A stretch of 64,000 bases of DNA from Candidatus Multivoradales bacterium (GCA_965248055.1 CBDFIJ010000004.1:736001-800000), one strand, 5' to 3'. Numbered from the stretch's first letter, positions 1-64,000 are shown. The notes: generated from the letters alone by a model not told the origin. Numbers and translations: made by a program.

Positions 1-600
1 CCAGCCATGCACCGTGATCGGCTGCGGAAGCAAGATAGGGTGCGCGATCGTCTCCCGTCCGCTGTTGACGCCAAACAGTTCAAACGGAACCACCTCGCCA
101 TCCAGCAGGGCAACAATGCCCTTGACTGGCCGAACCCAAGGACCCAACGAGGCTCCCCAACGCATCGACTTGGGCCACTCGATATCGACGATCATCTTGG
201 GAGCCAACGCCGCCAGGATTTCCGCCATCGGTTGGCCGGCAATCTGCTGGATCACCGCCGCGTACTCCCCTTTGGGCGTCTGGCGACGTTCTACCTGATC
301 GACTTCGACCCCACAGCGCTGAGCAAATCCGAGCAACGCCTTGGTTGGCGTCCCATCGTCGACAAAAGCAACGCTGACTGGGGGTCCCAGGACTTCTTCC
401 TGGCGATCCGGCTCGCGGTCGACCAACCCCTGAAGACAAACCACCAAGCGGCGCAACGTGTAGTGACTCTCCACGACTTCAGGCGGAAGCCCACGGGTCA
501 CCAAGTTTTCAAACAACGAAGCGGCCAACCTGCGACTGGCACTCTCCAGCAGACGAGCCGGAATCTCCTCGGTGCGGACTTCCAAGAGGAACTCAGCCAT
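1..600 (-). CDS. glyS: Glycine--tRNA ligase beta subunit (5' part; runs off window)
   Basis: Hand translation from ATG at 600 gives [16 protein letters not shown], a typical GlyS N-terminus; overlaps glyQ stop. Confidence 0.92.
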
Positions 601-1480
601 GCGTCGCACCCTCCTGAATTTCGTCCTGCTCAACGTCGACGCCCTTGCTTACATAAACCTGTGCGCAAGCCACCGAAAGATTGCGCACGCGCTTGATCAC
701 CGCCACCCGTTCGGTCGCTGAAATCGCTCCCCTAGCGTCCAGAACGTTGAATAGATGCGAACAACGCAAGGCGCACTCGTAGGCTGGCAAGACCTGACCG
801 TGCTCTAGACAACGCATCGATTCTTTCTCGCAGCCATCGAACTGCTGCTGCAAGAAGTCGACGTCGGCGATCTCAAAGTAATAATGCGAAGACTCCACCT
901 CATCTTGGTGGCGCACCTGCCCGTAACTGGTTCCGGCCACCCACTCGACGTCGTAAACACTACGATGACGACCGAGAAACATCGCGATTCGTTCAAGTCC
1001 GTAGGTGATCTCAGCAGAGATCGGATTCAGTTCTAGACCGCCAACTTGCTGAAAGTAGGTGAACTGGGTGATTTCCATACCGTCCAGCATCACCTGCCAG
1101 CCGAGGCCCCAGGCTCCCAGCGTCGGCGCCTCCCAGTTGTCTTCTTCAAAGCGCAGATCATGCACGCCAAGATCAATTCCGATCGCTTCTAAGCTCTGGA
1201 CATACACCTGCTGCACATCGGTGGGTGCCGGCTTGAGGATCACTTGCAGTTGGTGATGCTTGCCCAAACGAAAGGGATTGTCTCCGTAGCGGGCATCGGC
1301 GGGTCGACGCGAAGGCTGCACGAAGGCCACCCGCCAAGGCTCGCTGCCCAACACCCGAAGAAAGGTATCTGGGTGCATCGTCCCAGCTCCGACTTCGGTG
1401 TCGTAGGCCTGCTGAATGACACAACCCTGATCTGCCCAATAGGCAGTCAGCCGTTGGATTAATTCCTGGAAATTCAGCAT
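593..1480 (-). CDS. glyQ: Glycine--tRNA ligase alpha subunit
   Basis: [41 protein letters not shown] motifs. Confidence 0.98.
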
Positions 1481-2223
1481 TAAGGTGTCTCGTGAAGAAT
1501 GTCTTGCAGAACTCGATAACTACGCAATTCGGTGTCGAGGAACCGCCTGCGAATTGTCGCACAAATCGAGTCGACCTCGGATAGCACGTCCGGTGGCCAA
1601 TCGAGGGATGCTAAGTCTTCTGGAGAACGGCGTCGACTCAGGGCGATGAATCCCAACGATTCTCTGGCAATCGCACCGTCTTTCCCCAAACACTGGGAGC
1701 AAACAAAGCCTTGCTCGCGCAGGCTCGCGGTCTCGGTCAACGCGCGTCCACAAGAAGCGCAGGCGCTTGGTTCAACCATAACTCCGGCCAAACGCAATAC
1801 CCATAACTCGAAGTATCGAACCACCGCCTCCCGACTCGCGCCTTCGAGCAAACTGGTCACCACCCGTTCCAGCAGACGGTATAGCTCCGGCGAACTGTCG
1901 CGCTCTTGAGCAAAGGTCTCGGTTTGGTCCGCCAAGTAGGCAGCGTAGAGGATGTCTTCCAATTGTTGATGCAACCCCTCCGCGGGCCGCACTAAGTCGA
2001 GTTCCGAGAAGCGCACCAGATCACTGCTGTCTTTTTCCATCCAACTGGCTTGTACCTTGGCCAGTGGATGTAAGGGCGCGGCGAAGCGACTAAACTTTCG
2101 TTTCGAGCCTTTGGCGACGCCTCGGACTTTGCCGTGTTCCACGGTGAGTATCGAGACGATTCGATCGGTCTCCTGGAGATCCCGGATCGACAGCACCTGG
2201 GCCTCTGCGGTCACCAAGCGCAC
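1480..2223 (-). CDS. recO: DNA repair protein RecO
   Basis: [24 protein letters not shown]-fold and CxxC..CxxC zinc finger; start moved to GTG 2223. Confidence 0.93.
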
Positions 2224-2230
2224 CGAGGAG

Positions 2231-3610
2231 CTACCCCACCAGATAGTGAAGAAAAACGGACGACAGCCCCATGAAGACCAAGATTCCGGTGACGTCATTG
2301 ATGGTGGTGACCATCGGACCAGCCGCAACCGCCGGATCCACGCCCAGCCGTTCAAAGAGCAACGGCAATGCCGAGCCGCTCAAGGATGCGATCATTACCG
2401 CCGACATCAACGACAAACCCACCACCAAGCCGTAGTAGGGATTGCGCTCCAGAAGCACAGCGCCGCCGGCAACCAGCAAAGCACAGACGATCCCGATCGC
2501 GGCTCCGACCTTGACCTGTTGCCAGAGAAACGCGCGCCGACCCTCGCGCGCCTGGACTCGCCCAGTAGCCAGTCCACGCACAGTAATCGTCGAAGCCTGG
2601 GTACCGATATTGCCCGCCATCCCCATCACCACTGGGACAAACCAGATCAGCATCATGCGCTCGCCCATCGAAAGCTGAAACTTCTCCCACAGCAGTCCGG
2701 CAATGGTCAAACCGACCAAATTCACCAGCAGCCAAGGCAGTCGAATTCTGGCCACCTGCCAACTGCGATCTTGATAGAGAAGTTCGTTGTCGGACGAACC
2801 CATCATCTTGAGTAGGTCCTCGTCCGCTTCTTCTTGCAGTACGTCGACCACATCGTCCACCGTGACAATCCCTTCCAGCCGACTCTTGACGTCCACCACT
2901 GGAATCGCCAGCAAGTCGTAGCGGGCAACCAGACGCGCCAGCTCCTCCTGGTCGGTGTTGACGTTGGCGGTGATCACCGATCGCGTCATGATGTCGGCCA
3001 GAGTCTGCTCCGGTCTCGCCAAAAGCAATTGGCGCAACGAAACCACACCCAGCAGATGTTGATCTTCGTCAACCACGTAGACGTAGAAAATCATCTCTGT
3101 GCTGGTGGCCTCGCGCACCGCCTCGACCGCTTGAGCGACGCTTTGCTCTGCCGCCAGAGCGAAGAACTCAGCGTCCATGATCCGCCCGGCCGAGTCTTCG
3201 GCGTAGTCGAGTTGCTCCTGGACCTCGCTCAACTCGCCGATCGATCCACTCTCCAGAATCTCCTCACGCAGAGCGTCAGGCAAATCTTCAACCACCGCGA
3301 CAGCGTCATTGACCGCCATCGACCCCAAGATCGCCGCCACACTCTCTCTCGGCAGGTCCTCAAGCAGCGACAACCTTTCCGAGGGATCCAGAGTGGTCAC
3401 GAACTCGCCAATGCTGTCGGGATAATCGGTGCGCAGAACCTGAAATACAAAGTCCTGCTCTGCAGGCGGCAGGCCTGCCAGCGCCAAGGCTGCGTCTTCC
3501 GGACGAACCTTGTCCAGTAGCCGGGACAAGAGCGCCCGCGCCCGACGTCTGGCTAAACGTCGAACTCGGTCTCTAACGACGCTTGAGCGAGTTTGTGGGG
3601 TCGCTACCAT
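2231..3610 (-). CDS. mgtE: Magnesium transporter MgtE
   Basis: DSAGRIM, CBS pair, GNIGTQ, DPAVAAGPMVTTIND. Confidence 0.95.
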   Translation of the reverse strand: MVATPQTRSSVVRDRVRRLARRRARALLSRLLDKVRPEDAALALAGLPPAEQDFVFQVLRTDYPDSIGEFVTTLDPSERLSLLEDLPRESVAAILGSMAVNDAVAVVEDLPDALREEILESGSIGELSEVQEQLDYAEDSAGRIMDAEFFALAAEQSVAQAVEAVREATSTEMIFYVYVVDEDQHLLGVVSLRQLLLARPEQTLADIMTRSVITANVNTDQEELARLVARYDLLAIPVVDVKSRLEGIVTVDDVVDVLQEEADEDLLKMMGSSDNELLYQDRSWQVARIRLPWLLVNLVGLTIAGLLWEKFQLSMGERMMLIWFVPVVMGMAGNIGTQASTITVRGLATGRVQAREGRRAFLWQQVKVGAAIGIVCALLVAGGAVLLERNPYYGLVVGLSLMSAVMIASLSGSALPLLFERLGVDPAVAAGPMVTTINDVTGILVFMGLSSVFLHYLVG

Positions 3611-3624
3611 CGGCCGATGGTAGC
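3603..3624. promoter_or_regulatory. Perfect 22-bp palindrome GCTACCATCGGCCGATGGTAGC spanning the putative mgtE -10 element and start codon
   Basis: Read directly; minus strand TG-C-TACCAT-N6-ATG. Confidence 0.5.
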
Positions 3625-3693
3625 ACAAAGCCCTTTGAAAGCCACTCGCAAACAGCGACCTAAGTTGCTGACCGTAAAGGATTTATATAGAGT

Positions 3694-4602
3694 CTACCTG
3701 ACACCCGGAAGATCCGGCTCTAGAGAGGAAAGGATGCTCTCCTTTTCCCGCCATCCCGGTTCCACTCTGACGTGTAGGTCCAAGTAGACCTTGGTATCGA
3801 GCAGTTTTTCCAACTCGATGCGTGCCGCGGTGCCGATCTCTCGAACCATTGACCCCCCCTTGCCGATCAAGATCTTTCGATGGTTATCGCGCTCGGCGAG
3901 AATGGTGGCCATGATTCGGGTCAGGTTCCCGTCCCGTTCGACCTGCTCGATGCGCACCGCGGTGGTGAAAGCCAACTCATCGCGGGTATTAGCGAGCATT
4001 TGTTCTCGGATCCGTTCGGCGATTTCATAGTGCAGCTTGAGCTCCGGCTCGCTGTCGGCCGAAAACGCCGGAGGTGCCACCGGCAGGTGGCTGAACAGAA
4101 TCTCTTTGAGTTTCCCCACACCATCGCCGGTCAGCGCACTGAGCGGAATTACATCGCTGACACCCTCAGCGGCAGCGTAGCGCTCGATACGCGGTAGTAG
4201 CCCCGGTTTTGCCGCTCGGTCGACCTTGTTGAGGATTACGATCTTGGGATTGGCGGTCTTGGCCACAGCTTCCAGCAAGTAAGAGTCGCCGCCGCCAAAC
4301 GCCACCGCGGCATCGACCACCAACGCCACCAGATCCGCTCGGCGCAGAGTGTCCTCGGCGATGCGCATCATCTGTCGGTTCATCCGATGCAGCGGACGGT
4401 GAAAGCCTGGGGTATCAAACAACAGTGCTTGTTGTTGTCCCTCGGTTAACACTCCACGCAACAGATGGCGCGTGGTCTGCGGTTTGTCGGAGACAATCGC
4501 CGCCTTGCGGCCCAACAAAGCGTTGAGCAGCGTCGACTTGCCAGCGTTGGGACGTCCGACCAAGGCGACGCTGCCAAACCGAGGTTCAACTGGGTCGGTC
4601 AC
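3694..4602 (-). CDS. era: GTPase Era
   Basis: GRPNAGKST, KPQTTR, DTPG, NKVD, KH domain IGKGG. Confidence 0.97.
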   Translation of the reverse strand: MTDPVEPRFGSVALVGRPNAGKSTLLNALLGRKAAIVSDKPQTTRHLLRGVLTEGQQQALLFDTPGFHRPLHRMNRQMMRIAEDTLRRADLVALVVDAAVAFGGGDSYLLEAVAKTANPKIVILNKVDRAAKPGLLPRIERYAAAEGVSDVIPLSALTGDGVGKLKEILFSHLPVAPPAFSADSEPELKLHYEIAERIREQMLANTRDELAFTTAVRIEQVERDGNLTRIMATILAERDNHRKILIGKGGSMVREIGTAARIELEKLLDTKVYLDLHVRVEPGWREKESILSSLEPDLPGVR

Positions 4603-5158
4603 CGGACGTCCTCCCAGATTGGATAAGCCAACGATCCCGCAAGGACAATTCAAGACGGTTCATTTCTCCGTCATCACTGTCATGGTCGTGACCAAGGCAA
4701 TGGATCAGCCCGTGCAGGATCAGGTACTTCAACTCGGTGTGTAACGAATGTTCTTGTTCTTGGGCCTGCCGTGCGGCGGTATCCAGCGAGATTGCAATGT
4801 CTCCCAGAACGGACTCCGGTGCGGTTGGATCTCCAGGAAAGGACAGTACATCGGTTGCGGTGTCACAACCGCGAAACTGACGATTGAGATCGGCAACTTC
4901 GGTGTCCGCAAGCAAGGCAATGGCAACCGGACCGCCATCTTGAAATTCAGCGGCCAGCAGGGTTGCTAGCCAGACCGCCAAAGCCTCGGGGCCAACGTCT
5001 GAGCGGTAGCCGAGCACAGCCTGAGAAATCCGAATATCCCCGCCCGCGAACGAAAGCTCACTCTGGAGATCTTCTGCGGTGAGATCCCAATCCAAAGAAT
5101 CAGCGCTGCTGCACACGGTTTTGGTTTGGCGGGCACCCGTTGAACGAGCGACGATCAC
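4586..5158 (-). CDS. ybeY: rRNA maturation endonuclease YbeY
   Basis: TDVLSF, GDIAIS, HGLIHCLGHDH; start uncertain. Confidence 0.95.
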   Translation of the reverse strand: MIVARSTGARQTKTVCSSADSLDWDLTAEDLQSELSFAGGDIRISQAVLGYRSDVGPEALAVWLATLLAAEFQDGGPVAIALLADTEVADLNRQFRGCDTATDVLSFPGDPTAPESVLGDIAISLDTAARQAQEQEHSLHTELKYLILHGLIHCLGHDHDSDDGEMNRLELSLRDRWLIQSGRTSGDRPS

Positions 5159-7530
5159 CGCTGCCCTAAATCGGTGTTGCCGTGAGCTGACAGATCGTCG
5201 AGCACTGTCTCTGAGCCTCGATTGCCAGATTGGTCACGCTCGAACTTGAAGCCTGGATACTCCACCCTTCGGTGAAAAATATTCGACAGTAGATAGAAGA
5301 ACGCGTCACGTACCTGACTCAAGTCGGCCAGGGTCAATTGGGTTTCATCCAACTGTCCGTCCTGAACCGCGTCATCGGTGATTCGATCAACCACCGAACG
5401 CAGAGTGTCCAAAGACGGGTCCTGCAAACTGCGGCTGGCTGCCTCAATCCCGTCTGCCAGCATCAGAACCCCCATCACCCGGCTCCTCGGACGGGGGCCC
5501 GGATAGCGAAAGTCAGCTTCCGCCACTTCTCCACCTTGTTCCTGTGCTTTGCGGTAGAAGAAGTTGATCCGACGGGTACCGTGATGCTGTTCGATGCCGT
5601 CGATCAACGGCTGCGGCAAACGATGTTGTCGACCCAGTTTGACGCCGTCTTTGACGTGACTAATGAGAATCAAGGCACTCATGTTGGGCGACAATTGATC
5701 ATGACGATTGCGCTCGCCGGCTTGATTCTCGATGAAGTACTCGGGCCGGTAGGACTTGCCGATGTCGTGGTAAAGGCCGGCGGTATGAGCCAACACGGCA
5801 TCAGCACCGATCGCCTCGCAACCCGCCTTGGCCAGATTTGCCACCATCATCGAGTGCTGAAAGGTACCCGGTGCGTCGAACGCCAAGCGGCGAAGCACCG
5901 GCAAGTTAGTGTTGGAGAGTTCCACCAGACGCAAGTCGGTGGTGATCCCCAACAACGGCTCCAAGATCGGCATGACAAAGCTCGCCGAAGCACCGGCCAA
6001 AAGCCCAGAAGCCAAAGCACAAGTGGCAAACCAGGCCAACTCAGCGAGCGAAGTCTGCTTGTCGGACAAGGTAAACAGCATCAACACCACCGCCACCTGG
6101 GCTGCAGCGATAATCAGCCCCAAGCGCAGCAAGGTGCCCCGGTGCTTGAGTGCAGTCCGTTCGACGGCGAAGGTCGCGGTAAACGATCCAGCAGCGGCGT
6201 AGACCAAGACTTCGAGTCCAGAATTGGTCACCGAAACACCCAGAATTAAGGCGTACACCAACCCCAGTAATCCGCCAATTTCCCGCCGATACAAAAGAGA
6301 TGCTGTTAACGCCAAGCTGGCAACCGGCACACCAAAGGTATAGGCCAGCGAGGAGTTGAACGGAGCGTTAGAACCTCGCATCGCCAAGGCTTCCGCCAAA
6401 ACTAAACCCAAGCGGGTCAGCATCAAGGCCACGGACAAAAGCAACGCCGCTTCACAAAACAGCCGGCGACGCGACTTGGTGGGAAACTCCATGCGTTCCA
6501 GGGCCACCCAAAGCAACCACATCACCAGACTGATCAGCAGAATCCGTCCCAGCAAGATCTTGCCCATCGCCCAGCTCCAGCCACTGGGAGCCAGTTGACC
6601 CAAGGCTTCCGCCGCGGTTGTGCCGATCCGGTCGCCGCGACGCACGATGACTTGTCCGGTGGCAATCTGGCGATAGACCTCAGCCACTTCCTCAGCCGCC
6701 TCCTGTTGGCGTCTCTGGGTTTCGGCTCGGTTAGGAATCCAATTGGGAGAAAGATTCCGCATCATCCAGGCGGTCAGGACAGAGCGATTTTGCGAGCTGA
6801 GGCCGGGCCAAGAACGCTCTCGACCGCGCACGAACTCGGCGACCTCATCCGGGTACTCCCGGACGTCAAACAGGTCGACTACGTGCTGTTCTTGATCGTC
6901 CGAGACGTTGCGTAACTCCACTCCTGTCGACCGGAGTTCCAACAACGAGGCCTTGTTGGCAACCACGCCAGTGGAAAACACATCGCTCGCCAAGCCGCGG
7001 ATCCGGTCCTCCAACTCAGGCGAAAACTCGCGCTCAAAAAATAAATCGATCGCCGCATCGTCACTCTGTAATTGGGCGGCTTGCACCAGTGCCTGGCGGG
7101 CTTCTTCGGTATCTTCAGAACCACTCTCGATAATCCCCCGACCGGCCTCAAAGAGCCGTGCCAGCGAGGCATCCAAATCGCGCTCCAGCGCAAGATCTCG
7201 ATCGTAGACCGGGAGCACTTCATCGCGCGCTTGGCGCCGCCGCGCCGAAGTCGTCTCGCTATCCAGCAGCAGCAGATCCCGGGTCGCCACATAGTCGCGC
7301 GTGGCAATCTCCTCCGCTCCTTGCGCTCTGCGAGCCAGCCCGGTGGCCAATCGAGGATCACTCACAAGCCCGGCAACCAGGACCACCAGCCCCCAAAGCG
7401 CCGGTTGGCGCAACAACTGAGCCCAAATCCGGCCTTGATGCTCCGACAGCTTGGCCAACCAGCCAGAGGTGCCCCCTGTGACCACGCGCACCGTTTGTTT
7501 TCTCTGTTCGGACTTCTTCTGCTCAGCCAT
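5155..7530 (-). CDS. 7TM-HD phosphohydrolase (PgpH-like cyclic di-AMP phosphodiesterase family)
   Basis: Extracellular region, about 7 TM helices, APGTFQHS, YHDIGK, QHHGT, ADGIEAA; located between phoH and ybeY. Confidence 0.88.
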   Translation of the reverse strand: MAEQKKSEQRKQTVRVVTGGTSGWLAKLSEHQGRIWAQLLRQPALWGLVVLVAGLVSDPRLATGLARRAQGAEEIATRDYVATRDLLLLDSETTSARRRQARDEVLPVYDRDLALERDLDASLARLFEAGRGIIESGSEDTEEARQALVQAAQLQSDDAAIDLFFEREFSPELEDRIRGLASDVFSTGVVANKASLLELRSTGVELRNVSDDQEQHVVDLFDVREYPDEVAEFVRGRERSWPGLSSQNRSVLTAWMMRNLSPNWIPNRAETQRRQQEAAEEVAEVYRQIATGQVIVRRGDRIGTTAAEALGQLAPSGWSWAMGKILLGRILLISLVMWLLWVALERMEFPTKSRRRLFCEAALLLSVALMLTRLGLVLAEALAMRGSNAPFNSSLAYTFGVPVASLALTASLLYRREIGGLLGLVYALILGVSVTNSGLEVLVYAAAGSFTATFAVERTALKHRGTLLRLGLIIAAAQVAVVLMLFTLSDKQTSLAELAWFATCALASGLLAGASASFVMPILEPLLGITTDLRLVELSNTNLPVLRRLAFDAPGTFQHSMMVANLAKAGCEAIGADAVLAHTAGLYHDIGKSYRPEYFIENQAGERNRHDQLSPNMSALILISHVKDGVKLGRQHRLPQPLIDGIEQHHGTRRINFFYRKAQEQGGEVAEADFRYPGPRPRSRVMGVLMLADGIEAASRSLQDPSLDTLRSVVDRITDDAVQDGQLDETQLTLADLSQVRDAFFYLLSNIFHRRVEYPGFKFERDQSGNRGSETVLDDLSAHGNTDLGQR

Positions 7531-8491
7531 TGTCATGCGCCTCGTAGGCGTTGATAATCCGCTGCACCAGTCGATGACGCACCACGTCCTGTGGTTCAAA
7601 ATAGAGGAATTCGACCCCTTGGATACCACTCAAGACTCTCTCAGCGTCGCGAAGACCAGAGCGATCAGGCCGCGGTAGATCCACTTGGGTGATATCGCCG
7701 TTGACCACTGCCCTTGAGCCAAACCCGATTCGGGTGAGAAACATCTTCATCTGTTCTGGCGTGGTGTTTTGCGCTTCATCCAAAATTACAAAGCTGTCAT
7801 TCAAGGTGCGACCGCGCATGAAGGCAATCGGTGCCACCTCGATTACACCGCGTTCAATCATCTTACTGACTTGATCGAAGCCGATGATGTCGTAGAGCGC
7901 GTCGTAGAGTGGACGCAGATAAGGGTTGACCTTCTCCACCAGATCTCCGGGCAAGAAACCCAACTTCTCCCCCGCCTCAACCGCGGGGCGAGCCAACACC
8001 AGTCGAGAAATCTGCTTCTCCCTAAGCAAGGCCGCGGCCATCGCCACCGCTAGGTAGGTCTTACCAGTACCCGCTGGTCCGATCGAGACCACCAAGTCGT
8101 TCTCCGCCATCGCTTGCAGGTAGCGGTGTTGGTTAACCGTCCGCGGTCGCACATAACGCCGCGCCGCGTGTACCAAACCGTCACCGAGAAAAACCGACTG
8201 CAGAGACAATCCAGGTTGTTGTTGATGGGTGCTCAACGCGGTAGTGATGTCTTCGTCACGAAATTCGAAACCGGCGGACAAAAGCTGACCCACGCTGGAA
8301 AAGAATTCCACCGCACTGGCCACCGCATCAGCGTTGCCGCCCAGATGCAAGACGCTGCCACGAGCGTTGAGTTCTACCTCCAACTTCTCCTCCAAGAGAC
8401 GTAAGTTACGATCCTTGGGACCGTACAGCGACTCAAGTCCACGGTTGCCGAGATCGACCTCAGCCTGCACCGTGCTGACGGCGGTGGTCAT
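7523..8491 (-). CDS. phoH: PhoH family ATPase
   Basis: GPAGTGKT, RPAVEAGEKLGFLPGD, AFMRGRT, DEAQN. Confidence 0.95.
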   Translation of the reverse strand: MTTAVSTVQAEVDLGNRGLESLYGPKDRNLRLLEEKLEVELNARGSVLHLGGNADAVASAVEFFSSVGQLLSAGFEFRDEDITTALSTHQQQPGLSLQSVFLGDGLVHAARRYVRPRTVNQHRYLQAMAENDLVVSIGPAGTGKTYLAVAMAAALLREKQISRLVLARPAVEAGEKLGFLPGDLVEKVNPYLRPLYDALYDIIGFDQVSKMIERGVIEVAPIAFMRGRTLNDSFVILDEAQNTTPEQMKMFLTRIGFGSRAVVNGDITQVDLPRPDRSGLRDAERVLSGIQGVEFLYFEPQDVVRHRLVQRIINAYEAHDNG

Positions 8492-8529
8492 CGAGCTTGC
8501 CGGTATGCCGAGAAAGCGGTCATCAGAGC

Positions 8530-9384
8530 TTAACGTTGGTAATCATAAAAGCCTCGACCGCTTTTACGCCCCAGACGTCCGGCGGCCACCATCTGCTTGA
8601 GCAAGGGAGGCGGAGCAAACCGCTTCTCGCGATATTCCTCAAACATAATGTTGCCAATGTACAGGGTGGTATCGAGACCGACAAAGTCGAGCAGGGTGAA
8701 TGGCCCCATGGGATAGCCGCAACCCAATTGCATTCCTTTGTCTATGTCTTCGACCGACCCCACGCCCTCTTCCAAAGCACGAATTGCATCGAGCAAGTAA
8801 GGCACCAAGAGTCGATTGACGATGAACCCCGAGTTGTCTTTGCAAGCCACCGGCTGCTTGCCAATCGCCTCGGCGAAGGCATGCGCTGACTCGACGACCT
8901 GGTCCGAGGTCAGGATGGTCTGCACCACTTCGACCAGCTTCATCACCGGAACCGGATTGAAAAAGTGCAGTCCGACAAAGCGCTCCGGCCGCTGGGTCGA
9001 CATCGCCAATTGCGTAATGGTCAGCGAAGAAGTATTGGACGCGTAGATCGCGTCCTCTTTGATCACCTGGTCGACGGCAGCAAAGATTTTCGCCTTTTCG
9101 TCAACGTTCTCGATGATCGCTTCGATCACCAAATCACAATCGGCGAGATCCGCAACCTCGGTGGTGCCCTGAAGTCGGGCCAGCGTCGCGTCGCGGTCCT
9201 CCTCGGAGAGTTTGCCCTTGCCCACAGCACGCTCCAGCGAGCCGCTCAGTTTGGCCATACCCTTGTCGAGAAACTCCTGGTTCACTTCGCGAACCGTGGT
9301 GTCCAGTCCCGCCCGAGCGCAAACTTCGGCGATTCCCGATCCCATCAGCCCACAACCCAATACACCGACCTTGCTAATTTCCAT
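8530..9384 (-). CDS. 3-hydroxybutyryl-CoA dehydrogenase
   Basis: GCGLMGSGIA, SNTSSL, GLHFFNP, GFIVNRLL; RBS AAAGGAG. Confidence 0.93.
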   Translation of the reverse strand: MEISKVGVLGCGLMGSGIAEVCARAGLDTTVREVNQEFLDKGMAKLSGSLERAVGKGKLSEEDRDATLARLQGTTEVADLADCDLVIEAIIENVDEKAKIFAAVDQVIKEDAIYASNTSSLTITQLAMSTQRPERFVGLHFFNPVPVMKLVEVVQTILTSDQVVESAHAFAEAIGKQPVACKDNSGFIVNRLLVPYLLDAIRALEEGVGSVEDIDKGMQLGCGYPMGPFTLLDFVGLDTTLYIGNIMFEEYREKRFAPPPLLKQMVAAGRLGRKSGRGFYDYQR

Positions 9385-9460
9385 CTCTGCTCCTTTTACC
9401 CACCGTGCTGTCAATCTCAGTGGCGGTCTGAGCCGCCGTTTGTCCCACTCTCAGCCTTGA

Positions 9461-9925
9461 TCAGACATCAGTACTGCCCGGTGGTCTTGTTCGTTCAATT
9501 TTGATCTCGCGCTGATCGGCTGCCACCTGTGTGATGCGCACGATCCAAGCATCTTCTGGTTGCCAGCCCAGTCGATCAGCCCATTCCACGATTTTTATCG
9601 CCGGACCAGCCAGTAGCTCATCCATCCCCAGCAACTCTATCTCTTCAGCGTCCAAGCGGTATAGGTCGATGTGAATGACCGTTGGCACTCCCTGCCGATC
9701 GACACGGTATTCGTGGATTAAGGTGTAAGTTGGAGACTGCACCTCCGACCCTGGTACACCATGCGCTTCGGCGAGCCCTTGAGCAAACACTGTCTTCCCA
9801 GAACCCAACTCGCCGTAGAGCAACACCACATCGCCATCGATCAACTGGTTGCCTAGAGTACGGGCGATCTCCAGCGTTCGATCGAGACTGGGAGAGACCA
9901 TCGTTTCGGCTAGAGACTCCGCCAT
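9461..9925 (-). CDS. tsaE: tRNA threonylcarbamoyladenosine biosynthesis ATPase TsaE
   Basis: GELGSGKT, VQSPTY, HIDLYRL, VEW. Confidence 0.95.
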   Translation of the reverse strand: MAESLAETMVSPSLDRTLEIARTLGNQLIDGDVVLLYGELGSGKTVFAQGLAEAHGVPGSEVQSPTYTLIHEYRVDRQGVPTVIHIDLYRLDAEEIELLGMDELLAGPAIKIVEWADRLGWQPEDAWIVRITQVAADQREIKIERTRPPGSTDV

Positions 9926-11468
9926 CAGTTCTCGAACCGTTGCCAAACCCGACTCAAAGCGTCAACCAGATCGCCGGCGATCAACCTGCCTCAGAACGAA
10001 GATCGGCAGCCTCGGCACCTGCCACCGCGTGCACCCAAACCGCGACCCGAGCGGCATCCAAGGCCGATAATCCCTGAGCTAGCAGAGAACCGACGATCCC
10101 GGTCAGGACATCGCCACTTCCAGCGGTTGCCATCCCCGAGTTACCGGCGCGCACGATTTGCAGACTCGACCCGGGAGCTCCGATCACCGTGCCAGCCCCT
10201 TTCAACACCACAACCTGACCACAAAGCTGTACCGCCTCTCGAGTACAGTCGAGAGGATCGACCAGCACCTGCTCCAGATCACAGTCCAAGAGTCGGGCAA
10301 GCTCGCCCGGATGCGGGGTCAATACGGTCGCCCCTTGGCGATCGCTGAGCTCCTGCAAACGTCCAGCAAAAGCATTCAGGCCATCGGCATCCAATACCAA
10401 CGGCAACTCGCTACCCAGGACCAGCTGTCGCGCCACTTCTCGGGCAACCCCAGCGGCTCCCAAGCCCGGACCTAGGGCCAACGCCTCAAACGTCTCGATT
10501 CGCTCCAAGATCTCGTCGATCGCATCAATGGCGAAGTTCTCCGAACAATCACAGGCCAAACTCAGCGTCGTCGCTTCCGGCACCATGATGTCGATGCGAT
10601 CCGCCAGCGGTCCCGGCGCCGCCACCGTCACCATGCCGACGCCAGAACGCAACCCAGCTCGGGCGGTCAGGCTCGGAGCGCCACTCATACCCCGACTGCC
10701 GCCAACCACCATGAGATGACCAAAGGTCCCCTTGTGAGCCCCTGGCGATCGAGTGGGGACAAGGTCGACAATCTGATCCTCGGTGAGGCGCTCTACTGTT
10801 GGCACGCCCAAAACCTCCGTCGGGTCGACACCGATCTCGGCTGGGGTGACCGCTCCACAAGATTCGGCATTGGGCGACAACAAGCAAGCCGGCTTCTCCG
10901 CGACAAAAGTAATCGTTGCGTCGGCAAGGACTTGAGGTGCGGGAGAAATCGCCCGATCGGCACGGGTACCACTGGGTAAATCGATAGCCAGCACGCCACG
11001 GATCCTCCCCTCCACTTGGTTGCCCGCAATCTCTGCCACCCAAGTGCTCCAAGGCGGTTGCAACGGCCGACTTAGACCGGTGCCAAACATCGCGTCCACC
11101 ACCCAAGTTTTCTCGTCCGTTGCTATCCAAGAAGACAGTTCCAATTCCGGGCTGATGCGTGGCGTGAGCCCGTGCTCCAAGCAGCGTTGATACTGAGTCT
11201 TGGCGTCCCCGCTCCCGGGAGCTTGCCCAAGAGCCACTACCAGTTCGCGCCCAGCGACATGCAAGCGCCGCGCAATACCCAAGCCATCGCCCCCGTTGTT
11301 TCCCGGCCCGCAGAGAATCAGCAACGGCCCTGAGGGCGCCACTTGCTGAACCCACTCGCTGGCAACACCGCAGGCGTTTTCCATCAGCACTAGTCCGCTA
11401 ACCCCGAGCGCTTGCACTTCCGAGTCGTAGCGACGAGCCTCTTCTATTGTGATCACTCGCATCGCCAT
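9925..11468 (-). CDS. nnr: Bifunctional NAD(P)H-hydrate epimerase/dehydratase (apparent 1-nt frameshift near 9983)
   Basis: LMENA, GPGNNGGDG, HKGTFG, TPHPGE, MATAGSGDVL; adding one base restores GLIAGDLVDALSRVWQRFEN*, whose stop overlaps the tsaE ATG. Confidence 0.93.
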
Positions 11469-11469
11469 C

Positions 11470-12204
11470 TCAAGCCATGGTCTGTGACCGTGCGGCTCCA
11501 CGCGGAACGAGTCGCCCCATCGCTTCCAGAGCCGCTCTAGTCGCCGGACATCGTTGCAGATCGTCTTTCAGGCGGAAAACCAAACGCTGCAAATCTCCCG
11601 GCGTATCGACATCCGAGAGTTTCTCGATCAATCGAGTGTCGAGTCGACGGTGCTGTGCCGATGCCACCACCGTGCTCAGCACGCTTTCTTCGCTCCAGCG
11701 GACACCCTCCAACAAACCATCGACTATCGTCTCTCGGCGCGTCGCGATCAAATAGAACCCTCCGTCGGTGGCCGGGCCTAAGACCAAATCTGCGCCGTTT
11801 TTCAGTTGGTCGAACGCCAGCCCGATCTGCCGGCGTTCGAGTTCTGGATGGTCGCTGCCGACGATCGCGACCCGCTGCCAATGCCGCTGACCGGCACACA
11901 GCGCGTTCTCCAACCGCTTGCCAAGATCCTCGCCCGATTGGGTCAACGAGGGTAGTTTCAAATCAGGATCCCCGCCACCGCCCGGGTCCCAACCGATCAA
12001 CGTCCGCCATTGCGCGCTGGCAGTTTCGGACAAAACATCCGATCTCATCGCGGCGTGCAGAGTTTGGCGCTCATTCAGCGTAAGAGCGGCAGCTAGGCGC
12101 GTCTTAACCTGCTTAACGGTTGCCGGTTTGGTAAATAAGATCAGACCCTGCTCACAAGCGTCTTGTTGGCTACTTTGTGGGAGGCTGTTCACATCTCGGC
12201 CCAT
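11470..12204 (-). CDS. DUF2064/TIGR04282-like glycosyltransferase-fold protein
   Basis: VKTRL, QSGEDLGKRL, GSDHP, LGPATDGGFYL, DVDTPGDL. Confidence 0.85.
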   Translation of the reverse strand: MGRDVNSLPQSSQQDACEQGLILFTKPATVKQVKTRLAAALTLNERQTLHAAMRSDVLSETASAQWRTLIGWDPGGGGDPDLKLPSLTQSGEDLGKRLENALCAGQRHWQRVAIVGSDHPELERRQIGLAFDQLKNGADLVLGPATDGGFYLIATRRETIVDGLLEGVRWSEESVLSTVVASAQHRRLDTRLIEKLSDVDTPGDLQRLVFRLKDDLQRCPATRAALEAMGRLVPRGAARSQTMA

Positions 12205-12319
12205 GATCAAATATTACCGTGCTGGAGGTGGTAGCTGGGCTGGCAACAAGACTGCTGGCTTGCCTGGTATCTTGATGCCATCGTCAAAACGGCCTGAGCC
12301 CAGGACCGATCACGAAACC

Positions 12320-13131
12320 GTGACGCACCCGATCATCACTCTTACTACCGACTTCGGCACCGACAATGAGTACGTGGCGGCGATCAAAGGTGTATTACTT
12401 TCTCGCCTGGCCTCCGTGCAGATCATCGATATCTCACACCGGGTCTCGCCAGGAAACGTACAGCAGGCAAGCTATTTGCTCGCCGGGGCGGTGCCTTACT
12501 ATCCTGGCCACACGGTCCACACCGTAGTGGTCGACCCGGGGGTCGGAAGCGAACGACAGATCCTGGCGCTGGAGCACTCCCAGGGTCGGTTTCTGGGCCC
12601 CGACAACGGAGTGCTAACCCCCTACCTTGGCGGCCTGACCGTGATCGCCGTCAACCGGCCCGACCTCTATCTGGATCACGCCAGAGCCACTTTTCATGGA
12701 CGCGACCGTTTCGCCCGCTGGCAGCCGCCATCGCTCAAGGCTTAGAAGTGGACTCCCTCGGTGCGCCAGCGAGGCAGCCGGTGACCCTAGACCCAGTCCG
12801 CCTCGCACGTTCCGACACTTGGATCGAGGGCACAGTGATGCACATCGATCGATTCGGCAATGCCACCACCAACATTCCCGATTCCTGGCTGAACACTCTG
12901 CCTAGCAAGATCTGCACTTGGGTAGACGATCGCCCGATCTGTCGTCGAGTGGACCACTACCAGGAACTCCCGGACGGGCGACCGGGTTTTCTGCGCGGAT
13001 CGCGGGGCACCTTGGAACTGGCACTCAACGGCGCCTCGCTGGCGGAGCGATGGCAGCTTTCGCTAGGGGCCGTAGTGCGGGTCCAAGCCGGTGGGCGACC
13101 GCAGAGCCATGAAACTCAGAAGTACGGGTAA
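12320..13131 (+). CDS. DUF62 SAM hydrolase (SAM hydroxide adenosyltransferase), split by an apparent 1-nt frameshift near 12715
   Basis: LTTDFG, VVDPGVGSER, PDNG, TFHGRD, then in the next frame IDRFGN and LELALNG. Confidence 0.88.
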
Positions 13132-13324
13132 GCCTCGGTTCAAAGCAACCTGAAGGCATCCAGCACTCGATAGTTCGAGATCAGGATCTATCGTTCAACA
13201 CCAATCTCGTAGTGCCTATCCCACGCACTGTTCTGCTGGCTCTCTGGCTCCAGCTAAACGGTTCAAATAGAATGACCTGGACCGTTGTTCGCCATACTGC
13301 TATCGACGGCAAGGAGTGTGTGTG

Positions 13325-13510
13325 ATGACTCAATGGGAGTACAAAATCATCAACATCCGTAGTGAAAACTACCGACTCGACCCGGAAGCGGCCCGCGAGT
13401 TGAATGTCTTGGGTGAAGAAGGCTGGGAACTAATCTCGATCACCTCGGTCAACTTCAAGAGCGGCGCCACCGACAACATCGCGATGGTGTTCAAGCGTCC
13501 TCGTCCCTGA
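13325..13510 (+). CDS. Small DUF4177-like protein
   Basis: WEYK..LNVLGEEGWEL..FKRP pattern; RBS AAGGAG. Confidence 0.8.
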   Translation: MTQWEYKIINIRSENYRLDPEAARELNVLGEEGWELISITSVNFKSGATDNIAMVFKRPRP

Positions 13511-13714
13511 AGCGTCCGTCAGATCACCGAGGCCGCGCGCCTTGCGAGCGGTGACAAAACCGACCGCGAGTGCCACCGCTAGCCCGGTCCAAGCCCCGGT
13601 CTTCCAGAGCACGCCAGAATCATGGTCGAGTGTTTGTCGCAAGGAGTCGAGAGCCTCTTCAAAGCGACCCCGCACCTCGACCAGAGAGTTATTCTTCGAG
13701 TCGCGGCGCCTCAT
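13430..13714 (-). CDS. Small membrane-anchored hypothetical protein (3' end uncertain)
   Basis: Coiled segment plus one TM helix, downstream of a holin-like membrane protein. Confidence 0.5.
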   Translation of the reverse strand: MRRRDSKNNSLVEVRGRFEEALDSLRQTLDHDSGVLWKTGAWTGLAVALAVGFVTARKARGLGDLTDASGTRTLEHHRDVVGGAALEVDRGDRD

Positions 13715-14093
13715 CTTTGCCCAGTTGCTTACGCATCCAACTGCGATGCTCAGTCCAACGACGCTTGACCAAGGTTTTGGGAGTCTCCACGTTCTTGAGC
13801 CGCCTACGACCGACCCAGATCAGGAGCACCGCCAGAACTGCAAACCCAACCCCCACTCCCAGGAAAGAAGCCCATCTTGGGAGGATGGAAAAAATCAGCT
13901 CCACCGCTGCGAGCATGAAGGCGCTCAACGCGACCACCAGAAACGCAAATCCAGCCGCAATAGTCAGGATCGCTCCGACACTGACCTTGGCCGAATGGCG
14001 CATCTCACTGCGCACTTCTTGCCACTCACCAGCGATCACCTGAGCGAACGAGGCACCTAGCTTGCCCACTGCGGACCACGCTCCGAGTCTCAC
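13689..14093 (-). CDS. Phage-holin-family (YqjE/DUF1469-like) two-TM membrane protein
   Basis: Amphipathic N-terminus, two TM helices, basic tail with P-x-T. Confidence 0.65.
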   Translation of the reverse strand: MRLGAWSAVGKLGASFAQVIAGEWQEVRSEMRHSAKVSVGAILTIAAGFAFLVVALSAFMLAAVELIFSILPRWASFLGVGVGFAVLAVLLIWVGRRRLKNVETPKTLVKRRWTEHRSWMRKQLGKDEAPRLEE

Positions 14094-14133
14094 CAGTCCA
14101 CTCCTTGCTCAGCTCGATGCGTTTCGGAGACGA

Positions 14134-15924
14134 TCACGGGAAACTCCGAACAATTAAGTCTTGAGCCAGGTAGCTACTCTTCGCTCCTAGCTCGTCCCGG
14201 ATGCCGACCGCGACTCGATGTGCGCCCGGTCGCATTCTCATTTCCAAGCGATAGGGATAGTCCAACTCCAGCAATCGATTGATTTCTTCGCTCGGCAACT
14301 CCACCGGGACGTCCAGATCGGCGACGTCACTCACCCCACCCTCTTCGTCGAGGGCGGAAACGTAGACCGTCAAGCGTCCTCGATGGGTATCCTCGGTGGG
14401 AATCAGAGTCATCTTGGAGACCGGAATCTGCAGCCAAACCACCACATCGAAAAGCCCATCGTCGCGCAGCCGCATTTCTTCAAAGGCCAACTTTGCGCCA
14501 AACGGGTTGTCCTGAAGCCCAAAGCGAAGAGTTGCCAAGGTTTCGTCCTCGACTCGCTCGGCCACCGTCTGTTCCCGGTAGCTCTCGCGGTGGCGGATCA
14601 CCAGTTTCTTGCGCTCAGGGATCTCCACCTTGATCCGATGCCCGCGCCCTGACACCGCACCAGCAGGTGTATACCCCAGCGAGTAATAGTTATCGAAATC
14701 TTGCCGCACCCGCGCAAGCCCAGGGCCAACGTTGTTGGTGTTGAGGATTGCAAAACCACCGGTCTGGTCCGCCAAGAAACGTAACGGCTGCTGATGATTC
14801 ATAATGTAGATGCTATCGACAAAGCCCCCCAGTCCTGCCTGCCCGCCAGTTCTGGTCTGGACGCTGGCGCCAGCGTAGGGTCGTAACCCGGCGGCGTCGA
14901 TGGTGTAAAAAGTGACTCCGTTTGCCGAAGCGTTAGCAGCCAAAGCACGGAACTCACGGGTGGCGTCGAAATCCATTGCCCGCAATTGCACCGGACTGGC
15001 ACTGTACTTCTGCTGTAGAGCGTAGAAAGCTGATTCCGCTGCCCGCATCGGTATGCCATCGCTGACGTGCAAGATCGCTCTGCGACCCCGCACTCCTGCG
15101 AGCTGACTGACAAAGTCGTTGAGTGCCCGGATACTGAAGCGCAAGTCACTGAACGTCGACTCAGCATAGGTTTGGACCGAAATCGTCGCCTGGCTTTCGC
15201 TCTGCGCTTCTTCGATATCACGCATCACCTGCCGACGATCGGAATCGGCGGTCACCGCGTGTCCGGTGTAACGCTCCAATTCCAAGAGTTTGGCGAACAG
15301 CAGATCTCGATCGGTACTAAACGGCGACTGCACATGCAGCGTCCGGTCATAGGAAACCAGCATGACAATGTCGTCGTCCCGCAACTGGGTCTGCAAAAAT
15401 TCGCGTAACTTTCGAAAGACCCGATTCCGGTTGTAGGGTCGAATATTGAAGTTGTCAACGTAAACCACCAGATTGAGGGGTAGGTCCAGTTTTTCGCCCG
15501 GTTGAGCCTCGACCGTCGGATCAGCAGCGACAATGTCAGTATTGGATTGCTTCAAGCCAGCTTCCACGGCAAAGAAATTGGTCACTTGAACTGGCCGGTT
15601 GTCTTCAAACAAACGAAAGTCGTCTCGAGTCAGACCGAGGATCCGCTTGCCGTCCTTATCGGTCACCCGCACGTCGACATTAACCACTGTGACGTCGACG
15701 CTCTCTGAAAATTGACTGGTGTCGTCAAGCTCAGATTCCCCGGTGGCTGCCTCAGTTACCTCGGATTCTTCTGCATCCAGAGGCGCGAGCACCTCCACGG
15801 AATCAGCAGCCACCACAGCCTGCGTGGAATCTTGACTAGCTTCCGAATCCTGCGACCATCCCTGCGGCGCCAACGCAGCGACCGCAAGCAAAGCGAGGAC
15901 CCCTGATCGGAGGGTTGGGGTCAT
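14134..15924 (-). CDS. Secreted VWA-domain protein, Acidobacterial type
   Basis: Signal peptide, VVNVDVRVTDKDG..GLTRDDF, TGG, YYSLGY. Confidence 0.82.
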   Translation of the reverse strand: MTPTLRSGVLALLAVAALAPQGWSQDSEASQDSTQAVVAADSVEVLAPLDAEESEVTEAATGESELDDTSQFSESVDVTVVNVDVRVTDKDGKRILGLTRDDFRLFEDNRPVQVTNFFAVEAGLKQSNTDIVAADPTVEAQPGEKLDLPLNLVVYVDNFNIRPYNRNRVFRKLREFLQTQLRDDDIVMLVSYDRTLHVQSPFSTDRDLLFAKLLELERYTGHAVTADSDRRQVMRDIEEAQSESQATISVQTYAESTFSDLRFSIRALNDFVSQLAGVRGRRAILHVSDGIPMRAAESAFYALQQKYSASPVQLRAMDFDATREFRALAANASANGVTFYTIDAAGLRPYAGASVQTRTGGQAGLGGFVDSIYIMNHQQPLRFLADQTGGFAILNTNNVGPGLARVRQDFDNYYSLGYTPAGAVSGRGHRIKVEIPERKKLVIRHRESYREQTVAERVEDETLATLRFGLQDNPFGAKLAFEEMRLRDDGLFDVVVWLQIPVSKMTLIPTEDTHRGRLTVYVSALDEEGGVSDVADLDVPVELPSEEINRLLELDYPYRLEMRMRPGAHRVAVGIRDELGAKSSYLAQDLIVRSFP

Positions 15925-16007
15925 GGGTGTTCTTCGTTTCCAAAAGACGACCAACTACAAAACCGAACGTCCGTAGCGGCCCTTCAAAAGTAGATGATTC
16001 TTAAGGT

Positions 16008-17723
16008 CTAAGGAGTGATCTCCGCAGAACCAGAAATCATCGTACCACTGGTTGGATCATAGACCGCCACCACCACTTCGTGTCGTTGGCGGCGCATTTC
16101 CAAGCTGGTTTCGTAGATGAACTTGTCTTCCTCTGTGGGAGTTCCGCGGCCCTTCAATTCAATTGGAATGACAGGGATGTCGGCCTGATTACCACCCTGG
16201 TCAATCACCGCAATACGCAACTCCAAATTAGCAGCAAGTTCATCACCTTGACCGGTCGGCAAAAAAGCTACACGGCTCATCGGAATCGACACCTCTAAAG
16301 GTACATGGACCTTGCCCCGTCCGGCGCGCTCGGGTACACCAAAATCAAGATCAAGGCGGGCCCCCGGCAACGGAACGCCAAACATCAGGGCACCTTCCAC
16401 CGCCATCGTCGTTTCCGCCTTGCGCGACAAGTCAAGATAGTCCTTGCGCATGCGCACCGACAAGCCCGGTCGCGAGACCGTCACCCGAACATCGCGTACC
16501 GTGTCATCTCCCTTCCAGGTGGGAGAAAAACCGAGCCAATAATACGAACGCGTATCGGCAAAAATTCGTTCTAGAGCTAAGCGGCGTTGAGAATTGAAGT
16601 ACGCCTCGCCACCGGTCTCACTGGCAATAAAAGCGAGAGAACTATGGACCTCACGTTCGCGCAAGAACGAAGATCTCTGCCCGCGAGCCGCTACGAAAGA
16701 CGACCGCTGACTTGCATCGGGTAAACTCTGCGAGAGCCCCTCAACATCGACCGGATAGATGGTATAGCCGAGTCGATTGGCGGTATCCGTCAAGTCACGG
16801 AACAGATCTCCCGGCGATCCGGAACGCCCCCAGTCGTAGACCAAACGATTGCTGTCGGCGACCGCAAACTGGCCAGGCAAAAACGGCCAACCGCCCATCA
16901 ACAACACCATAACCTTGCGGCCGGGTGGAGTTGCAAAGCTTCTCAAGGTAGATGCGGCGGCCCTAACCGAGCGTTCAACATGTCCTGCTAGCAGAGACGC
17001 ATAGAAGCGCTCCTCGGGGGTCATATCGGAGAGAAAACCGGAAAGCCCAAACACCCCTCGATTGCTGCCTCCACCAACACCAATCGACTCTGCATTCAGC
17101 TCGAATCCGCCCTCTCGGAAGCGCTGGCTCTCCAAGAGGAAACCATCAAAATCAAATCGTTTCTTCTCTGCCAACCGCTGCAGCCCCATCGCTTGAAGCT
17201 CCTTGGCCTGCCCCAAGGCGGCTTGAATCTCCGTTTGAGATTGACTCCACGAAGAGATCATTTCCGGTGTTCGTCCGTTCCAAGAAACCACCGCGACCCG
17301 GTCCTCGGGAGCGAGCAAGCCAAGGTCCTCGGCAAGAGCGTCAATCACCGTATCCCGATCCCGCGGCAGAGTGAAGAAACTGTCGACAAAAACCAGATAA
17401 CTGGTGCCAACTGGATGCCCCGGGGCCACGCCTGGAACTGAAGATCCTGAATCCTCTTTGTCGATCGCGATGCCAGCTCGGACCTCATTAAAAAATTCGA
17501 TCGGATACTGCTCGCCGTCGATCTCTAGGCGAAAATCCTCCACGGGTAAGTCCGGTACTCGGTTGCCGTCTTCATCGATCACCACCACTTCCAGATTCAC
17601 CACCCGGACATCAATCACATCGCCAAACACCCCGGGAAGGCTGTCCTGGGCGGCGAGCGGCGCCAGGCTCAGTGCTATTGCTGTCGTTAGTGCGAGGGAA
17701 CTCTTGAGAGGTTGTAAACGCAT
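16008..17723 (-). CDS. Secreted VWA-domain protein, Acidobacterial type (paralog)
   Basis: Signal peptide, VVNLEVVVIDEDG..DLPVEDF, GRK, ETGG, YYWLGF. Confidence 0.82.
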   Translation of the reverse strand: MRLQPLKSSLALTTAIALSLAPLAAQDSLPGVFGDVIDVRVVNLEVVVIDEDGNRVPDLPVEDFRLEIDGEQYPIEFFNEVRAGIAIDKEDSGSSVPGVAPGHPVGTSYLVFVDSFFTLPRDRDTVIDALAEDLGLLAPEDRVAVVSWNGRTPEMISSWSQSQTEIQAALGQAKELQAMGLQRLAEKKRFDFDGFLLESQRFREGGFELNAESIGVGGGSNRGVFGLSGFLSDMTPEERFYASLLAGHVERSVRAAASTLRSFATPPGRKVMVLLMGGWPFLPGQFAVADSNRLVYDWGRSGSPGDLFRDLTDTANRLGYTIYPVDVEGLSQSLPDASQRSSFVAARGQRSSFLREREVHSSLAFIASETGGEAYFNSQRRLALERIFADTRSYYWLGFSPTWKGDDTVRDVRVTVSRPGLSVRMRKDYLDLSRKAETTMAVEGALMFGVPLPGARLDLDFGVPERAGRGKVHVPLEVSIPMSRVAFLPTGQGDELAANLELRIAVIDQGGNQADIPVIPIELKGRGTPTEEDKFIYETSLEMRRQRHEVVVAVYDPTSGTMISGSAEITP

Positions 17724-17799
17724 GGTTTTCTTCTCCGTCACCTGTTGGTGGTCATTTGCGTGTCTCACCCTGAGCCTACATAGCAAGGTGCGTACCGGA

Positions 17800-18786
17800 T
17801 TAGCGATCGAGTTTGCCAGCCACCTGTTGCGCGATACGCACCGCGTGTTCTCTGGAGTTTTCGATGAAGATTCGATTGGTATCCAATCCTGCCCGCAAAG
17901 AACCAGCAATGTACAAGCCTGGAACATTGCTTTCACAAGTCCCTGAATCAACCGTTGGAACCAGGGTCTCCTCGTCGATTATTACCCCAACGTCAGAAAA
18001 AAGGTCCATCTTTGGCTGATATCCGACCAGTACGTAGGCAGCATCCGCTTTCAGATCTCGAACCCCATTCGGAGTCTCGAGTTGCACCCAACCACCGTCC
18101 TCAAACGAACACACCCTACTTTGGTAAAGAGCGGTCACGGAACCTTCTTCGACGCGATTATCGAAGTCGGGTTTCAACCAATACTTGACCGTCGGCTTAA
18201 TCGAAGGACCGCGATGAACCAGCGTCACTTCTGCACCCGCGCGCCACAGATCGAGCGCGGTTTCCGCAGCTGAATTCCCTCCGCCGACCACCAAGACCCG
18301 CTCGCCGAAATGACGATAGGGCTCCAAGTAACGGCTGTGGACCCAAGGAAGGTCTTCTCCCGGCACCCCAAGGCTACGCGGAAACTCGAAATAGCCCATC
18401 GCCACCGCGACGTAGGGGGCGTTGAACACCTCCTCCCCTGCATCGGTGGTCGCCCGAACACGAAACTGGTGCTCGTCTACCTTTTCAATCGAGGTAACCC
18501 GACGGTGGCTGGCGATCGGCAGTTGATATTGACGGATTACCGAGTGGTAGTAGGTGACGGCCTGCCGCCGATCGGGTTTGGCTTCGGGGATCGAGAACGG
18601 CACCCCGGCAATCTCCAAGAGATCAGTAGTGGTGAAAAACTGCATATTGGTGGGAAACGCCAAGACACTGGCTAGCGCTGGACCACTATCGATCAGCAGC
18701 GGCGACACTCCACGGCGTCGCGCCTCTGCGCCAATCGCAATCCCCGTGGGGCCCGCGCCGATCACCAGAAGTTCCGGACTAGTCAT
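17800..18786 (-). CDS. ypdA: YpdA-family flavin oxidoreductase (putative bacillithiol disulfide reductase)
   Basis: GAGPTG, FPTNMQFFT, GGGNSA, IKPTVKYW, IFIENSREH; no CxxC. Confidence 0.82.
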   Translation of the reverse strand: MTSPELLVIGAGPTGIAIGAEARRRGVSPLLIDSGPALASVLAFPTNMQFFTTTDLLEIAGVPFSIPEAKPDRRQAVTYYHSVIRQYQLPIASHRRVTSIEKVDEHQFRVRATTDAGEEVFNAPYVAVAMGYFEFPRSLGVPGEDLPWVHSRYLEPYRHFGERVLVVGGGNSAAETALDLWRAGAEVTLVHRGPSIKPTVKYWLKPDFDNRVEEGSVTALYQSRVCSFEDGGWVQLETPNGVRDLKADAAYVLVGYQPKMDLFSDVGVIIDEETLVPTVDSGTCESNVPGLYIAGSLRAGLDTNRIFIENSREHAVRIAQQVAGKLDR

Positions 18787-18827
18787 AGGTTTCTTACCTA
18801 CAAGCACAGATTTTGGATCCCAGTCAT

Positions 18828-19616
18828 TCACCACAGCCTCGCTCCTCCAGATCCGATCGACCTAACTTCAGAAAGTCGCCCTGCAAGCCAGTCTCCGCTG
18901 CCGCGGATCGAGTCCAAGGGTGAACTTCCTCGGGCTAGCTGCGCGGCAATCGCTGAACCCATCGCACAGCCGGTTCCGCGCACCCAGCCAGCCTTCACTC
19001 GCGGACGCTCAATGGGCAACGCGTCAGCGCCGTCGGAGGCCCAATCGACGACCACCTCATCGGTCGACGAATCACCCCCGGTAACCACGCACCAACCGGA
19101 CTCCGGCGCCAAAGTTACCGCCAACTGTGCAGCGGAGGTGTCGCTCCCGGCAAGCGCCTTCGCCTCGCCGTAGTTCGGAGTCGAGATCGAGGCTATCGCC
19201 AACAGACGCCGCAGCCCATCCCAATCGGCTTCGGGAACCAACAAGGTGCCATCGCCACTCCACAATACGGGATCGACCACCAGGTCGACGTCTGCCACCG
19301 CAGCCATTTCGAGAATCAAGTTCGCGATCTCCAGGTTAGGAACGACACCGACCTTCCAGACTGCAAAAGGAATATCCTCGGTCACCATCTGCAACTGCTG
19401 TAGGACATCTCGACGGTCTAGGGCGACGACTCGATGTACTTGCAGCGAGTCTTGGATCACGATCGAAGTGATCACCCCGGAAGCTGGGACATCCCACTCG
19501 CGGGCGGTCAACAGATCTCGGGCAACCCCCGCTGAACCGGTGGGATCCCATCCCCCTATGGCAAGAACGCCGCCATCCAGGGCATCGCTAGAGTTAGGAA
19601 CGATCTGGTTGATCAA
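18828..19616 (-). CDS. thiD: Hydroxymethylpyrimidine/phosphomethylpyrimidine kinase
   Basis: GWDPTGSAG, VDPV, TPN, RGTGC. Confidence 0.85.
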   Translation of the reverse strand: MINQIVPNSSDALDGGVLAIGGWDPTGSAGVARDLLTAREWDVPASGVITSIVIQDSLQVHRVVALDRRDVLQQLQMVTEDIPFAVWKVGVVPNLEIANLILEMAAVADVDLVVDPVLWSGDGTLLVPEADWDGLRRLLAIASISTPNYGEAKALAGSDTSAAQLAVTLAPESGWCVVTGGDSSTDEVVVDWASDGADALPIERPRVKAGWVRGTGCAMGSAIAAQLARGSSPLDSIRGSGDWLAGRLSEVRSIGSGGARLW

Positions 19617-20397
19617 TAGAATTCGATGCCATCTGCTTCCACAAGAACAGCAAGAAAACGATCACAATCAAGCTGATGATCTGGGCCAAGGTCAGTCCGC
19701 CAAAAAAGCGATCGTCTTTGGCACGCAGAAACTCCACCAAGAAACGCTCGATCGCGAGCAACAAGAAAACCGCGATGGCGGTCAAACCCGGGCGCCATGA
19801 GACAAACTTTCGGCGGCCCCAAAACCAAATCGCTCCAGCGCTCAGGGTTTCGTACAACTGCGTCGGGTGAACCCGAATTAGATCAGACGCAGCCCCTTCA
19901 ATCGGCAGGTTAAATGCCTGCCTCAATGCTCCGGCGGTAGTCGGAGGTAGACCCACCGGAAAAGAAACGCCCCAGGGCAGCGAAGTGGGTACACCGTAGT
20001 CATCGCCGACCAGAAAGCAGCCGATGCGACCCACCGCATAGCCCAGAGCTAGACCAAGCGCCGCGCTATCTGCAACGTGAGCGGTACCCAGCTTGCGGCG
20101 TCGGGCGGTAAGCCACACTGCCAACGCTCCGAGCAGAAAGCCTCCGTACCAAACCAAGCCGGCTCTACTGAGCAGCAGCGCCGGGTCTCCGTAAAGGATC
20201 GCGTAGTAGATCTTGGCGCCCAGAATACCGCCAACTCCGGCGGCCAAGAGCAACGCACTGGCGTCCTCTTCGTTCCCCTGTCCGCGCGACTTCAAGCCCC
20301 TACTGAGCTGCCAATATGCCGCCAAGAAAGCCAGCATCATCATGATGCCGAAGGGGCTGATACTCAGTCGGCCGATGTGGAATAGTTCTTCAATCAC
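19594..20397 (-). CDS. lgt: Prolipoprotein diacylglyceryl transferase
   Basis: GLVWYGG, GRIGCFL, HPTQLYE, RFLVEFLR. Confidence 0.93.
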   Translation of the reverse strand: MIEELFHIGRLSISPFGIMMMLAFLAAYWQLSRGLKSRGQGNEEDASALLLAAGVGGILGAKIYYAILYGDPALLLSRAGLVWYGGFLLGALAVWLTARRRKLGTAHVADSAALGLALGYAVGRIGCFLVGDDYGVPTSLPWGVSFPVGLPPTTAGALRQAFNLPIEGAASDLIRVHPTQLYETLSAGAIWFWGRRKFVSWRPGLTAIAVFLLLAIERFLVEFLRAKDDRFFGGLTLAQIISLIVIVFLLFLWKQMASNSIDQPDRS

Positions 20398-20471
20398 CTA
20401 GATCTCCTTGTCGCGGCGATGGTACCAATCTCGGCGTTCGATGACACGGTCGAATCCCGTACAATTCATCG

Positions 20472-21521
20472 GTGTCAACGACTCGAACAGAGACCATTCA
20501 CTTTCTTGACTCACTCGCGTCGCTGGTTTCGGCGACTCGTAGACGCCGAGGTCCGCATCGCTGGCTGATTCTGACCCACGATAACCCGGACCCCGACGCC
20601 ATCGCGACCGCGGCGGCGATGCAATCCCTGCTGCGTGCTAGCCACGGAGTTCGCGCCACCGTTGGCTACGGCGGCATTATCGGCCGCGCCGAAAACCAAG
20701 AGATGGTTCGAGTGCTGCGCATGCGCATGAGTCGAGTTCGCCACCTCAACTGGAATCACTACGCACGAATCATCCTGGTGGATGCCCAACCCGGAGCTGG
20801 CAACGCAATGCTGCCGGGCTCGCGATCGCCAGACGTGGTGGTCGATCATCACCCGCTCCGGCGAACGACCAAAGCGGTTCACACCGTCGACGTACGGCCA
20901 GACTACGGTGCCTCAGCGACCATCGCCGCAGAGTATCTAGAAGCTGCCGAAGTACCCGTTAGCCGCCACCTGGCGACCGCTCTTGTCTACGCGATCCGCT
21001 CCGAAACCCGAGAGCTGGGCCGCGAAGCGAGTGATGCCGATCGCGAGCTCTATCGAAGCCTGCTCCCGGTGGTCAACAGTGCTGCGTTGGGACAAATACA
21101 ACACCCTCGACTGCCGATCAGCTATTTCCGCACCCTGCATCGAGCGATGGACGATTTGCGAGGGGTGAAAACTCTGATCGCCACTCATCTCGACTGGGTA
21201 CCACAACCGGACATTGTTCCAGAGGTGGCTGACTTACTGGTGCGTATGGAGGGACGAACTTGGGCGCTGACGACCGGTGCCTATGAAGGTCGCCTCTACG
21301 TGTCTTTGCGAACCACCAACCGCAGAGCAGACGCGGGCCGCGTAATGCAGCAGATCATCGGCAGAAAGGGAAAAGGCGGCGGTCACGGCATGATGGCAGG
21401 TGGCTGGCTACCGATCGCGGAAGACCAAGATCCGGCAGCCTTGTCCAATTCTCTGTTGAACAAACTGGCCAAGCGCTTGAATCACGACCCCAAGAAGCTG
21501 TCGCCGGTGGTCATGCAATAA
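20472..21521 (+). CDS. DHH/DHHA1 family phosphoesterase
   Basis: HDNPDPD, VD, DHH, GGGH motifs. Confidence 0.9.
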   Translation: MSTTRTETIHFLDSLASLVSATRRRRGPHRWLILTHDNPDPDAIATAAAMQSLLRASHGVRATVGYGGIIGRAENQEMVRVLRMRMSRVRHLNWNHYARIILVDAQPGAGNAMLPGSRSPDVVVDHHPLRRTTKAVHTVDVRPDYGASATIAAEYLEAAEVPVSRHLATALVYAIRSETRELGREASDADRELYRSLLPVVNSAALGQIQHPRLPISYFRTLHRAMDDLRGVKTLIATHLDWVPQPDIVPEVADLLVRMEGRTWALTTGAYEGRLYVSLRTTNRRADAGRVMQQIIGRKGKGGGHGMMAGGWLPIAEDQDPAALSNSLLNKLAKRLNHDPKKLSPVVMQ

Positions 21522-21659
21522 CCGGGTTGCTCGGTCGCTAGGCCAGCCAACCAACATCGAACCGACCATCAACCATCAGCCCTCACTTGGTCTGAGTGAA
21601 CCGGAATCGGCCTACCGAGGCACGGTCCACCCGTCAGGGCAGAAGTACGTCGAACCAAG

Positions 21660-21932
21660 TCAAACTCGACGGCGCAAGACCAGCCTTTTCAGCGCACCTG
21701 GTTCCAGCCGAATCTTGACCACCGGAATTCCATCGCGCAGTAGCACCGGAACCACGTCGCTAAAACGACGTTGCAACTCTGGATCTTGATCGATGTCGAT
21801 GATCGTATATTCGAGACCAAATTCAGCCCCTTCTCGATCCAGGGCCTGCACCATCTGATCGCACAAGTGACATGCGGACCGCGAAATGACGACCCAAGAG
21901 TTCTGAGGGGGTGCTTCTGGAGTCTGGGTCAC
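21660..21932 (-). CDS. Glutaredoxin-like protein (DUF836 type)
   Basis: CHLC, DIDQDPEL, VPVL; start uncertain. Confidence 0.8.
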   Translation of the reverse strand: MTQTPEAPPQNSWVVISRSACHLCDQMVQALDREGAEFGLEYTIIDIDQDPELQRRFSDVVPVLLRDGIPVVKIRLEPGALKRLVLRRRV

Positions 21933-21948
21933 CGGCCTGCGATCGTGC

Positions 21949-23520
21949 CTATTCCCATTCGATCGTCCCCGGGGGCTTGTTGGTGATGTCGTAGACTACT
22001 CGATTGATCCCCTGAACCTCGTTGACGATGCGCGCCGACACCCGGTCGAGAAAGTCGTAGGGCAAACGGGTCCAGTTGGCAGTCATGAAGTCCTGGGTAT
22101 CCACCGCACGCAGGGCGGCAACGTTTTCGTAGGTACGAAAATCGCCCATAACTCCGACGCTGCGTACCGGCAGCAACACAACAAACGCTTGCTGGGTCCG
22201 TGCCTCCCACCTTGATTCGGCTAACTCTTGGCGAAAGATTGCGTCAGCTTTGCGCAAAATATCCAATCGCTCCTGATCCACCGCCCCCAACACCCGAACT
22301 GCCAACCCCGGCCCAGGAAAGGGGTGACGCGCAATCCAGTCCTCTGGGACTCCCAGTTGCCGCCCTAGCTCCCGCACTTCATCCTTAAAAAGCATACGCA
22401 ACGGCTCGACCAGTTCAAAGTTGAGCCGCTCGGGCAATCCGCCAACATTGTGGTGACTCTTGATCACCACGGCGGGCCCGGTAACCGCGGTGGACTCGAT
22501 TACATCCGGGTAGAGAGTTCCTTGCGCCAGATAGCGCACCCCTTCGATCTCCGAAGCCTCTGCCTCGAACACATCAATAAAGGTCTTGCCGATAATCTTG
22601 CGTTTGGTTTCCGGGTCATCGACCCCGGCGAGCTGGGACAGAAAGCGCTCGCTGGCATCTACTGCGCGCAAGGGAATCCCCAATCCATCCCCCAGACGCT
22701 CCACCACCTCGCTTGCTTCATCCAGGCGCAGTAGGCCGTTGTCAACGAAGACAGCCACCGTGCGATCGCCCAACGCCCGCGCCAACAGAGCAGCGGTCAC
22801 GGTGGAATCCACGCCGCCAGAGAGAGCGCACAGAACTTTGCCGTCGGTTACTTGCTCGCGCAGTTGCGAAACCGCGTGTTCCAAGTAACTGCCCATACTC
22901 CAGGTGTACTCGGCTTCACATAGGCTCAGAAAGGCCGCCAAGATCTCCGCGCCATTTTCTGTATGCAACACCTCCGGGTGAAACTGAAGACCCCAATGCC
23001 GGCGTTCTGGGTTGTCCACCGCCGCGAAAGGAATGTCCGTAGAGGTCGCAATCGCGGTAAATCCCGAAGGCAACCCAGTCACACGATCTCCGTGACTCAT
23101 CCAAACCGTCGACGAACCGCCCAAGTCCAAATTGACAAACGAATTCTCTCCCCATTGGACCTCGGTCTTACCGTATTCCCGGGTGGTGGATGCTTCCACC
23201 ACTCCGCCCAAGGCATGCACCATCAGTTGCATGCCATAGCAAATACCCAGAAGCGGCAAATCCAAATCCCACAGGCGCGCATCCGGCAGCGGTGCGTTTT
23301 CCTGATAAACGCTTTGTGGCCCGCCAGACAGAATGACTCCCACCGGATTCATCGCCCGAATCGACTCGGCATCCAAGTCGTAACGATGGATCTCGCTGTA
23401 GACCCCGGCTTCGCGAATCCGACGGGCGATCAATTGGGTGTATTGCGAGCCAAAATCCAGAATCACGATTCCGCGGCGCGATTCGAGTCCCTGCACTGTT
23501 GCCAACTCCTGACTTGCCAT
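21949..23520 (-). CDS. guaA: GMP synthase (glutamine-hydrolysing)
   Basis: DFGSQY, GICYG, QFHPE, SGGVDS, IKSHHNVGG, KPPGTIEWE. Confidence 0.98.
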   Translation of the reverse strand: MASQELATVQGLESRRGIVILDFGSQYTQLIARRIREAGVYSEIHRYDLDAESIRAMNPVGVILSGGPQSVYQENAPLPDARLWDLDLPLLGICYGMQLMVHALGGVVEASTTREYGKTEVQWGENSFVNLDLGGSSTVWMSHGDRVTGLPSGFTAIATSTDIPFAAVDNPERRHWGLQFHPEVLHTENGAEILAAFLSLCEAEYTWSMGSYLEHAVSQLREQVTDGKVLCALSGGVDSTVTAALLARALGDRTVAVFVDNGLLRLDEASEVVERLGDGLGIPLRAVDASERFLSQLAGVDDPETKRKIIGKTFIDVFEAEASEIEGVRYLAQGTLYPDVIESTAVTGPAVVIKSHHNVGGLPERLNFELVEPLRMLFKDEVRELGRQLGVPEDWIARHPFPGPGLAVRVLGAVDQERLDILRKADAIFRQELAESRWEARTQQAFVVLLPVRSVGVMGDFRTYENVAALRAVDTQDFMTANWTRLPYDFLDRVSARIVNEVQGINRVVYDITNKPPGTIEWE

Positions 23521-23528
23521 GAGATGCC

Positions 23529-24536
23529 CTAGAGATCCTCTTCCGATTTGGTAACCCGTCCCATCAGTGCTTCCACGGCATCGCGAATCGGACGCTGCTC
23601 GTAAATCACCGCCTCGACTTGATCAACGATCGGCATTTCTACGCCTCTCTGCTTCGCCAACCGCGACACCGAAAGCGCGTTCCTAACCCCTTCGGCGACC
23701 ATCAGTCCGCCGGTCGCATTGCCTGGCTCCTGCCCTTCGGCTAGCCGCACCCCAACCCGCCGATTTCTCGATAACTCTCCGGTGCAAGTCAACACCAAGT
23801 CTCCCAACCCTGCCAAACCAGCCACGGTACGCGGGTCGCCACCGCAAGCAACACTCAAGCGGGTAATCTCATGCAAGCCGCGCGTGATCAGTGCCGCCAG
23901 GGCGTTGTGCCCCAAGCCAACGCCAAACACGATCCCGGCCGCAATCGCGATCACGTTCTTTGCCGTACCTCCGACTTCGACCCCGGCCACGTCGGTTGAC
24001 GAATACAACCGCAAATTATCGACTGACCACTGATCGCGCAGCGACTCCGCAAAGTCGCGGTCCTGCGAGGCGATCACTGCCGCGCTAGGCGAGCCGGCGA
24101 CCAGCTCGGCGGCAAAGGTCGGACCCGACAGCACTCCAAACCGGGCTTCAACTCCGTGTTTTTCCGCTTCTACCGCAGTCACTTCACTCATCCGGGCTAG
24201 CGAGTCGGTCTCGATCCCCTTGGTTGCAGAGACCACGTCAAGTGTCGTGCCTGGTTCTTGGAGCGACAAGAACCCAGCTAGTGCTTGGCGAAATCCATGG
24301 GAAGGGACGACCATCAACAACACATCTGTCTCGCCAACCGAGCTCAGCTCAGACTCGACACGAAGCTCTGGAGGAAGCTCCACCCCAGGTAGATAGGCAG
24401 CATTGACACGGTCGTCATGGAGCTTTGCTGCCAATTGGGAATTGCGCACCCAAAGTGCAGCCTGCTGTCCGCCACGAGCCAGTTGTACAGCTAGCGCGGT
24501 CCCCCATGAGCCGCCTCCTAAGATCGTCACCCGCAT
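23529..24536 (-). CDS. gpsA: NAD(P)H-dependent glycerol-3-phosphate dehydrogenase
   Basis: GGGSWG, KGIE, SGPTFA, KNVIAI, GLGDLVLTC..SRN. Confidence 0.96.
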   Translation of the reverse strand: MRVTILGGGSWGTALAVQLARGGQQAALWVRNSQLAAKLHDDRVNAAYLPGVELPPELRVESELSSVGETDVLLMVVPSHGFRQALAGFLSLQEPGTTLDVVSATKGIETDSLARMSEVTAVEAEKHGVEARFGVLSGPTFAAELVAGSPSAAVIASQDRDFAESLRDQWSVDNLRLYSSTDVAGVEVGGTAKNVIAIAAGIVFGVGLGHNALAALITRGLHEITRLSVACGGDPRTVAGLAGLGDLVLTCTGELSRNRRVGVRLAEGQEPGNATGGLMVAEGVRNALSVSRLAKQRGVEMPIVDQVEAVIYEQRPIRDAVEALMGRVTKSEEDL

Positions 24537-24645
24537 CTAGTGAGCGACCTTATGAGAGTCGCATCGGTTTGCAAAGGTGTTCCGACCTGTTGCCGGTCGA
24601 ATCACAGCATTCCGATGGCTGGAGTCGTTGATTCTCACACGCAAG

Positions 24646-25857
24646 TCACGGTAGACGCCGCCGGATGCCGTCCAACGCCCATTGGGTAGCAAAAGACCGC
24701 ACATAGTCCCGATCTCCTGGGAACCGCCTCCGGCCGCTATCGACCCCCTCTGAAAAGCTCCAGGCAAACCACACAGTGCCGACCGGCTTTTTCTCAGTGC
24801 CTCCGGTGGGACCGGCAATTCCGGTCACCGCGACGCCGATGTCCGCTGCAAAACGTGCCCTGACCCCCTCCGCCAACTCCACCGCTACTTGTTCACTGAC
24901 CGCTCCGTGCTCCCGCAGGGAACGCTGTGAAACACCGACTTGCTGATTCTTGATTCGATTGTCATAGGCCACTACCCCACCCAAAACCACCGCACTGGCG
25001 CCGGGGACCGAGGTCAACCGGGCACACAGTTGCCCTCCGGTACAGGACTCAGCGACCGCCAACTTCAATCCCCGATGGGCGCACTCGTCCACCACCACCT
25101 GTTCCAGTGGCGCTCCCTGGGAATAGACCGCCTCCCCGAGCAAGCTTGTGATCAATGCCAGATCAACCGGGGCTTGGGAATCCGGAGCTTCGCGTACCTC
25201 GATGCGGATGTCCCCAGGGCTCGACAACACCGTCACCTGCTCTTTGCCGATCCTCCGATACAGCGCTGCCAGACGCTCCTCCACTGTCGATTCCGGCAAG
25301 CAAGCGACGCGAAAACGGCTAATCTGATTGGGCGTAGTCTGGGTATTCTCCGCTACCCAGGGAAACAGATCGCTCTCGGCGAGTCCCTTCATCTCCCGAG
25401 GCACACCGGGCAGCAGGACAATCGCAACCCCTTGAGCATCTATCCAAAGTCCAGGAGCAGTGCCGCGTGGATTGTGCAGCACCTTGACACCTTGAGGAAC
25501 CATCGCTTGGCGCAGATTGACCTGCGCCATCGGCACCCCGAGTTCGGTGAAACGACTCTCGATGGATTCCGCCACCGCTTCGCTGTGCTGCAACTCCAGC
25601 CCCAGCGCGCCGGCCACCGCCTCGCGGGTTAAATCATCTGAGGTAGGCCCCAGGCCGCCAGTGACCACAACTAGATCAGCCTGTTGAATGGCAAAAGCAA
25701 GGCTCTGCTGCAGAGTCTCCATGTCGTCCCCGACCACTGCCTTGCCCACCAAAGGCACCCCAAACTTCGCCAGCTTTCCCGCCAGCCAAAGAGAATTGGT
25801 GTCACTGCGACCGCTGCCCAGAAGTTCGCTGCCCACTGCTAGTACGTACCCGCGCAT
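24646..25857 (-). CDS. cinA: CinA-family protein (MoCF domain plus NMN deamidase PncC domain)
   Basis: GSELL..DTN, GGLGPTSDD, PGVPREM, AESCTGG, TGIAGP. Confidence 0.93.
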   Translation of the reverse strand: MRGYVLAVGSELLGSGRSDTNSLWLAGKLAKFGVPLVGKAVVGDDMETLQQSLAFAIQQADLVVVTGGLGPTSDDLTREAVAGALGLELQHSEAVAESIESRFTELGVPMAQVNLRQAMVPQGVKVLHNPRGTAPGLWIDAQGVAIVLLPGVPREMKGLAESDLFPWVAENTQTTPNQISRFRVACLPESTVEERLAALYRRIGKEQVTVLSSPGDIRIEVREAPDSQAPVDLALITSLLGEAVYSQGAPLEQVVVDECAHRGLKLAVAESCTGGQLCARLTSVPGASAVVLGGVVAYDNRIKNQQVGVSQRSLREHGAVSEQVAVELAEGVRARFAADIGVAVTGIAGPTGGTEKKPVGTVWFAWSFSEGVDSGRRRFPGDRDYVRSFATQWALDGIRRRLP

Positions 25858-25910
25858 CGGCCAATCATAGGAAACCCGAGAGATTTCTGCTGCCAACCCC
25901 AAATACCCCG

Positions 25911-25939
25911 TTGACACTCCGAGTGACCCTGCCTAGGAT
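25911..25939 (+). promoter_or_regulatory. Sigma70-type promoter
   Basis: TTGACA (25911-16), 17-bp spacer, TAGGAT (25934-39), 9 nt before the ATG at 25949. Confidence 0.6.
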
Positions 25940-25948
25940 CTTTGTTTC

Positions 25949-26986
25949 ATGCTTAAGTTTTTGCCATCCCTCCGTCTGTTCGCGCTAGGGGCCGGTCTCG
26001 TTCTGGCCTTCGGATCGGATTTGGCAGCAGCGGAGATCGGCTTTCGCCAAGCCGCTCAGTCCAAAACACCACTCACCATGTTGGCGGTCGACCACGGAGT
26101 TGAGATCCAAAACGACTCCCAAACCCTGCGCATTCCCTTGTCTTCGAGTACTTGGATGCAAGCGATCGAGCGGCTGGGTTCAACAGCTTCATCCGCCCAA
26201 GATGACTCGGGGTGGATTGCCACCGGAACTACCGAATACGCGCGGGGACGCCGCATCACGCTCAAAGCATCGACCGGAGGCGGAACGCAAACTCTCCCCT
26301 CGCCGCCCAGTGTTAACGGCTCGATCGCATGGTGGCCGCTGCCCATCGTGCACCACGCGCAGTTGGTCGGGCTCGCCTGGTTGGAGGGCGACCGCCTGGA
26401 CCGTCTAGCAGTGGTCGCGGCTAGCTGGAACCAAGGACAGTGGTCCCAACCGGTGGTGGTCTCTCCCACCGGTATCGGCAGTCAAGCTGGATTAGCGGCC
26501 ACGGTGTTGGACAACGGCACCTGGATCTTGGCCTGGACGCGCTTCGACGGCCAAGACGACGAAGTGGTCTGGGCCAGCGGCGACGGCTTCAAATTCCGCC
26601 GTCCCACTCCCTTGCACCGAGGCAATGGAGTGGCTGACATTCTGCCGAGCTTGGCGGCCAACGGCAACCAAGCGACCGCCGCTTGGAGTCGCGAAGACGG
26701 GGACCGCTACATCCTGGAAATGACCCACTTTGATGGCCAACGTTGGAGCAAAGTCAATCTCGATCCGGTAACCGCCGTTGGACCGCAGCTGCATCAAAAA
26801 GATGACCAACTCTTGATCAGCCTGTGGACTCAACGCGGAGGTCATTCGACTTGGGCTCTAGCCAAGCTCACCCAACGAAAATTGACGATCCTGGATTCAA
26901 CCGACGCCAGCCAGGCACGACCTGCGGTGCTCGGCAAGTCGGGCACCTTCGCGCGGGTACCGAGCGAGACCAGAGGCGACTCGTGA
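25949..26986 (+). CDS. Secreted hypothetical protein (Trp-rich, beta-propeller-like repeats)
   Basis: Signal peptide; repeated LAW/AAW strands and W-x-x-P turns. Confidence 0.7.
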   Translation: MLKFLPSLRLFALGAGLVLAFGSDLAAAEIGFRQAAQSKTPLTMLAVDHGVEIQNDSQTLRIPLSSSTWMQAIERLGSTASSAQDDSGWIATGTTEYARGRRITLKASTGGGTQTLPSPPSVNGSIAWWPLPIVHHAQLVGLAWLEGDRLDRLAVVAASWNQGQWSQPVVVSPTGIGSQAGLAATVLDNGTWILAWTRFDGQDDEVVWASGDGFKFRRPTPLHRGNGVADILPSLAANGNQATAAWSREDGDRYILEMTHFDGQRWSKVNLDPVTAVGPQLHQKDDQLLISLWTQRGGHSTWALAKLTQRKLTILDSTDASQARPAVLGKSGTFARVPSETRGDS

Positions 26987-28152
26987 CCAAAATTTTTCCA
27001 GGTAGCTCAGTCGGATCTCGCTATCTCTCCATAGTGGTACTTGGCGTACTGTTGGTCGGAGGCCCAGCCCACGCGATCGGCCGGGTGGTCGCGTTCGGTG
27101 ACAGCATCACCGACGGGCGCGGTGACGAAGAAGGATTGGGTGGCTACCCACCTCGTCTGCAGAAGCATTTGCGCGACAACGGCCATCCAGATGCTGTGGT
27201 TGTGGCTTCGGGCGTGCGCGGAGAAACCACTCCAGAAGGCTTATCTCGCATTGGCTCGGCAATTGGTAGCGCTGAGATCGTGGTCATCCTCGAAGGTGCC
27301 AACGACATATTTCAGGGGATTTCGGTCGAGACTTCGGCCAAGAACGTCCTCAAGATGGCTTCGCTTGTTCGAAGCAAGAACGCCAAACCGGTGATCTCGA
27401 CCTTGACGCCATTCTGGTTTAGGGCCTCGGTGAACCGCGGTAACGCACTGACCATTGAGCACTCCAATGTCCTGCGCGAGGGAGCCTTTGCGGCAGGGGA
27501 CGACCTAGCAGACGTTTTTGACGCTTACTGGAGAACCCCCGACCGTAATTTCGACCTCTACGACGACCGTTTCGTAGATCGACTCGGGCACCCCAATGCC
27601 GCAGGGCACTCACTGATCGCTCAAGTCATCGGCGACCAGTTGGCAGACATCGACAGTGCTCCCCCGGTGGTCGGAACCACGATACCGCGAGATGGCGCGA
27701 GCAAGGTCGTCCCGGGCAAGAAACTCAACATCAAACTCTACGACTTTGGAACCGGAGTGGATGCCGCCGAGAGCACTATCTTGGTCAACGGCGAACCGGT
27801 GCAGACCTTCCGCTCAGATAAGAAAACCCGCGTTGAATTGGGGCACACTCCGGCAACTCCTTGGACCGGAGTGATCAAAGTCGAGGTGATCACGCAGGAT
27901 CTCGCTTCGCCTGCGAACTCGATCGAACGTTTTGCCACCTTGTTTTCCATTGATGGAACCAGTTTCTTTCGCGGCGACATTAACTTCGACGGTCGCGTTG
28001 ATGGTCATGATCTCGCTCAGTTGTCGTTTAGCTTTGGCACCACCAGCGCGGACACTGACTACCGCCTCGAAGCCGACATCAACAGCGACGGTAGTGTCGA
28101 TGGCGAAGATTTGGCAATCCTCGCCAACAACTTCGGTCAGATTTCGGGATAA
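26983..28152 (+). CDS. Secreted SGNH/GDSL hydrolase with Ig-like linker and C-terminal dockerin-like domain
   Basis: GDSIT, GETT, EGAND, HPN blocks; GDINFDGRVDGHDL and ADINSDGSVDGEDL repeats. Confidence 0.85.
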   Translation: MTKIFPGSSVGSRYLSIVVLGVLLVGGPAHAIGRVVAFGDSITDGRGDEEGLGGYPPRLQKHLRDNGHPDAVVVASGVRGETTPEGLSRIGSAIGSAEIVVILEGANDIFQGISVETSAKNVLKMASLVRSKNAKPVISTLTPFWFRASVNRGNALTIEHSNVLREGAFAAGDDLADVFDAYWRTPDRNFDLYDDRFVDRLGHPNAAGHSLIAQVIGDQLADIDSAPPVVGTTIPRDGASKVVPGKKLNIKLYDFGTGVDAAESTILVNGEPVQTFRSDKKTRVELGHTPATPWTGVIKVEVITQDLASPANSIERFATLFSIDGTSFFRGDINFDGRVDGHDLAQLSFSFGTTSADTDYRLEADINSDGSVDGEDLAILANNFGQISG

Positions 28153-28231
28153 CCCTTTTTTCGTGGAGTTCCCAGCGATATCCGCTGTCTTCTAACAGGC
28201 CCGCTTTCGCGGTCCTTGAGATAAGCGCGGT

Positions 28232-29554
28232 CTATCGAATCAGCAGCGGAGCAGTGCCTTCTTCGCGAATCTGCCAGCAACTCTCCAGTTCATCGAGCCA
28301 CTGCCGGTCTTCGTTGCGCAGATGGGCAATCGCTATCACCTCCCCTACAGTCACTGGATCCCCCAAACGCAGCAGGCGTCGGATGGCAACACCAGCGTCC
28401 AACCCGGACTCCAAACCATCCCCCGAAAAGGCCTTACTCTGCAGCAGTAGGCCCAGTTTGCGTAGATCGACCCCGGCCAGAACTCCCGATTGTTTAGCCC
28501 GAAGGCGAAACTCCTGCTCGGCCAGCCCCCGCGGAGCGTCCTGTGACCTTGCATCAGTTGCCTCAGCCTGGGCTACCCAATCTTTCGTGGCGCCCTGGTG
28601 GCGTGCCCAATGACAAAAGGTCTCCAAGGCTTTCCCCGAGCGCAGTTGATCCGCCAGATCGTCGTAGCTGACCTCGGCTCCGATGACCCGACAGGCTTCA
28701 GCGGACAAGGTCAATGTCACTTCGAGCAAGTCGTCGGCGCCACCGCCAGCCAGCACCGTCAGCGATTCCTCGACCTCCGCAGTATGTCCCGCCCAGTCTC
28801 CCAGGGGTTGCGACATGTCGGTGACAAAGCCCGAGCTCTTGACCCCCGCCTGTTGGGTCGCAGCAATCAAGTCCTTGAGTAGGCCTTGGCTGTCGGCCAA
28901 CTCGGGGAAAATCGCACCGGGTCCGGTCTTGACATCGTAAATCACCGCGGCAGATCCCAACGCGACTTTCTTGGAAACAATGCTTGAGGTCACCAAGGGC
29001 CTGGAGGCGACGGTCCCGGTGCGATCTCTCAGTGCATAGAAGATGCGGTCTGCAGGAGCGATCCCTGGGGTCGCCAGCCCAATCGCCACACCGGTTTGGT
29101 GCAAAGCATCCAACATTTGCTGTCGATCCAGGTCTAGGCGTAGTCCTGGAATGGTCTCGAGCTTGTCCGCTGTACCTCCAGTGTGCCCCAGAGCGCGCCC
29201 GGTGAGCATCGCCACCGGCACCCCCACCGAGGCCAACAAGGGTGCCAAAATTAACGACACCTTGTCGCCGACTCCGCCGGTGGAATGCTTATCCACTAGA
29301 TTGGGAAGCTCGTCGCGAAGACGCCAAGTTTCGCCAGAAGCAACCATGGCACCCACCAGCGCCTGGGTCTCGGCTTCATTCAGGCCGTGGATCGCCGTCG
29401 CCATCAAAAACGCGGCCGCTTCTCCCTCGCCCCAAGAGCCGCTGACCACGCCATCGACGATCGACTGAATCTCATCTGGAGTCAGCGCCTCGCCGCGCCG
29501 CTTTCGATCTAGGAGCTGGTAAGGGAGTTCTGGGGGATTCTGGGGTTCACTCAA
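28232..29554 (-). CDS. Thymidine/pyrimidine-nucleoside phosphorylase
   Basis: DKHSTGGVGDK, GRALGHTGGTADKLE, SIVSKK. Confidence 0.95.
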   Translation of the reverse strand: MSEPQNPPELPYQLLDRKRRGEALTPDEIQSIVDGVVSGSWGEGEAAAFLMATAIHGLNEAETQALVGAMVASGETWRLRDELPNLVDKHSTGGVGDKVSLILAPLLASVGVPVAMLTGRALGHTGGTADKLETIPGLRLDLDRQQMLDALHQTGVAIGLATPGIAPADRIFYALRDRTGTVASRPLVTSSIVSKKVALGSAAVIYDVKTGPGAIFPELADSQGLLKDLIAATQQAGVKSSGFVTDMSQPLGDWAGHTAEVEESLTVLAGGGADDLLEVTLTLSAEACRVIGAEVSYDDLADQLRSGKALETFCHWARHQGATKDWVAQAEATDARSQDAPRGLAEQEFRLRAKQSGVLAGVDLRKLGLLLQSKAFSGDGLESGLDAGVAIRRLLRLGDPVTVGEVIAIAHLRNEDRQWLDELESCWQIREEGTAPLLIR

Positions 29555-29565
29555 ACGGCTACCCG

Positions 29566-30186
29566 TCAGTCCGATTCCAGAAGATTGCTCACTTCAGCGG
29601 TCAACGGGGAATTGGGGAACTGATCAGCCAGTTCGACAATCGTCGACTGCAAATCCTCACTGAGGCCAGCTGCCTGCTGAGTTAGAGCTGCCTCATAGAG
29701 CCGGAGATCTTCGGGAAGCGAGCCCCCTTGCAAAATCGCCAGAGCCTCCTCGTACTGTTCGGTCGCGCGCAATTGATGAACCCGGTTGGTGGTCGCGACC
29801 ACGGAGATCGCATCTACGCCAGAGCCTTCGGCCTGCTGCCAAAGCTCGGCCTGTTCGGCATCGGCTAGGGTAGCCTGATAAAGGCGCGCCATGCGGCCCG
29901 TAGCACCGCCGTACTGATCGACCACCGCGTCCAGTGAACTGCCGTCGACAGAGCCGCCATCGGTAGCATCCAAACCGCTCACCGCCTGGTGTAGAGCATA
30001 GGCGCCACGCTCGGCGCGCGCTTGACGCTGCTGCATCCAAAATGCGACCGCCAGCACCACCAAAGCCAGCATACCTGCGCCGATCAAAATTCGTTTCCAG
30101 TTATCCGCTACGTACTGAACCCCGCGTTCCAACGCTTCTCCAACCTCGTCGTGGCGAAGCTCTTCACGGGTGAGATGGTCTGACAT
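29566..30186 (-). CDS. YfgM-like membrane-anchored TPR protein
   Basis: LTREELRHDE N-terminus, one TM helix, helical repeats, FPNSP. Confidence 0.7.
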   Translation of the reverse strand: MSDHLTREELRHDEVGEALERGVQYVADNWKRILIGAGMLALVVLAVAFWMQQRQARAERGAYALHQAVSGLDATDGGSVDGSSLDAVVDQYGGATGRMARLYQATLADAEQAELWQQAEGSGVDAISVVATTNRVHQLRATEQYEEALAILQGGSLPEDLRLYEAALTQQAAGLSEDLQSTIVELADQFPNSPLTAEVSNLLESD

Positions 30187-30268
30187 TCCTTAATTTCCTC
30201 TCTTGATGGATCGTAGTTACTGCATGCAGTGCGAGCTTAAGTATATTTCTTCACGCTTAACTTAGGGA

Positions 30269-30317
30269 TGGTGCGGCTGGAGGGAGTCGAACCCCCGACC
30301 TAGAGCTTAGGAGGCTC
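30269..30317 (-). repeat. Distal att site: duplicated 3' 49 nt of tRNA-Arg(CCT)
   Basis: TGGTGCGGCTGGAGGGAGTCGAACCCCCGACCTAGAGCTTAGGAGGCTC is identical to 39710-39758. Confidence 0.97.
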
Positions 30318-30372
30318 CATCTTATTGTACGTAAGTGTTTTAAATTCAGTTAATTAGATGGGGTCTTTCTAT

Positions 30373-30392
30373 TCGTGTATCGGTAGTGTATC
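30373..30392 (+). promoter_or_regulatory. Putative integrase arm-type sites
   Basis: TCGTGTATCG-N3-GTGTA, matching 39593-39610 near the other att. Confidence 0.5.
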
Positions 30393-30395
30393 TGC

Positions 30396-30866
30396 CTAGT
30401 CCAGCTGTGGTTTATAGAGGTTCTGAAGGTCCTCCATCACACTCACAATGAACCGCTCTACGAACCTCTCCACTACTTCAGACGTCAGATCGCTAGGGGC
30501 CACTCTTTCGTCGAAGAACTGCTTGCTTGCCGCAGCCCCCACGATTCTTATGGTCTTGGTCGTCGCTTCTGCCTGAAGTACTAGCTTGTACTCCTTTGCT
30601 ATCTGATCGCCATCGGTATTGCCATCAGGGGTCATCACGAGGTCTAGGGTTGCACTCTGCTGACTATCTATGAATATTTGGCATTGGCTTACGTACTCGC
30701 CGTTCGAGCGAATACCCTCTGCCGCAACGTTGAAGACGTACTGCGCCTTTCGCATCCAGTTGGAGCTACCTGCCATGTACAGGTCGCGGGCCTCCTCGTA
30801 CCCAGGAATGCCGTCCTTAACTATCTGTGCAACTCGCTCTGGAAAACTCATGAGCGAACTATACAA
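30396..30866 (-). CDS. Hypothetical cargo protein
   Basis: 156-aa ORF coupled to the upstream gene; lower-GC codon usage; no motif recognised. Confidence 0.7.
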   Translation of the reverse strand: MYSSLMSFPERVAQIVKDGIPGYEEARDLYMAGSSNWMRKAQYVFNVAAEGIRSNGEYVSQCQIFIDSQQSATLDLVMTPDGNTDGDQIAKEYKLVLQAEATTKTIRIVGAAASKQFFDERVAPSDLTSEVVERFVERFIVSVMEDLQNLYKPQLD

Positions 30867-31629
30867 CCAAGTTGGCTACTCGATCAGCCGATTCCAAGAT
30901 CCGCCGTAGCTTCGGATGGATCTCCACGGCAATGCCCACCTTGTCTTCAAATATGGTCGCAATCGCATCCTGCAGTAGTTCATAACTACCCCAGACCAAT
31001 CCCACAGACTCGTGAAAGCTGCCTAGCAGTTCCTTCGTGATGGACTTTAGTGATCCTGTGATGTCTTGGTCCACATATTTGGCAGCCTTGGCTTTTTGAG
31101 CCTCACCGGTGAGATCACCTTCAAGGGTCCTTAGGTTAGCTGCGTACTGCGGCTGAAACCCCTCTTTATGAATGCTCGCGCGTGTCTCAAGTACATAGGC
31201 AAGGTGGTCAAACGCCCATTGACCATTCCGCAAAACGTTGAGTACCTCTGCAGTCTCACCTCGAAGAAGAAACGCAAGCGCCTTTAAGTCCAAGGGTGGA
31301 GGAATCGACGGAACTACCGCAGCGGGCATTTGAAACCATGCGTCTGGGTTGGCCTGCCACTTCTCAATATCCAAGCCTCCGTCAATACTAGTAAGCCAAT
31401 TCAGCTGCCCAACCAAAGAAAACACCGCCAACTGACTGGCTGCGAAGTCCTCTTTTTCCTTGTGGCGTGACTCCCGCCGCTCCTGGTAGCGGAAGGCAGC
31501 AAACGCGCCCGCCCACGCTGCACCAAAAGCAATAGTGCCAGTCACCAGCCATCCCCCCACCACCATAAGAATGCGAAGGCTGTCTCCCCCGCCGCCATCG
31601 GCCCCCATCAACTCAGGAAGAAAATTCAT
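30859..31629 (-). CDS. Hypothetical cargo protein with N-terminal TM helix
   Basis: 256-aa ORF; hydrophobic residues about 20-45 followed by a helical soluble domain. Confidence 0.75.
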   Translation of the reverse strand: MNFLPELMGADGGGGDSLRILMVVGGWLVTGTIAFGAAWAGAFAAFRYQERRESRHKEKEDFAASQLAVFSLVGQLNWLTSIDGGLDIEKWQANPDAWFQMPAAVVPSIPPPLDLKALAFLLRGETAEVLNVLRNGQWAFDHLAYVLETRASIHKEGFQPQYAANLRTLEGDLTGEAQKAKAAKYVDQDITGSLKSITKELLGSFHESVGLVWGSYELLQDAIATIFEDKVGIAVEIHPKLRRILESADRVANLVV

Positions 31630-31724
31630 CGTCTTGCGCTTCGATCCATTCAGTTACCGCACTGTATCTGTTGTAGAGGTTTGGCCGTAGCCGGGTTACT
31701 TGGCCATTTTGGTGAGTTTCTTCC

Positions 31725-31910
31725 TCAGACCTTCTTTTGGGGCGGCAAACTCGCTGTCCAATCGACAGGCTCTCGCTCCTGCCCTTCCCCTTGTTGTTGA
31801 TCAGGCTCAGCTAACCACGGGAACTCGATCTCACGCAATGCCTTGGTTTGTGCCTCCGTGGGTTCTGGCTGGGCGCCCATCCTCAGGTAGTCGTTGAATG
31901 TACGGGCCAT
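31725..31910 (-). CDS. Small hypothetical protein
   Basis: 61-aa ATG ORF on the element coding strand. Confidence 0.35.
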   Translation of the reverse strand: MARTFNDYLRMGAQPEPTEAQTKALREIEFPWLAEPDQQQGEGQEREPVDWTASLPPQKKV

Positions 31911-32008
31911 GGTGGAAACATATTACAACCGCCCCTCAAACAATACTCATCGCCAGTACTGACGTTATGCTTTTTCACAAAACACGGTCCAGGCTGGACC
32001 TTGATTTC

Positions 32009-32179
32009 CTACGTCCCCCACACGCCAGCTGAACGGGGTAGTAGAAGAAGCTCCTTCACAATCCCCTCGGCGAGGTGTCTGAGGAACTCGTTTTCGACGG
32101 CCTTTTTGAGCTTATCCTTGTCAACACCGTGCTTTTTCACCTCGTCTTGAATGAGCGTCTCTAGTTGCGTTCTTGACAT
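32009..32179 (-). CDS. Small hypothetical protein (56 aa, not in the ORF track)
   Basis: RBS AAAAGGAGG 8-9 nt before ATG; MSRTQLETLIQDEVKKHGVDKDKLKKAVENEFLRHLAEGIVKELLLLPRSAGVWGT*. Confidence 0.6.
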   Translation of the reverse strand: MSRTQLETLIQDEVKKHGVDKDKLKKAVENEFLRHLAEGIVKELLLLPRSAGVWGT

Positions 32180-32350
32180 TGGTTAGTCCTCCTTTTCTCA
32201 GTTGGTATTTGTGTGGCCGCTTCGACCTTACATCAGGGCGAACCATATCTGACGGCGACCGTCGTCGCCTCAGACGCAGCGACTACGGGAGAGAACAACC
32301 CTCGAACGCTGATCGGTTGGGTTGGACTCGATGGTTACAATGCGGTGGCT

Positions 32351-32656
32351 TCAGCGTATGGCTGACGTGTTGAACTCATCTTCTGGGATTCGAGCTACGG
32401 CGGTGGCTTGCTTCTGTTGGTCTGCGCTCATTCCAGCTTCTGCGGCAATATCGCGCTTACTCCTAAAAGGTGGGGTATCCCCCTTTTTAGTACTCGGAAG
32501 ATTCCTTCCATCCCTTCCATCAAACTCACGCATCAACTCCCCAGCACGGCGGATTGCTCTTTCGTAACCGCCACGGATATTTCGCACCCGCTGGCAAGCG
32601 AGCACACCTTCAACAACCGTGACGATGGAACGGTCTCGATATTTCACCGTTACCAC
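32351..32656 (-). pseudogene. Probable fragment of a phage HTH-like DNA-binding protein
   Basis: RAIRRAGELM...AAEAGMSADQQKQATAVARIPEDEF resembles phage hypothetical proteins; both ends look truncated. Confidence 0.45.
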
Positions 32657-32762
32657 TCCGTCGGCCGCCTACGGCCAAGCAAGCGACGACAAACAGGACA
32701 ACGGATATCTTCAATCATCGTTAGTTGGCAGGTTGCACCACAAAGGAGAAAGGTGCTGCGGC

Positions 32763-32785
32763 GCCTGCCGTCGCCGGACGGAGGC
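32763..32785 (-). terminator. GC hairpin just after the element core operon
   Basis: GCCT(G)CCGTC-GCCG-GACGGAGGC 6 nt after the stop of 32791-33294; no clear U-tract. Confidence 0.3.
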
Positions 32786-32790
32786 ACGCC

Positions 32791-33294
32791 TCAAATTTGG
32801 GCGAGCGAGCGCTCTGCCTTTTCTTCCGCTTTCTTGAGCTGACGCTCAACCTCGGCAATCTGAGGCTCAAGGAAGCAAAGTGGCCTCGCTCGCGACGCAA
32901 CAGGGCCTAGCTCAGCCTCAAGCTCGGCTGGCATTCGTGGGGCAACCAGCGGGGAGATGTGTTCTGGCCAGCCGCTTTCGATCCATTCCAGGGACAGCTC
33001 GATTCCGCTGTAGTCGTGGCCGGTTGCAGACGGTAGGCGCTCTTTCAATACTTTTTTTGCATCCAAAAGGGCAGTCCTCGTTTCGCGCAAGGGCACTAGC
33101 TCAGCCTCAGCTCGCTCCAAGGCTTGGAGCGCACTCCCCAGCGAGCCACTAACGGCTCGCATCAAGAATAGCTCCTCTGTCAGCTCGCGGCGCTTTCTTG
33201 GAATCGCTTCGCCGTCGATCACATCGGGCAAAACGGCGATTGCTTCCCTGCTGCGAGTGTGCGCTTCACGCAGCTGGTCTGTTAATGCAGTCAT
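32791..33294 (-). CDS. Hypothetical coiled-coil protein
   Basis: 167 aa, E/R/L/A-rich heptads; ATGA coupling with the upstream gene. Confidence 0.75.
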   Translation of the reverse strand: MTALTDQLREAHTRSREAIAVLPDVIDGEAIPRKRRELTEELFLMRAVSGSLGSALQALERAEAELVPLRETRTALLDAKKVLKERLPSATGHDYSGIELSLEWIESGWPEHISPLVAPRMPAELEAELGPVASRARPLCFLEPQIAEVERQLKKAEEKAERSLAQI

Positions 33295-33674
33295 ACGTGC
33301 AGCCCGTAGGTGTCTGGGCCTTGCCCTGGAGCCGTTTTCGCCTTTTTGGCCAGATGTTTTTTCTCGTCGGTTTTTTCGTGCAGGCCGTATGTGTCCAAGG
33401 GGAGGACCTCAGCCCTTGCAATGGTAAGCCGCTGCTTACGGATGGGGGATGTCGTCGGCATGTCGGTCAAGCCGTATGGGTTGAACCACGTGACTGCCGG
33501 TCGCAAGGCCCGTGACTGCTTTGCAGCGGACGGCCCCAAGGCGGCCAGCAGCGCAATGAACTGGTCTCGTTCGCGCTCCAGCACCTTGATTTTCGCCGCG
33601 TGTGGGCACGGCGAGTTTGAGTGTTCACTTCTTGGCATTTTGATATTCCTCCGTCGATTTCTGTTCTGATTCAA
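33291..33674 (-). CDS. Hypothetical protein with three YGL motifs
   Basis: NPYGLT, DTYGLH, DTYGLH; directly after terL. Confidence 0.7.
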   Translation of the reverse strand: MNQNRNRRRNIKMPRSEHSNSPCPHAAKIKVLERERDQFIALLAALGPSAAKQSRALRPAVTWFNPYGLTDMPTTSPIRKQRLTIARAEVLPLDTYGLHEKTDEKKHLAKKAKTAPGQGPDTYGLHV

Positions 33675-33679
33675 AACCT

Positions 33680-35215
33680 CTAGTGAAGCAAATTCTTCAC
33701 TTGTAGGTCGGTAATAATTTGGCCAGCGAAAGCTCGTCGCGATCGCATGATTTCGCTTTGTCGTTCTGGACTGAGACCAGGATTTTCCATCCGAGCTGGC
33801 GGACCAAGGCCGCTACTACCCCAAGTTCCTGCAATTCGTTCAGGCTCCCGCCCGGCAAGCGTCAGCGCGCCAGCAGCCGCATTGACCAAATCGTCATGCC
33901 CGCTCGACGCATGGTCGATAACATCCCGCCCACCTCGTGAAGTTCGGCGCTCCAAGCCCACAAGCTGTGCTTGCAATCTCTCGTGCTCCAGAAGTTCTAC
34001 GCGACCCGAGTTGAGCAGCGGCAGCAGTTCTGAGTAAATCGCCGTCTTCACCTTCGCGGAAGGCTCAAGAGTGATTCCGTGTTTTCCCATCGCCTCAGTT
34101 GCAAAGTCAGCGGCGAAACGGTCCGCCGTCGCGTCAGTCAATCGATACCGCTTCAGCGCCGCAGCAAACTGGCTGCACACCTCGGCTGGGGAAAACGGCG
34201 GTCTTACCTCCCGTACTAGGTCCAGAATCGAAACCTCCTGCCCATCCCGGTCCTCGACGTGAGCAATTGCCAACGTCGCGGAGTCCGCGCCTGAGCCGCC
34301 CGCAAAGTCAAGGAATCCAGCGTAAGAGACGTCATGAATCGGCCCAAGCTCCAATCGCCCCGGCACAGTTGCGCGCTCAACAATCTCCAGCGGCACGAAA
34401 TTCTCGATGTCACTTCGAAACTGAGCCAACCACTCCGCCCGTGCCGATGACTCGTCATCAGCCAGCGCACGGTCAACTTCAGACTGTGGAACTGTCGGAT
34501 TCAGCGCCCGAGTCGGTGCCTGCACTACTAGCACGTCGCCAGACTTGCCATAGTGCCGCTTGTGCGCCCGCCAAAGCTCACCTTTGCGCGCATATGGAGA
34601 AGACAGGCACAGCAGCATCGAACCCGGTACCGTCGCCATAGCTGGCCGCAGCGCGTTCAAAATCTCCCGGTCAGGTTGCGCCGATGAGTCAACCGGCCAA
34701 AATGCAATTTCATCGGCGGCCACACCGATGATGCTGTAACCGCGAACACTGCGAAAGGATGCCGTGTGAATTTCGATTATCAGCCCGTTGGTCAAACGAA
34801 TCTCGGTCTTGGTTTCCGATTCCACCAACTGCGACAGAACCGGAGTCGATGCCAGCAGCCCCGACACATACCGCCGAATAACTCTGGCTTGTCGACGGTC
34901 AGCGGCGATCACCATGAACGTTCCAACCTCACCCGGCGACAGCGAATACTCTCGGCAGGTAGTCAGGAACACGGCCACCACAGCCGCAATCAAAGACTTG
35001 CCGCCACGACGTCCAACTATCGCCCAAAGCTCTCTAGCTTGAGACTGTGGCGCCTCACTTCGGTCCGTCAATTCTTCGAACGTCGCCAGCTCGCCAGCAT
35101 CCAACGCCAGACCAAACAACGCCTTGAGAATCACCCGCCAGCCAGCCCAAGAGTCACCCTCAAACTGCCCTGGCAAGACTCGATCAAGAAACTCAATGAT
35201 CGTGCGCTCAGCCAT
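33680..35215 (-). CDS. Phage terminase large subunit
   Basis: Walker A VGRRGGKS, Walker B VAADE, motif III LSSP, RNase H-like LDFAGGSGAD and HDDLVNA. Confidence 0.9.
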   Translation of the reverse strand: MAERTIIEFLDRVLPGQFEGDSWAGWRVILKALFGLALDAGELATFEELTDRSEAPQSQARELWAIVGRRGGKSLIAAVVAVFLTTCREYSLSPGEVGTFMVIAADRRQARVIRRYVSGLLASTPVLSQLVESETKTEIRLTNGLIIEIHTASFRSVRGYSIIGVAADEIAFWPVDSSAQPDREILNALRPAMATVPGSMLLCLSSPYARKGELWRAHKRHYGKSGDVLVVQAPTRALNPTVPQSEVDRALADDESSARAEWLAQFRSDIENFVPLEIVERATVPGRLELGPIHDVSYAGFLDFAGGSGADSATLAIAHVEDRDGQEVSILDLVREVRPPFSPAEVCSQFAAALKRYRLTDATADRFAADFATEAMGKHGITLEPSAKVKTAIYSELLPLLNSGRVELLEHERLQAQLVGLERRTSRGGRDVIDHASSGHDDLVNAAAGALTLAGREPERIAGTWGSSGLGPPARMENPGLSPERQSEIMRSRRAFAGQIITDLQVKNLLH

Positions 35216-35738
35216 TAAGCACCTCATCTAATGTTGGTGCTAGCTTCGGCTCACGTTTCAGCCCGACCAAACGCAAATGGCGCTCCACTCGATCACATGC
35301 TTGGACCCAGACAACTAGTGCCCGGCGAGTACGTCCAGCACTCGTCAGTGGACCACCAGATTCTGAGACACGGGAAAACGCTGAATCACGAATTGTCACA
35401 GCTTGAGCCAACCCGCTAGCAGCCTGTTTAAGCGCCTCGGGTGCTGATTCCCGACTGTGGCCAGCATCGCTTAGAACCGCGTCCTCAAGCTCCCTCAGCG
35501 CCGCAGCTTGAGCCTTCCAAAACGCTGCGCTGCGATGACCAGCAACAAGTGCAGTTTGATTCCCCGGCAGCACGTGACCACGTTCGCATCGGTCGCTCTT
35601 TTCGAGGTGCGGACCAGCTCCACAAGTGCAAGCCGTCAACGGTCCGTTCTCCATTCCGACTACGCCAGACGGAGCTTGGGCTGCTACACGGTCGCTACAC
35701 AGCCTGTTATTAGTTGGCTTATCTAGTTGATTCATCAA
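35208..35738 (-). CDS. Putative terminase small subunit
   Basis: Overlaps the terL start; PGNQTALVAGHRS resembles the TerS GN-x-A-x-HG motif; helical body; start uncertain. Confidence 0.55.
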   Translation of the reverse strand: MMNQLDKPTNNRLCSDRVAAQAPSGVVGMENGPLTACTCGAGPHLEKSDRCERGHVLPGNQTALVAGHRSAAFWKAQAAALRELEDAVLSDAGHSRESAPEALKQAASGLAQAVTIRDSAFSRVSESGGPLTSAGRTRRALVVWVQACDRVERHLRLVGLKREPKLAPTLDEVLNG

Positions 35739-35782
35739 TAGTTAGCTCATATCCGTTTGTAGCTTCATTGGCTCTAGGTCGG

Positions 35783-35989
35783 CTAGGTTTCTTGGCCCTG
35801 CACATCGGGTTCTGCTTCTTGAGTTGGTTCGTTGATGGTGTTTGCGAGCACGGCAGGTTCGCAGTCGCAGGGATCTCCGGCGAAGATGCCGCAGTCTTCG
35901 TCGTGTTCTACGTTGACTTCAACGACGTCACCGGGGCGAAGCTGTTCGGCAATGACTTCTAGCGCTGGGTAGTAGTTCGGTCGCTTCAT
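35783..35989 (-). CDS. Small putative metal-binding protein
   Basis: HDEDC-x7-CDCEP motif; ATGA coupling with the helicase. Confidence 0.65.
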   Translation of the reverse strand: MKRPNYYPALEVIAEQLRPGDVVEVNVEHDEDCGIFAGDPCDCEPAVLANTINEPTQEAEPDVQGQET

Positions 35990-37461
35990 CCTGCTCCCTT
36001 CGCTTTCGGGTGATCCGGACTACCGTGTCCCGTGCGAGACTTATGTCTCGCAATTCGGGAAACGCTGTGTGTCCCCGACCGTTTCCCGGATCGAGAATCT
36101 TCAATTTCCCGTTGGTCGGACACGGTGGAAACGCTCGCGTCTGAAACCGTTTCCCGAACCGTGTCCCGCGTGTTAGGCCGGGAAACGCTTTTCGGTGCCG
36201 AATATCGACGTCTGGCAGGGCTTCCGCCTTCGGTGATCCTGCCGTCGGCGATCAGGTTTGTAAGTGCTTGCCGGACGGTTGCGGCGCGACTGGAAACAGC
36301 GTCGAGGATCGAGCGCTGGGAGCAACCATCGTTCGCGCTCACGTGAGAAACGATGTCGCCAGAGATTTCGTCGGTTCCGCGTTCGTCCGAGTCCAGCTCG
36401 AACCGGTTGCCCACCAGCCTCACAGTGAACTCTCCGCGTCCGTAGCGGCCTCGATACTCGATCTTGCGCCGAGTACCCGATCCAGCTCGCATAGTTGCGA
36501 TCACGTCGACTGCGGCTTCGATTTCACCACTGTCGCGGCTTGTGCCGTCTGATTTTCTGGCGTGATGAAGAATTAACAGCGCCGCGCCGGTTTCGCGCGC
36601 GAGCCTCACGAGCGGGCGAACCACTCGCGACCACTGGGTCGAACTTCCGCTCTCTGGGGCAATGTGCTGGGCAACATCCGCCAGACTGTCCACAATGATA
36701 AGAATCGGGTCGGTATCCGCAGCAGCGGCGCGAATTTCTGCGGTTGGGTCACTCCTCCATTGGAGGACCGAAACAACCTCAAGGTCTGCGTTCATGTCGC
36801 GCAGCCGTCTTGCCAAGTCGGCGGGGTATTCCTCGCTCGCGATCAGGACCGGGCCTCTCTTTGCGACGGAACCGAGGAATTCACTGCTGGTCGAAACGCA
36901 AGCGGCCCCGTAAGTGGAGAGAGTCGATTTCCCGAGCTTTGCCGGGGCAACTAACAGTGTCACCCTCCCCGGCCATGCGAGCTTGTTCAGTACCGGGCTC
37001 GGTAGGTCAACGCCTTCCGTGACGATCTCCGCAGCCGTTCGAGCAAGGCTTATCGCCTCGCATGGCGTGGCAAGTACCTCTTCCAGCTCAGCGCGCGCGC
37101 GTTCGTCGTCAGGATCCTCAACGAGCTTCTGAGCCGCAGTTGTGACCTTCCGCTTTTGCGCTGCCCGACGAACTGCGACCACGTAGTCGCCTACGCGCTC
37201 GACATCCGGCAGCGAGGTTTCCAGCCCTGCCAACTCGGCGATGGTGACATTCGAGCCGGCGGCTTCCAACTCAGCACCTACTGTGCGCAAATCGGGCACC
37301 GCATCGGTGCCGACTACTCTCGCAATGGCGTCGCGGATCTCTCCGCAGCGAGCGCTTGCGAAATCCTCGGCGGCAAGCTCCAGGACGACATCTGCTGAGG
37401 ATGGGTCAACCAGCACAGCACCGATAGCTGCGCGCTCCGCTTCGTGTAGGTGCGGGTTCAC
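35986..37461 (-). CDS. Replication protein: DnaB N-terminal domain + RecA-like/AAA_25 helicase + wHTH-like C-terminus
   Basis: EAERAAIGAVL..AEDF (DnaB-N); APAKLGKST, IIVDSL, LHHARK, RDSGEIEAAVD. Confidence 0.85.
   Translation of the reverse strand: MNPHLHEAERAAIGAVLVDPSSADVVLELAAEDFASARCGEIRDAIARVVGTDAVPDLRTVGAELEAAGSNVTIAELAGLETSLPDVERVGDYVVAVRRAAQKRKVTTAAQKLVEDPDDERARAELEEVLATPCEAISLARTAAEIVTEGVDLPSPVLNKLAWPGRVTLLVAPAKLGKSTLSTYGAACVSTSSEFLGSVAKRGPVLIASEEYPADLARRLRDMNADLEVVSVLQWRSDPTAEIRAAAADTDPILIIVDSLADVAQHIAPESGSSTQWSRVVRPLVRLARETGAALLILHHARKSDGTSRDSGEIEAAVDVIATMRAGSGTRRKIEYRGRYGRGEFTVRLVGNRFELDSDERGTDEISGDIVSHVSANDGCSQRSILDAVSSRAATVRQALTNLIADGRITEGGSPARRRYSAPKSVSRPNTRDTVRETVSDASVSTVSDQREIEDSRSGKRSGTHSVSRIARHKSRTGHGSPDHPKAKGAG
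36023..36187. repeat. Iteron-like cluster, consensus CGT(G/T)TCCCG, about 10 copies in both orientations (putative ori)
   Basis: Copies at 36023, 36056(rc), 36069, 36079, 36105, 36117(rc), 36127(rc), 36147, 36159, 36179(rc); hairpin TGCGAGAC-TTAT-GTCTCGCA at 36033-36052. Confidence 0.75.
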
Positions 37462-37676
37462 GCCCGACCCCGGTCGCTAGTGCTCGTCATTAACCGGGAC
37501 TCAACGAAGCGCTCAAGGTCGCTGGGGCGATACCTGACGGCCTTCGGCGATAGGCGCACGAACCGAGGGCCACCGCCCCGTAGTCGAAAACTTTCGAGTG
37601 TTCGTGGAGACAAGCCGAGCCGGTCGGCGGCTTGACGAGTGTTCAAGAGTCTTCCGATAGTTGACGTCGTACTCAT
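37458..37676 (-). CDS. AlpA/excisionase-like HTH_17 protein
   Basis: LLNTRQAADRLGLSPRTL..RLRGGGPRF..VRYRPSDL. Confidence 0.88.
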   Translation of the reverse strand: MSTTSTIGRLLNTRQAADRLGLSPRTLESFRLRGGGPRFVRLSPKAVRYRPSDLERFVESRLMTSTSDRGRA

Positions 37677-37731
37677 CGCGTCCACCATCGTATGCAGCCG
37701 TAGCTGCTCCAGCTCACGGTTAACTTCCGAG

Positions 37732-38181
37732 TTAGTCGGGAGGGGCGGTAGTCGCGTGTAGGTAAAACATCGTCGCAAGCTCTTCGGCTGCACGACCATC
37801 GACAGCACTAATCGGTCGCTTGTCGGCACCAAGGTTGATTTCCAATCCTCGCCGGTACTCCCTCCGCGCTACCTCAATCTGAGAAACCGAGCAATTCAGG
37901 ATCTGTCCGGCTGCAGAATCCGCATGGCGACGACGACCTTTCGCGTGCACTACGTCGGCCCGGAGAGTGTCTCCAGCCAGGTCCAGCGGAAACGTTCCGG
38001 CGTAGATACCCTCAGCCACGATAGCTCTGCGTAGTCGGCGCATGACCCGCTCCATTGGCGGGTCTGCCGGGCGATTCGCAGGGCGTGCAGCTAGAGACTC
38101 CATTTCCGCTGCAACCCTGTTTGGGTCACGACCGTTTCGCAGCTCTCCCGCCAGGCGTAGTGCGTCTTTTTTTTGGATCAT
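37732..38181 (-). CDS. Hypothetical protein with possible HTH
   Basis: ATGA-coupled to the integrase; AAGQILNCSVSQIEVAR is HTH-like. Confidence 0.6.
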   Translation of the reverse strand: MIQKKDALRLAGELRNGRDPNRVAAEMESLAARPANRPADPPMERVMRRLRRAIVAEGIYAGTFPLDLAGDTLRADVVHAKGRRRHADSAAGQILNCSVSQIEVARREYRRGLEINLGADKRPISAVDGRAAEELATMFYLHATTAPPD

Positions 38182-39491
38182 CGTTCGCCTCTGAACTCCA
38201 GCACCTTCGCCTCTCTACAATCCAGCGCCTGAGCGATCCTCGCCGTAACCCGGTCAGCGATCTCCCTCAACTGAGCGTTGTCGACATGAATATAGGAATT
38301 GAGTACCGGGTCTTTGACAGCGGCTCTACCAGTTAGGGCACCGGCAAAGGCTGGACCTTCCTGAAAGGCAATCGACTCGAATGTATGACGTAGGGAATGG
38401 AGGTCACAGCCATCGATCCCAGCAGCTTGGTAGATCCACCTACGCGGCTTATCGATCCCGACTAATGGAGCTGTTGGGTTCAATGGTGACCTAACAACTG
38501 GCGCCCCGTCTACACCCTCCGGCTTCACCTTGCTCAACAACTCCACCGCCGTAGCACCCAATGGAAGGGTCCGAGGTTGGCCGCCTTTCCCGCCACTACC
38601 GCCCCCGTGAGCTTCCAATTTGTACGAACCAACCTCTAGGTCAACATCACCCCAACGTAGCCCTTCACGTGGCCCCCTGTAGGCCAGAGTCATGTGCCCA
38701 AGTAATTCGCTTCTCCGCATGCCAGTTAGAGCAAAGGTGCGTATCGCTAGAGCAACGTTGGGGTGAATTGTCTTGGACTTGTCCCCGATCTTGATCGACT
38801 CCCCCGCTTCAACCTTGCGCAGCACTTCCCCAAGCCGCCCTAGCTCCTCAGTGGTCAATGCTCGACGTGGATTCTTTGGTGGCGCGTTGAACTTCTTAAC
38901 CCGTGATGCTGGGTTGGTGTCGATCAGTCCTTCTGTAGCGGCATGCTCCAGGACGGCGTGTAACACCATCCTCAAGTGGTCTGCAGTGGTGGGTGTGTCG
39001 GATAGCTTGCGGTGCATCCGTCTCACGTCATCGACGGTCACATCCTGGATACGTCTTTTCTTCATCGCTGGCGGGACGTGCCTTCTCCATACCCCTTTGG
39101 CGAACGTGAGGCTTGACAATCGACCACGGCGAGCACCAGCCTCCGCCCTCGCTTTGAGATCTTCAAAGTAGCGACTGGCAACATCGTCAAACGCCTCACC
39201 CTCCCTGGCCCGTCTCCGTTGCTCCATCGGATCTACACCCGTGGCCGCACCATACAAATGCTTCTTAGCCAGTTTGCGGCCCTCGTCCACAGTCAATTGA
39301 CCAAAGTTCCCGACAGTCATTCTCCGACGCCTAGATCCATCCCGGTATTCAACAAAAAATGCCTTGGCCCCACCCGCGGTAACCCGCAATCCGAACCCCT
39401 TCAACTCTGTATCGCGGTAGAGGGTCTGATTCGATGCCCCAGCGTGCTGGGCAGCATCGCAAACAGTCTTGGTCAGTTTCTTCGCTGGCAT
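38178..39491 (-). CDS. int: Tyrosine integrase with N-terminal arm-binding domain (P4-like)
   Basis: RDTELKGFGLRV arm domain; TGMRRSE, HSLRHTF, C-terminal Y; RBS GGAGGT. Confidence 0.95.
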   Translation of the reverse strand: MPAKKLTKTVCDAAQHAGASNQTLYRDTELKGFGLRVTAGGAKAFFVEYRDGSRRRRMTVGNFGQLTVDEGRKLAKKHLYGAATGVDPMEQRRRAREGEAFDDVASRYFEDLKARAEAGARRGRLSSLTFAKGVWRRHVPPAMKKRRIQDVTVDDVRRMHRKLSDTPTTADHLRMVLHAVLEHAATEGLIDTNPASRVKKFNAPPKNPRRALTTEELGRLGEVLRKVEAGESIKIGDKSKTIHPNVALAIRTFALTGMRRSELLGHMTLAYRGPREGLRWGDVDLEVGSYKLEAHGGGSGGKGGQPRTLPLGATAVELLSKVKPEGVDGAPVVRSPLNPTAPLVGIDKPRRWIYQAAGIDGCDLHSLRHTFESIAFQEGPAFAGALTGRAAVKDPVLNSYIHVDNAQLREIADRVTARIAQALDCREAKVLEFRGER

Positions 39492-39506
39492 CTATGCACC
39501 TCCATT

Positions 39507-39522
39507 CCCCGACCTAGAGCTT
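39507..39522 (-). repeat. Third partial (16-bp) copy of the att core just upstream of the integrase RBS
   Basis: CCCCGACCTAGAGCTT is identical to an internal part of both att repeats. Confidence 0.8.
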
Positions 39523-39709
39523 GTGGATCCGTTGATCCGGCGACAACTTACAAGCGACCTACAGTTTGATAATCCGTTGGTCGAAATGGTTCTCGTGTAT
39601 CGCCTGTGTAGCACTTTCGGCCCGTTCCATGACGTAGACCAGCGTACCACGTGCGGCGAGCACATGCCAAGTTTACCTGTTATTTATTGACGTTCTTCGA
39701 AGAAAGTGG

Positions 39710-39786
39710 TGGTGCGGCTGGAGGGAGTCGAACCCCCGACCTAGAGCTTAGGAGGCTCTCGCTCTATCCAGCTGAGCTACAGCCGC
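39710..39786 (-). tRNA. tRNA-Arg(CCT)
   Basis: GCGGCTGTAGCTCAGCTGGATAGAGCGAGAGCCTCCTAAGCTCTAGGTCGGGGGTTCGACTCCCTCCAGCCGCACCA folds as a cloverleaf with anticodon CCT; TAGAAT -10 at 39807-39802. Confidence 0.97.
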
Positions 39787-39822
39787 GTCTTGGCGACCAG
39801 GATTCTACCGATCTTCCATTTT

Positions 39823-40341
39823 CTAGTACTGCAATAAAGCCTCGAGACGATAGCCCTCGAGCGCTGCGCGTCCCTCGAGCCCGACCAACTCAATCAAAAC
39901 TTCAACCGCCACGACATCTCCACCTAGGCCGGATATCAGGTCAGCGGTGGCGCGGGCAGTGCCTCCGGTGGCGATCAGGTCGTCCAGGATCAAGACCTTA
40001 TCCCCTTCTTGGATCGCGTCAGCGTGGACTTCAACAGTGTCGGAGCCGTATTCCAGGTCGTAGCTTTGGCTGCGGGTTTCGGCGGGCAGTTTGCCAACTT
40101 TGCGCACAGGAACAAACCCGACATTCAGCTCGTAGGCGACCACCGGGCCGAGAATGAACCCTCGCGACTCGATACCGACAATCTTGTCGATCTTGGTATC
40201 TTCGACCAATTCCATTAAGCCGTGTATCGCTTTGCGGAGGCCCAACGGATCGATTAGCAGCGTGGTGATGTCATAAAAAAGAATCCCCGGTTTGGGGAAA
40301 TCTGGGATTTCACGAATATAGCTCTTGAGTTCATGTGACAT
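39823..40341 (-). CDS. apt: Adenine phosphoribosyltransferase
   Basis: DFPKPGILF, ESRGF, YDLEYG, DDLIATGGT. Confidence 0.97.
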   Translation of the reverse strand: MSHELKSYIREIPDFPKPGILFYDITTLLIDPLGLRKAIHGLMELVEDTKIDKIVGIESRGFILGPVVAYELNVGFVPVRKVGKLPAETRSQSYDLEYGSDTVEVHADAIQEGDKVLILDDLIATGGTARATADLISGLGGDVVAVEVLIELVGLEGRAALEGYRLEALLQY

Positions 40342-40358
40342 AGGAAGTCCTAGTGAGA

Positions 40359-40994
40359 TTAGTCGGCGACCGGCGGCTCTGGATCCGCCACCGGTGATTC
40401 GGGATCGGTGCGTCCGATCCTGCCGGCGCCCCTGCCGAGCAACCAGAACCCACCGATCAGCAGGATAACAAAGGCAATGGTGAGGACACCGAGGTAGTTT
40501 TCAATAAACGCCTGAATGGGAGTGCCGAACAGACGGATCAACCCGGCAACCAGAAAAAACCGAGCGGATCGGGAGAGTATCGAGGCGATGACAAAAATGC
40601 GGAAATTGACGGCGAAGACTCCCCCGGCGATGGTGAAGACTTTGTAGGGAATCGGGGTCAGGCCGGCGATACCGGTCGCCCAAGCGTTGTAGCGATCATA
40701 GAGTTCTTCGACTTTCTGAATCCGGTCACTGCCACCAAACATTTTTTGCAGAATCGGCCGACCGCCTTTGATGCCGATACCGTAGCCGGCGATGCCGCCG
40801 AGGACTGAGCCCAGGCTGCAGATAAAGGCAAACCACACCCAGCGAGTGGGGTCGCCCAAAACCAAGGCGATCAGCAATACGTCTGCGGCTATCGGGAAGA
40901 AGCTACTCTCCATAAAGGCGAGGGCGAACAGCGCCCATGAGCCGTGCGGAGAGCCGGCCCAACTCTCCACCCAACGCAGCAAGTCGTGGAGCAT
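40359..40994 (-). CDS. YqaA/DedA (VTT-domain) membrane protein
   Basis: FMESSFFPI, TPIPYKVFTI. Confidence 0.88.
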   Translation of the reverse strand: MLHDLLRWVESWAGSPHGSWALFALAFMESSFFPIAADVLLIALVLGDPTRWVWFAFICSLGSVLGGIAGYGIGIKGGRPILQKMFGGSDRIQKVEELYDRYNAWATGIAGLTPIPYKVFTIAGGVFAVNFRIFVIASILSRSARFFLVAGLIRLFGTPIQAFIENYLGVLTIAFVILLIGGFWLLGRGAGRIGRTDPESPVADPEPPVAD

Positions 40995-41048
40995 GGTTTC
41001 AAATCGATGCCACATTATGAGCCCGGATGATCCAAGATGTTGTGACGC

Positions 41049-41711
41049 TCATGAATCATTCGGGCTATCCTCCCAGCCGTGACGGCCGATCAAGGGGACA
41101 AACGCCACCGGTTCGCCCGCCTGGCGCGCCACTCCTTCGTGGGTTTTGTCGTAAACCGTCAGCCGCTGCATTTCTCGATTACCCTCTGGCACCACCAAGC
41201 GTCCACCTTCGGCCAACTGGGTGAGTAAGGCAGAAGGCACTTTTGGCGCTCCTGCGGTAACCATGATGCGATCGAAAGGAGCCATCTCGCTCCAGCCAAC
41301 CGTACCGTCAAAGACATGAACCTTGACGTTGTCGACTCCCAGACTACGCAAACGGGCAACCGCATCTCGCCCCAAGTCGGGAATCCGCTCCAGGCTAAAT
41401 ACCCGTCGGGCGAGCCGCGCCAAGATCGCGGTCTGATATCCCGAGCCAGTACCGATCTCTAACACTGAATCCTCGTCTCCAACCCGCAGCAATTCGGTCA
41501 TTCGGGCGACCACATAGGGTTGCGAAATGGTCTGGTCATTGCCGATCGGTAGCGCTGCATCCCGATAGGCCTGGGTCTCCAAGTGTGACGGGACGAAGAC
41601 TTCCCTGGGCACGGCGGCCATTGCTTCCAAAACCCGTTGGTTGGCGATTCCTTTGCACTCCAGCAAGCGAATCATGCGGTCGCGGCGAAGATTCCTGGGA
41701 GCGTTATTCAC
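41049..41711 (-). CDS. pcm: Protein-L-isoaspartate O-methyltransferase
   Basis: QTISQP, LEIGTGSGY, APFDRI, FVPL. Confidence 0.96.
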   Translation of the reverse strand: MNNAPRNLRRDRMIRLLECKGIANQRVLEAMAAVPREVFVPSHLETQAYRDAALPIGNDQTISQPYVVARMTELLRVGDEDSVLEIGTGSGYQTAILARLARRVFSLERIPDLGRDAVARLRSLGVDNVKVHVFDGTVGWSEMAPFDRIMVTAGAPKVPSALLTQLAEGGRLVVPEGNREMQRLTVYDKTHEGVARQAGEPVAFVPLIGRHGWEDSPNDS

Positions 41712-42504
41712 GGCCCTCTCCCTGGGTTTCTCGATCTTCTCCACTCTGGCCCAGCTTCGCCGTCAACTCGCTCAAGCGCGGGTCTCCGGCAAGCCTTCGG
41801 TAGTCCGTCAGGTCCAAATGAAGCGGAGTGATCGAAACCTCGCCAGCCAAGATCGCCGCGTGGTCGGTGCCCTCTTCGTCTTGCCACTCTGGAGTGCCGG
41901 AAATCCAGAAATAGCGCCGGCCTCGCGGATCCGATTTCTCCGAAATCACCTGCTCGTAGGTGCGCGTGCCCAATCGCGTGAGCGACGCTTCTGTGAAGTC
42001 GCGCGCTGGAAAATTAACGTTGAGCAGTACTTTCGGCGCCACCTCTTGGCATAAGACCTCTTGCACCAGACGTCGAGCGAAGCGCGCAGCTCGACCTCGA
42101 TCGGCCTCTTGATCCCGCTGAGAGAAGGCAATCGAAGGAATTCCCAGCAACGAGCCTTCAAAGGTGGCACTGACGGTCCCGGAGTAGGTAACGTCATCAC
42201 CCAGGTTCAACCCATGATTGATGCCCGAAAGCACCAAATCCGGTGGGTTGTCTTTCATCAACCACAACACCGCGAGGTTGACGCAATCGGTGGGAGTACC
42301 GTCGACGCTGTAGACACCCTCCTCCAGCATCTCCAAACGCAGCGGTCGGTGCAGTGTCAAAGCGTGCCCGGAGGCGCTCTGCTCGCGATCTGGAGCAACC
42401 ACCGTCACTTCGGCAATCTGTTCCATCTCCTTGGCCAGCTCGCGCAAGCCTGGAGCCAGAACCCCATCGTCGTTGGTCAGCAGTAGTCGCGGTCGCGTCG
42501 TCAC
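41704..42504 (-). CDS. surE: 5'/3'-nucleotidase SurE
   Basis: TNDDG, GTPTDC, SGINHGLN, YSGTV. Confidence 0.97.
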   Translation of the reverse strand: MTTRPRLLLTNDDGVLAPGLRELAKEMEQIAEVTVVAPDREQSASGHALTLHRPLRLEMLEEGVYSVDGTPTDCVNLAVLWLMKDNPPDLVLSGINHGLNLGDDVTYSGTVSATFEGSLLGIPSIAFSQRDQEADRGRAARFARRLVQEVLCQEVAPKVLLNVNFPARDFTEASLTRLGTRTYEQVISEKSDPRGRRYFWISGTPEWQDEEGTDHAAILAGEVSITPLHLDLTDYRRLAGDPRLSELTAKLGQSGEDRETQGEGRE

Positions 42505-42531
42505 GCTGTCGAATCCTTCTGGTCGCCCGCT

Positions 42532-43401
42532 CTAGTCAGCCAGGTAAGGGGCGAGCAAGGGCCGCAACGCTTCGATCGTGCTATCGGGCACCAAAGACAA
42601 GTCGGTGACCAACGATTGGCCCAAGACTCCCTGGTAAGGACTGGCCTGATCTTCGGCAATCCGCGCCAGAATTTCGGCCAACGAGCACTGAGCCGTTTTG
42701 ACATTTTCTTGGATCACTTCCATCACCGCGACGCCGCTGACGTCATCTTCTTCCTCGTGCCAGCAGTCGTAGTCGGTGACCATCGCCAAGGTGGCGTAGC
42801 TCATCTCCGCTTCGCGAGCCAGCTTGGCCTCTTGGAGGTTGGTCATGCCGATGATGTCCATACCCCACGAGCGATAGACGTTCGATTCAGCGCGAGTGGA
42901 AAACTGCGGGCCTTCCATGTTGACGTAGGTTCCGCCCTCGTGCACCGTTGCTCCTGCAGCCCGCGCACCTTCGACCAATACCGACGCCAGCGTCGGGCAG
43001 ACCGGCTCGGCGATCGAGACATGGGCAACCAGGCCGTCACCAAAAAAGGTATCCACACGGTGACGGGTGCGGTCATAGAACTGGTGTGGCACCACGATTT
43101 CCGTTGGTTTGTACTCCATTTGTAGCGATCCGACCGCGGACACCGAAACAATCCACTCCACTCCTAGGCTCTTGAGGCCCCAAATGTTGGCGCGAAAGTT
43201 CAATTCCGACGGCAAGATGCGATGGCCACGGCCATGTCGTGGCAGGAAAGCCACATCGCGTCCGCCAATTCGCCCAATAACGTAGGCATCCGAGGCATCT
43301 CCAAATGGAGTCTCAATCTGCCGTTCTTCCAAGACCTCGATCCCATCCATCTCATAGAGCCCGCTGCCACCAATCACACCAATCCTGATTTCTTCACTCA
43401 T
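42532..43401 (-). CDS. mtnP: S-methyl-5'-thioadenosine phosphorylase
   Basis: IGGSG, RHGRGH, EGPQFSTRAES, GMT, VTDYD. Confidence 0.95.
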   Translation of the reverse strand: MSEEIRIGVIGGSGLYEMDGIEVLEERQIETPFGDASDAYVIGRIGGRDVAFLPRHGRGHRILPSELNFRANIWGLKSLGVEWIVSVSAVGSLQMEYKPTEIVVPHQFYDRTRHRVDTFFGDGLVAHVSIAEPVCPTLASVLVEGARAAGATVHEGGTYVNMEGPQFSTRAESNVYRSWGMDIIGMTNLQEAKLAREAEMSYATLAMVTDYDCWHEEEDDVSGVAVMEVIQENVKTAQCSLAEILARIAEDQASPYQGVLGQSLVTDLSLVPDSTIEALRPLLAPYLAD

Positions 43402-43439
43402 CTAACTTCCTCAATGGTTCGTTTTATTTCTTAGTTATT

Positions 43440-44372
43440 CTAGGTACGCGAAGCGATGGTCGCACTGATCGCCTCAGCGGTCTGCAATGCCACCAGCCCC
43501 TGCGCGCCGTTGACCTGCCGCGCGTTTTGACCACTGCAAGCGCCGACAAAAGCCTCGAGTTCATCGGCCAGCGGATTGGCACCCTCTTGGGTCACCACAG
43601 TTTCCACGATCTCTGGCTCCGCACCCTCTTTCTTGATGACCTCAAATTGATTCATCGTCATGCTTTCGAAGTCGAGGGCACAATAGAGTTGCGGGAAAAA
43701 GGCGCGAAGCCGTCGTTCTTTGCGCAGACTAACGCGGGAAGCGGTCAAGTTGGCGACCATTCCCGAACCGAACTCCAGTCTGACATTGGCGATGTCGACC
43801 TTGTCCGACAACGCCGCAGTACCCACCGCACGGATTTCCACCACCGGCGTGTCGTCCAATTCGTGTAGCAACTGCAAATCGTGGATCATCACATCGGCGA
43901 TAACGTCGATGTCCAGGCTGCGCTTGGTGAATCCCGAACGGCGTTGGACCTCTACGTATCCAGGTGCTCGATTGAGGTTGAGCAAAGCCTGAGTTGCAGG
44001 GTTATAAAACTCTACGTGCCCCACCGCAACAATGCGATCGCCCGCAGCATCGAGCATCTTCTGAGCTTGTTTTGCGGTGCTGGCAATCGGTTTTTCGACC
44101 AACACATGGCAGTCATGGGCGAACGCGGTCTCGGCTATCTCCAGATGTTGCTGGGTCGGAGCGGCGATCACCAAGGCTTGACAATCTCGGGCCAACTCCT
44201 CGACGCTTGAAAACGAAGCCACTCCGTGCTCTGCGACGATGGTCCCGGCGACCGATGGATCTGCATCGAACACCCCCACCAAATGGGCACTTTCCAAGCC
44301 CTTGAGCAACCGCACATGGTGACGCCCCATGGAACCGGTACCGACGACGCCGATGGCTAGTGCTTCAGGCAC
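43440..44372 (-). CDS. Gfo/Idh/MocA oxidoreductase (GnnA-like by position)
   Basis: GTGSMG, VEKP, GHVE, DVMIHD; directly after lpxA. Confidence 0.88.
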   Translation of the reverse strand: MPEALAIGVVGTGSMGRHHVRLLKGLESAHLVGVFDADPSVAGTIVAEHGVASFSSVEELARDCQALVIAAPTQQHLEIAETAFAHDCHVLVEKPIASTAKQAQKMLDAAGDRIVAVGHVEFYNPATQALLNLNRAPGYVEVQRRSGFTKRSLDIDVIADVMIHDLQLLHELDDTPVVEIRAVGTAALSDKVDIANVRLEFGSGMVANLTASRVSLRKERRLRAFFPQLYCALDFESMTMNQFEVIKKEGAEPEIVETVVTQEGANPLADELEAFVGACSGQNARQVNGAQGLVALQTAEAISATIASRT

Positions 44373-45182
44373 CACGTTGCCCACTACGATCACTGTCCGG
44401 CAACTTACGGATCACGCCCTTCTTGCTGTTGGTTATAAAGCCGACCCAATTCTTGGCGTCCTCATCTTCGGATAACTAGCCACAATCTTTTCTACCGCTT
44501 GGCTGGTGTTGAGACCACTTCTGACCAGGATACGAAACAGATCATCTAGCACCTTTATCCGCTCGCGGGCAAACCCTTTGCGCCGCAGACCCACCCGGTT
44601 GATGCCATAGACCTTGGGGGTTCCGCCCACCGTTTTGACAAACGGCAAGGCGTCCCGTGTGACCACGGTAAAGCCACCCAGGTAGGCGTGCTGCCCGACA
44701 CGGCAAAACTGATGCACCGCGCTAAACGCACCGATCGTCACGTGATCGGCAATTTCCACATGACCGGCAAGCGTCGCATTGTTGATAAACACCGTCGAAT
44801 CGCCAATGTGGCAATCGTGAGCGATATGGGAATAGACCATAAACAAGTTGTCGCTGCCGATGGTGGTCAACCCCCCTCCAGCGCCGGTACCACGGTGCAC
44901 GGTACAAAATTCGCGAAACACGTTGCGGTCGCCGACTTCCAGCCGTACCTCTTCGGTACCAAACTTCAAGTCTTGGGGCTCAAAGCCAATCGCTGCATGC
45001 GGGTAGATGCGGTTTTCAACCCCGAGAACCGTCGGACCGCGCAACTGAGCACCGGCGCCGATCTCGCAATCTTGACCAATGACGACCTGCGGTCCAATCA
45101 CCGCGAAAGGGCCAACAGAAACACCGTTAGCGATCTGCGCGCGCGGATCCACCACCGCGGTTTCATGAATCAATCCGCTCAT
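44365..45182 (-). CDS. lpxA: UDP-GlcNAc O-acyltransferase LpxA (apparent 1-nt frameshift near 44470)
   Basis: Hexapeptide repeats, PQDLKF, HRGT, HIAHDC, HQFC; one extra base restores FITNSKKGVIR and a stop at 44365. Confidence 0.95.
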
Positions 45183-45190
45183 CGTGCTCC

Positions 45191-45637
45191 CTATCGCGGG
45201 ACCATCGCAGAGGTAATCGTGGCTTCGGCAGCGAGTTCTCCGTCGACTTTGGCAAGCGCGTGCAATTTGCAGTAGTCGCGGCGCAAACGGAGAACGTCCA
45301 CTTCGTAAACCAACCGGTCGCCAGGAAGAACCGGACGCCGGAAACGAGCCTTGTCAATCCCCGCGAAGTAAACCAACTGCTGGTCGCGATCCTCTCGATT
45401 GGAAAGAAGCAGGACACCGCCGGTCTGCGCTAGGCCCTCAATGATCAACACTCCCGGCATCACCGGAGCCCCGGGAAAATGACCGTTGAAGAAATCTTCA
45501 TTGATGGTCACATTCTTGTAGGCAACGATCCGTTTGTCTTCTTCCAGCTCGACTACCCGATCGACCAGAAGCATCGGGTAACGATGCGGAAGCACTTCAA
45601 GAATCCAGGAAATATCCCACTCTGGCTGGTCAGTCAT
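45191..45637 (-). CDS. fabZ: 3-hydroxyacyl-ACP dehydratase
   Basis: LPHRYPMLLVD, GHFP..PGVLIIE. Confidence 0.97.
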   Translation of the reverse strand: MTDQPEWDISWILEVLPHRYPMLLVDRVVELEEDKRIVAYKNVTINEDFFNGHFPGAPVMPGVLIIEGLAQTGGVLLLSNREDRDQQLVYFAGIDKARFRRPVLPGDRLVYEVDVLRLRRDYCKLHALAKVDGELAAEATITSAMVPR

Positions 45638-46685
45638 CTTCCGTTTGCGTTTCATCGTCCTGTTCTCGATTCATCAACTCTTCCAAGTCTCGCACCCTTC
45701 GTTCCAATTCGCCAAGACGACGCAACCGGACCGACTGTCGCTTCCACTCCATCAATGGAATACCCGGAACGCCACCCCACTTGGTCCCCGGTGCGGCGTC
45801 ATCGTACAACGCACATTTGGAGGCGATCTGGACATCATCACCGACCTTAAGGTGGCCGGAAACGCCAGCGTGTCCACCCATCACCACGCGGTCGCCCAGG
45901 GTCGCACTACCGGCGATCGCCGAACCAGCGACAATCATGTTGGCGCGCCCAACTTGGGCATTGTGCCCCACCTGAACCAAGTTGTCGATCTTGGTCCCGG
46001 CGCCGATCACAGTATCTTCAAGAAGCGCACGATCAACCGTGGTGTTGGCCCCGATCTCGACATCGTCCTGCACTACAACCCGCCCCAAGTGCCTGATTTT
46101 CTGATGCCCTGAAGCATCGGACACATAACCGAACCCGTCTGCCCCAATCACCACCCCCGAATGAAGCTGTACTCGGTCCCCGATCCAACATTGATCATAG
46201 ACACTGACCATGGGAAACAACGTTGATTCAGCGCCAACCGTCACGTTCGCACCGATCGCGACCTGGCCAACCAGGCGACTACCTGGACCGATTCGTGCTC
46301 CATCGCCGATCACACACAGCGGTCCGATCATCGCCGTGGGGTCGATCAGCGCACTGTCAGCCACCACCGCACTCGGATCGACCCCAGGTTGCCAACTATC
46401 GGCAGGAGCGAGTCGCTCGAGAATCGTTGCCAGGGCGCGATGAGGATCGTCCACCACCACCTGATGCCAACTGGCCGCAGACTGCGCCGAGTCGATTTGC
46501 TTTGCCAACAGCAAAGCCCCCGCCCCGCTCACCTCCGCTTCTACCCGATAACGAGGATGGGCCAAGAAGGCCAGATCATGCGGCCCCGCAGCCACCAAGG
46601 ACCGCACCCGCTCGATCTCATACGAAGTATCCCCGATGACCTGACCGCCAACCCAAGAAGCGATGTCGCCGAGCGAGTAAGACAA
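45630..46685 (-). CDS. lpxD: UDP-3-O-acylglucosamine N-acyltransferase
   Basis: IGADGFGY, GANTTVDR, KIDNLVQVGHN. Confidence 0.96.
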   Translation of the reverse strand: MSYSLGDIASWVGGQVIGDTSYEIERVRSLVAAGPHDLAFLAHPRYRVEAEVSGAGALLLAKQIDSAQSAASWHQVVVDDPHRALATILERLAPADSWQPGVDPSAVVADSALIDPTAMIGPLCVIGDGARIGPGSRLVGQVAIGANVTVGAESTLFPMVSVYDQCWIGDRVQLHSGVVIGADGFGYVSDASGHQKIRHLGRVVVQDDVEIGANTTVDRALLEDTVIGAGTKIDNLVQVGHNAQVGRANMIVAGSAIAGSATLGDRVVMGGHAGVSGHLKVGDDVQIASKCALYDDAAPGTKWGGVPGIPLMEWKRQSVRLRRLGELERRVRDLEELMNREQDDETQTEDD

Positions 46686-46686
46686 A

Positions 46687-47340
46687 CTACCCCTCGGCGG
46701 GGGCCGTCGTCTCAGAGGCTTTCTGATTGTTGTAGCGCTCTACCACCAAGCCAGTGATATTGACCTGCTCGTGGGAGTAGACAACACCTCCATCGGTGAT
46801 GCTGAGGATCGCGGCAAACTGGTTCTCTTGTCCGATTTGGCGAATCAAAGGAACAATTTCCCGCTCGATGGTGCCAAAGCTTCTGGCCTGTGCCGTCTGT
46901 AGCTCTTGCTCCGCATCCTGAACGCTACGCCGATACGCGGTTGTGCCATCTTCTAGCTGTCTGTTGAGTTCATTCAAACGCTCCTGAGAGAGCGACAGAC
47001 GGCCTTCGGTAATCTGCGTCTGGAGTTGCTCCAGAGCTACACTTGCGGCTTCCAATGCGGCCGTCTTGGCCTCCTTCAAGGCTTCCATCTCTTGCATCGC
47101 TTGCTGACCAACGTTGGAGTCGCTAATCAAGCGGCGAACGTCAATCACGCCGATTTTGGTCGGCACCGCCGTCGCTTGCACTGCGGCGGTTTCTACTGCG
47201 TCCACGGGGGCAGTCGCCGATTCGGCGGTTGTCTCCTGTGCGGCTCCCGCTCCAGCGCCTACCCCACTCAACAAGAATACAGCCAGGACACTGACCTGGG
47301 TCAGGCCTGCATGCAAAAATTTCATCATTCGATTTCTCAT
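46687..47340 (-). CDS. skp: OmpH/Skp periplasmic chaperone
   Basis: Signal peptide, KIGVID, coiled coil; between bamA and lpxD. Confidence 0.88.
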   Translation of the reverse strand: MRNRMMKFLHAGLTQVSVLAVFLLSGVGAGAGAAQETTAESATAPVDAVETAAVQATAVPTKIGVIDVRRLISDSNVGQQAMQEMEALKEAKTAALEAASVALEQLQTQITEGRLSLSQERLNELNRQLEDGTTAYRRSVQDAEQELQTAQARSFGTIEREIVPLIRQIGQENQFAAILSITDGGVVYSHEQVNITGLVVERYNNQKASETTAPAEG

Positions 47341-47353
47341 CAACAATCTTCTC

Positions 47354-49792
47354 CTAAAACGTTGTGCTAATGGTGAACTGAAAGTCATCAAAACGGTCAC
47401 CCGGTATCAGGATCCCGGTTCCGGCTTCATTAAGTACTGTTTCAATCGGGTCTAAGTTCCGCGCCCAGATAAAACGTAGCGGCGCACCAAACAAGGGCAC
47501 CGTCAAACGGAATTCCAAACCAGCGGAGTAACGTAGGTTACTGAAGTCCCAATCTTGGTCATCGAAAAAGACGTTGCCACCGTCGGCGAACAGCAACACC
47601 CGAAACGACTCGTTGGGCACAAAATGGTATTCCAAATTGGCGAAAAATCTCTTGTCTCCACCGAGAAAAAGAGTGGTGAAGTCGTCAGTGAAAGCGCTGT
47701 TGTCTTCCTGGCGTGGGTAGAGCGAACGGCTACGAAAGCCTCGGATCGTGGTCTCGCCTCCGGTATAGAAACGATCAAATATAAACAGGCTCGACGCGCC
47801 AAAAGGATCGATCTGGGCCGCCTCAACATTGACCGCAAGCACCGTGGTCAGCGCTTTCTGGGTCACCGGCTTATAAAGAGTCCCCTTGACGATGGTACGC
47901 AGATAGTCAGAATCGCCGCCGAGCGCTCCACCCGCATAGTCAAGAACGGTCGAAAAGCGCGGGCCACGGGTCGGATTCAAACGACTGTTTCGCTTATCCC
48001 ACTGGTAGGTAAGCCGCAGAGAGGAAAGACTGCGGTCAAACGAGCGAGGGATTTCTTCACCGGTGAAGCGGTTGGTAACTACGCTGTTGTCAATCGTCGA
48101 AAACAACGAATAGGTAGTCCCCAAACTGCTGAACAAGGACAGATTCCGCGAATAGCTCACCGAGCCGCCTTGCTGTTCCTGCAAGATCCGTTGGCCTTGA
48201 ATCAAGTCGAAATCGGTGTTGCGAACGAACAGGTTGATTCCCAAGTTCTGCGGTCGGTCCAAGAACCAAGGGATGCCATAGGAGAATTCATAGCGATCTC
48301 CGAATCGTCCGTTTTGTAGATTCATGGTCAGGGTCTCACCGCGGCCCAAGAAGTTGCGGGTGGTGAACATGAACTGACCGAAGAATCCCTCAAACTCGGA
48401 GAACCCGGCACCAAACTGCAATTCCGTTCGATCACCCTCTTGACCGTGGACCACCAAGTCAACGACCTTCTCTTCGGTATCGGTTTCAATATCGACCGGA
48501 TTTTCCTCGTCGATCTTAAAGAACTCCAGCTGGCGCAAACGCAACAAACTGTTACGCAAAGCCCCGGCATTCATTACGTAGCCTTCTTGCACCGCCAGTT
48601 CACGCCGCAACACCTTGTCGCGGGTACTGACATTGCCTTCGATCTCTAGGCTACGCACCCGGTACTGGTCGCCTTCGTCGATATGAAAGATCAAGTCGGC
48701 AATGTACTCCTGTTCATCGCGTTCTCGCACCTCTGGGCTGATGGTTGAGAACAAGAAGCCGGTGTTGCTATACACCTCTTCAATCCCTTCTTTGCCTTCG
48801 TCGATCACCTTGGAACGCAACCAACCACCCCGAGGCTCGGGAACCAAACTGAGTAGGAACTCGGTGGTAAATGTGTCGTTGCCCTCGACCTCAACGTTGC
48901 CCAGGCTCCAGCGGCCCCCTTCTTGCACTGGGACTGTCAGGAAAAGTCGTCGTTTACCCTCTTCTCCGCCCCCCTGTGCGCGAATCTCGTCCTCTGGTTC
49001 GCCCAACACAACGTCCTTGTAGCCCCGCTCTCGGTAGGCGTCGCCAACCGACTTGAGGTCTTCAGCCAAAGTCGCCTCGCCATAGACGTCACGCTTGCGC
49101 AACTTGGTCCAAAAGTTACTCTTCTTGGTTTTCTTCATCGATCCGCGCAACGCACGATCCCCAAGGATGGTGTTGCCATCGAAGGTCACTCCGCCGATGC
49201 GCACCTTGTCCCCTTCATCGATGGTGAATACAACCTTCTGTTCTCCGTTCTCGGTCGCGAACAGTTCATAACTCACGTCCGCCAAGCGAAAGCCCTTCTC
49301 CGAATAAAGACCCTCAATCGCTGCCCCGAGACGATAGAGCTCACCCAGGTCGAGAGTGTCGCCCTCTTGTAGGCGAATCCGCTTGCGCGCGATCAGGTCC
49401 AAAATATCCGAGCTGGTGACCCGCTTGAGTCCGTCGTATTCCAATTCGGAGATCAACGGCCGCTCCTGGATTGAAAAGGTCACACTGACGCCACCGGCAA
49501 CCGCTTCTGCGCGAACGGAAATATCGTCGATCAACCCCCGTTCCCACAGCTTGTGCATCTGATCGTTGATGCCCTGGGTGCTGTAGGGGCTCCCAACCTC
49601 AAGCTCCAAATAGAACAACATGGTCGATTCCGGCAGTGCACGCAGGCCTTCGAAGTGCACCTCCTGAATCGGCAGTCCTTCCAGGTTGACGGGTTGCAAT
49701 AGGGGCTGAGCAACAATTGGCACCGCCGCCAAGCCCAGAACTACCCAAGTGATTAAAACGGACCCAAACAGGATCTTTGCCATTGCTCGCAT
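47354..49792 (-). CDS. bamA: Outer membrane protein assembly factor BamA
   Basis: POTRA repeats, NFLGRG, IRGF, terminal F. Confidence 0.95.
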   Translation of the reverse strand: MRAMAKILFGSVLITWVVLGLAAVPIVAQPLLQPVNLEGLPIQEVHFEGLRALPESTMLFYLELEVGSPYSTQGINDQMHKLWERGLIDDISVRAEAVAGGVSVTFSIQERPLISELEYDGLKRVTSSDILDLIARKRIRLQEGDTLDLGELYRLGAAIEGLYSEKGFRLADVSYELFATENGEQKVVFTIDEGDKVRIGGVTFDGNTILGDRALRGSMKKTKKSNFWTKLRKRDVYGEATLAEDLKSVGDAYRERGYKDVVLGEPEDEIRAQGGGEEGKRRLFLTVPVQEGGRWSLGNVEVEGNDTFTTEFLLSLVPEPRGGWLRSKVIDEGKEGIEEVYSNTGFLFSTISPEVRERDEQEYIADLIFHIDEGDQYRVRSLEIEGNVSTRDKVLRRELAVQEGYVMNAGALRNSLLRLRQLEFFKIDEENPVDIETDTEEKVVDLVVHGQEGDRTELQFGAGFSEFEGFFGQFMFTTRNFLGRGETLTMNLQNGRFGDRYEFSYGIPWFLDRPQNLGINLFVRNTDFDLIQGQRILQEQQGGSVSYSRNLSLFSSLGTTYSLFSTIDNSVVTNRFTGEEIPRSFDRSLSSLRLTYQWDKRNSRLNPTRGPRFSTVLDYAGGALGGDSDYLRTIVKGTLYKPVTQKALTTVLAVNVEAAQIDPFGASSLFIFDRFYTGGETTIRGFRSRSLYPRQEDNSAFTDDFTTLFLGGDKRFFANLEYHFVPNESFRVLLFADGGNVFFDDQDWDFSNLRYSAGLEFRLTVPLFGAPLRFIWARNLDPIETVLNEAGTGILIPGDRFDDFQFTISTTF

Positions 49793-49927
49793 AGTTTTTC
49801 GATGGTTGGAGATTCGTTGAAAAATTGTTTTTCGATTGGTGGCCTATCCGAGCCACCGACCCAGAATGAGGTCTGTCGTCGAGCGCCCAATCAACCGAAG
49901 GACACCCGATGCAAAAACCGTGCTGAT

Positions 49928-52348
<2,421 letters not shown>

Positions 52349-52390
52349 CGACACAGCAGGTGTTCCAGATCGCCAAAAAACGCAATGAGA

Positions 52391-53089
52391 TCAGGCTAAA
52401 CGACCATCTCTCAAGGTCAAGACCCTACCACAGCGAGTGGCTATTTCTGGGTTGTGGGTGACCAAAATCAGGGTTGTTCCGTGCTCCCGTTGCAGGCCCA
52501 AAAGCAGCTCAATAACGGCTTCTCCTTGCTCTTCGTCCAAGCTTCCCGTGGGTTCGTCCGCCAGAATCAGCGAAGGGTTGTTGATCAACGCTCGACATAG
52601 TCCAACACGCTGCCGTTCGCCACCCGACAACTGGGCCGGAAAACGATCACCCAAGCCCGCCAATCCGACCGCCTCCAGCGCAATCAAGGCGAGCCTTTCG
52701 GCTTCTGGCCCTGCAACGCCCGAGATCCGGGCCGGAACCGCGACGTTCTCCACTGCGGTGAAATCGGGCAATAATTCCTGAAACTGAAAAACAAACCCAA
52801 CTTTGCGGTTGCGAAATTGAGCCAACTCCCGCGACGTAAGGTGCCCCAGATCCCGCCCAGCGATTTCGACCGTTCCTTGGTCATAGTGATCCAAAGCCCC
52901 GATCACATGGAGCAAAGTCGACTTGCCGGATCCGGAGGGCCCGACGATGGCCACCGACTCCCCAGGTTCGACCGCAAGATCGACACCTTGGAGGACCTCG
53001 GTGCGGACTTCGCCATCCTGATAACTCTTCGACACCTCCGCCAAGTAGACCAACGGCCTGATCGCCTCTGAACCCAGAGCGGCACTCAT
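52391..53089 (-). CDS. lolD: Lipoprotein-releasing ABC ATPase
   Basis: GPSGSGKS, LSGGE, ADEPTG; start at ATG 53089. Confidence 0.85.
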   Translation of the reverse strand: MSAALGSEAIRPLVYLAEVSKSYQDGEVRTEVLQGVDLAVEPGESVAIVGPSGSGKSTLLHVIGALDHYDQGTVEIAGRDLGHLTSRELAQFRNRKVGFVFQFQELLPDFTAVENVAVPARISGVAGPEAERLALIALEAVGLAGLGDRFPAQLSGGERQRVGLCRALINNPSLILADEPTGSLDEEQGEAVIELLLGLQREHGTTLILVTHNPEIATRCGRVLTLRDGRLA

Positions 53090-54264
53090 CGTCGCAACGC
53101 CTCGACCGGAGAAGCCTCGGCTGAACCCCGCGTGGCGACCCAGCACACTGCCCACGCCAAAACCAACGAGCTGACCGCGATCAAGCCGACGTCCAGGGGC
53201 CGTACGACAAACGGAATGTGGTCCAAGGTATAACCGTCGCTGGGAAGACGAATCCAGCCGGTCCGGTCGAGAACCCATGCCAACAGCAAGCCGACCACCA
53301 AACCACCCATCGCTCCTCCAGCGGCGATCGCCAAGCCGAATCGTTGAAACGCGCGCCGGATTTCCTTCTGGGGAGCTCCCAGTGCCTGCAAGATGCCAAT
53401 CTCCCGGCGGCGATCCGTCACCAACATATAGAGATCTGCAACCAGGGCTAGAACCGCCACCAAGACGATCAAGAAAACCGCAAAGAACACCAGCACCTTC
53501 TCCAGACGCAAGGCGAACCACAGTCCTGGTTGCAAAGATTCCCAGCCATACACCGTGACACCAGGTATCTCTTCGAGGGCCGAGCGAATACGCCCCGGCA
53601 ATCGATGGTCTTCGATGGTACTCGCGGCAACTGCCAGCTCGACGCCTTCAGATCGACCGAGAAGTCGCTGAGCGTTCTCCAAGTTGAGATAAACCGTCGC
53701 TTCGGAGAGAACCGCCGTTGTCCCCTCGACACGCATCCGAGCGATCATTGGCTCCGGCCCCAGCGGGCCGATTCGAGATCGCGAAGTTGCCAATTCCAGC
53801 ACCTCACCGACTTCGCCCAAGACGCCGTTGGGACGACTCACGCGCACTAATCCAAGCGCTGGGGGGGCTCCGTCGTTCCCCACTGCCGCAGCGCGAGGCA
53901 GCCAGCCCGAATAACCGACGATCTTCACCGGTCTCAATGAGGGGCCTGAGATCAGCCAACCGTTCCCTTCCACGACCCTGGCGATGCTGTTATCTCCGAC
54001 CAACGGTTGCAACGCCTGACGGACCTCTGCCTCTCGCTCAAGATTCCGGATCTCAATACGGGCCGAATCCGCGTCTTGAAGTGCCTCTTGCCGGATCGCG
54101 TCCTGCAGCCCGGTCATCGCCGACAGCGCCAAGATCAAAGCAGCAACGCCGAGCGCGATCCCCAAACCTGCAGCCCAGGAAAGAAAGCGGACAAATGAAT
54201 CCCTGCGCCCAGTGCGCAGATAGCGACCGGCGATCCAGGACGGCCAATTCGATGTTTTCAACAT
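53086..54264 (-). CDS. Lipoprotein-releasing ABC permease LolC/E family
   Basis: GIALGVAALI, EIGILQALG; MacB/FtsX topology. Confidence 0.85.
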   Translation of the reverse strand: MLKTSNWPSWIAGRYLRTGRRDSFVRFLSWAAGLGIALGVAALILALSAMTGLQDAIRQEALQDADSARIEIRNLEREAEVRQALQPLVGDNSIARVVEGNGWLISGPSLRPVKIVGYSGWLPRAAAVGNDGAPPALGLVRVSRPNGVLGEVGEVLELATSRSRIGPLGPEPMIARMRVEGTTAVLSEATVYLNLENAQRLLGRSEGVELAVAASTIEDHRLPGRIRSALEEIPGVTVYGWESLQPGLWFALRLEKVLVFFAVFLIVLVAVLALVADLYMLVTDRRREIGILQALGAPQKEIRRAFQRFGLAIAAGGAMGGLVVGLLLAWVLDRTGWIRLPSDGYTLDHIPFVVRPLDVGLIAVSSLVLAWAVCWVATRGSAEASPVEALRR

Positions 54265-54330
54265 CTTAGGAGTTCAACCATCCCGATTAGCTACCTCGCG
54301 AAGCCGTCGATCGAGTGGTAGCCAGTTCGG

Positions 54331-55836
54331 TCACGAATCTTCGGACTCACCTTCTGCCTGGGGTTTGAGCAGCGGAAACAAAATTACATCGCGAATCGAT
54401 TGGGCGTCCAGCAACAACATCACCAAACGATCGATGCCAATCCCTTCTCCACCGGCAGGGGGCATCCCGTACTCGAGAGCTTGAACGTAGTCGCCATCAA
54501 AACGGTGCGCCTCGTCGTCACCCAGTTCACGAGCAGCCAGTTGCGCACGAAATCGCTCCGCTTGCACCTCGGGATCGTTTAATTCGGAAAACGCATTGGC
54601 GATTTCCATGCCACCTATGTAGAGCTCAAAACGCTCGGTCAAACGAGGGTCATCGGCCCTCTGTTTAGCAAATGGTGAAACTTCGATCGGATGGTCCAGG
54701 ATGAAGGTTGGTTCGATCAACGAATCTTCCGCTAGCTCTTCAAATAGATGCAACAACCAGTGGCCGTAACTGACGCCACCGCGCGGAGACTCGATGCCAC
54801 GATCTTGGGCAAGACCCTGCAACGCTTCCAGGCTGTTCAAGTTGTCGACCTCCAGGTCTGCCGCCTTTGCCAGCGCCTCGGTCATCGTCCAGCGACGCCA
54901 CGGTCGCGAACAATCGATAATCTCGCCCTTCCAACTCAGAGTATTGCCCCCGGTCAGTTTCTTAACCGCACCACCAATTAGCTCTTCGGAGAAATCCATC
55001 AACTGACGATAGTCGATGTAGGCCCAGTAGAACTCAAGCATGGTGAATTCAGGGTTGTGCTTGGTCGAGATCCCCTCGTTGCGAAAATTCCGGTTGATCT
55101 CGTACACCCGGTGCATGCCTCCGACCAAGAGCCGCTTTAGATAGAGCTCCGGAGCGATACGCATGTAGAGATCGATCCCCAGTGCTTGATGGTGGGTACG
55201 AAATGGCCGCGCTGCAGCTCCCCCCGGCATCGCTTGCATCATCGGTGTTTCCACCTCCAAGAAATTTCGATCATCCAATTGGCGGCGCAGATAGCTCACC
55301 AAGCGACTGCGTGTTTCAAAACGCTGGCGTGACTCCGGGTTGACCACCAAGTCGAGGTAACGCTGGCGATAGCAAGACTCAACGTCGGTCAATCCATGCC
55401 ATTTCTCGGGCCACGGGCGCAGGGACTTGGCCAGCAAAGTCAGTTCACTAACCAACAAAGTGAGTTCCCCGGTCCGGGTTCGGATCAATGTGCCCCGAGC
55501 ACCCACGTAGTCGCCAAGATCGATGTGCGAGAAGACCATCGCCGAGGTTTCATCCAGCACCTTGAGCCGCACCATCAATTGCAGCTTTCCTCGCCCGTCG
55601 ACGATGTCCAAGAACGCCGTCTTGCCGTGTTGCCGCAAGCTGCGCACCCGACCCGGAATCCGAAGTGCAACCGCTGCCGCTTCCAGCCCTTCAGTATCCA
55701 GATCAGCGTACTTGTCGTGGACCCCGGTTGGTTCCAAGTCGTAGTCAAACCGATGGGGATACGGATCAACCCCCTTGGCGATCAACTCGCTGAGGTTTTG
55801 TCGTCGGTTTTCAATCTGGTTTTCTAGTTCTGACAT
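54331..55836 (-). CDS. lysS: Lysine--tRNA ligase (class II)
   Basis: RQRYLDL, LYMRIAPELYLK, FRNEG, GIGIDR. Confidence 0.98.
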   Translation of the reverse strand: MSELENQIENRRQNLSELIAKGVDPYPHRFDYDLEPTGVHDKYADLDTEGLEAAAVALRIPGRVRSLRQHGKTAFLDIVDGRGKLQLMVRLKVLDETSAMVFSHIDLGDYVGARGTLIRTRTGELTLLVSELTLLAKSLRPWPEKWHGLTDVESCYRQRYLDLVVNPESRQRFETRSRLVSYLRRQLDDRNFLEVETPMMQAMPGGAAARPFRTHHQALGIDLYMRIAPELYLKRLLVGGMHRVYEINRNFRNEGISTKHNPEFTMLEFYWAYIDYRQLMDFSEELIGGAVKKLTGGNTLSWKGEIIDCSRPWRRWTMTEALAKAADLEVDNLNSLEALQGLAQDRGIESPRGGVSYGHWLLHLFEELAEDSLIEPTFILDHPIEVSPFAKQRADDPRLTERFELYIGGMEIANAFSELNDPEVQAERFRAQLAARELGDDEAHRFDGDYVQALEYGMPPAGGEGIGIDRLVMLLLDAQSIRDVILFPLLKPQAEGESEDS

Positions 55837-55944
55837 CGGTCTTCGCGCTCTCTTTGCTGGGGGTGAACTGTAACGGATTTTGAAGGCGTCGAGTGATTTT
55901 GCGATCGATTCGACTCACCCCTGCCAATGTTACGATTCGCAGCC

Positions 55945-56802
55945 ATGCGAGGAATCTCTGACATCGACCAACAACAGCTGCAGACGGCCGCGGAAAAGTG
56001 GCTCGCACTGGGCCTCCCCCAGCCGAAGGTCTGGCTAGTCGCCGGTTCCGGCCTTTCAGGCGACCTCGGAGTCGGTACCCCAGACGCCGAGCTCAAACTG
56101 CAGCAGCTCCTCCCTTTTGCAGTGCGGGCGGTGGTCGGGCACCCCCACTCGGTGAGCGTGTTTGCCGACTCGGTCAACGGGCCGGTGGCCTACCAACAAG
56201 GACGCCTCCATCTCTATCAAGGCTACTCGGCAGCCGAGGTCGCCTTCACCGTGCGTTTGGCCGCGACCCTGGGCGCTAAGACCCTGATCATGAGCAATGC
56301 CGCAGGTTCATTGCGACCCGAGATTGGGCCCGGCAGTTTGGCGGTGATCACCGACCACTTGAATCTCACCGGGCAGAATCCGCTGGTCGGTTCAGTGCCA
56401 CCCGGGTGGGGGCCACAGTTCCCCGATATGACCACCGCCTATGACCCCGCTTTAGTCGTGCTGGCTAAGTCGCTGGCCAAAGAACAGGGGCTGAGTCTGC
56501 CTTCGGGTACCTATGCCGGCCTTTTGGGGCCAACCTACGAGACCCCGGCGGAAGTGCGTATGGTCGGCACCATCGGCGGGGACTTGGTGGGGATGTCGAC
56601 GGTCACCGAAGTTATCGCGGCGCACCACATGGGCTTGCGTTGCCTATGCTTTTCCATGGTCTCCAACCTGGGAGCTGGGATGACGGACAACCCTCTGCAC
56701 CACGACGAAGTGCTCGAAGCAGCAGCTGAAACAACGGTACATTTCGCCACCCTACTGCGTGCCATACTGGCCAATCCGGCACTCACAGCGAGCACGCCTT
56801 AG
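55945..56802 (+). CDS. punA: Purine-nucleoside phosphorylase (trimeric type)
   Basis: GSGL, GRLHLYQG, NAAG, GPTYET, VGMST. Confidence 0.92.
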   Translation: MRGISDIDQQQLQTAAEKWLALGLPQPKVWLVAGSGLSGDLGVGTPDAELKLQQLLPFAVRAVVGHPHSVSVFADSVNGPVAYQQGRLHLYQGYSAAEVAFTVRLAATLGAKTLIMSNAAGSLRPEIGPGSLAVITDHLNLTGQNPLVGSVPPGWGPQFPDMTTAYDPALVVLAKSLAKEQGLSLPSGTYAGLLGPTYETPAEVRMVGTIGGDLVGMSTVTEVIAAHHMGLRCLCFSMVSNLGAGMTDNPLHHDEVLEAAAETTVHFATLLRAILANPALTASTP

Positions 56803-56844
56803 AGTCTGTTATCGTCCCGGTTTTGAACCTCGACAAATTCTTCT

Positions 56845-57378
56845 ATGAGCCAATACCTACCTCCGAAAGCGCTGATTACCGAGCAACAGATTGAGGAACG
56901 TATCCTCGATTTGGCCAAGGAAATAGAGAGCGATTACCGCGACTCCGGCGAATCCTTGATCTGTCTCGGCATTCTCAAGGGTTCGGTGTTTTTCCTGGTG
57001 GACTTGCTCAAAAGGGTTGACCTTCCGGTAACCGTCGACTTCTTCCGAGTCTCTAGCTACGAGGGCACCAGTTCCGGCGAGGTGCGCCTACTCAAAGATG
57101 TCGATCTGCCGCTCAAGGGGCAAAACGTATTGATCATCGAGGACATCGTCGACACCGGAAATACCCTCAAGGTGATCCTCGACCTGATGAAATTTCGTGG
57201 CGCCAAGAGCGTCAAGCTTTGCTCGCTGTTGGACAAGCCGTCGCGACGGCAAGTGGAAGTACCGATTGATTACTGTGGCTTCCAGATCGAAGACCACTTT
57301 GTCGTCGGCTATGGACTCGACTACAACGAGCGTTATCGCAACCTTCCTTACGTAGGTATTTTGGAATTGGAAGACTAA
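56845..57378 (+). CDS. hpt: Hypoxanthine phosphoribosyltransferase
   Basis: ILKG, EDIVDTG, VVGYGLD. Confidence 0.96.
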   Translation: MSQYLPPKALITEQQIEERILDLAKEIESDYRDSGESLICLGILKGSVFFLVDLLKRVDLPVTVDFFRVSSYEGTSSGEVRLLKDVDLPLKGQNVLIIEDIVDTGNTLKVILDLMKFRGAKSVKLCSLLDKPSRRQVEVPIDYCGFQIEDHFVVGYGLDYNERYRNLPYVGILELED

Positions 57379-57389
57379 CTGGAGGCTTC

Positions 57390-57770
57390 ATGCAACCCGT
57401 CTCTACAGATCAAGCACCTGCGGCCATCGGGCCTTACTCGCAAGCAATCATCGTCAACGGCCTTCTTTTCACTTCTGGACAAATCCCACTCAACCCCGAG
57501 ACCGAACAGCTGGTTTTGGGCGACTTTGACGCTCAGGCCAAGCAGGTCCTAGCCAATCTTCGACAAGTGCTAGCGGCCGCTGATTGTAGCTATGCTGACG
57601 TCGTCAAGGCAACCGTCTACGTGACCAACCTGAGTAACTTCCCAACGCTCAACGAGTTGTACGGTGAGGCGATGGGTGACCACCGACCGGCCCGGTCTAC
57701 GGTTGAGGTCTCAGCACTGCCCAAGGGCGCCCTAGTCGAGATCGACTTGGTTGCCCGGATCCCCGGCTAG
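57390..57770 (+). CDS. ridA: RidA family enamine deaminase
   Basis: IGPYSQA, SGQIP, PARS, VEI. Confidence 0.93.
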   Translation: MQPVSTDQAPAAIGPYSQAIIVNGLLFTSGQIPLNPETEQLVLGDFDAQAKQVLANLRQVLAAADCSYADVVKATVYVTNLSNFPTLNELYGEAMGDHRPARSTVEVSALPKGALVEIDLVARIPG

Positions 57771-57777
57771 CAGGCGT

Positions 57778-58704
57778 TCACTCAGGAGTTACAACCCCGT
57801 CCAGGTACTGGCGGCGGATGGTGGTCAAAAGCGATGGGTCTCCGCTAGCGGCGAGTTCTTCTAGCACCTGTCCCGCTTCCCCGTTCAATTCCGGAACCAC
57901 CGCCAAGTGCCCATCACGGACCAGGACGCTTAAGTCCCAAGGGGATCTTTCCAACCACCGAGCCGCTCGGAGAAATCTCTGGCCACGTTCTTCTTCATCC
58001 AATCGCAGCAGCAGATCCCCCAGCCAGCTCAAAACCGTGCAGGCTCGGGCGTGCAGTTCGCTCTCGCTGGCATGGCGCGGGCGCGGCGGCTGGAATCTAA
58101 TTCCTTCCTGATCGACCACTTTCACTGCCGCAGCGACCTCAGGGCTTGCGCTGTGGTGCAGGGCTTCGAAGACCGCAGGTCCATACTGGTCCACCAACTT
58201 CCGTTTGACCGAAGCAGACAAATGCGCCACCACCGGGAGCACCCCCGACACCTCAGCGACCGATTCCCGAGCAACAAACTGCGCGAGAGCGGCGCCGTCA
58301 CTGACGCCAGCGATCAGAGGCCATACCACCCAAGCACTCAGCGGAGGGTCCGGGAGCTTATGTACCTGACCACCAACCAGGTGTGCCGTCGGATCCCAAA
58401 CGACCAGGCCGTCGCTCGGTCCGGCTATCGAGTCGCCGGCTAAGACATGGTCGACAATTCGCGCCCCTTGTGCGCGCCAAGTCGTGAGAATTTGCTCGCG
58501 TTGCTCCCGGTCGGCCACCGGCACCGGTGGCGCGTAGACCACCTCGTCCGGGGCTTTCTGAAAATCCATTGAGCCCGCCCGTCCACGATCCACCACTTGA
58601 TGACTGGTGAGATCGGTCCATAGTTCTGGTCGTGGCCATTTGGTCGGAACCGTGCCGATCCAAAACGAATCGCAACTGCTGGGATGGAGTCGCCAACCGC
58701 TCAC
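57778..58704 (-). CDS. Hypothetical protein with C-terminal PolX-like helix-hairpin-helix domain
   Basis: FLRAARWLERSPWDL..GHLAVVP..VLEELAASG resembles HHH_8. Confidence 0.6.
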   Translation of the reverse strand: MSGWRLHPSSCDSFWIGTVPTKWPRPELWTDLTSHQVVDRGRAGSMDFQKAPDEVVYAPPVPVADREQREQILTTWRAQGARIVDHVLAGDSIAGPSDGLVVWDPTAHLVGGQVHKLPDPPLSAWVVWPLIAGVSDGAALAQFVARESVAEVSGVLPVVAHLSASVKRKLVDQYGPAVFEALHHSASPEVAAAVKVVDQEGIRFQPPRPRHASESELHARACTVLSWLGDLLLRLDEEERGQRFLRAARWLERSPWDLSVLVRDGHLAVVPELNGEAGQVLEELAASGDPSLLTTIRRQYLDGVVTPE

Positions 58705-59711
58705 AGGACCTCGGCCACGGATATCGATTCAACCGACCGTTCTAAGTCATAGCCGAGAAACTGCTCAGCAAACTGTCGAGGATTGAAGGGCACCAGATCT
58801 TCTGCGGTTTCCCCGACTCCGAGAAAGCCAACCGCTACCTGCAGTTGGTGCGCCACCGCGATCGCCATTCCACCTTTGGCAGTGCCGTCCATCTTCGCCA
58901 AGATCAACCCCTGAGCCTGCACCAGTTGTTGAAACTCACGCGCCTGAACCAGGGCATTTTGGCCGGTGGTTGCGTCGAGCACCAACCAGGTAGTCAGGAC
59001 CCGATCCGACGCTTGGTTCTCCACCACCCGTCGGACTTTCGCCAGTTCTTCCATCAACGGCGTTCTGTTATGCAATCGGCCTGCGGTATCGACAATCACC
59101 CGGTCACATCCACGATGACTGGCCACTTCCAGCCCTTGATAGACCACCGCAGCCGCGTCTGCCCCGCGCTCGCGCGCCAACACTGGGATCTCTAGCCGCT
59201 CACCCCAAATCTGTACTTGTTCAATCGCCGCCGCCCGAAAGGTATCGCCGGCAACCAGCAACACTTTCTCTCCTTGATTCTTGGCGCGTTGGGCAAATTT
59301 GGCCAGAGTCGTGGTCTTGCCGGCCCCGTTGACGCCAACCAGAAGGTCCACGCGCGGCAGGCAGTCGGGATCCACTTGCGGTAGATCATGCAGCAGCAGA
59401 GCGATCTCCTGCACCAAACGAGCGCGAAGCGCCAACACATCCACCCCTTGTCCGGGCAAAGGGTCGCGGCGCAATCGCTCCACTAAGGTCAATGAGGTTT
59501 CGACCCCAACGTCCGACGAGATCAAAGCCTCTTCGATCGCTTCTAGGACTTCTTCATCGACACTCTGACGACCGCTGAGCGCAGCGTCGAGCCGATCTCC
59601 CAGGCGATCGCGGCTGCGGGTCAGGCCGGAACGCAAACGCTGAACCCAACCGGGGCGGCGTTCTTGCCTCAGAACACTGTCCTGGTTCACAACGCCGTCT
59701 GGATTGGCCAT
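58701..59711 (-). CDS. ftsY: SRP receptor FtsY
   Basis: GVNGAGKTT, DTFRAAA, DTAGR, DGTAKGG. Confidence 0.96.
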   Translation of the reverse strand: MANPDGVVNQDSVLRQERRPGWVQRLRSGLTRSRDRLGDRLDAALSGRQSVDEEVLEAIEEALISSDVGVETSLTLVERLRRDPLPGQGVDVLALRARLVQEIALLLHDLPQVDPDCLPRVDLLVGVNGAGKTTTLAKFAQRAKNQGEKVLLVAGDTFRAAAIEQVQIWGERLEIPVLARERGADAAAVVYQGLEVASHRGCDRVIVDTAGRLHNRTPLMEELAKVRRVVENQASDRVLTTWLVLDATTGQNALVQAREFQQLVQAQGLILAKMDGTAKGGMAIAVAHQLQVAVGFLGVGETAEDLVPFNPRQFAEQFLGYDLERSVESISVAEVL

Positions 59712-59722
59712 ACGATTTTCGC

Positions 59723-60847
59723 TCACCCTTCCCCCCAAGGATTCGGCAGGAATTTCTCCAGTTCTCGCCTGACTAGGCCCGACTCAACTCCGTTGTGGAA
59801 ACAATAGTTTCCGACTCCGTTGGGCAACACCCAGATCACGCCCTCGGCGGTAACCTTCTTGTCCTTGGCCATCGCAGCTAGTAAGTCGTCCACATCCAAT
59901 TCCGGTAGATTGGTTAGATCCAGATCACGCAATAAGCTGGCAACCCGATTCTGACTCTGACGCTGCAGCGCTGTTGCATTTCCTTGCGCATCATCGGTGC
60001 CCAGTGCGTTGGCCAACTGAAATGCGAACAAGATGCCGTAGGCGACCGCTTCTCCGTGCAGCAAAGTCTGGCCACGATCGATCGCTTCCAATCCATGCCC
60101 TAGGGTGTGTCCAAAATTCAGAACCCGACGCAGACTCCGCTCCTCCAGGTCTTGCTCAACCACCCGCAGCTTGGTCTCCACAGCTCGCGCAATCACCGTT
60201 TGCAAAGCATCCGCATCGCCGGTCAACAAGTCCTGCCAGCGACCCTCGACCAATTCAAACAACTTCCGGTCGTAGACCACGCCCAATTTCAGCGCCTCGA
60301 CCAGACCCGCCTGGCGTTGGCGTCGATCCTCGGTGGCGAGAACTTGCGAATCGGCAAGCACCCAGGCGGGCGCCGCCACCGCCCCAACCACGTTCTTAAT
60401 TCCACCCAAGTTGACGCCGTTCTTGCCTCCCACCGCCGCGTCAACCTGCGCCAAAGTGGTCGTCGGCAGCAGGGCGAATTCGACCCCACGCAGATAACTG
60501 GCAGCGACAAAACCGGCCAGGTCGGTGGTCGCGCCGCCGCCCAACGCCAAGATCACGCACTCGCGAGTGGCGCCGCCCTGCGCCAAACGACGCCACGTGC
60601 CTTCTGCCTCTGACAGCGATTTGGCCGATTCGCCATCGGCAATCTCCAACACAGCCCAAGCACTCGCTTTAGTCCGTAGCGCATCGAGCCGCTCTAGATG
60701 GAGCGAAGCAACACTCGACGCCGTCAGCAAAAAGGCCTGCCGCCCTTCCAGCCAATCTAGAAAGCCCTCGGGAGGGTGCGTTAAGCAGCCCGCCTCGACC
60801 ACATGACGCGTCACGCCTTCGCGACGCCACCGACTGGAATAGTTCAT
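59723..60847 (-). CDS. aroB: 3-dehydroquinate synthase
   Basis: GGGATTD, QVDAAVGGK, LNFGHT, HGEAV. Confidence 0.94.
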   Translation of the reverse strand: MNYSSRWRREGVTRHVVEAGCLTHPPEGFLDWLEGRQAFLLTASSVASLHLERLDALRTKASAWAVLEIADGESAKSLSEAEGTWRRLAQGGATRECVILALGGGATTDLAGFVAASYLRGVEFALLPTTTLAQVDAAVGGKNGVNLGGIKNVVGAVAAPAWVLADSQVLATEDRRQRQAGLVEALKLGVVYDRKLFELVEGRWQDLLTGDADALQTVIARAVETKLRVVEQDLEERSLRRVLNFGHTLGHGLEAIDRGQTLLHGEAVAYGILFAFQLANALGTDDAQGNATALQRQSQNRVASLLRDLDLTNLPELDVDDLLAAMAKDKKVTAEGVIWVLPNGVGNYCFHNGVESGLVRRELEKFLPNPWGEG

Positions 60848-62646
60848 TCCGCTTGATCTGACTCCGTGGGCACCATGGCAATACCAAGCTCAGCCAACTG
60901 AGCAGAATCCACCGGGGTCGGCGCTTCGGTCATCAAGCACGCCGCTGAAGTGGTCTTGGGAAACGCGATCACATCCCGCAAAGACTTGGCCCCGGTCATC
61001 AACATGACGATGCGGTCCAAACCCAAGGCAATGCCACCGTGGGGCGGAGCGCCGTAGCGCAGGGCTTCCAAAAAGAATCCAAATCTCTCTTCGGCTTCCT
61101 GCGGATCGATGCCGAGCTTGTCAAACACCCGACGCTGCAATTCGGGATCGTGAATCCGTAGCGACCCGCCACCCAGTTCAAATCCGTTGAGTACCACGTC
61201 ATAGGCGCGGGAACGCACCGCCCCAGGATCCATTTCCCCTTTCTCCATCGCCTGCCATTGTTCCAAGTTGGGCATGGTAAAAGGATGGTGTACTGAAAGC
61301 CAACGCTGATCATCTTGGCTGTACTCGAACATCGGAAAATCCACCACCCATAGGAAGCGCCACAGACTTGTGTCGATCACCTCCTGGGCTCTGGCGATCT
61401 CGGCCCGCAACGCCCCCAATGCGGTGCAGGAGACACTCCAATCACCCGCCACAATCAAGCCAAGGTCGCCCTCTTCTAAGCCCAACTCATCTGCGGCGGC
61501 GTTCGCCTCCGCATCGCTCAGCGCCGTCTTGACCTGGAAGCTGACGCCCTCGGCGGTACGTTTCAGCCACAGCACGCCAACCGCTCCGTGCTTGCGCGCC
61601 AGATCACCCCAAGCGTCGAGTTCCCGGCGCGTGGCGTTAGCTGCTCCCGGCACCCGCAGTGCCTTGATCACGCCGCCACCCTCCACCGCCGCTTGGAAAC
61701 CGCGAAAACCGCTGGTCCCCAGAGTCGTTGACAGATCGGCGAGCTGCCAATCAAAACGCAGGTCAGGACGGTCGGAACCAAATCGATTCATCGCCTCGCG
61801 GTAGTCGAGCCTTGGAAAGGGAGCCTCGATCGCAATGCCGATCGAAGCGAACAGACGCACGAACAGGTTCTCAATCAATTGGTAGATGTCCTCTTCTTCG
61901 ATGAAGGACATCTCCAGGTCTACCTGAGTGAACTCCGGCTGGCGATCCGCGCGCAGGTCTTCATCGCGAAAACAGCGAGCGATCTGGGCATAGCGCTCCA
62001 TCCCGGCCACCATCAGAATTTGCTTGAACAACTGTGGTGACTGCGGCAACGCATAGAACGAGCCCGAGGAAACACGACTCGGAACCAAGTAGTCACGAGC
62101 CCCTTCCGGGGTCGATCGGGTCAAGATCGGAGTCTCCACTTGCACGAACTCCTGTTCGTCCAAATACTTGCGCACCTCCAGATCCAGCCTGGACCGCAGA
62201 ATCAAGTTGTTCTGCAGTTCTGGTCGCCTGAGCTCCAGATATCGATAGCGCAAGCGCGTTTCTTCACTGGCGTCCACCTTACCTTCCGGGCTCACCGGCA
62301 ATGCGTCGGACTTAGCCACCACGCCACCACTCTGCGCCTCGACTTCAATCTCTCCGGTCGGCAAATCCGGATTCACCGCCCCGGCATCACGAGCCACCAC
62401 CTGCCCGACGATCTCGATCACCCACTCCAAGCGAGCTTCGCCGAGCCGAGTGGCCAATCCGTTATCCACATCGCCATCCGGGTCGCTGCTAACCACCACC
62501 TGAACAATCCCGCTGCGGTCGCGGACATCGAAAAAGGTCAAGCCACCGTGTACCCTACGACGCTGAACCCAGCCAACAACGCGCACCTCACGACCAATAT
62601 CTTGGCGGCCTAGGTCGCCACCCCACACTCTTGCCAGACCAGTCAT
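60844..62646 (-). CDS. aspS: Aspartate--tRNA ligase
   Basis: TPEGARDY, LPQSPQLFKQ, FRDED, GLDR. Confidence 0.98.
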   Translation of the reverse strand: MTGLARVWGGDLGRQDIGREVRVVGWVQRRRVHGGLTFFDVRDRSGIVQVVVSSDPDGDVDNGLATRLGEARLEWVIEIVGQVVARDAGAVNPDLPTGEIEVEAQSGGVVAKSDALPVSPEGKVDASEETRLRYRYLELRRPELQNNLILRSRLDLEVRKYLDEQEFVQVETPILTRSTPEGARDYLVPSRVSSGSFYALPQSPQLFKQILMVAGMERYAQIARCFRDEDLRADRQPEFTQVDLEMSFIEEEDIYQLIENLFVRLFASIGIAIEAPFPRLDYREAMNRFGSDRPDLRFDWQLADLSTTLGTSGFRGFQAAVEGGGVIKALRVPGAANATRRELDAWGDLARKHGAVGVLWLKRTAEGVSFQVKTALSDAEANAAADELGLEEGDLGLIVAGDWSVSCTALGALRAEIARAQEVIDTSLWRFLWVVDFPMFEYSQDDQRWLSVHHPFTMPNLEQWQAMEKGEMDPGAVRSRAYDVVLNGFELGGGSLRIHDPELQRRVFDKLGIDPQEAEERFGFFLEALRYGAPPHGGIALGLDRIVMLMTGAKSLRDVIAFPKTTSAACLMTEAPTPVDSAQLAELGIAMVPTESDQAE

Positions 62647-63911
62647 TCTTCGGTTTCCTTGTTTGTCATGATGCTAACCAGTTGTTCGAGGCTGGCGACC
62701 GTCTGTTGCTCCCCGCTGGTCAAATTCTTAGCCGTCCAGCTTCCAGCCGCGATCTCCTCTTCCCCTACCAGCACAACCCAGCCAGCCCCTCGCCGGTCTG
62801 CCGCCCTAAGTGCTTTGCCGATACCCCTATCTGCAGTGCCCAGGTCCGCTTGTAGGCCAGCGGCACGCAGAGTTGCAGCAGCCTCAAGTCCAGGTGTCAC
62901 CGCTTCCTCGTCCAACGGCAACACCACCACTCGCAGACTAGCTTGATCGTCTTGCGACTTGGGCATCGCCTCACACACCCGGTCCAATCCGATGGCAAAG
63001 CCAATCGCCGGAGTTGCCGGACCACCCAGCTCGGCAACTAGGTTGTCGTAGCGCCCACCACCAACCAACGCATCCTGTGCCCCCAAAGCGGAGCTAGCAA
63101 TCTCAAAGACCAGTCCGGTGTAGTAATCCAGCCCGCGCACCAAAGAAGGCTCGACTCGGTAGGCGATATTCAAAACCTCTAATAGCTCACGAACCCGCTC
63201 AAAGTGGCTGCGCGCTTCCGGGCTGAGATAGGACTCCATACGCGGAGCGTCGGCAACGATCTCGCGATCAACGGGAGACTTCGAATCCAGAATCCGCAGC
63301 GGGTTGGTATCCAAACGGGCTTGGCTATCCTCGGACAACTGCGCTCGGTATGGCTCCAGGTAGTCGACCAAGGCCGCTCCATAGTCCGCTCGACTTTGGT
63401 CATCGCCCAGAGTCTGCAGCGCAACCTCCAAGCCAGAGAACCCGCAACCGGCGAGAAACTCCACCAGCATCTGAATCACTTCGACGTCGGCTTCGGGGCG
63501 TGGATCGCCGATCAATTCGGCTCCGATCTGAAAAAACTGCCGATACCGACCCTTCTGTGGACGCTCGTAGCGGAAGTACGGACCTAGATAAAACAACTTC
63601 AACGGCAAAGGGGTACCGCGCAGCCCGCGCTCAACAACCGCGCGCACTACCGGGGCCGTACCTTCGGGACGCAGCGTTAGGCTCCGTCCGCCCCGATCTT
63701 CGAAGGTGTACATCTCCTTGCCGACGATGTCGGTAGACTCGCCCACCGAGCGAACAAAGAGCTCGGTGCGTTCCGCCAACGGGGTCCGAATCTCTCGGTA
63801 GCCGTAGGAGGAAAAAACCTGCTGTGCTCGGGCTTCAACCGCCTGAAACACCGCACTCAACTCCTCGTCGAGCACGCGCATTCCTTTGACGCTGGGGATT
63901 TGGTTGGCCAT
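62643..63911 (-). CDS. hisS: Histidine--tRNA ligase
   Basis: LRPEGT, FRYERPQKGR, VRGLDYY, GGRYD. Confidence 0.98.
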   Translation of the reverse strand: MANQIPSVKGMRVLDEELSAVFQAVEARAQQVFSSYGYREIRTPLAERTELFVRSVGESTDIVGKEMYTFEDRGGRSLTLRPEGTAPVVRAVVERGLRGTPLPLKLFYLGPYFRYERPQKGRYRQFFQIGAELIGDPRPEADVEVIQMLVEFLAGCGFSGLEVALQTLGDDQSRADYGAALVDYLEPYRAQLSEDSQARLDTNPLRILDSKSPVDREIVADAPRMESYLSPEARSHFERVRELLEVLNIAYRVEPSLVRGLDYYTGLVFEIASSALGAQDALVGGGRYDNLVAELGGPATPAIGFAIGLDRVCEAMPKSQDDQASLRVVVLPLDEEAVTPGLEAAATLRAAGLQADLGTADRGIGKALRAADRRGAGWVVLVGEEEIAAGSWTAKNLTSGEQQTVASLEQLVSIMTNKETEE

Positions 63912-64000
63912 GGTTCGTTCTAGTCGGTTTTCGTCCTGGGCAGTGAGTTACCGATGGAATCCTGCAGCCCGATCCAATCGAGCGCAAAAAAACCGTAGCA

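Follow-up and report, generated by a model that had tools for sequence, protein, structure and literature searches.

A 9.4-kb tRNA-Arg island with its own terminase and no recognisable portal: a candidate phage satellite in a soil Acidobacteria genome

Why would a mobile element of 9.4 kb carry a large terminase, the motor that drives DNA into phage heads, when no gene for a head is recognisable beside it? This question is raised by an island in a 64-kb stretch of DNA from a soil Acidobacteria genome, which was analysed as a whole (the window), and for which an earlier note had suggested a new type of satellite.

Boundaries, target site and gene content of the island

Repeat search of positions 28000-42000 found a single direct-repeat family (30264-30317 and 39705-39758, spacing 9441), the end portion of each repeat being an identical 49 nt (30269-30317 and 39710-39758). 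The sole tRNA that ARAGORN located in the window is tRNA-Arg(CCT), on the minus strand at 39710-39786, so that the right att repeat coincides with the tRNA's 3′ portion. A genome of the same genus, G001, has the same flanking genes, with a TPR_21 homolog followed after ~810 bp by one tRNA-Arg(CCT) with one att core and without the island. The comparison with G001 dates the insertion after the split from that genome. The island interior had no match in any of the 30 relatives searched, of which the unpublished genome G002 supports no statement made here, and contigs of public sequencing runs break at the att repeats and contain no att junctions. The locus is thus a 9,441-bp intact integrative element inserted in the 3′ end of tRNA-Arg(CCT); the perfect 49-bp repeats claimed in the earlier note are present, and the site is empty in G001. 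The features of the island are as follows.

39710..39786, minus strand: tRNA-Arg(CCT), integration target (ARAGORN; single-att-core counterpart in G001)
39710..39758: integrase-proximal att repeat, 49 bp, within the tRNA gene (repeat search and ARAGORN)
38178..39491, minus strand: tyrosine integrase, 437 aa (Arm-DNA-bind_3, 7.9e-15; Phage_int_M, 2.3e-8; phrog_1, 3e-35)
37732..38181, minus strand: orf149, overlapping the int stop by 4 bases (no family match)
37458..37832, minus strand: HTH_17 protein, Xis/AlpA-type excisionase or regulator (PF12728, 8.5e-8; phrog_66, 1.8e-8)
35986..37461, minus strand: replication helicase with DnaB N-terminal domain, AAA_25 (RepA-like) ATPase and wHTH (AAA_25, 1.1e-23; DnaB, 1.3e-10; phrog_19, 1.2e-19)
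36022..36189: iteron-like cluster, putative origin, six 11-mers ACCGTKTCCCG in both orientations (motif search)
35783..35989, minus strand: 68-aa ORF (no family match)
35208..35738, minus strand: TerS-like protein, 176 aa, helical core at residues 61-176 (position before TerL; AF2 pLDDT 72)
33680..35227, minus strand: large terminase TerL, 515 aa, likely start Met5 (phrog_2, 3.1e-21; Terminase_6C at its cut-off)
33291..33674, minus strand: orf127, probably 115 aa from Met13 (sole homolog in the genome's remnant copy, 71% aa)
32791..33294, minus strand: orf167, helix-rich (remnant copy, 83% aa)
32351..32656, minus strand: orf101, phage-associated family (phrog_33995, 3.6e-11)
30859..31629, minus strand: orf256, cargo, with a hydrophobic N-terminal stretch (no family match)
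30396..30866, minus strand: orf156, cargo (no family match)
30269..30317: distal att repeat, 49 bp, copy of the tRNA-Arg 3′ end (identical to 39710-39758)

The island genes all lie on the minus strand; their 12 ORFs are uninterrupted and closely coupled. The coordinates give 4-base start/stop overlaps for int/orf149, HTH/helicase, helicase/68-aa ORF and orf127/orf167, and an overlap of 8-20 bases for the TerS-like and TerL genes, in agreement with the unidirectional, translationally coupled run that had been noticed before. The family matched by the HTH_17 protein, phrog_66, is annotated as 'excisionase and transcriptional regulator', and weak MerR-type matches were also obtained. The apparent origin noticed earlier corresponds to the iteron cluster: six of the window's ten copies of ACCGTKTCCCG (at most one mismatch) fall within 168 bp in the 3′-terminal part of the helicase gene, and the remainder of the 64 kb has only four more. 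The helicase has no primase domain by Pfam.

Several ORFs are without annotation. Neither orf149, labelled HTH in the earlier note, nor the 68-aa ORF, labelled there as a Zn microprotein and containing only three Cys and one His, matched Pfam, PHROG, NCBIfam or PADLOC; orf149 has one homolog, in a related locus (L035, 36% over 88 aa), and orf167 one distant homolog among 1.84 billion representatives. Pfam, PHROG and PADLOC scans returned no family for orf256 and orf156, and PADLOC gave no match for the nine unannotated island ORFs. No portal, capsid, tail, lysis or repressor family was matched by any island ORF (Pfam, PHROG and NCBIfam; Pfam and PHROG for orf256 and orf156), as the earlier note had observed. 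The finding that would have spoken against it, a capsid or portal among the unknown ORFs, did not emerge, since none matches such a family and all are of 256 aa or less. The same scans identified no relaxase or conjugation domain.

No prophage or helper was detectable in the host genome (97.7% complete), which has no match to PF05065, PF04860, PF05133, PF03864, PF03237 or phrog_145. The only match to PF17289 and PF03354 is the island's own TerL.

The terminase genes

The predicted TerL combines an ASCE ATPase bearing Walker A and B motifs with a C-terminal RNase-H-like nuclease bearing acidic residues, as large terminases do. Walker A K77 (GRRGGKS) and Walker B D172/E173 do not vary among 23 relatives at 50-65% identity, and the Asp/His nuclease residues include D307, D369, D435/D438 and D445/D446, invariant in 23 sequences. 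Searched with a TerL profile, PDB sequences gave no match at E ≤0.001. The AF2 model (pLDDT 84.5) matched the large terminases of HK97, Sf6, T4 and D6E over the full length of the fold; the best solved match was HK97 TerL (6z6d, E 5.2e-19, probability 1.00), with other large terminases next, but sequence identity to it is 17%. From its conserved ATPase and nuclease residues and its modelled fold, TerL looks functional.

The assignment of its partner is less firm. The TerS-like protein matched no Pfam, PHROG or NCBIfam family; its best PDB profile hit (E 0.15) is an unrelated protein, and in a fold search HK97 TerS (8pop_A, Z 7.1, rmsd 3.2 over 86 residues) ranked 40th, not above the background of helical proteins. 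The cluster to which it belongs (c2, 66 members) is found directly upstream of TerL in 46/76 related genome loci and in a portal-bearing phage contig (L097). Complex prediction for the TerS-like protein with TerL gave a weak score of 0.34 (best of three controls, 0.00), with runs agreeing in at least 88% of contacts and a partner pLDDT of at least 68. Of 80 solved complexes, 58 reach the mark applied to such predictions, as do 2 of 110 mismatched pairs; scores of 0.60 or less include only 7 of the 80 solved complexes but both passing mismatches. Conserved position and complex prediction weakly suggest a small-terminase role.

Relatives of the island

TerL has 5,601 matching relatives in genomes and metagenomes, and the closest among 50,697 GenBank phage records shares 25.9% identity with it; by this comparison it is not an ordinary phage TerL. 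In the TerL tree it falls within a clade of eight (SH-like 99), all without portal or capsid, and the portal-bearing relatives closest to it (L116 and L120) belong to a neighbouring clade. Full prophages as the closest loci would have contradicted the earlier proposal, and the seven nearest relatives proved to be small islands without portal or capsid. Among the 25 of 54 PHROG families listed for the 60 ORFs of these seven loci were replication, methylase and transposase families and one scaffold-like protein; around the closest locus, L003, neither an integrase nor an att was seen over 10 kb to each side. TerLs of portal-bearing phages are scattered through the tree, which requires 5-6 changes, a pattern compatible with repeated reduction of prophages.

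Recurrence was counted over the 76 of 80 genome loci that have a TerL gene call. Three portal HMMs found a portal in none of the 76, and PHROG scans of the 133 plus-strand ORFs of at least 190 aa downstream of TerL in these loci placed no portal family among the 25 listed (down to two members each). An integrase lies within 9.5 kb in 49 loci, and direct repeats of at least 28 bp, nearly all on a tRNA gene, bound 22 of them (9,603-17,712 bp), 13 of which are without a capsid, protease or tape-measure gene. The layout therefore recurs, which the earlier note had made a condition of its proposal. Its description of the island as having no head genes holds for the window and fails as a trait of the family, since a capsid, protease or tape-measure gene is present in 20/76 loci, still without a portal. 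An HK97-type capsid gene was found in 10 of 130 relative loci, from which a recognisable portal is absent; some relatives add a scaffold gene, and tape-measure genes occur in L085, L071 and L036. Because some relatives make these additions, the window's island is the minimal form of a spectrum.

Among 50 IMG/VR contigs bearing this TerL, three carry direct terminal repeats, as would be expected of circles, with units of ~9.3, 9.7 and 8.1 kb. One of them, L085, encodes an integrase and Xis-like, replication initiator, TerS-like, TerL, Neck1-like and tape-measure-like proteins, and its ten scanned ORFs gave no portal or capsid family match. Taken together, these gene comparisons outline a family of tRNA-integrated islands of 8-18 kb, very large and spanning phyla, that is built around this TerL clade and has the window's island as its minimal member.

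Comparison with known satellites and alternative explanations

The layout was compared with published core-gene definitions. PICIs, as the SatelliteFinder definition describes them (de Sousa et al. 2023, PMC10085698), have an integrase, an alpA/merR/stl-type regulator, a primase-replicase and a packaging module, with a median of 9.5 kb; in that account a small terminase is the most that they carry, other phage structural genes being typically absent. Like Gram-negative PICIs, the island is small, integrates by att at a tRNA gene, lacks capsid, tail and lysis genes, and runs in the order integrase, Xis/AlpA-type regulator, own replication protein and putative origin, packaging module and accessory genes. 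It has the integrase that PICI membership asks for, but its full-length TerL goes beyond the packaging genes allowed there (terS and capsid morphogenesis), and its TerS-like protein matches no known TerS family. The cfPICIs, which form their own capsids and are detected when 9-11 of 11 core components are present, among them the capsid and the head-tail adaptor and connector (PMC10085698; 10.1101/2022.09.08.507074), are, in the descriptions considered, the sole satellites with their own TerS and TerL; some island relatives likewise carry a capsid gene, of the HK97 type. The island has at most five such components (integrase, regulator, replication protein, TerS-like protein and TerL) and no head gene; Pfam, PHROG and NCBIfam gave no capsid, adaptor, connector, protease or portal match. 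P4-like satellites carry Sid/Psu/Delta capsid-size and regulatory genes and the P4 alpha primase (in part PMC4936722). No island ORF has a Pfam or PHROG match to those Sid, Psu, Delta or P4 primase families. With 9.4 kb and no portal, major capsid, tail or lysis match, neither is the island a complete temperate tailed prophage. The statement of the earlier note that the layout fits none of PICI, cf-PICI and P4-like elements thus holds when measured by the core-gene definitions given in PMC10085698.

Other small satellites come closer in one respect or another. PICMIs (PMC10803314) and VEIMEs (PMC9618062) are minimalist marine satellites which likewise have integrase and replication genes and no capsid-remodelling genes, and which are described as packaged as concatemers, as would be necessary for an element of 9.4 kb in a full-size head. 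By their descriptions they have small terminase homologs only, unlike the island with its own TerL; the VEIME paper mentions 'motor-like ATPases', and the large terminase is assumed there to be helper-supplied. EPIPs of Mycolicibacterium (PMC12822802, a preprint) are also small satellites with an unusual mix of kept morphogenesis genes (TerS, adaptor, stopper, scaffold and a tape measure, the last as in the three relatives named above), but their description gives a serine integrase and lists no TerL. No description of this kind of portal-less island with its own terminase emerged from the literature searched.

We consider the island to be a phage satellite that brings a whole packaging motor rather than just the specificity subunit, with a probability of roughly 0.6; judged from its genes, it is probably a parasite of a phage and dependent on a helper. 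On infection by a helper phage, the island would excise and replicate from its own origin, and its TerS-like/TerL holoenzyme would recognise and cut island DNA and dock on the portal of the helper procapsid. Island DNA, probably as multimers, would then be packaged in place of phage DNA and exit in helper particles, and the integrase would reinsert it at the tRNA-Arg of a new cell. Such a mechanism asks much of a foreign TerL, which has to fit the portal of the helper.

The best-surviving alternative, although an unlikely one, is that the terminase genes serve mainly against phages, competing with or poisoning an invader's packaging or cutting its DNA, with transfer secondary or by another route. 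Interference with helper packaging is common in satellites, as two studies report (PMC11417361; 10.1101/2025.02.27.640495), and the host genome without a helper prophage and the cargo protein with its hydrophobic N-terminal stretch would suit such a role. However, the nine unannotated ORFs are without PADLOC match; an integrase, an own replicon, a two-domain motor with an intact ATPase and circular-like contigs fit a packaged mobile element better, and the capsid, protease, scaffold and tape-measure genes added in relatives are morphogenesis functions.

Slightly less probable again is that the island is an integrase-bearing fossil, a small temperate phage in decay whose portal, capsid and tail genes are gone. 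Such elements do decay, since the same genome also contains a degraded 1.3-kb piece of a related island, and broken TerL copies with internal stops occur in other Acidobacteriota genomes, including G084. The interspersed portal-bearing phages also favour this reading, and dN/dS between the island and the remnant copy is only moderately low (0.41-0.58). Against it stand the perfect att repeats and open, tightly coupled ORFs, the invariant TerL catalytic residues, insertion after the split from G001, the existence of circular or terminally redundant 8-10-kb contigs, and the same compact architecture (9.6-17.7 kb) in the 22 repeat-bounded loci from several phyla. The argument of the earlier note against simple prophage decay was well founded, the element being discrete, intact and integrative.

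A non-viral integrative element (a mobilisable island or integrated plasmid), whose TerL-like ATPase-nuclease has a non-packaging function such as processing of replication intermediates or loading of GTA-like particles or vesicles, is improbable. The host without phage structural genes and the lack of a close TerL in isolated phages would agree with it, but the protein has the fold and the motifs of a canonical packaging terminase, its clade includes TerLs encoded on portal-bearing phage contigs (39-48% identity), relatives have other head and tail genes, and no relaxase or conjugation domain was matched. Despite five ORFs without assigned function, a self-sufficient miniature virus with hidden capsid and portal is scarcely credible, since the unannotated ORFs, of 101-256 aa and without capsid or portal family match, are set against portals of 476-703 aa in the TerL clade and capsids of ~364-453 aa in relatives, orf167 is essentially without relatives, and unassigned coding capacity totals <2.5 kb.

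Returning to the satellite that brings its own motor, we tentatively propose, at a little under even odds, that the island represents an undescribed, phylum-spanning satellite class. Its core would be a complete HK97-like terminase, made of the TerS-like protein and TerL and loaded onto helper portals, with optional capsid, protease, scaffold, Neck1 and tape-measure modules that remodel the stolen particle, and never a portal. If this is true, these satellites would parasitise their helpers at the portal and not at the capsid or TerS. The proposal would also account for a TerL clade of >5,600 members with hardly a representative among isolated phages.

Integration site and gene content of the island

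A repeat search of positions 28000-42000 returned one direct-repeat family (30264-30317 and 39705-39758, spacing 9,441 bp), of which the final 49 nt are identical, and the sole tRNA gene located by ARAGORN in the 64-kb window was tRNA-Arg(CCT), at 39710-39786 on the minus strand. These coordinates make the right repeat the 3′ part of the tRNA gene and the left repeat a duplicated copy, the classic signature of site-specific integration, thereby confirming the att-bounded island described in the earlier note. G+C content is ~0.52-0.54 at the cargo end, 0.56-0.62 in the rest of the island and 0.55-0.62 in the flanks. Two extra partial copies of the att-core sequence, CGACCTAGAGCTT..., were seen at 39510-39582, between the integrase start and the tRNA gene; they are 28 nt long, 79% alike and 68% alike to the core. 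The integrase might bind there, or the copies could be left over from earlier insertions.

Insertion was investigated by comparing 13.6 kb around the island with 30 relatives (among them the unpublished G002, on which no claim rests). The flanks had matches in many of these relatives, while the interior matched only the island's own genome, G000, including a 1.3-kb remnant elsewhere in that genome. In G001, a genome of the same genus, a homolog of the TPR_21 gene (48% amino acid identity) is followed by ~810 bp and then by a tRNA-Arg(CCT) with a single att core, compared with 9.4 kb for the same interval in the window, and match coordinates gave similarly short gaps (~0.8-0.9 kb) in four further genomes (G006, G007, G012 and G015). 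The insertion is thus real and recent. Four public sequencing runs were found, none of RNA and all from one sample of one study, probably the source of the assembly itself; Logan contigs from these runs break at the 49-bp repeats and gave no joints across them, and their loose ends and the short stretches of letters between them resemble other tRNA genes.

Twelve ORFs, all on the minus strand, lie between the att repeats.

ORFs of the island, in order of transcription, with the best family matches
38178-39491, minus: integrase (Arm-DNA-bind_3, 7.9e-15; Phage_int_M, 2.3e-8; phrog_1, 3e-35)
37732-38181, minus: orf149, no family
37458-37832, minus: HTH_17 protein, 124 aa (HTH_17, 8.5e-8; phrog_66, "excisionase and transcriptional regulator", 1.8e-8)
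35986-37461, minus: helicase, 491 aa (DnaB N-terminal domain, 1.3e-10, joined to AAA_25 ATPase, 1.1e-23)
35783-35989, minus: 68-aa ORF, no family
35208-35738, minus: TerS-like, 176 aa, no family
33680-35227, minus: TerL, 515 aa (large terminase families phrog_2, 3.1e-21, and phrog_9, 8.5e-14; Terminase_6C exactly at the cut-off)
33291-33674, minus: orf127, no family
32791-33294, minus: orf167, no family
32351-32656, minus: orf101 (phrog_33995, function unknown, 3.6e-11)
30859-31629, minus: orf256, no family
30396-30866, minus: orf156, no family

Several neighbouring ORFs are joined by 4-base overlaps; that between the TerS-like and TerL ORFs measures 8-20 bases, according to which start is taken. 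No family match backed the earlier note's labels of HTH for orf149 and Zn microprotein for the 68-aa ORF. PADLOC gave no match for nine unannotated island ORFs, and the best ESM Atlas scores for orf167 and orf127 (0.81 and 0.77) were to unnamed clusters only. Promoter and terminator scans returned hits at chance level only, and a tandem-repeat scan found trivial repeats only. The motif ACCGTKTCCCG (at most one mismatch, both orientations) occurs six times within 36022-36189, where the helicase gene ends, versus four times in the rest of the window; this cluster, which may correspond to the apparent ori of the earlier note, is plausibly an iteron origin. Outside the island, this Acidobacteria genome encodes, at 26824-28152 on the plus strand, a GDSL lipase/acylhydrolase whose C terminus carries a type I dockerin domain (2.4e-9).

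The remnant (G000:C4:60380-61645), which lies outside the window and has no tRNA nearby, is 83% identical to the island at the nucleotide level and runs from the 3′ end of TerL through orf127 and orf167 into orf101, of which it keeps the first 21 codons. It was also the sole match of iterated HMMs built from orf127 and orf167. Comparison of island and remnant copies gave dN/dS values of 0.41-0.58, and the last ~47 residues of TerL are far better conserved between them than the preceding part.

The terminase proteins

In an alignment of TerL with 23 relatives (50-65% identity), the Walker A residues G72, R73, R74, G76 and K77 are invariant and S78 is present in at least 90% of the sequences; D172 and E173 of Walker B are likewise invariant, as are D307, D369, D435, D438, H439, D445 and D446 in the nuclease half. 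The AlphaFold2 model of TerL (mean pLDDT 84.5) had the HK97 large terminase 6z6d as its best Foldseek match (E 5.2e-19), followed by the PhiV-1 terminase in the Avs3 complex, then by the Sf6, T4 and D6E terminases, and later by the isolated ATPase and nuclease domains of G20c and P74-26. A TerL-profile search of PDB sequences returned nothing significant. The likeness to HK97 TerL hints at cutting of the cos type; no HNH gene was seen in the island.

The TerS-like ORF belongs to a cluster of 66 proteins whose members directly precede TerL in 46 of the 76 genome loci described below, and also in L097, a phage contig in which TerL and then portal follow. Its model has a pLDDT of 72, and residues 61-176 form a helical core that is modelled with confidence. 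No BFVD entry was matched by Foldseek at E ≤0.001, a profile search of PDB sequences found nothing significant, and a wide fold search (VIA) gave generic helical hairpins not above background (Z ≤8.0), among which the HK97 small terminase 8pop_A ranked 40th and within background (Z 7.1, rmsd 3.2 over 86 residues). The predicted complex of TerL with residues 55-176 of the TerS-like protein scored 0.34, compared with 0.00 for the best of 3 controls, with at least 88% contact agreement among runs and a partner pLDDT of at least 68. Of 80 solved complexes, 58 reached the mark used for such predictions, as did 2 of 110 mismatched pairs, and only 7 of those 80 solved complexes, plus both passing mismatches, scored 0.60 or lower, so that the model lends weak support to the pairing. 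Since its position is conserved and the complex prediction is weak, with fold searches at background, the protein is named TerS-like; we infer that it acts as the TerS partner.

Related islands and phages

The TerL search gave 5,601 matches among 8,000 scored candidates, and the top 120 (52-68% identity) included many on megabase contigs. Related loci were sought in contigs of one genome per species, where 195 relatives were confirmed; the best 80 were used for ORF calling, clustering and mapping, and four (L024, L030, L060 and L078) were left out after their TerL call was lost to a competing ORF, leaving 76. The recurrence of the layout was borne out: an integrase lies within 9.5 kb of TerL in 49/76 loci (upstream and on the same strand, as in the window, in 36), a primase-helicase or helicase of clusters c3/c4 is present in 36, and direct repeats of 28-66 bp, nearly all on a tRNA gene, bound 22 at sizes of 9,603-17,712 bp. 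Three portal HMMs built from the same data set found no portal in any of the 76. HK97-type capsid (6/76), prohead protease (8/76) and tape-measure protein (9/76) were each infrequent, at least one being present in 20 loci, and 13 of the 22 repeat-bounded loci lack all three. As an independent check, 133 plus-strand ORFs of at least 190 aa within 6.5 kb downstream of TerL were compared with PHROGs; the 25 most frequent families, each with at least two members, did not include a portal family, whereas families of major head, protease and tape-measure proteins were among them, a limit that leaves room for single-member portal matches. By record title, the carriers belong to Acidobacteriota, Alpha-, Gamma- and Deltaproteobacteria, Nitrospira, Binatia, Gemmatimonadota and Rokubacteria.

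Three kinds of gene content were seen alongside these counts. Ten loci (L045, L076, L061, L080, L081, L036, L094, L101, L105 and L119) combine TerL and an HK97-type capsid gene, with no portal by the HMMs used. Seven small islands of the TerL clade (L085, L071, L074, L036, L044, L048 and L070) have neither capsid nor portal; they carry a tape-measure-like gene, and some of them a Neck1/tail-completion gene as well. An iterated HMM (c17-like) collected unannotated proteins of 220-290 aa directly after TerL in 19 loci (L003:11446-12120, L006:7392-8102, L007:12620-13309, L016:11306-12103, L093, L097 and 13 more), found in islands and also in two phage contigs, in which they stand before the portal; the window's island has none.

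Among 50,697 GenBank phage records, only five matched the window's TerL, the best at 25.9% identity. The 16.7-kb record KX853514.1 ("Virus Rctr16k"), obtained from an enrichment culture, encodes a distantly related TerL (25.5% identity) and is another very small TerL-bearing entity. In IMG/VR, 50 loci with related TerL were found, and in 14 of these a portal follows TerL (phrog_145, phrog_146 and phrog_156, from one representative of each of three clusters); TerL identity to the window's was 39-50% in 11 of the 14 and 26-27% in three, and most lie on contigs of 21-116 kb. Direct terminal repeats on three short contigs, L084 (9,398 bp, 60-bp repeat), L085 (9,819 bp, 114 bp) and L119 (8,231 bp, 114 bp), suggest circular or terminally redundant molecules. 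L085, apparently a circular 9.7-kb contig, encodes an integrase, an Xis-like protein, a replication initiator, TerS-like, TerL, a 245-aa unknown, and Neck1/tail-completion-like and tape-measure-like proteins, with no capsid or portal match in the 10 ORFs scanned.

In a FastTree phylogeny of 121 TerL rows of at least 420 aa (SH-like supports only), the window's TerL groups with seven others, L003, L006, L007, L012, L016, L035 and L039, in a clade of eight that has a support of 99. All lack portal and capsid and, by record title, come from Acidobacteriota, so the closest homologous loci are not the full prophages that would have refuted the earlier note's reading. The att repeats delimit L012 (10.8 kb, tRNA-Pro), L016 (12.7 kb, tRNA-Leu) and L035 (16.1 kb, tRNA-Glu). 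An integrase is present in L006, L007 and L039; a tRNA gene stands beside it in L007 and L039, and in L006 at the other end of the run of genes. Within 10 kb of the closest, L003 (62-65% identity), neither an integrase nor att was seen. When 60 ORFs from the seven nearest loci were compared with PHROGs, the best 25 of 54 matched families were primase, helicase, methyltransferase, transposase, excisionase and one head-scaffolding family. The last (phrog_206, 2.4e-17) was matched by L007:11778-12623, the next gene after TerL in an acidobacterial island that lacks capsid; this is a candidate capsid-size-redirection gene, with no similarity to orf167.

The nearest portal-bearing relatives, L116 and L120, lie in a neighbouring clade; L093 and L097 also combine a related TerL with a portal. 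Since the portal label requires at least 5-6 changes on the tree, phage and island TerLs are interleaved, which fits either repeated phage reduction or a swapping of terminase modules by helpers and satellites. Of 301 sampled Acidobacteriota genomes, 12 (including G000 and the unpublished G177) have a TerL match at E 1e-50 or better, and some hold 3-5 copies, broken ones included. Three of five matches of the clade in one such genome, G084, are truncated or have internal stop codons, a pattern that suggests repeated invasion and decay.

A putative satellite family with its own motor

To our knowledge, known satellites either use their own TerS to redirect the helper's terminase or build a whole capsid themselves, and almost none are known from soil phyla. 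The PICI core is given as int, regulator, pri-rep, capsid-morphogenesis and terS, other structural genes being typically absent, with PhiRv1 and PhiRv2 counted among PICIs and cfPICIs set apart by adaptor, connector and terL and detected at 9-11 of 11 components (PMC10085698). PICI-like tycheposons are described as carrying terS or MCP (10.1101/2020.12.28.424599), VEIMEs as having small-terminase homologs and "motor-like ATPases", the helper being assumed to supply the large terminase (PMC9618062), the AH14b satellite as lacking a terminase (PMC4936722), and EPIPs as carrying TerS, adaptor, stopper, scaffold and tape measure (PMC12822802, preprint). Two further papers, both archaeal, are not relevant here (10.1101/2025.02.15.638363 and 10.64898/2026.08.12.739948). 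Searches of full-text literature outside subscription journals and supplements found no description of integrative satellites with TerS and TerL and without capsid or portal, although supplementary tables of PMC9618062 and PMC10085698 might list TerL-bearing elements.

The G000 assembly is 97.7% complete in 4 contigs. It has no match to PF05065, PF04860, PF05133, PF03864, PF03237 or phrog_145, and the sole matches to PF17289 and PF03354 are the island's own TerL; thus no resident helper is detectable. The best reading of the island is as the minimal member of a large island family, apparently undescribed, whose members have their own terminase and neither capsid nor portal. A satellite lifestyle, in which the island-encoded terminase would be a packaging motor working on the helper's portal, is the most economical reading, and we put its probability at about 0.6.

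If true, a satellite with an entire motor and no shell would represent a third piracy strategy, would extend satellites into soil phyla, and would explain many of the "orphan terminase" genes flagged as viral by prophage predictors. It would also provide a natural system for the study of TerL-portal compatibility. Cultivable carriers, among them Aliidiomarina iranensis (L045), Bradyrhizobium centrosematis LMG 29515 (L068), Halomonas salipaludis WRN001 (L022), Nitrobacter vulgaris DSM 10236 (L020) and Rhizobium cremeum S302 (L071), offer test beds for the satellite reading.
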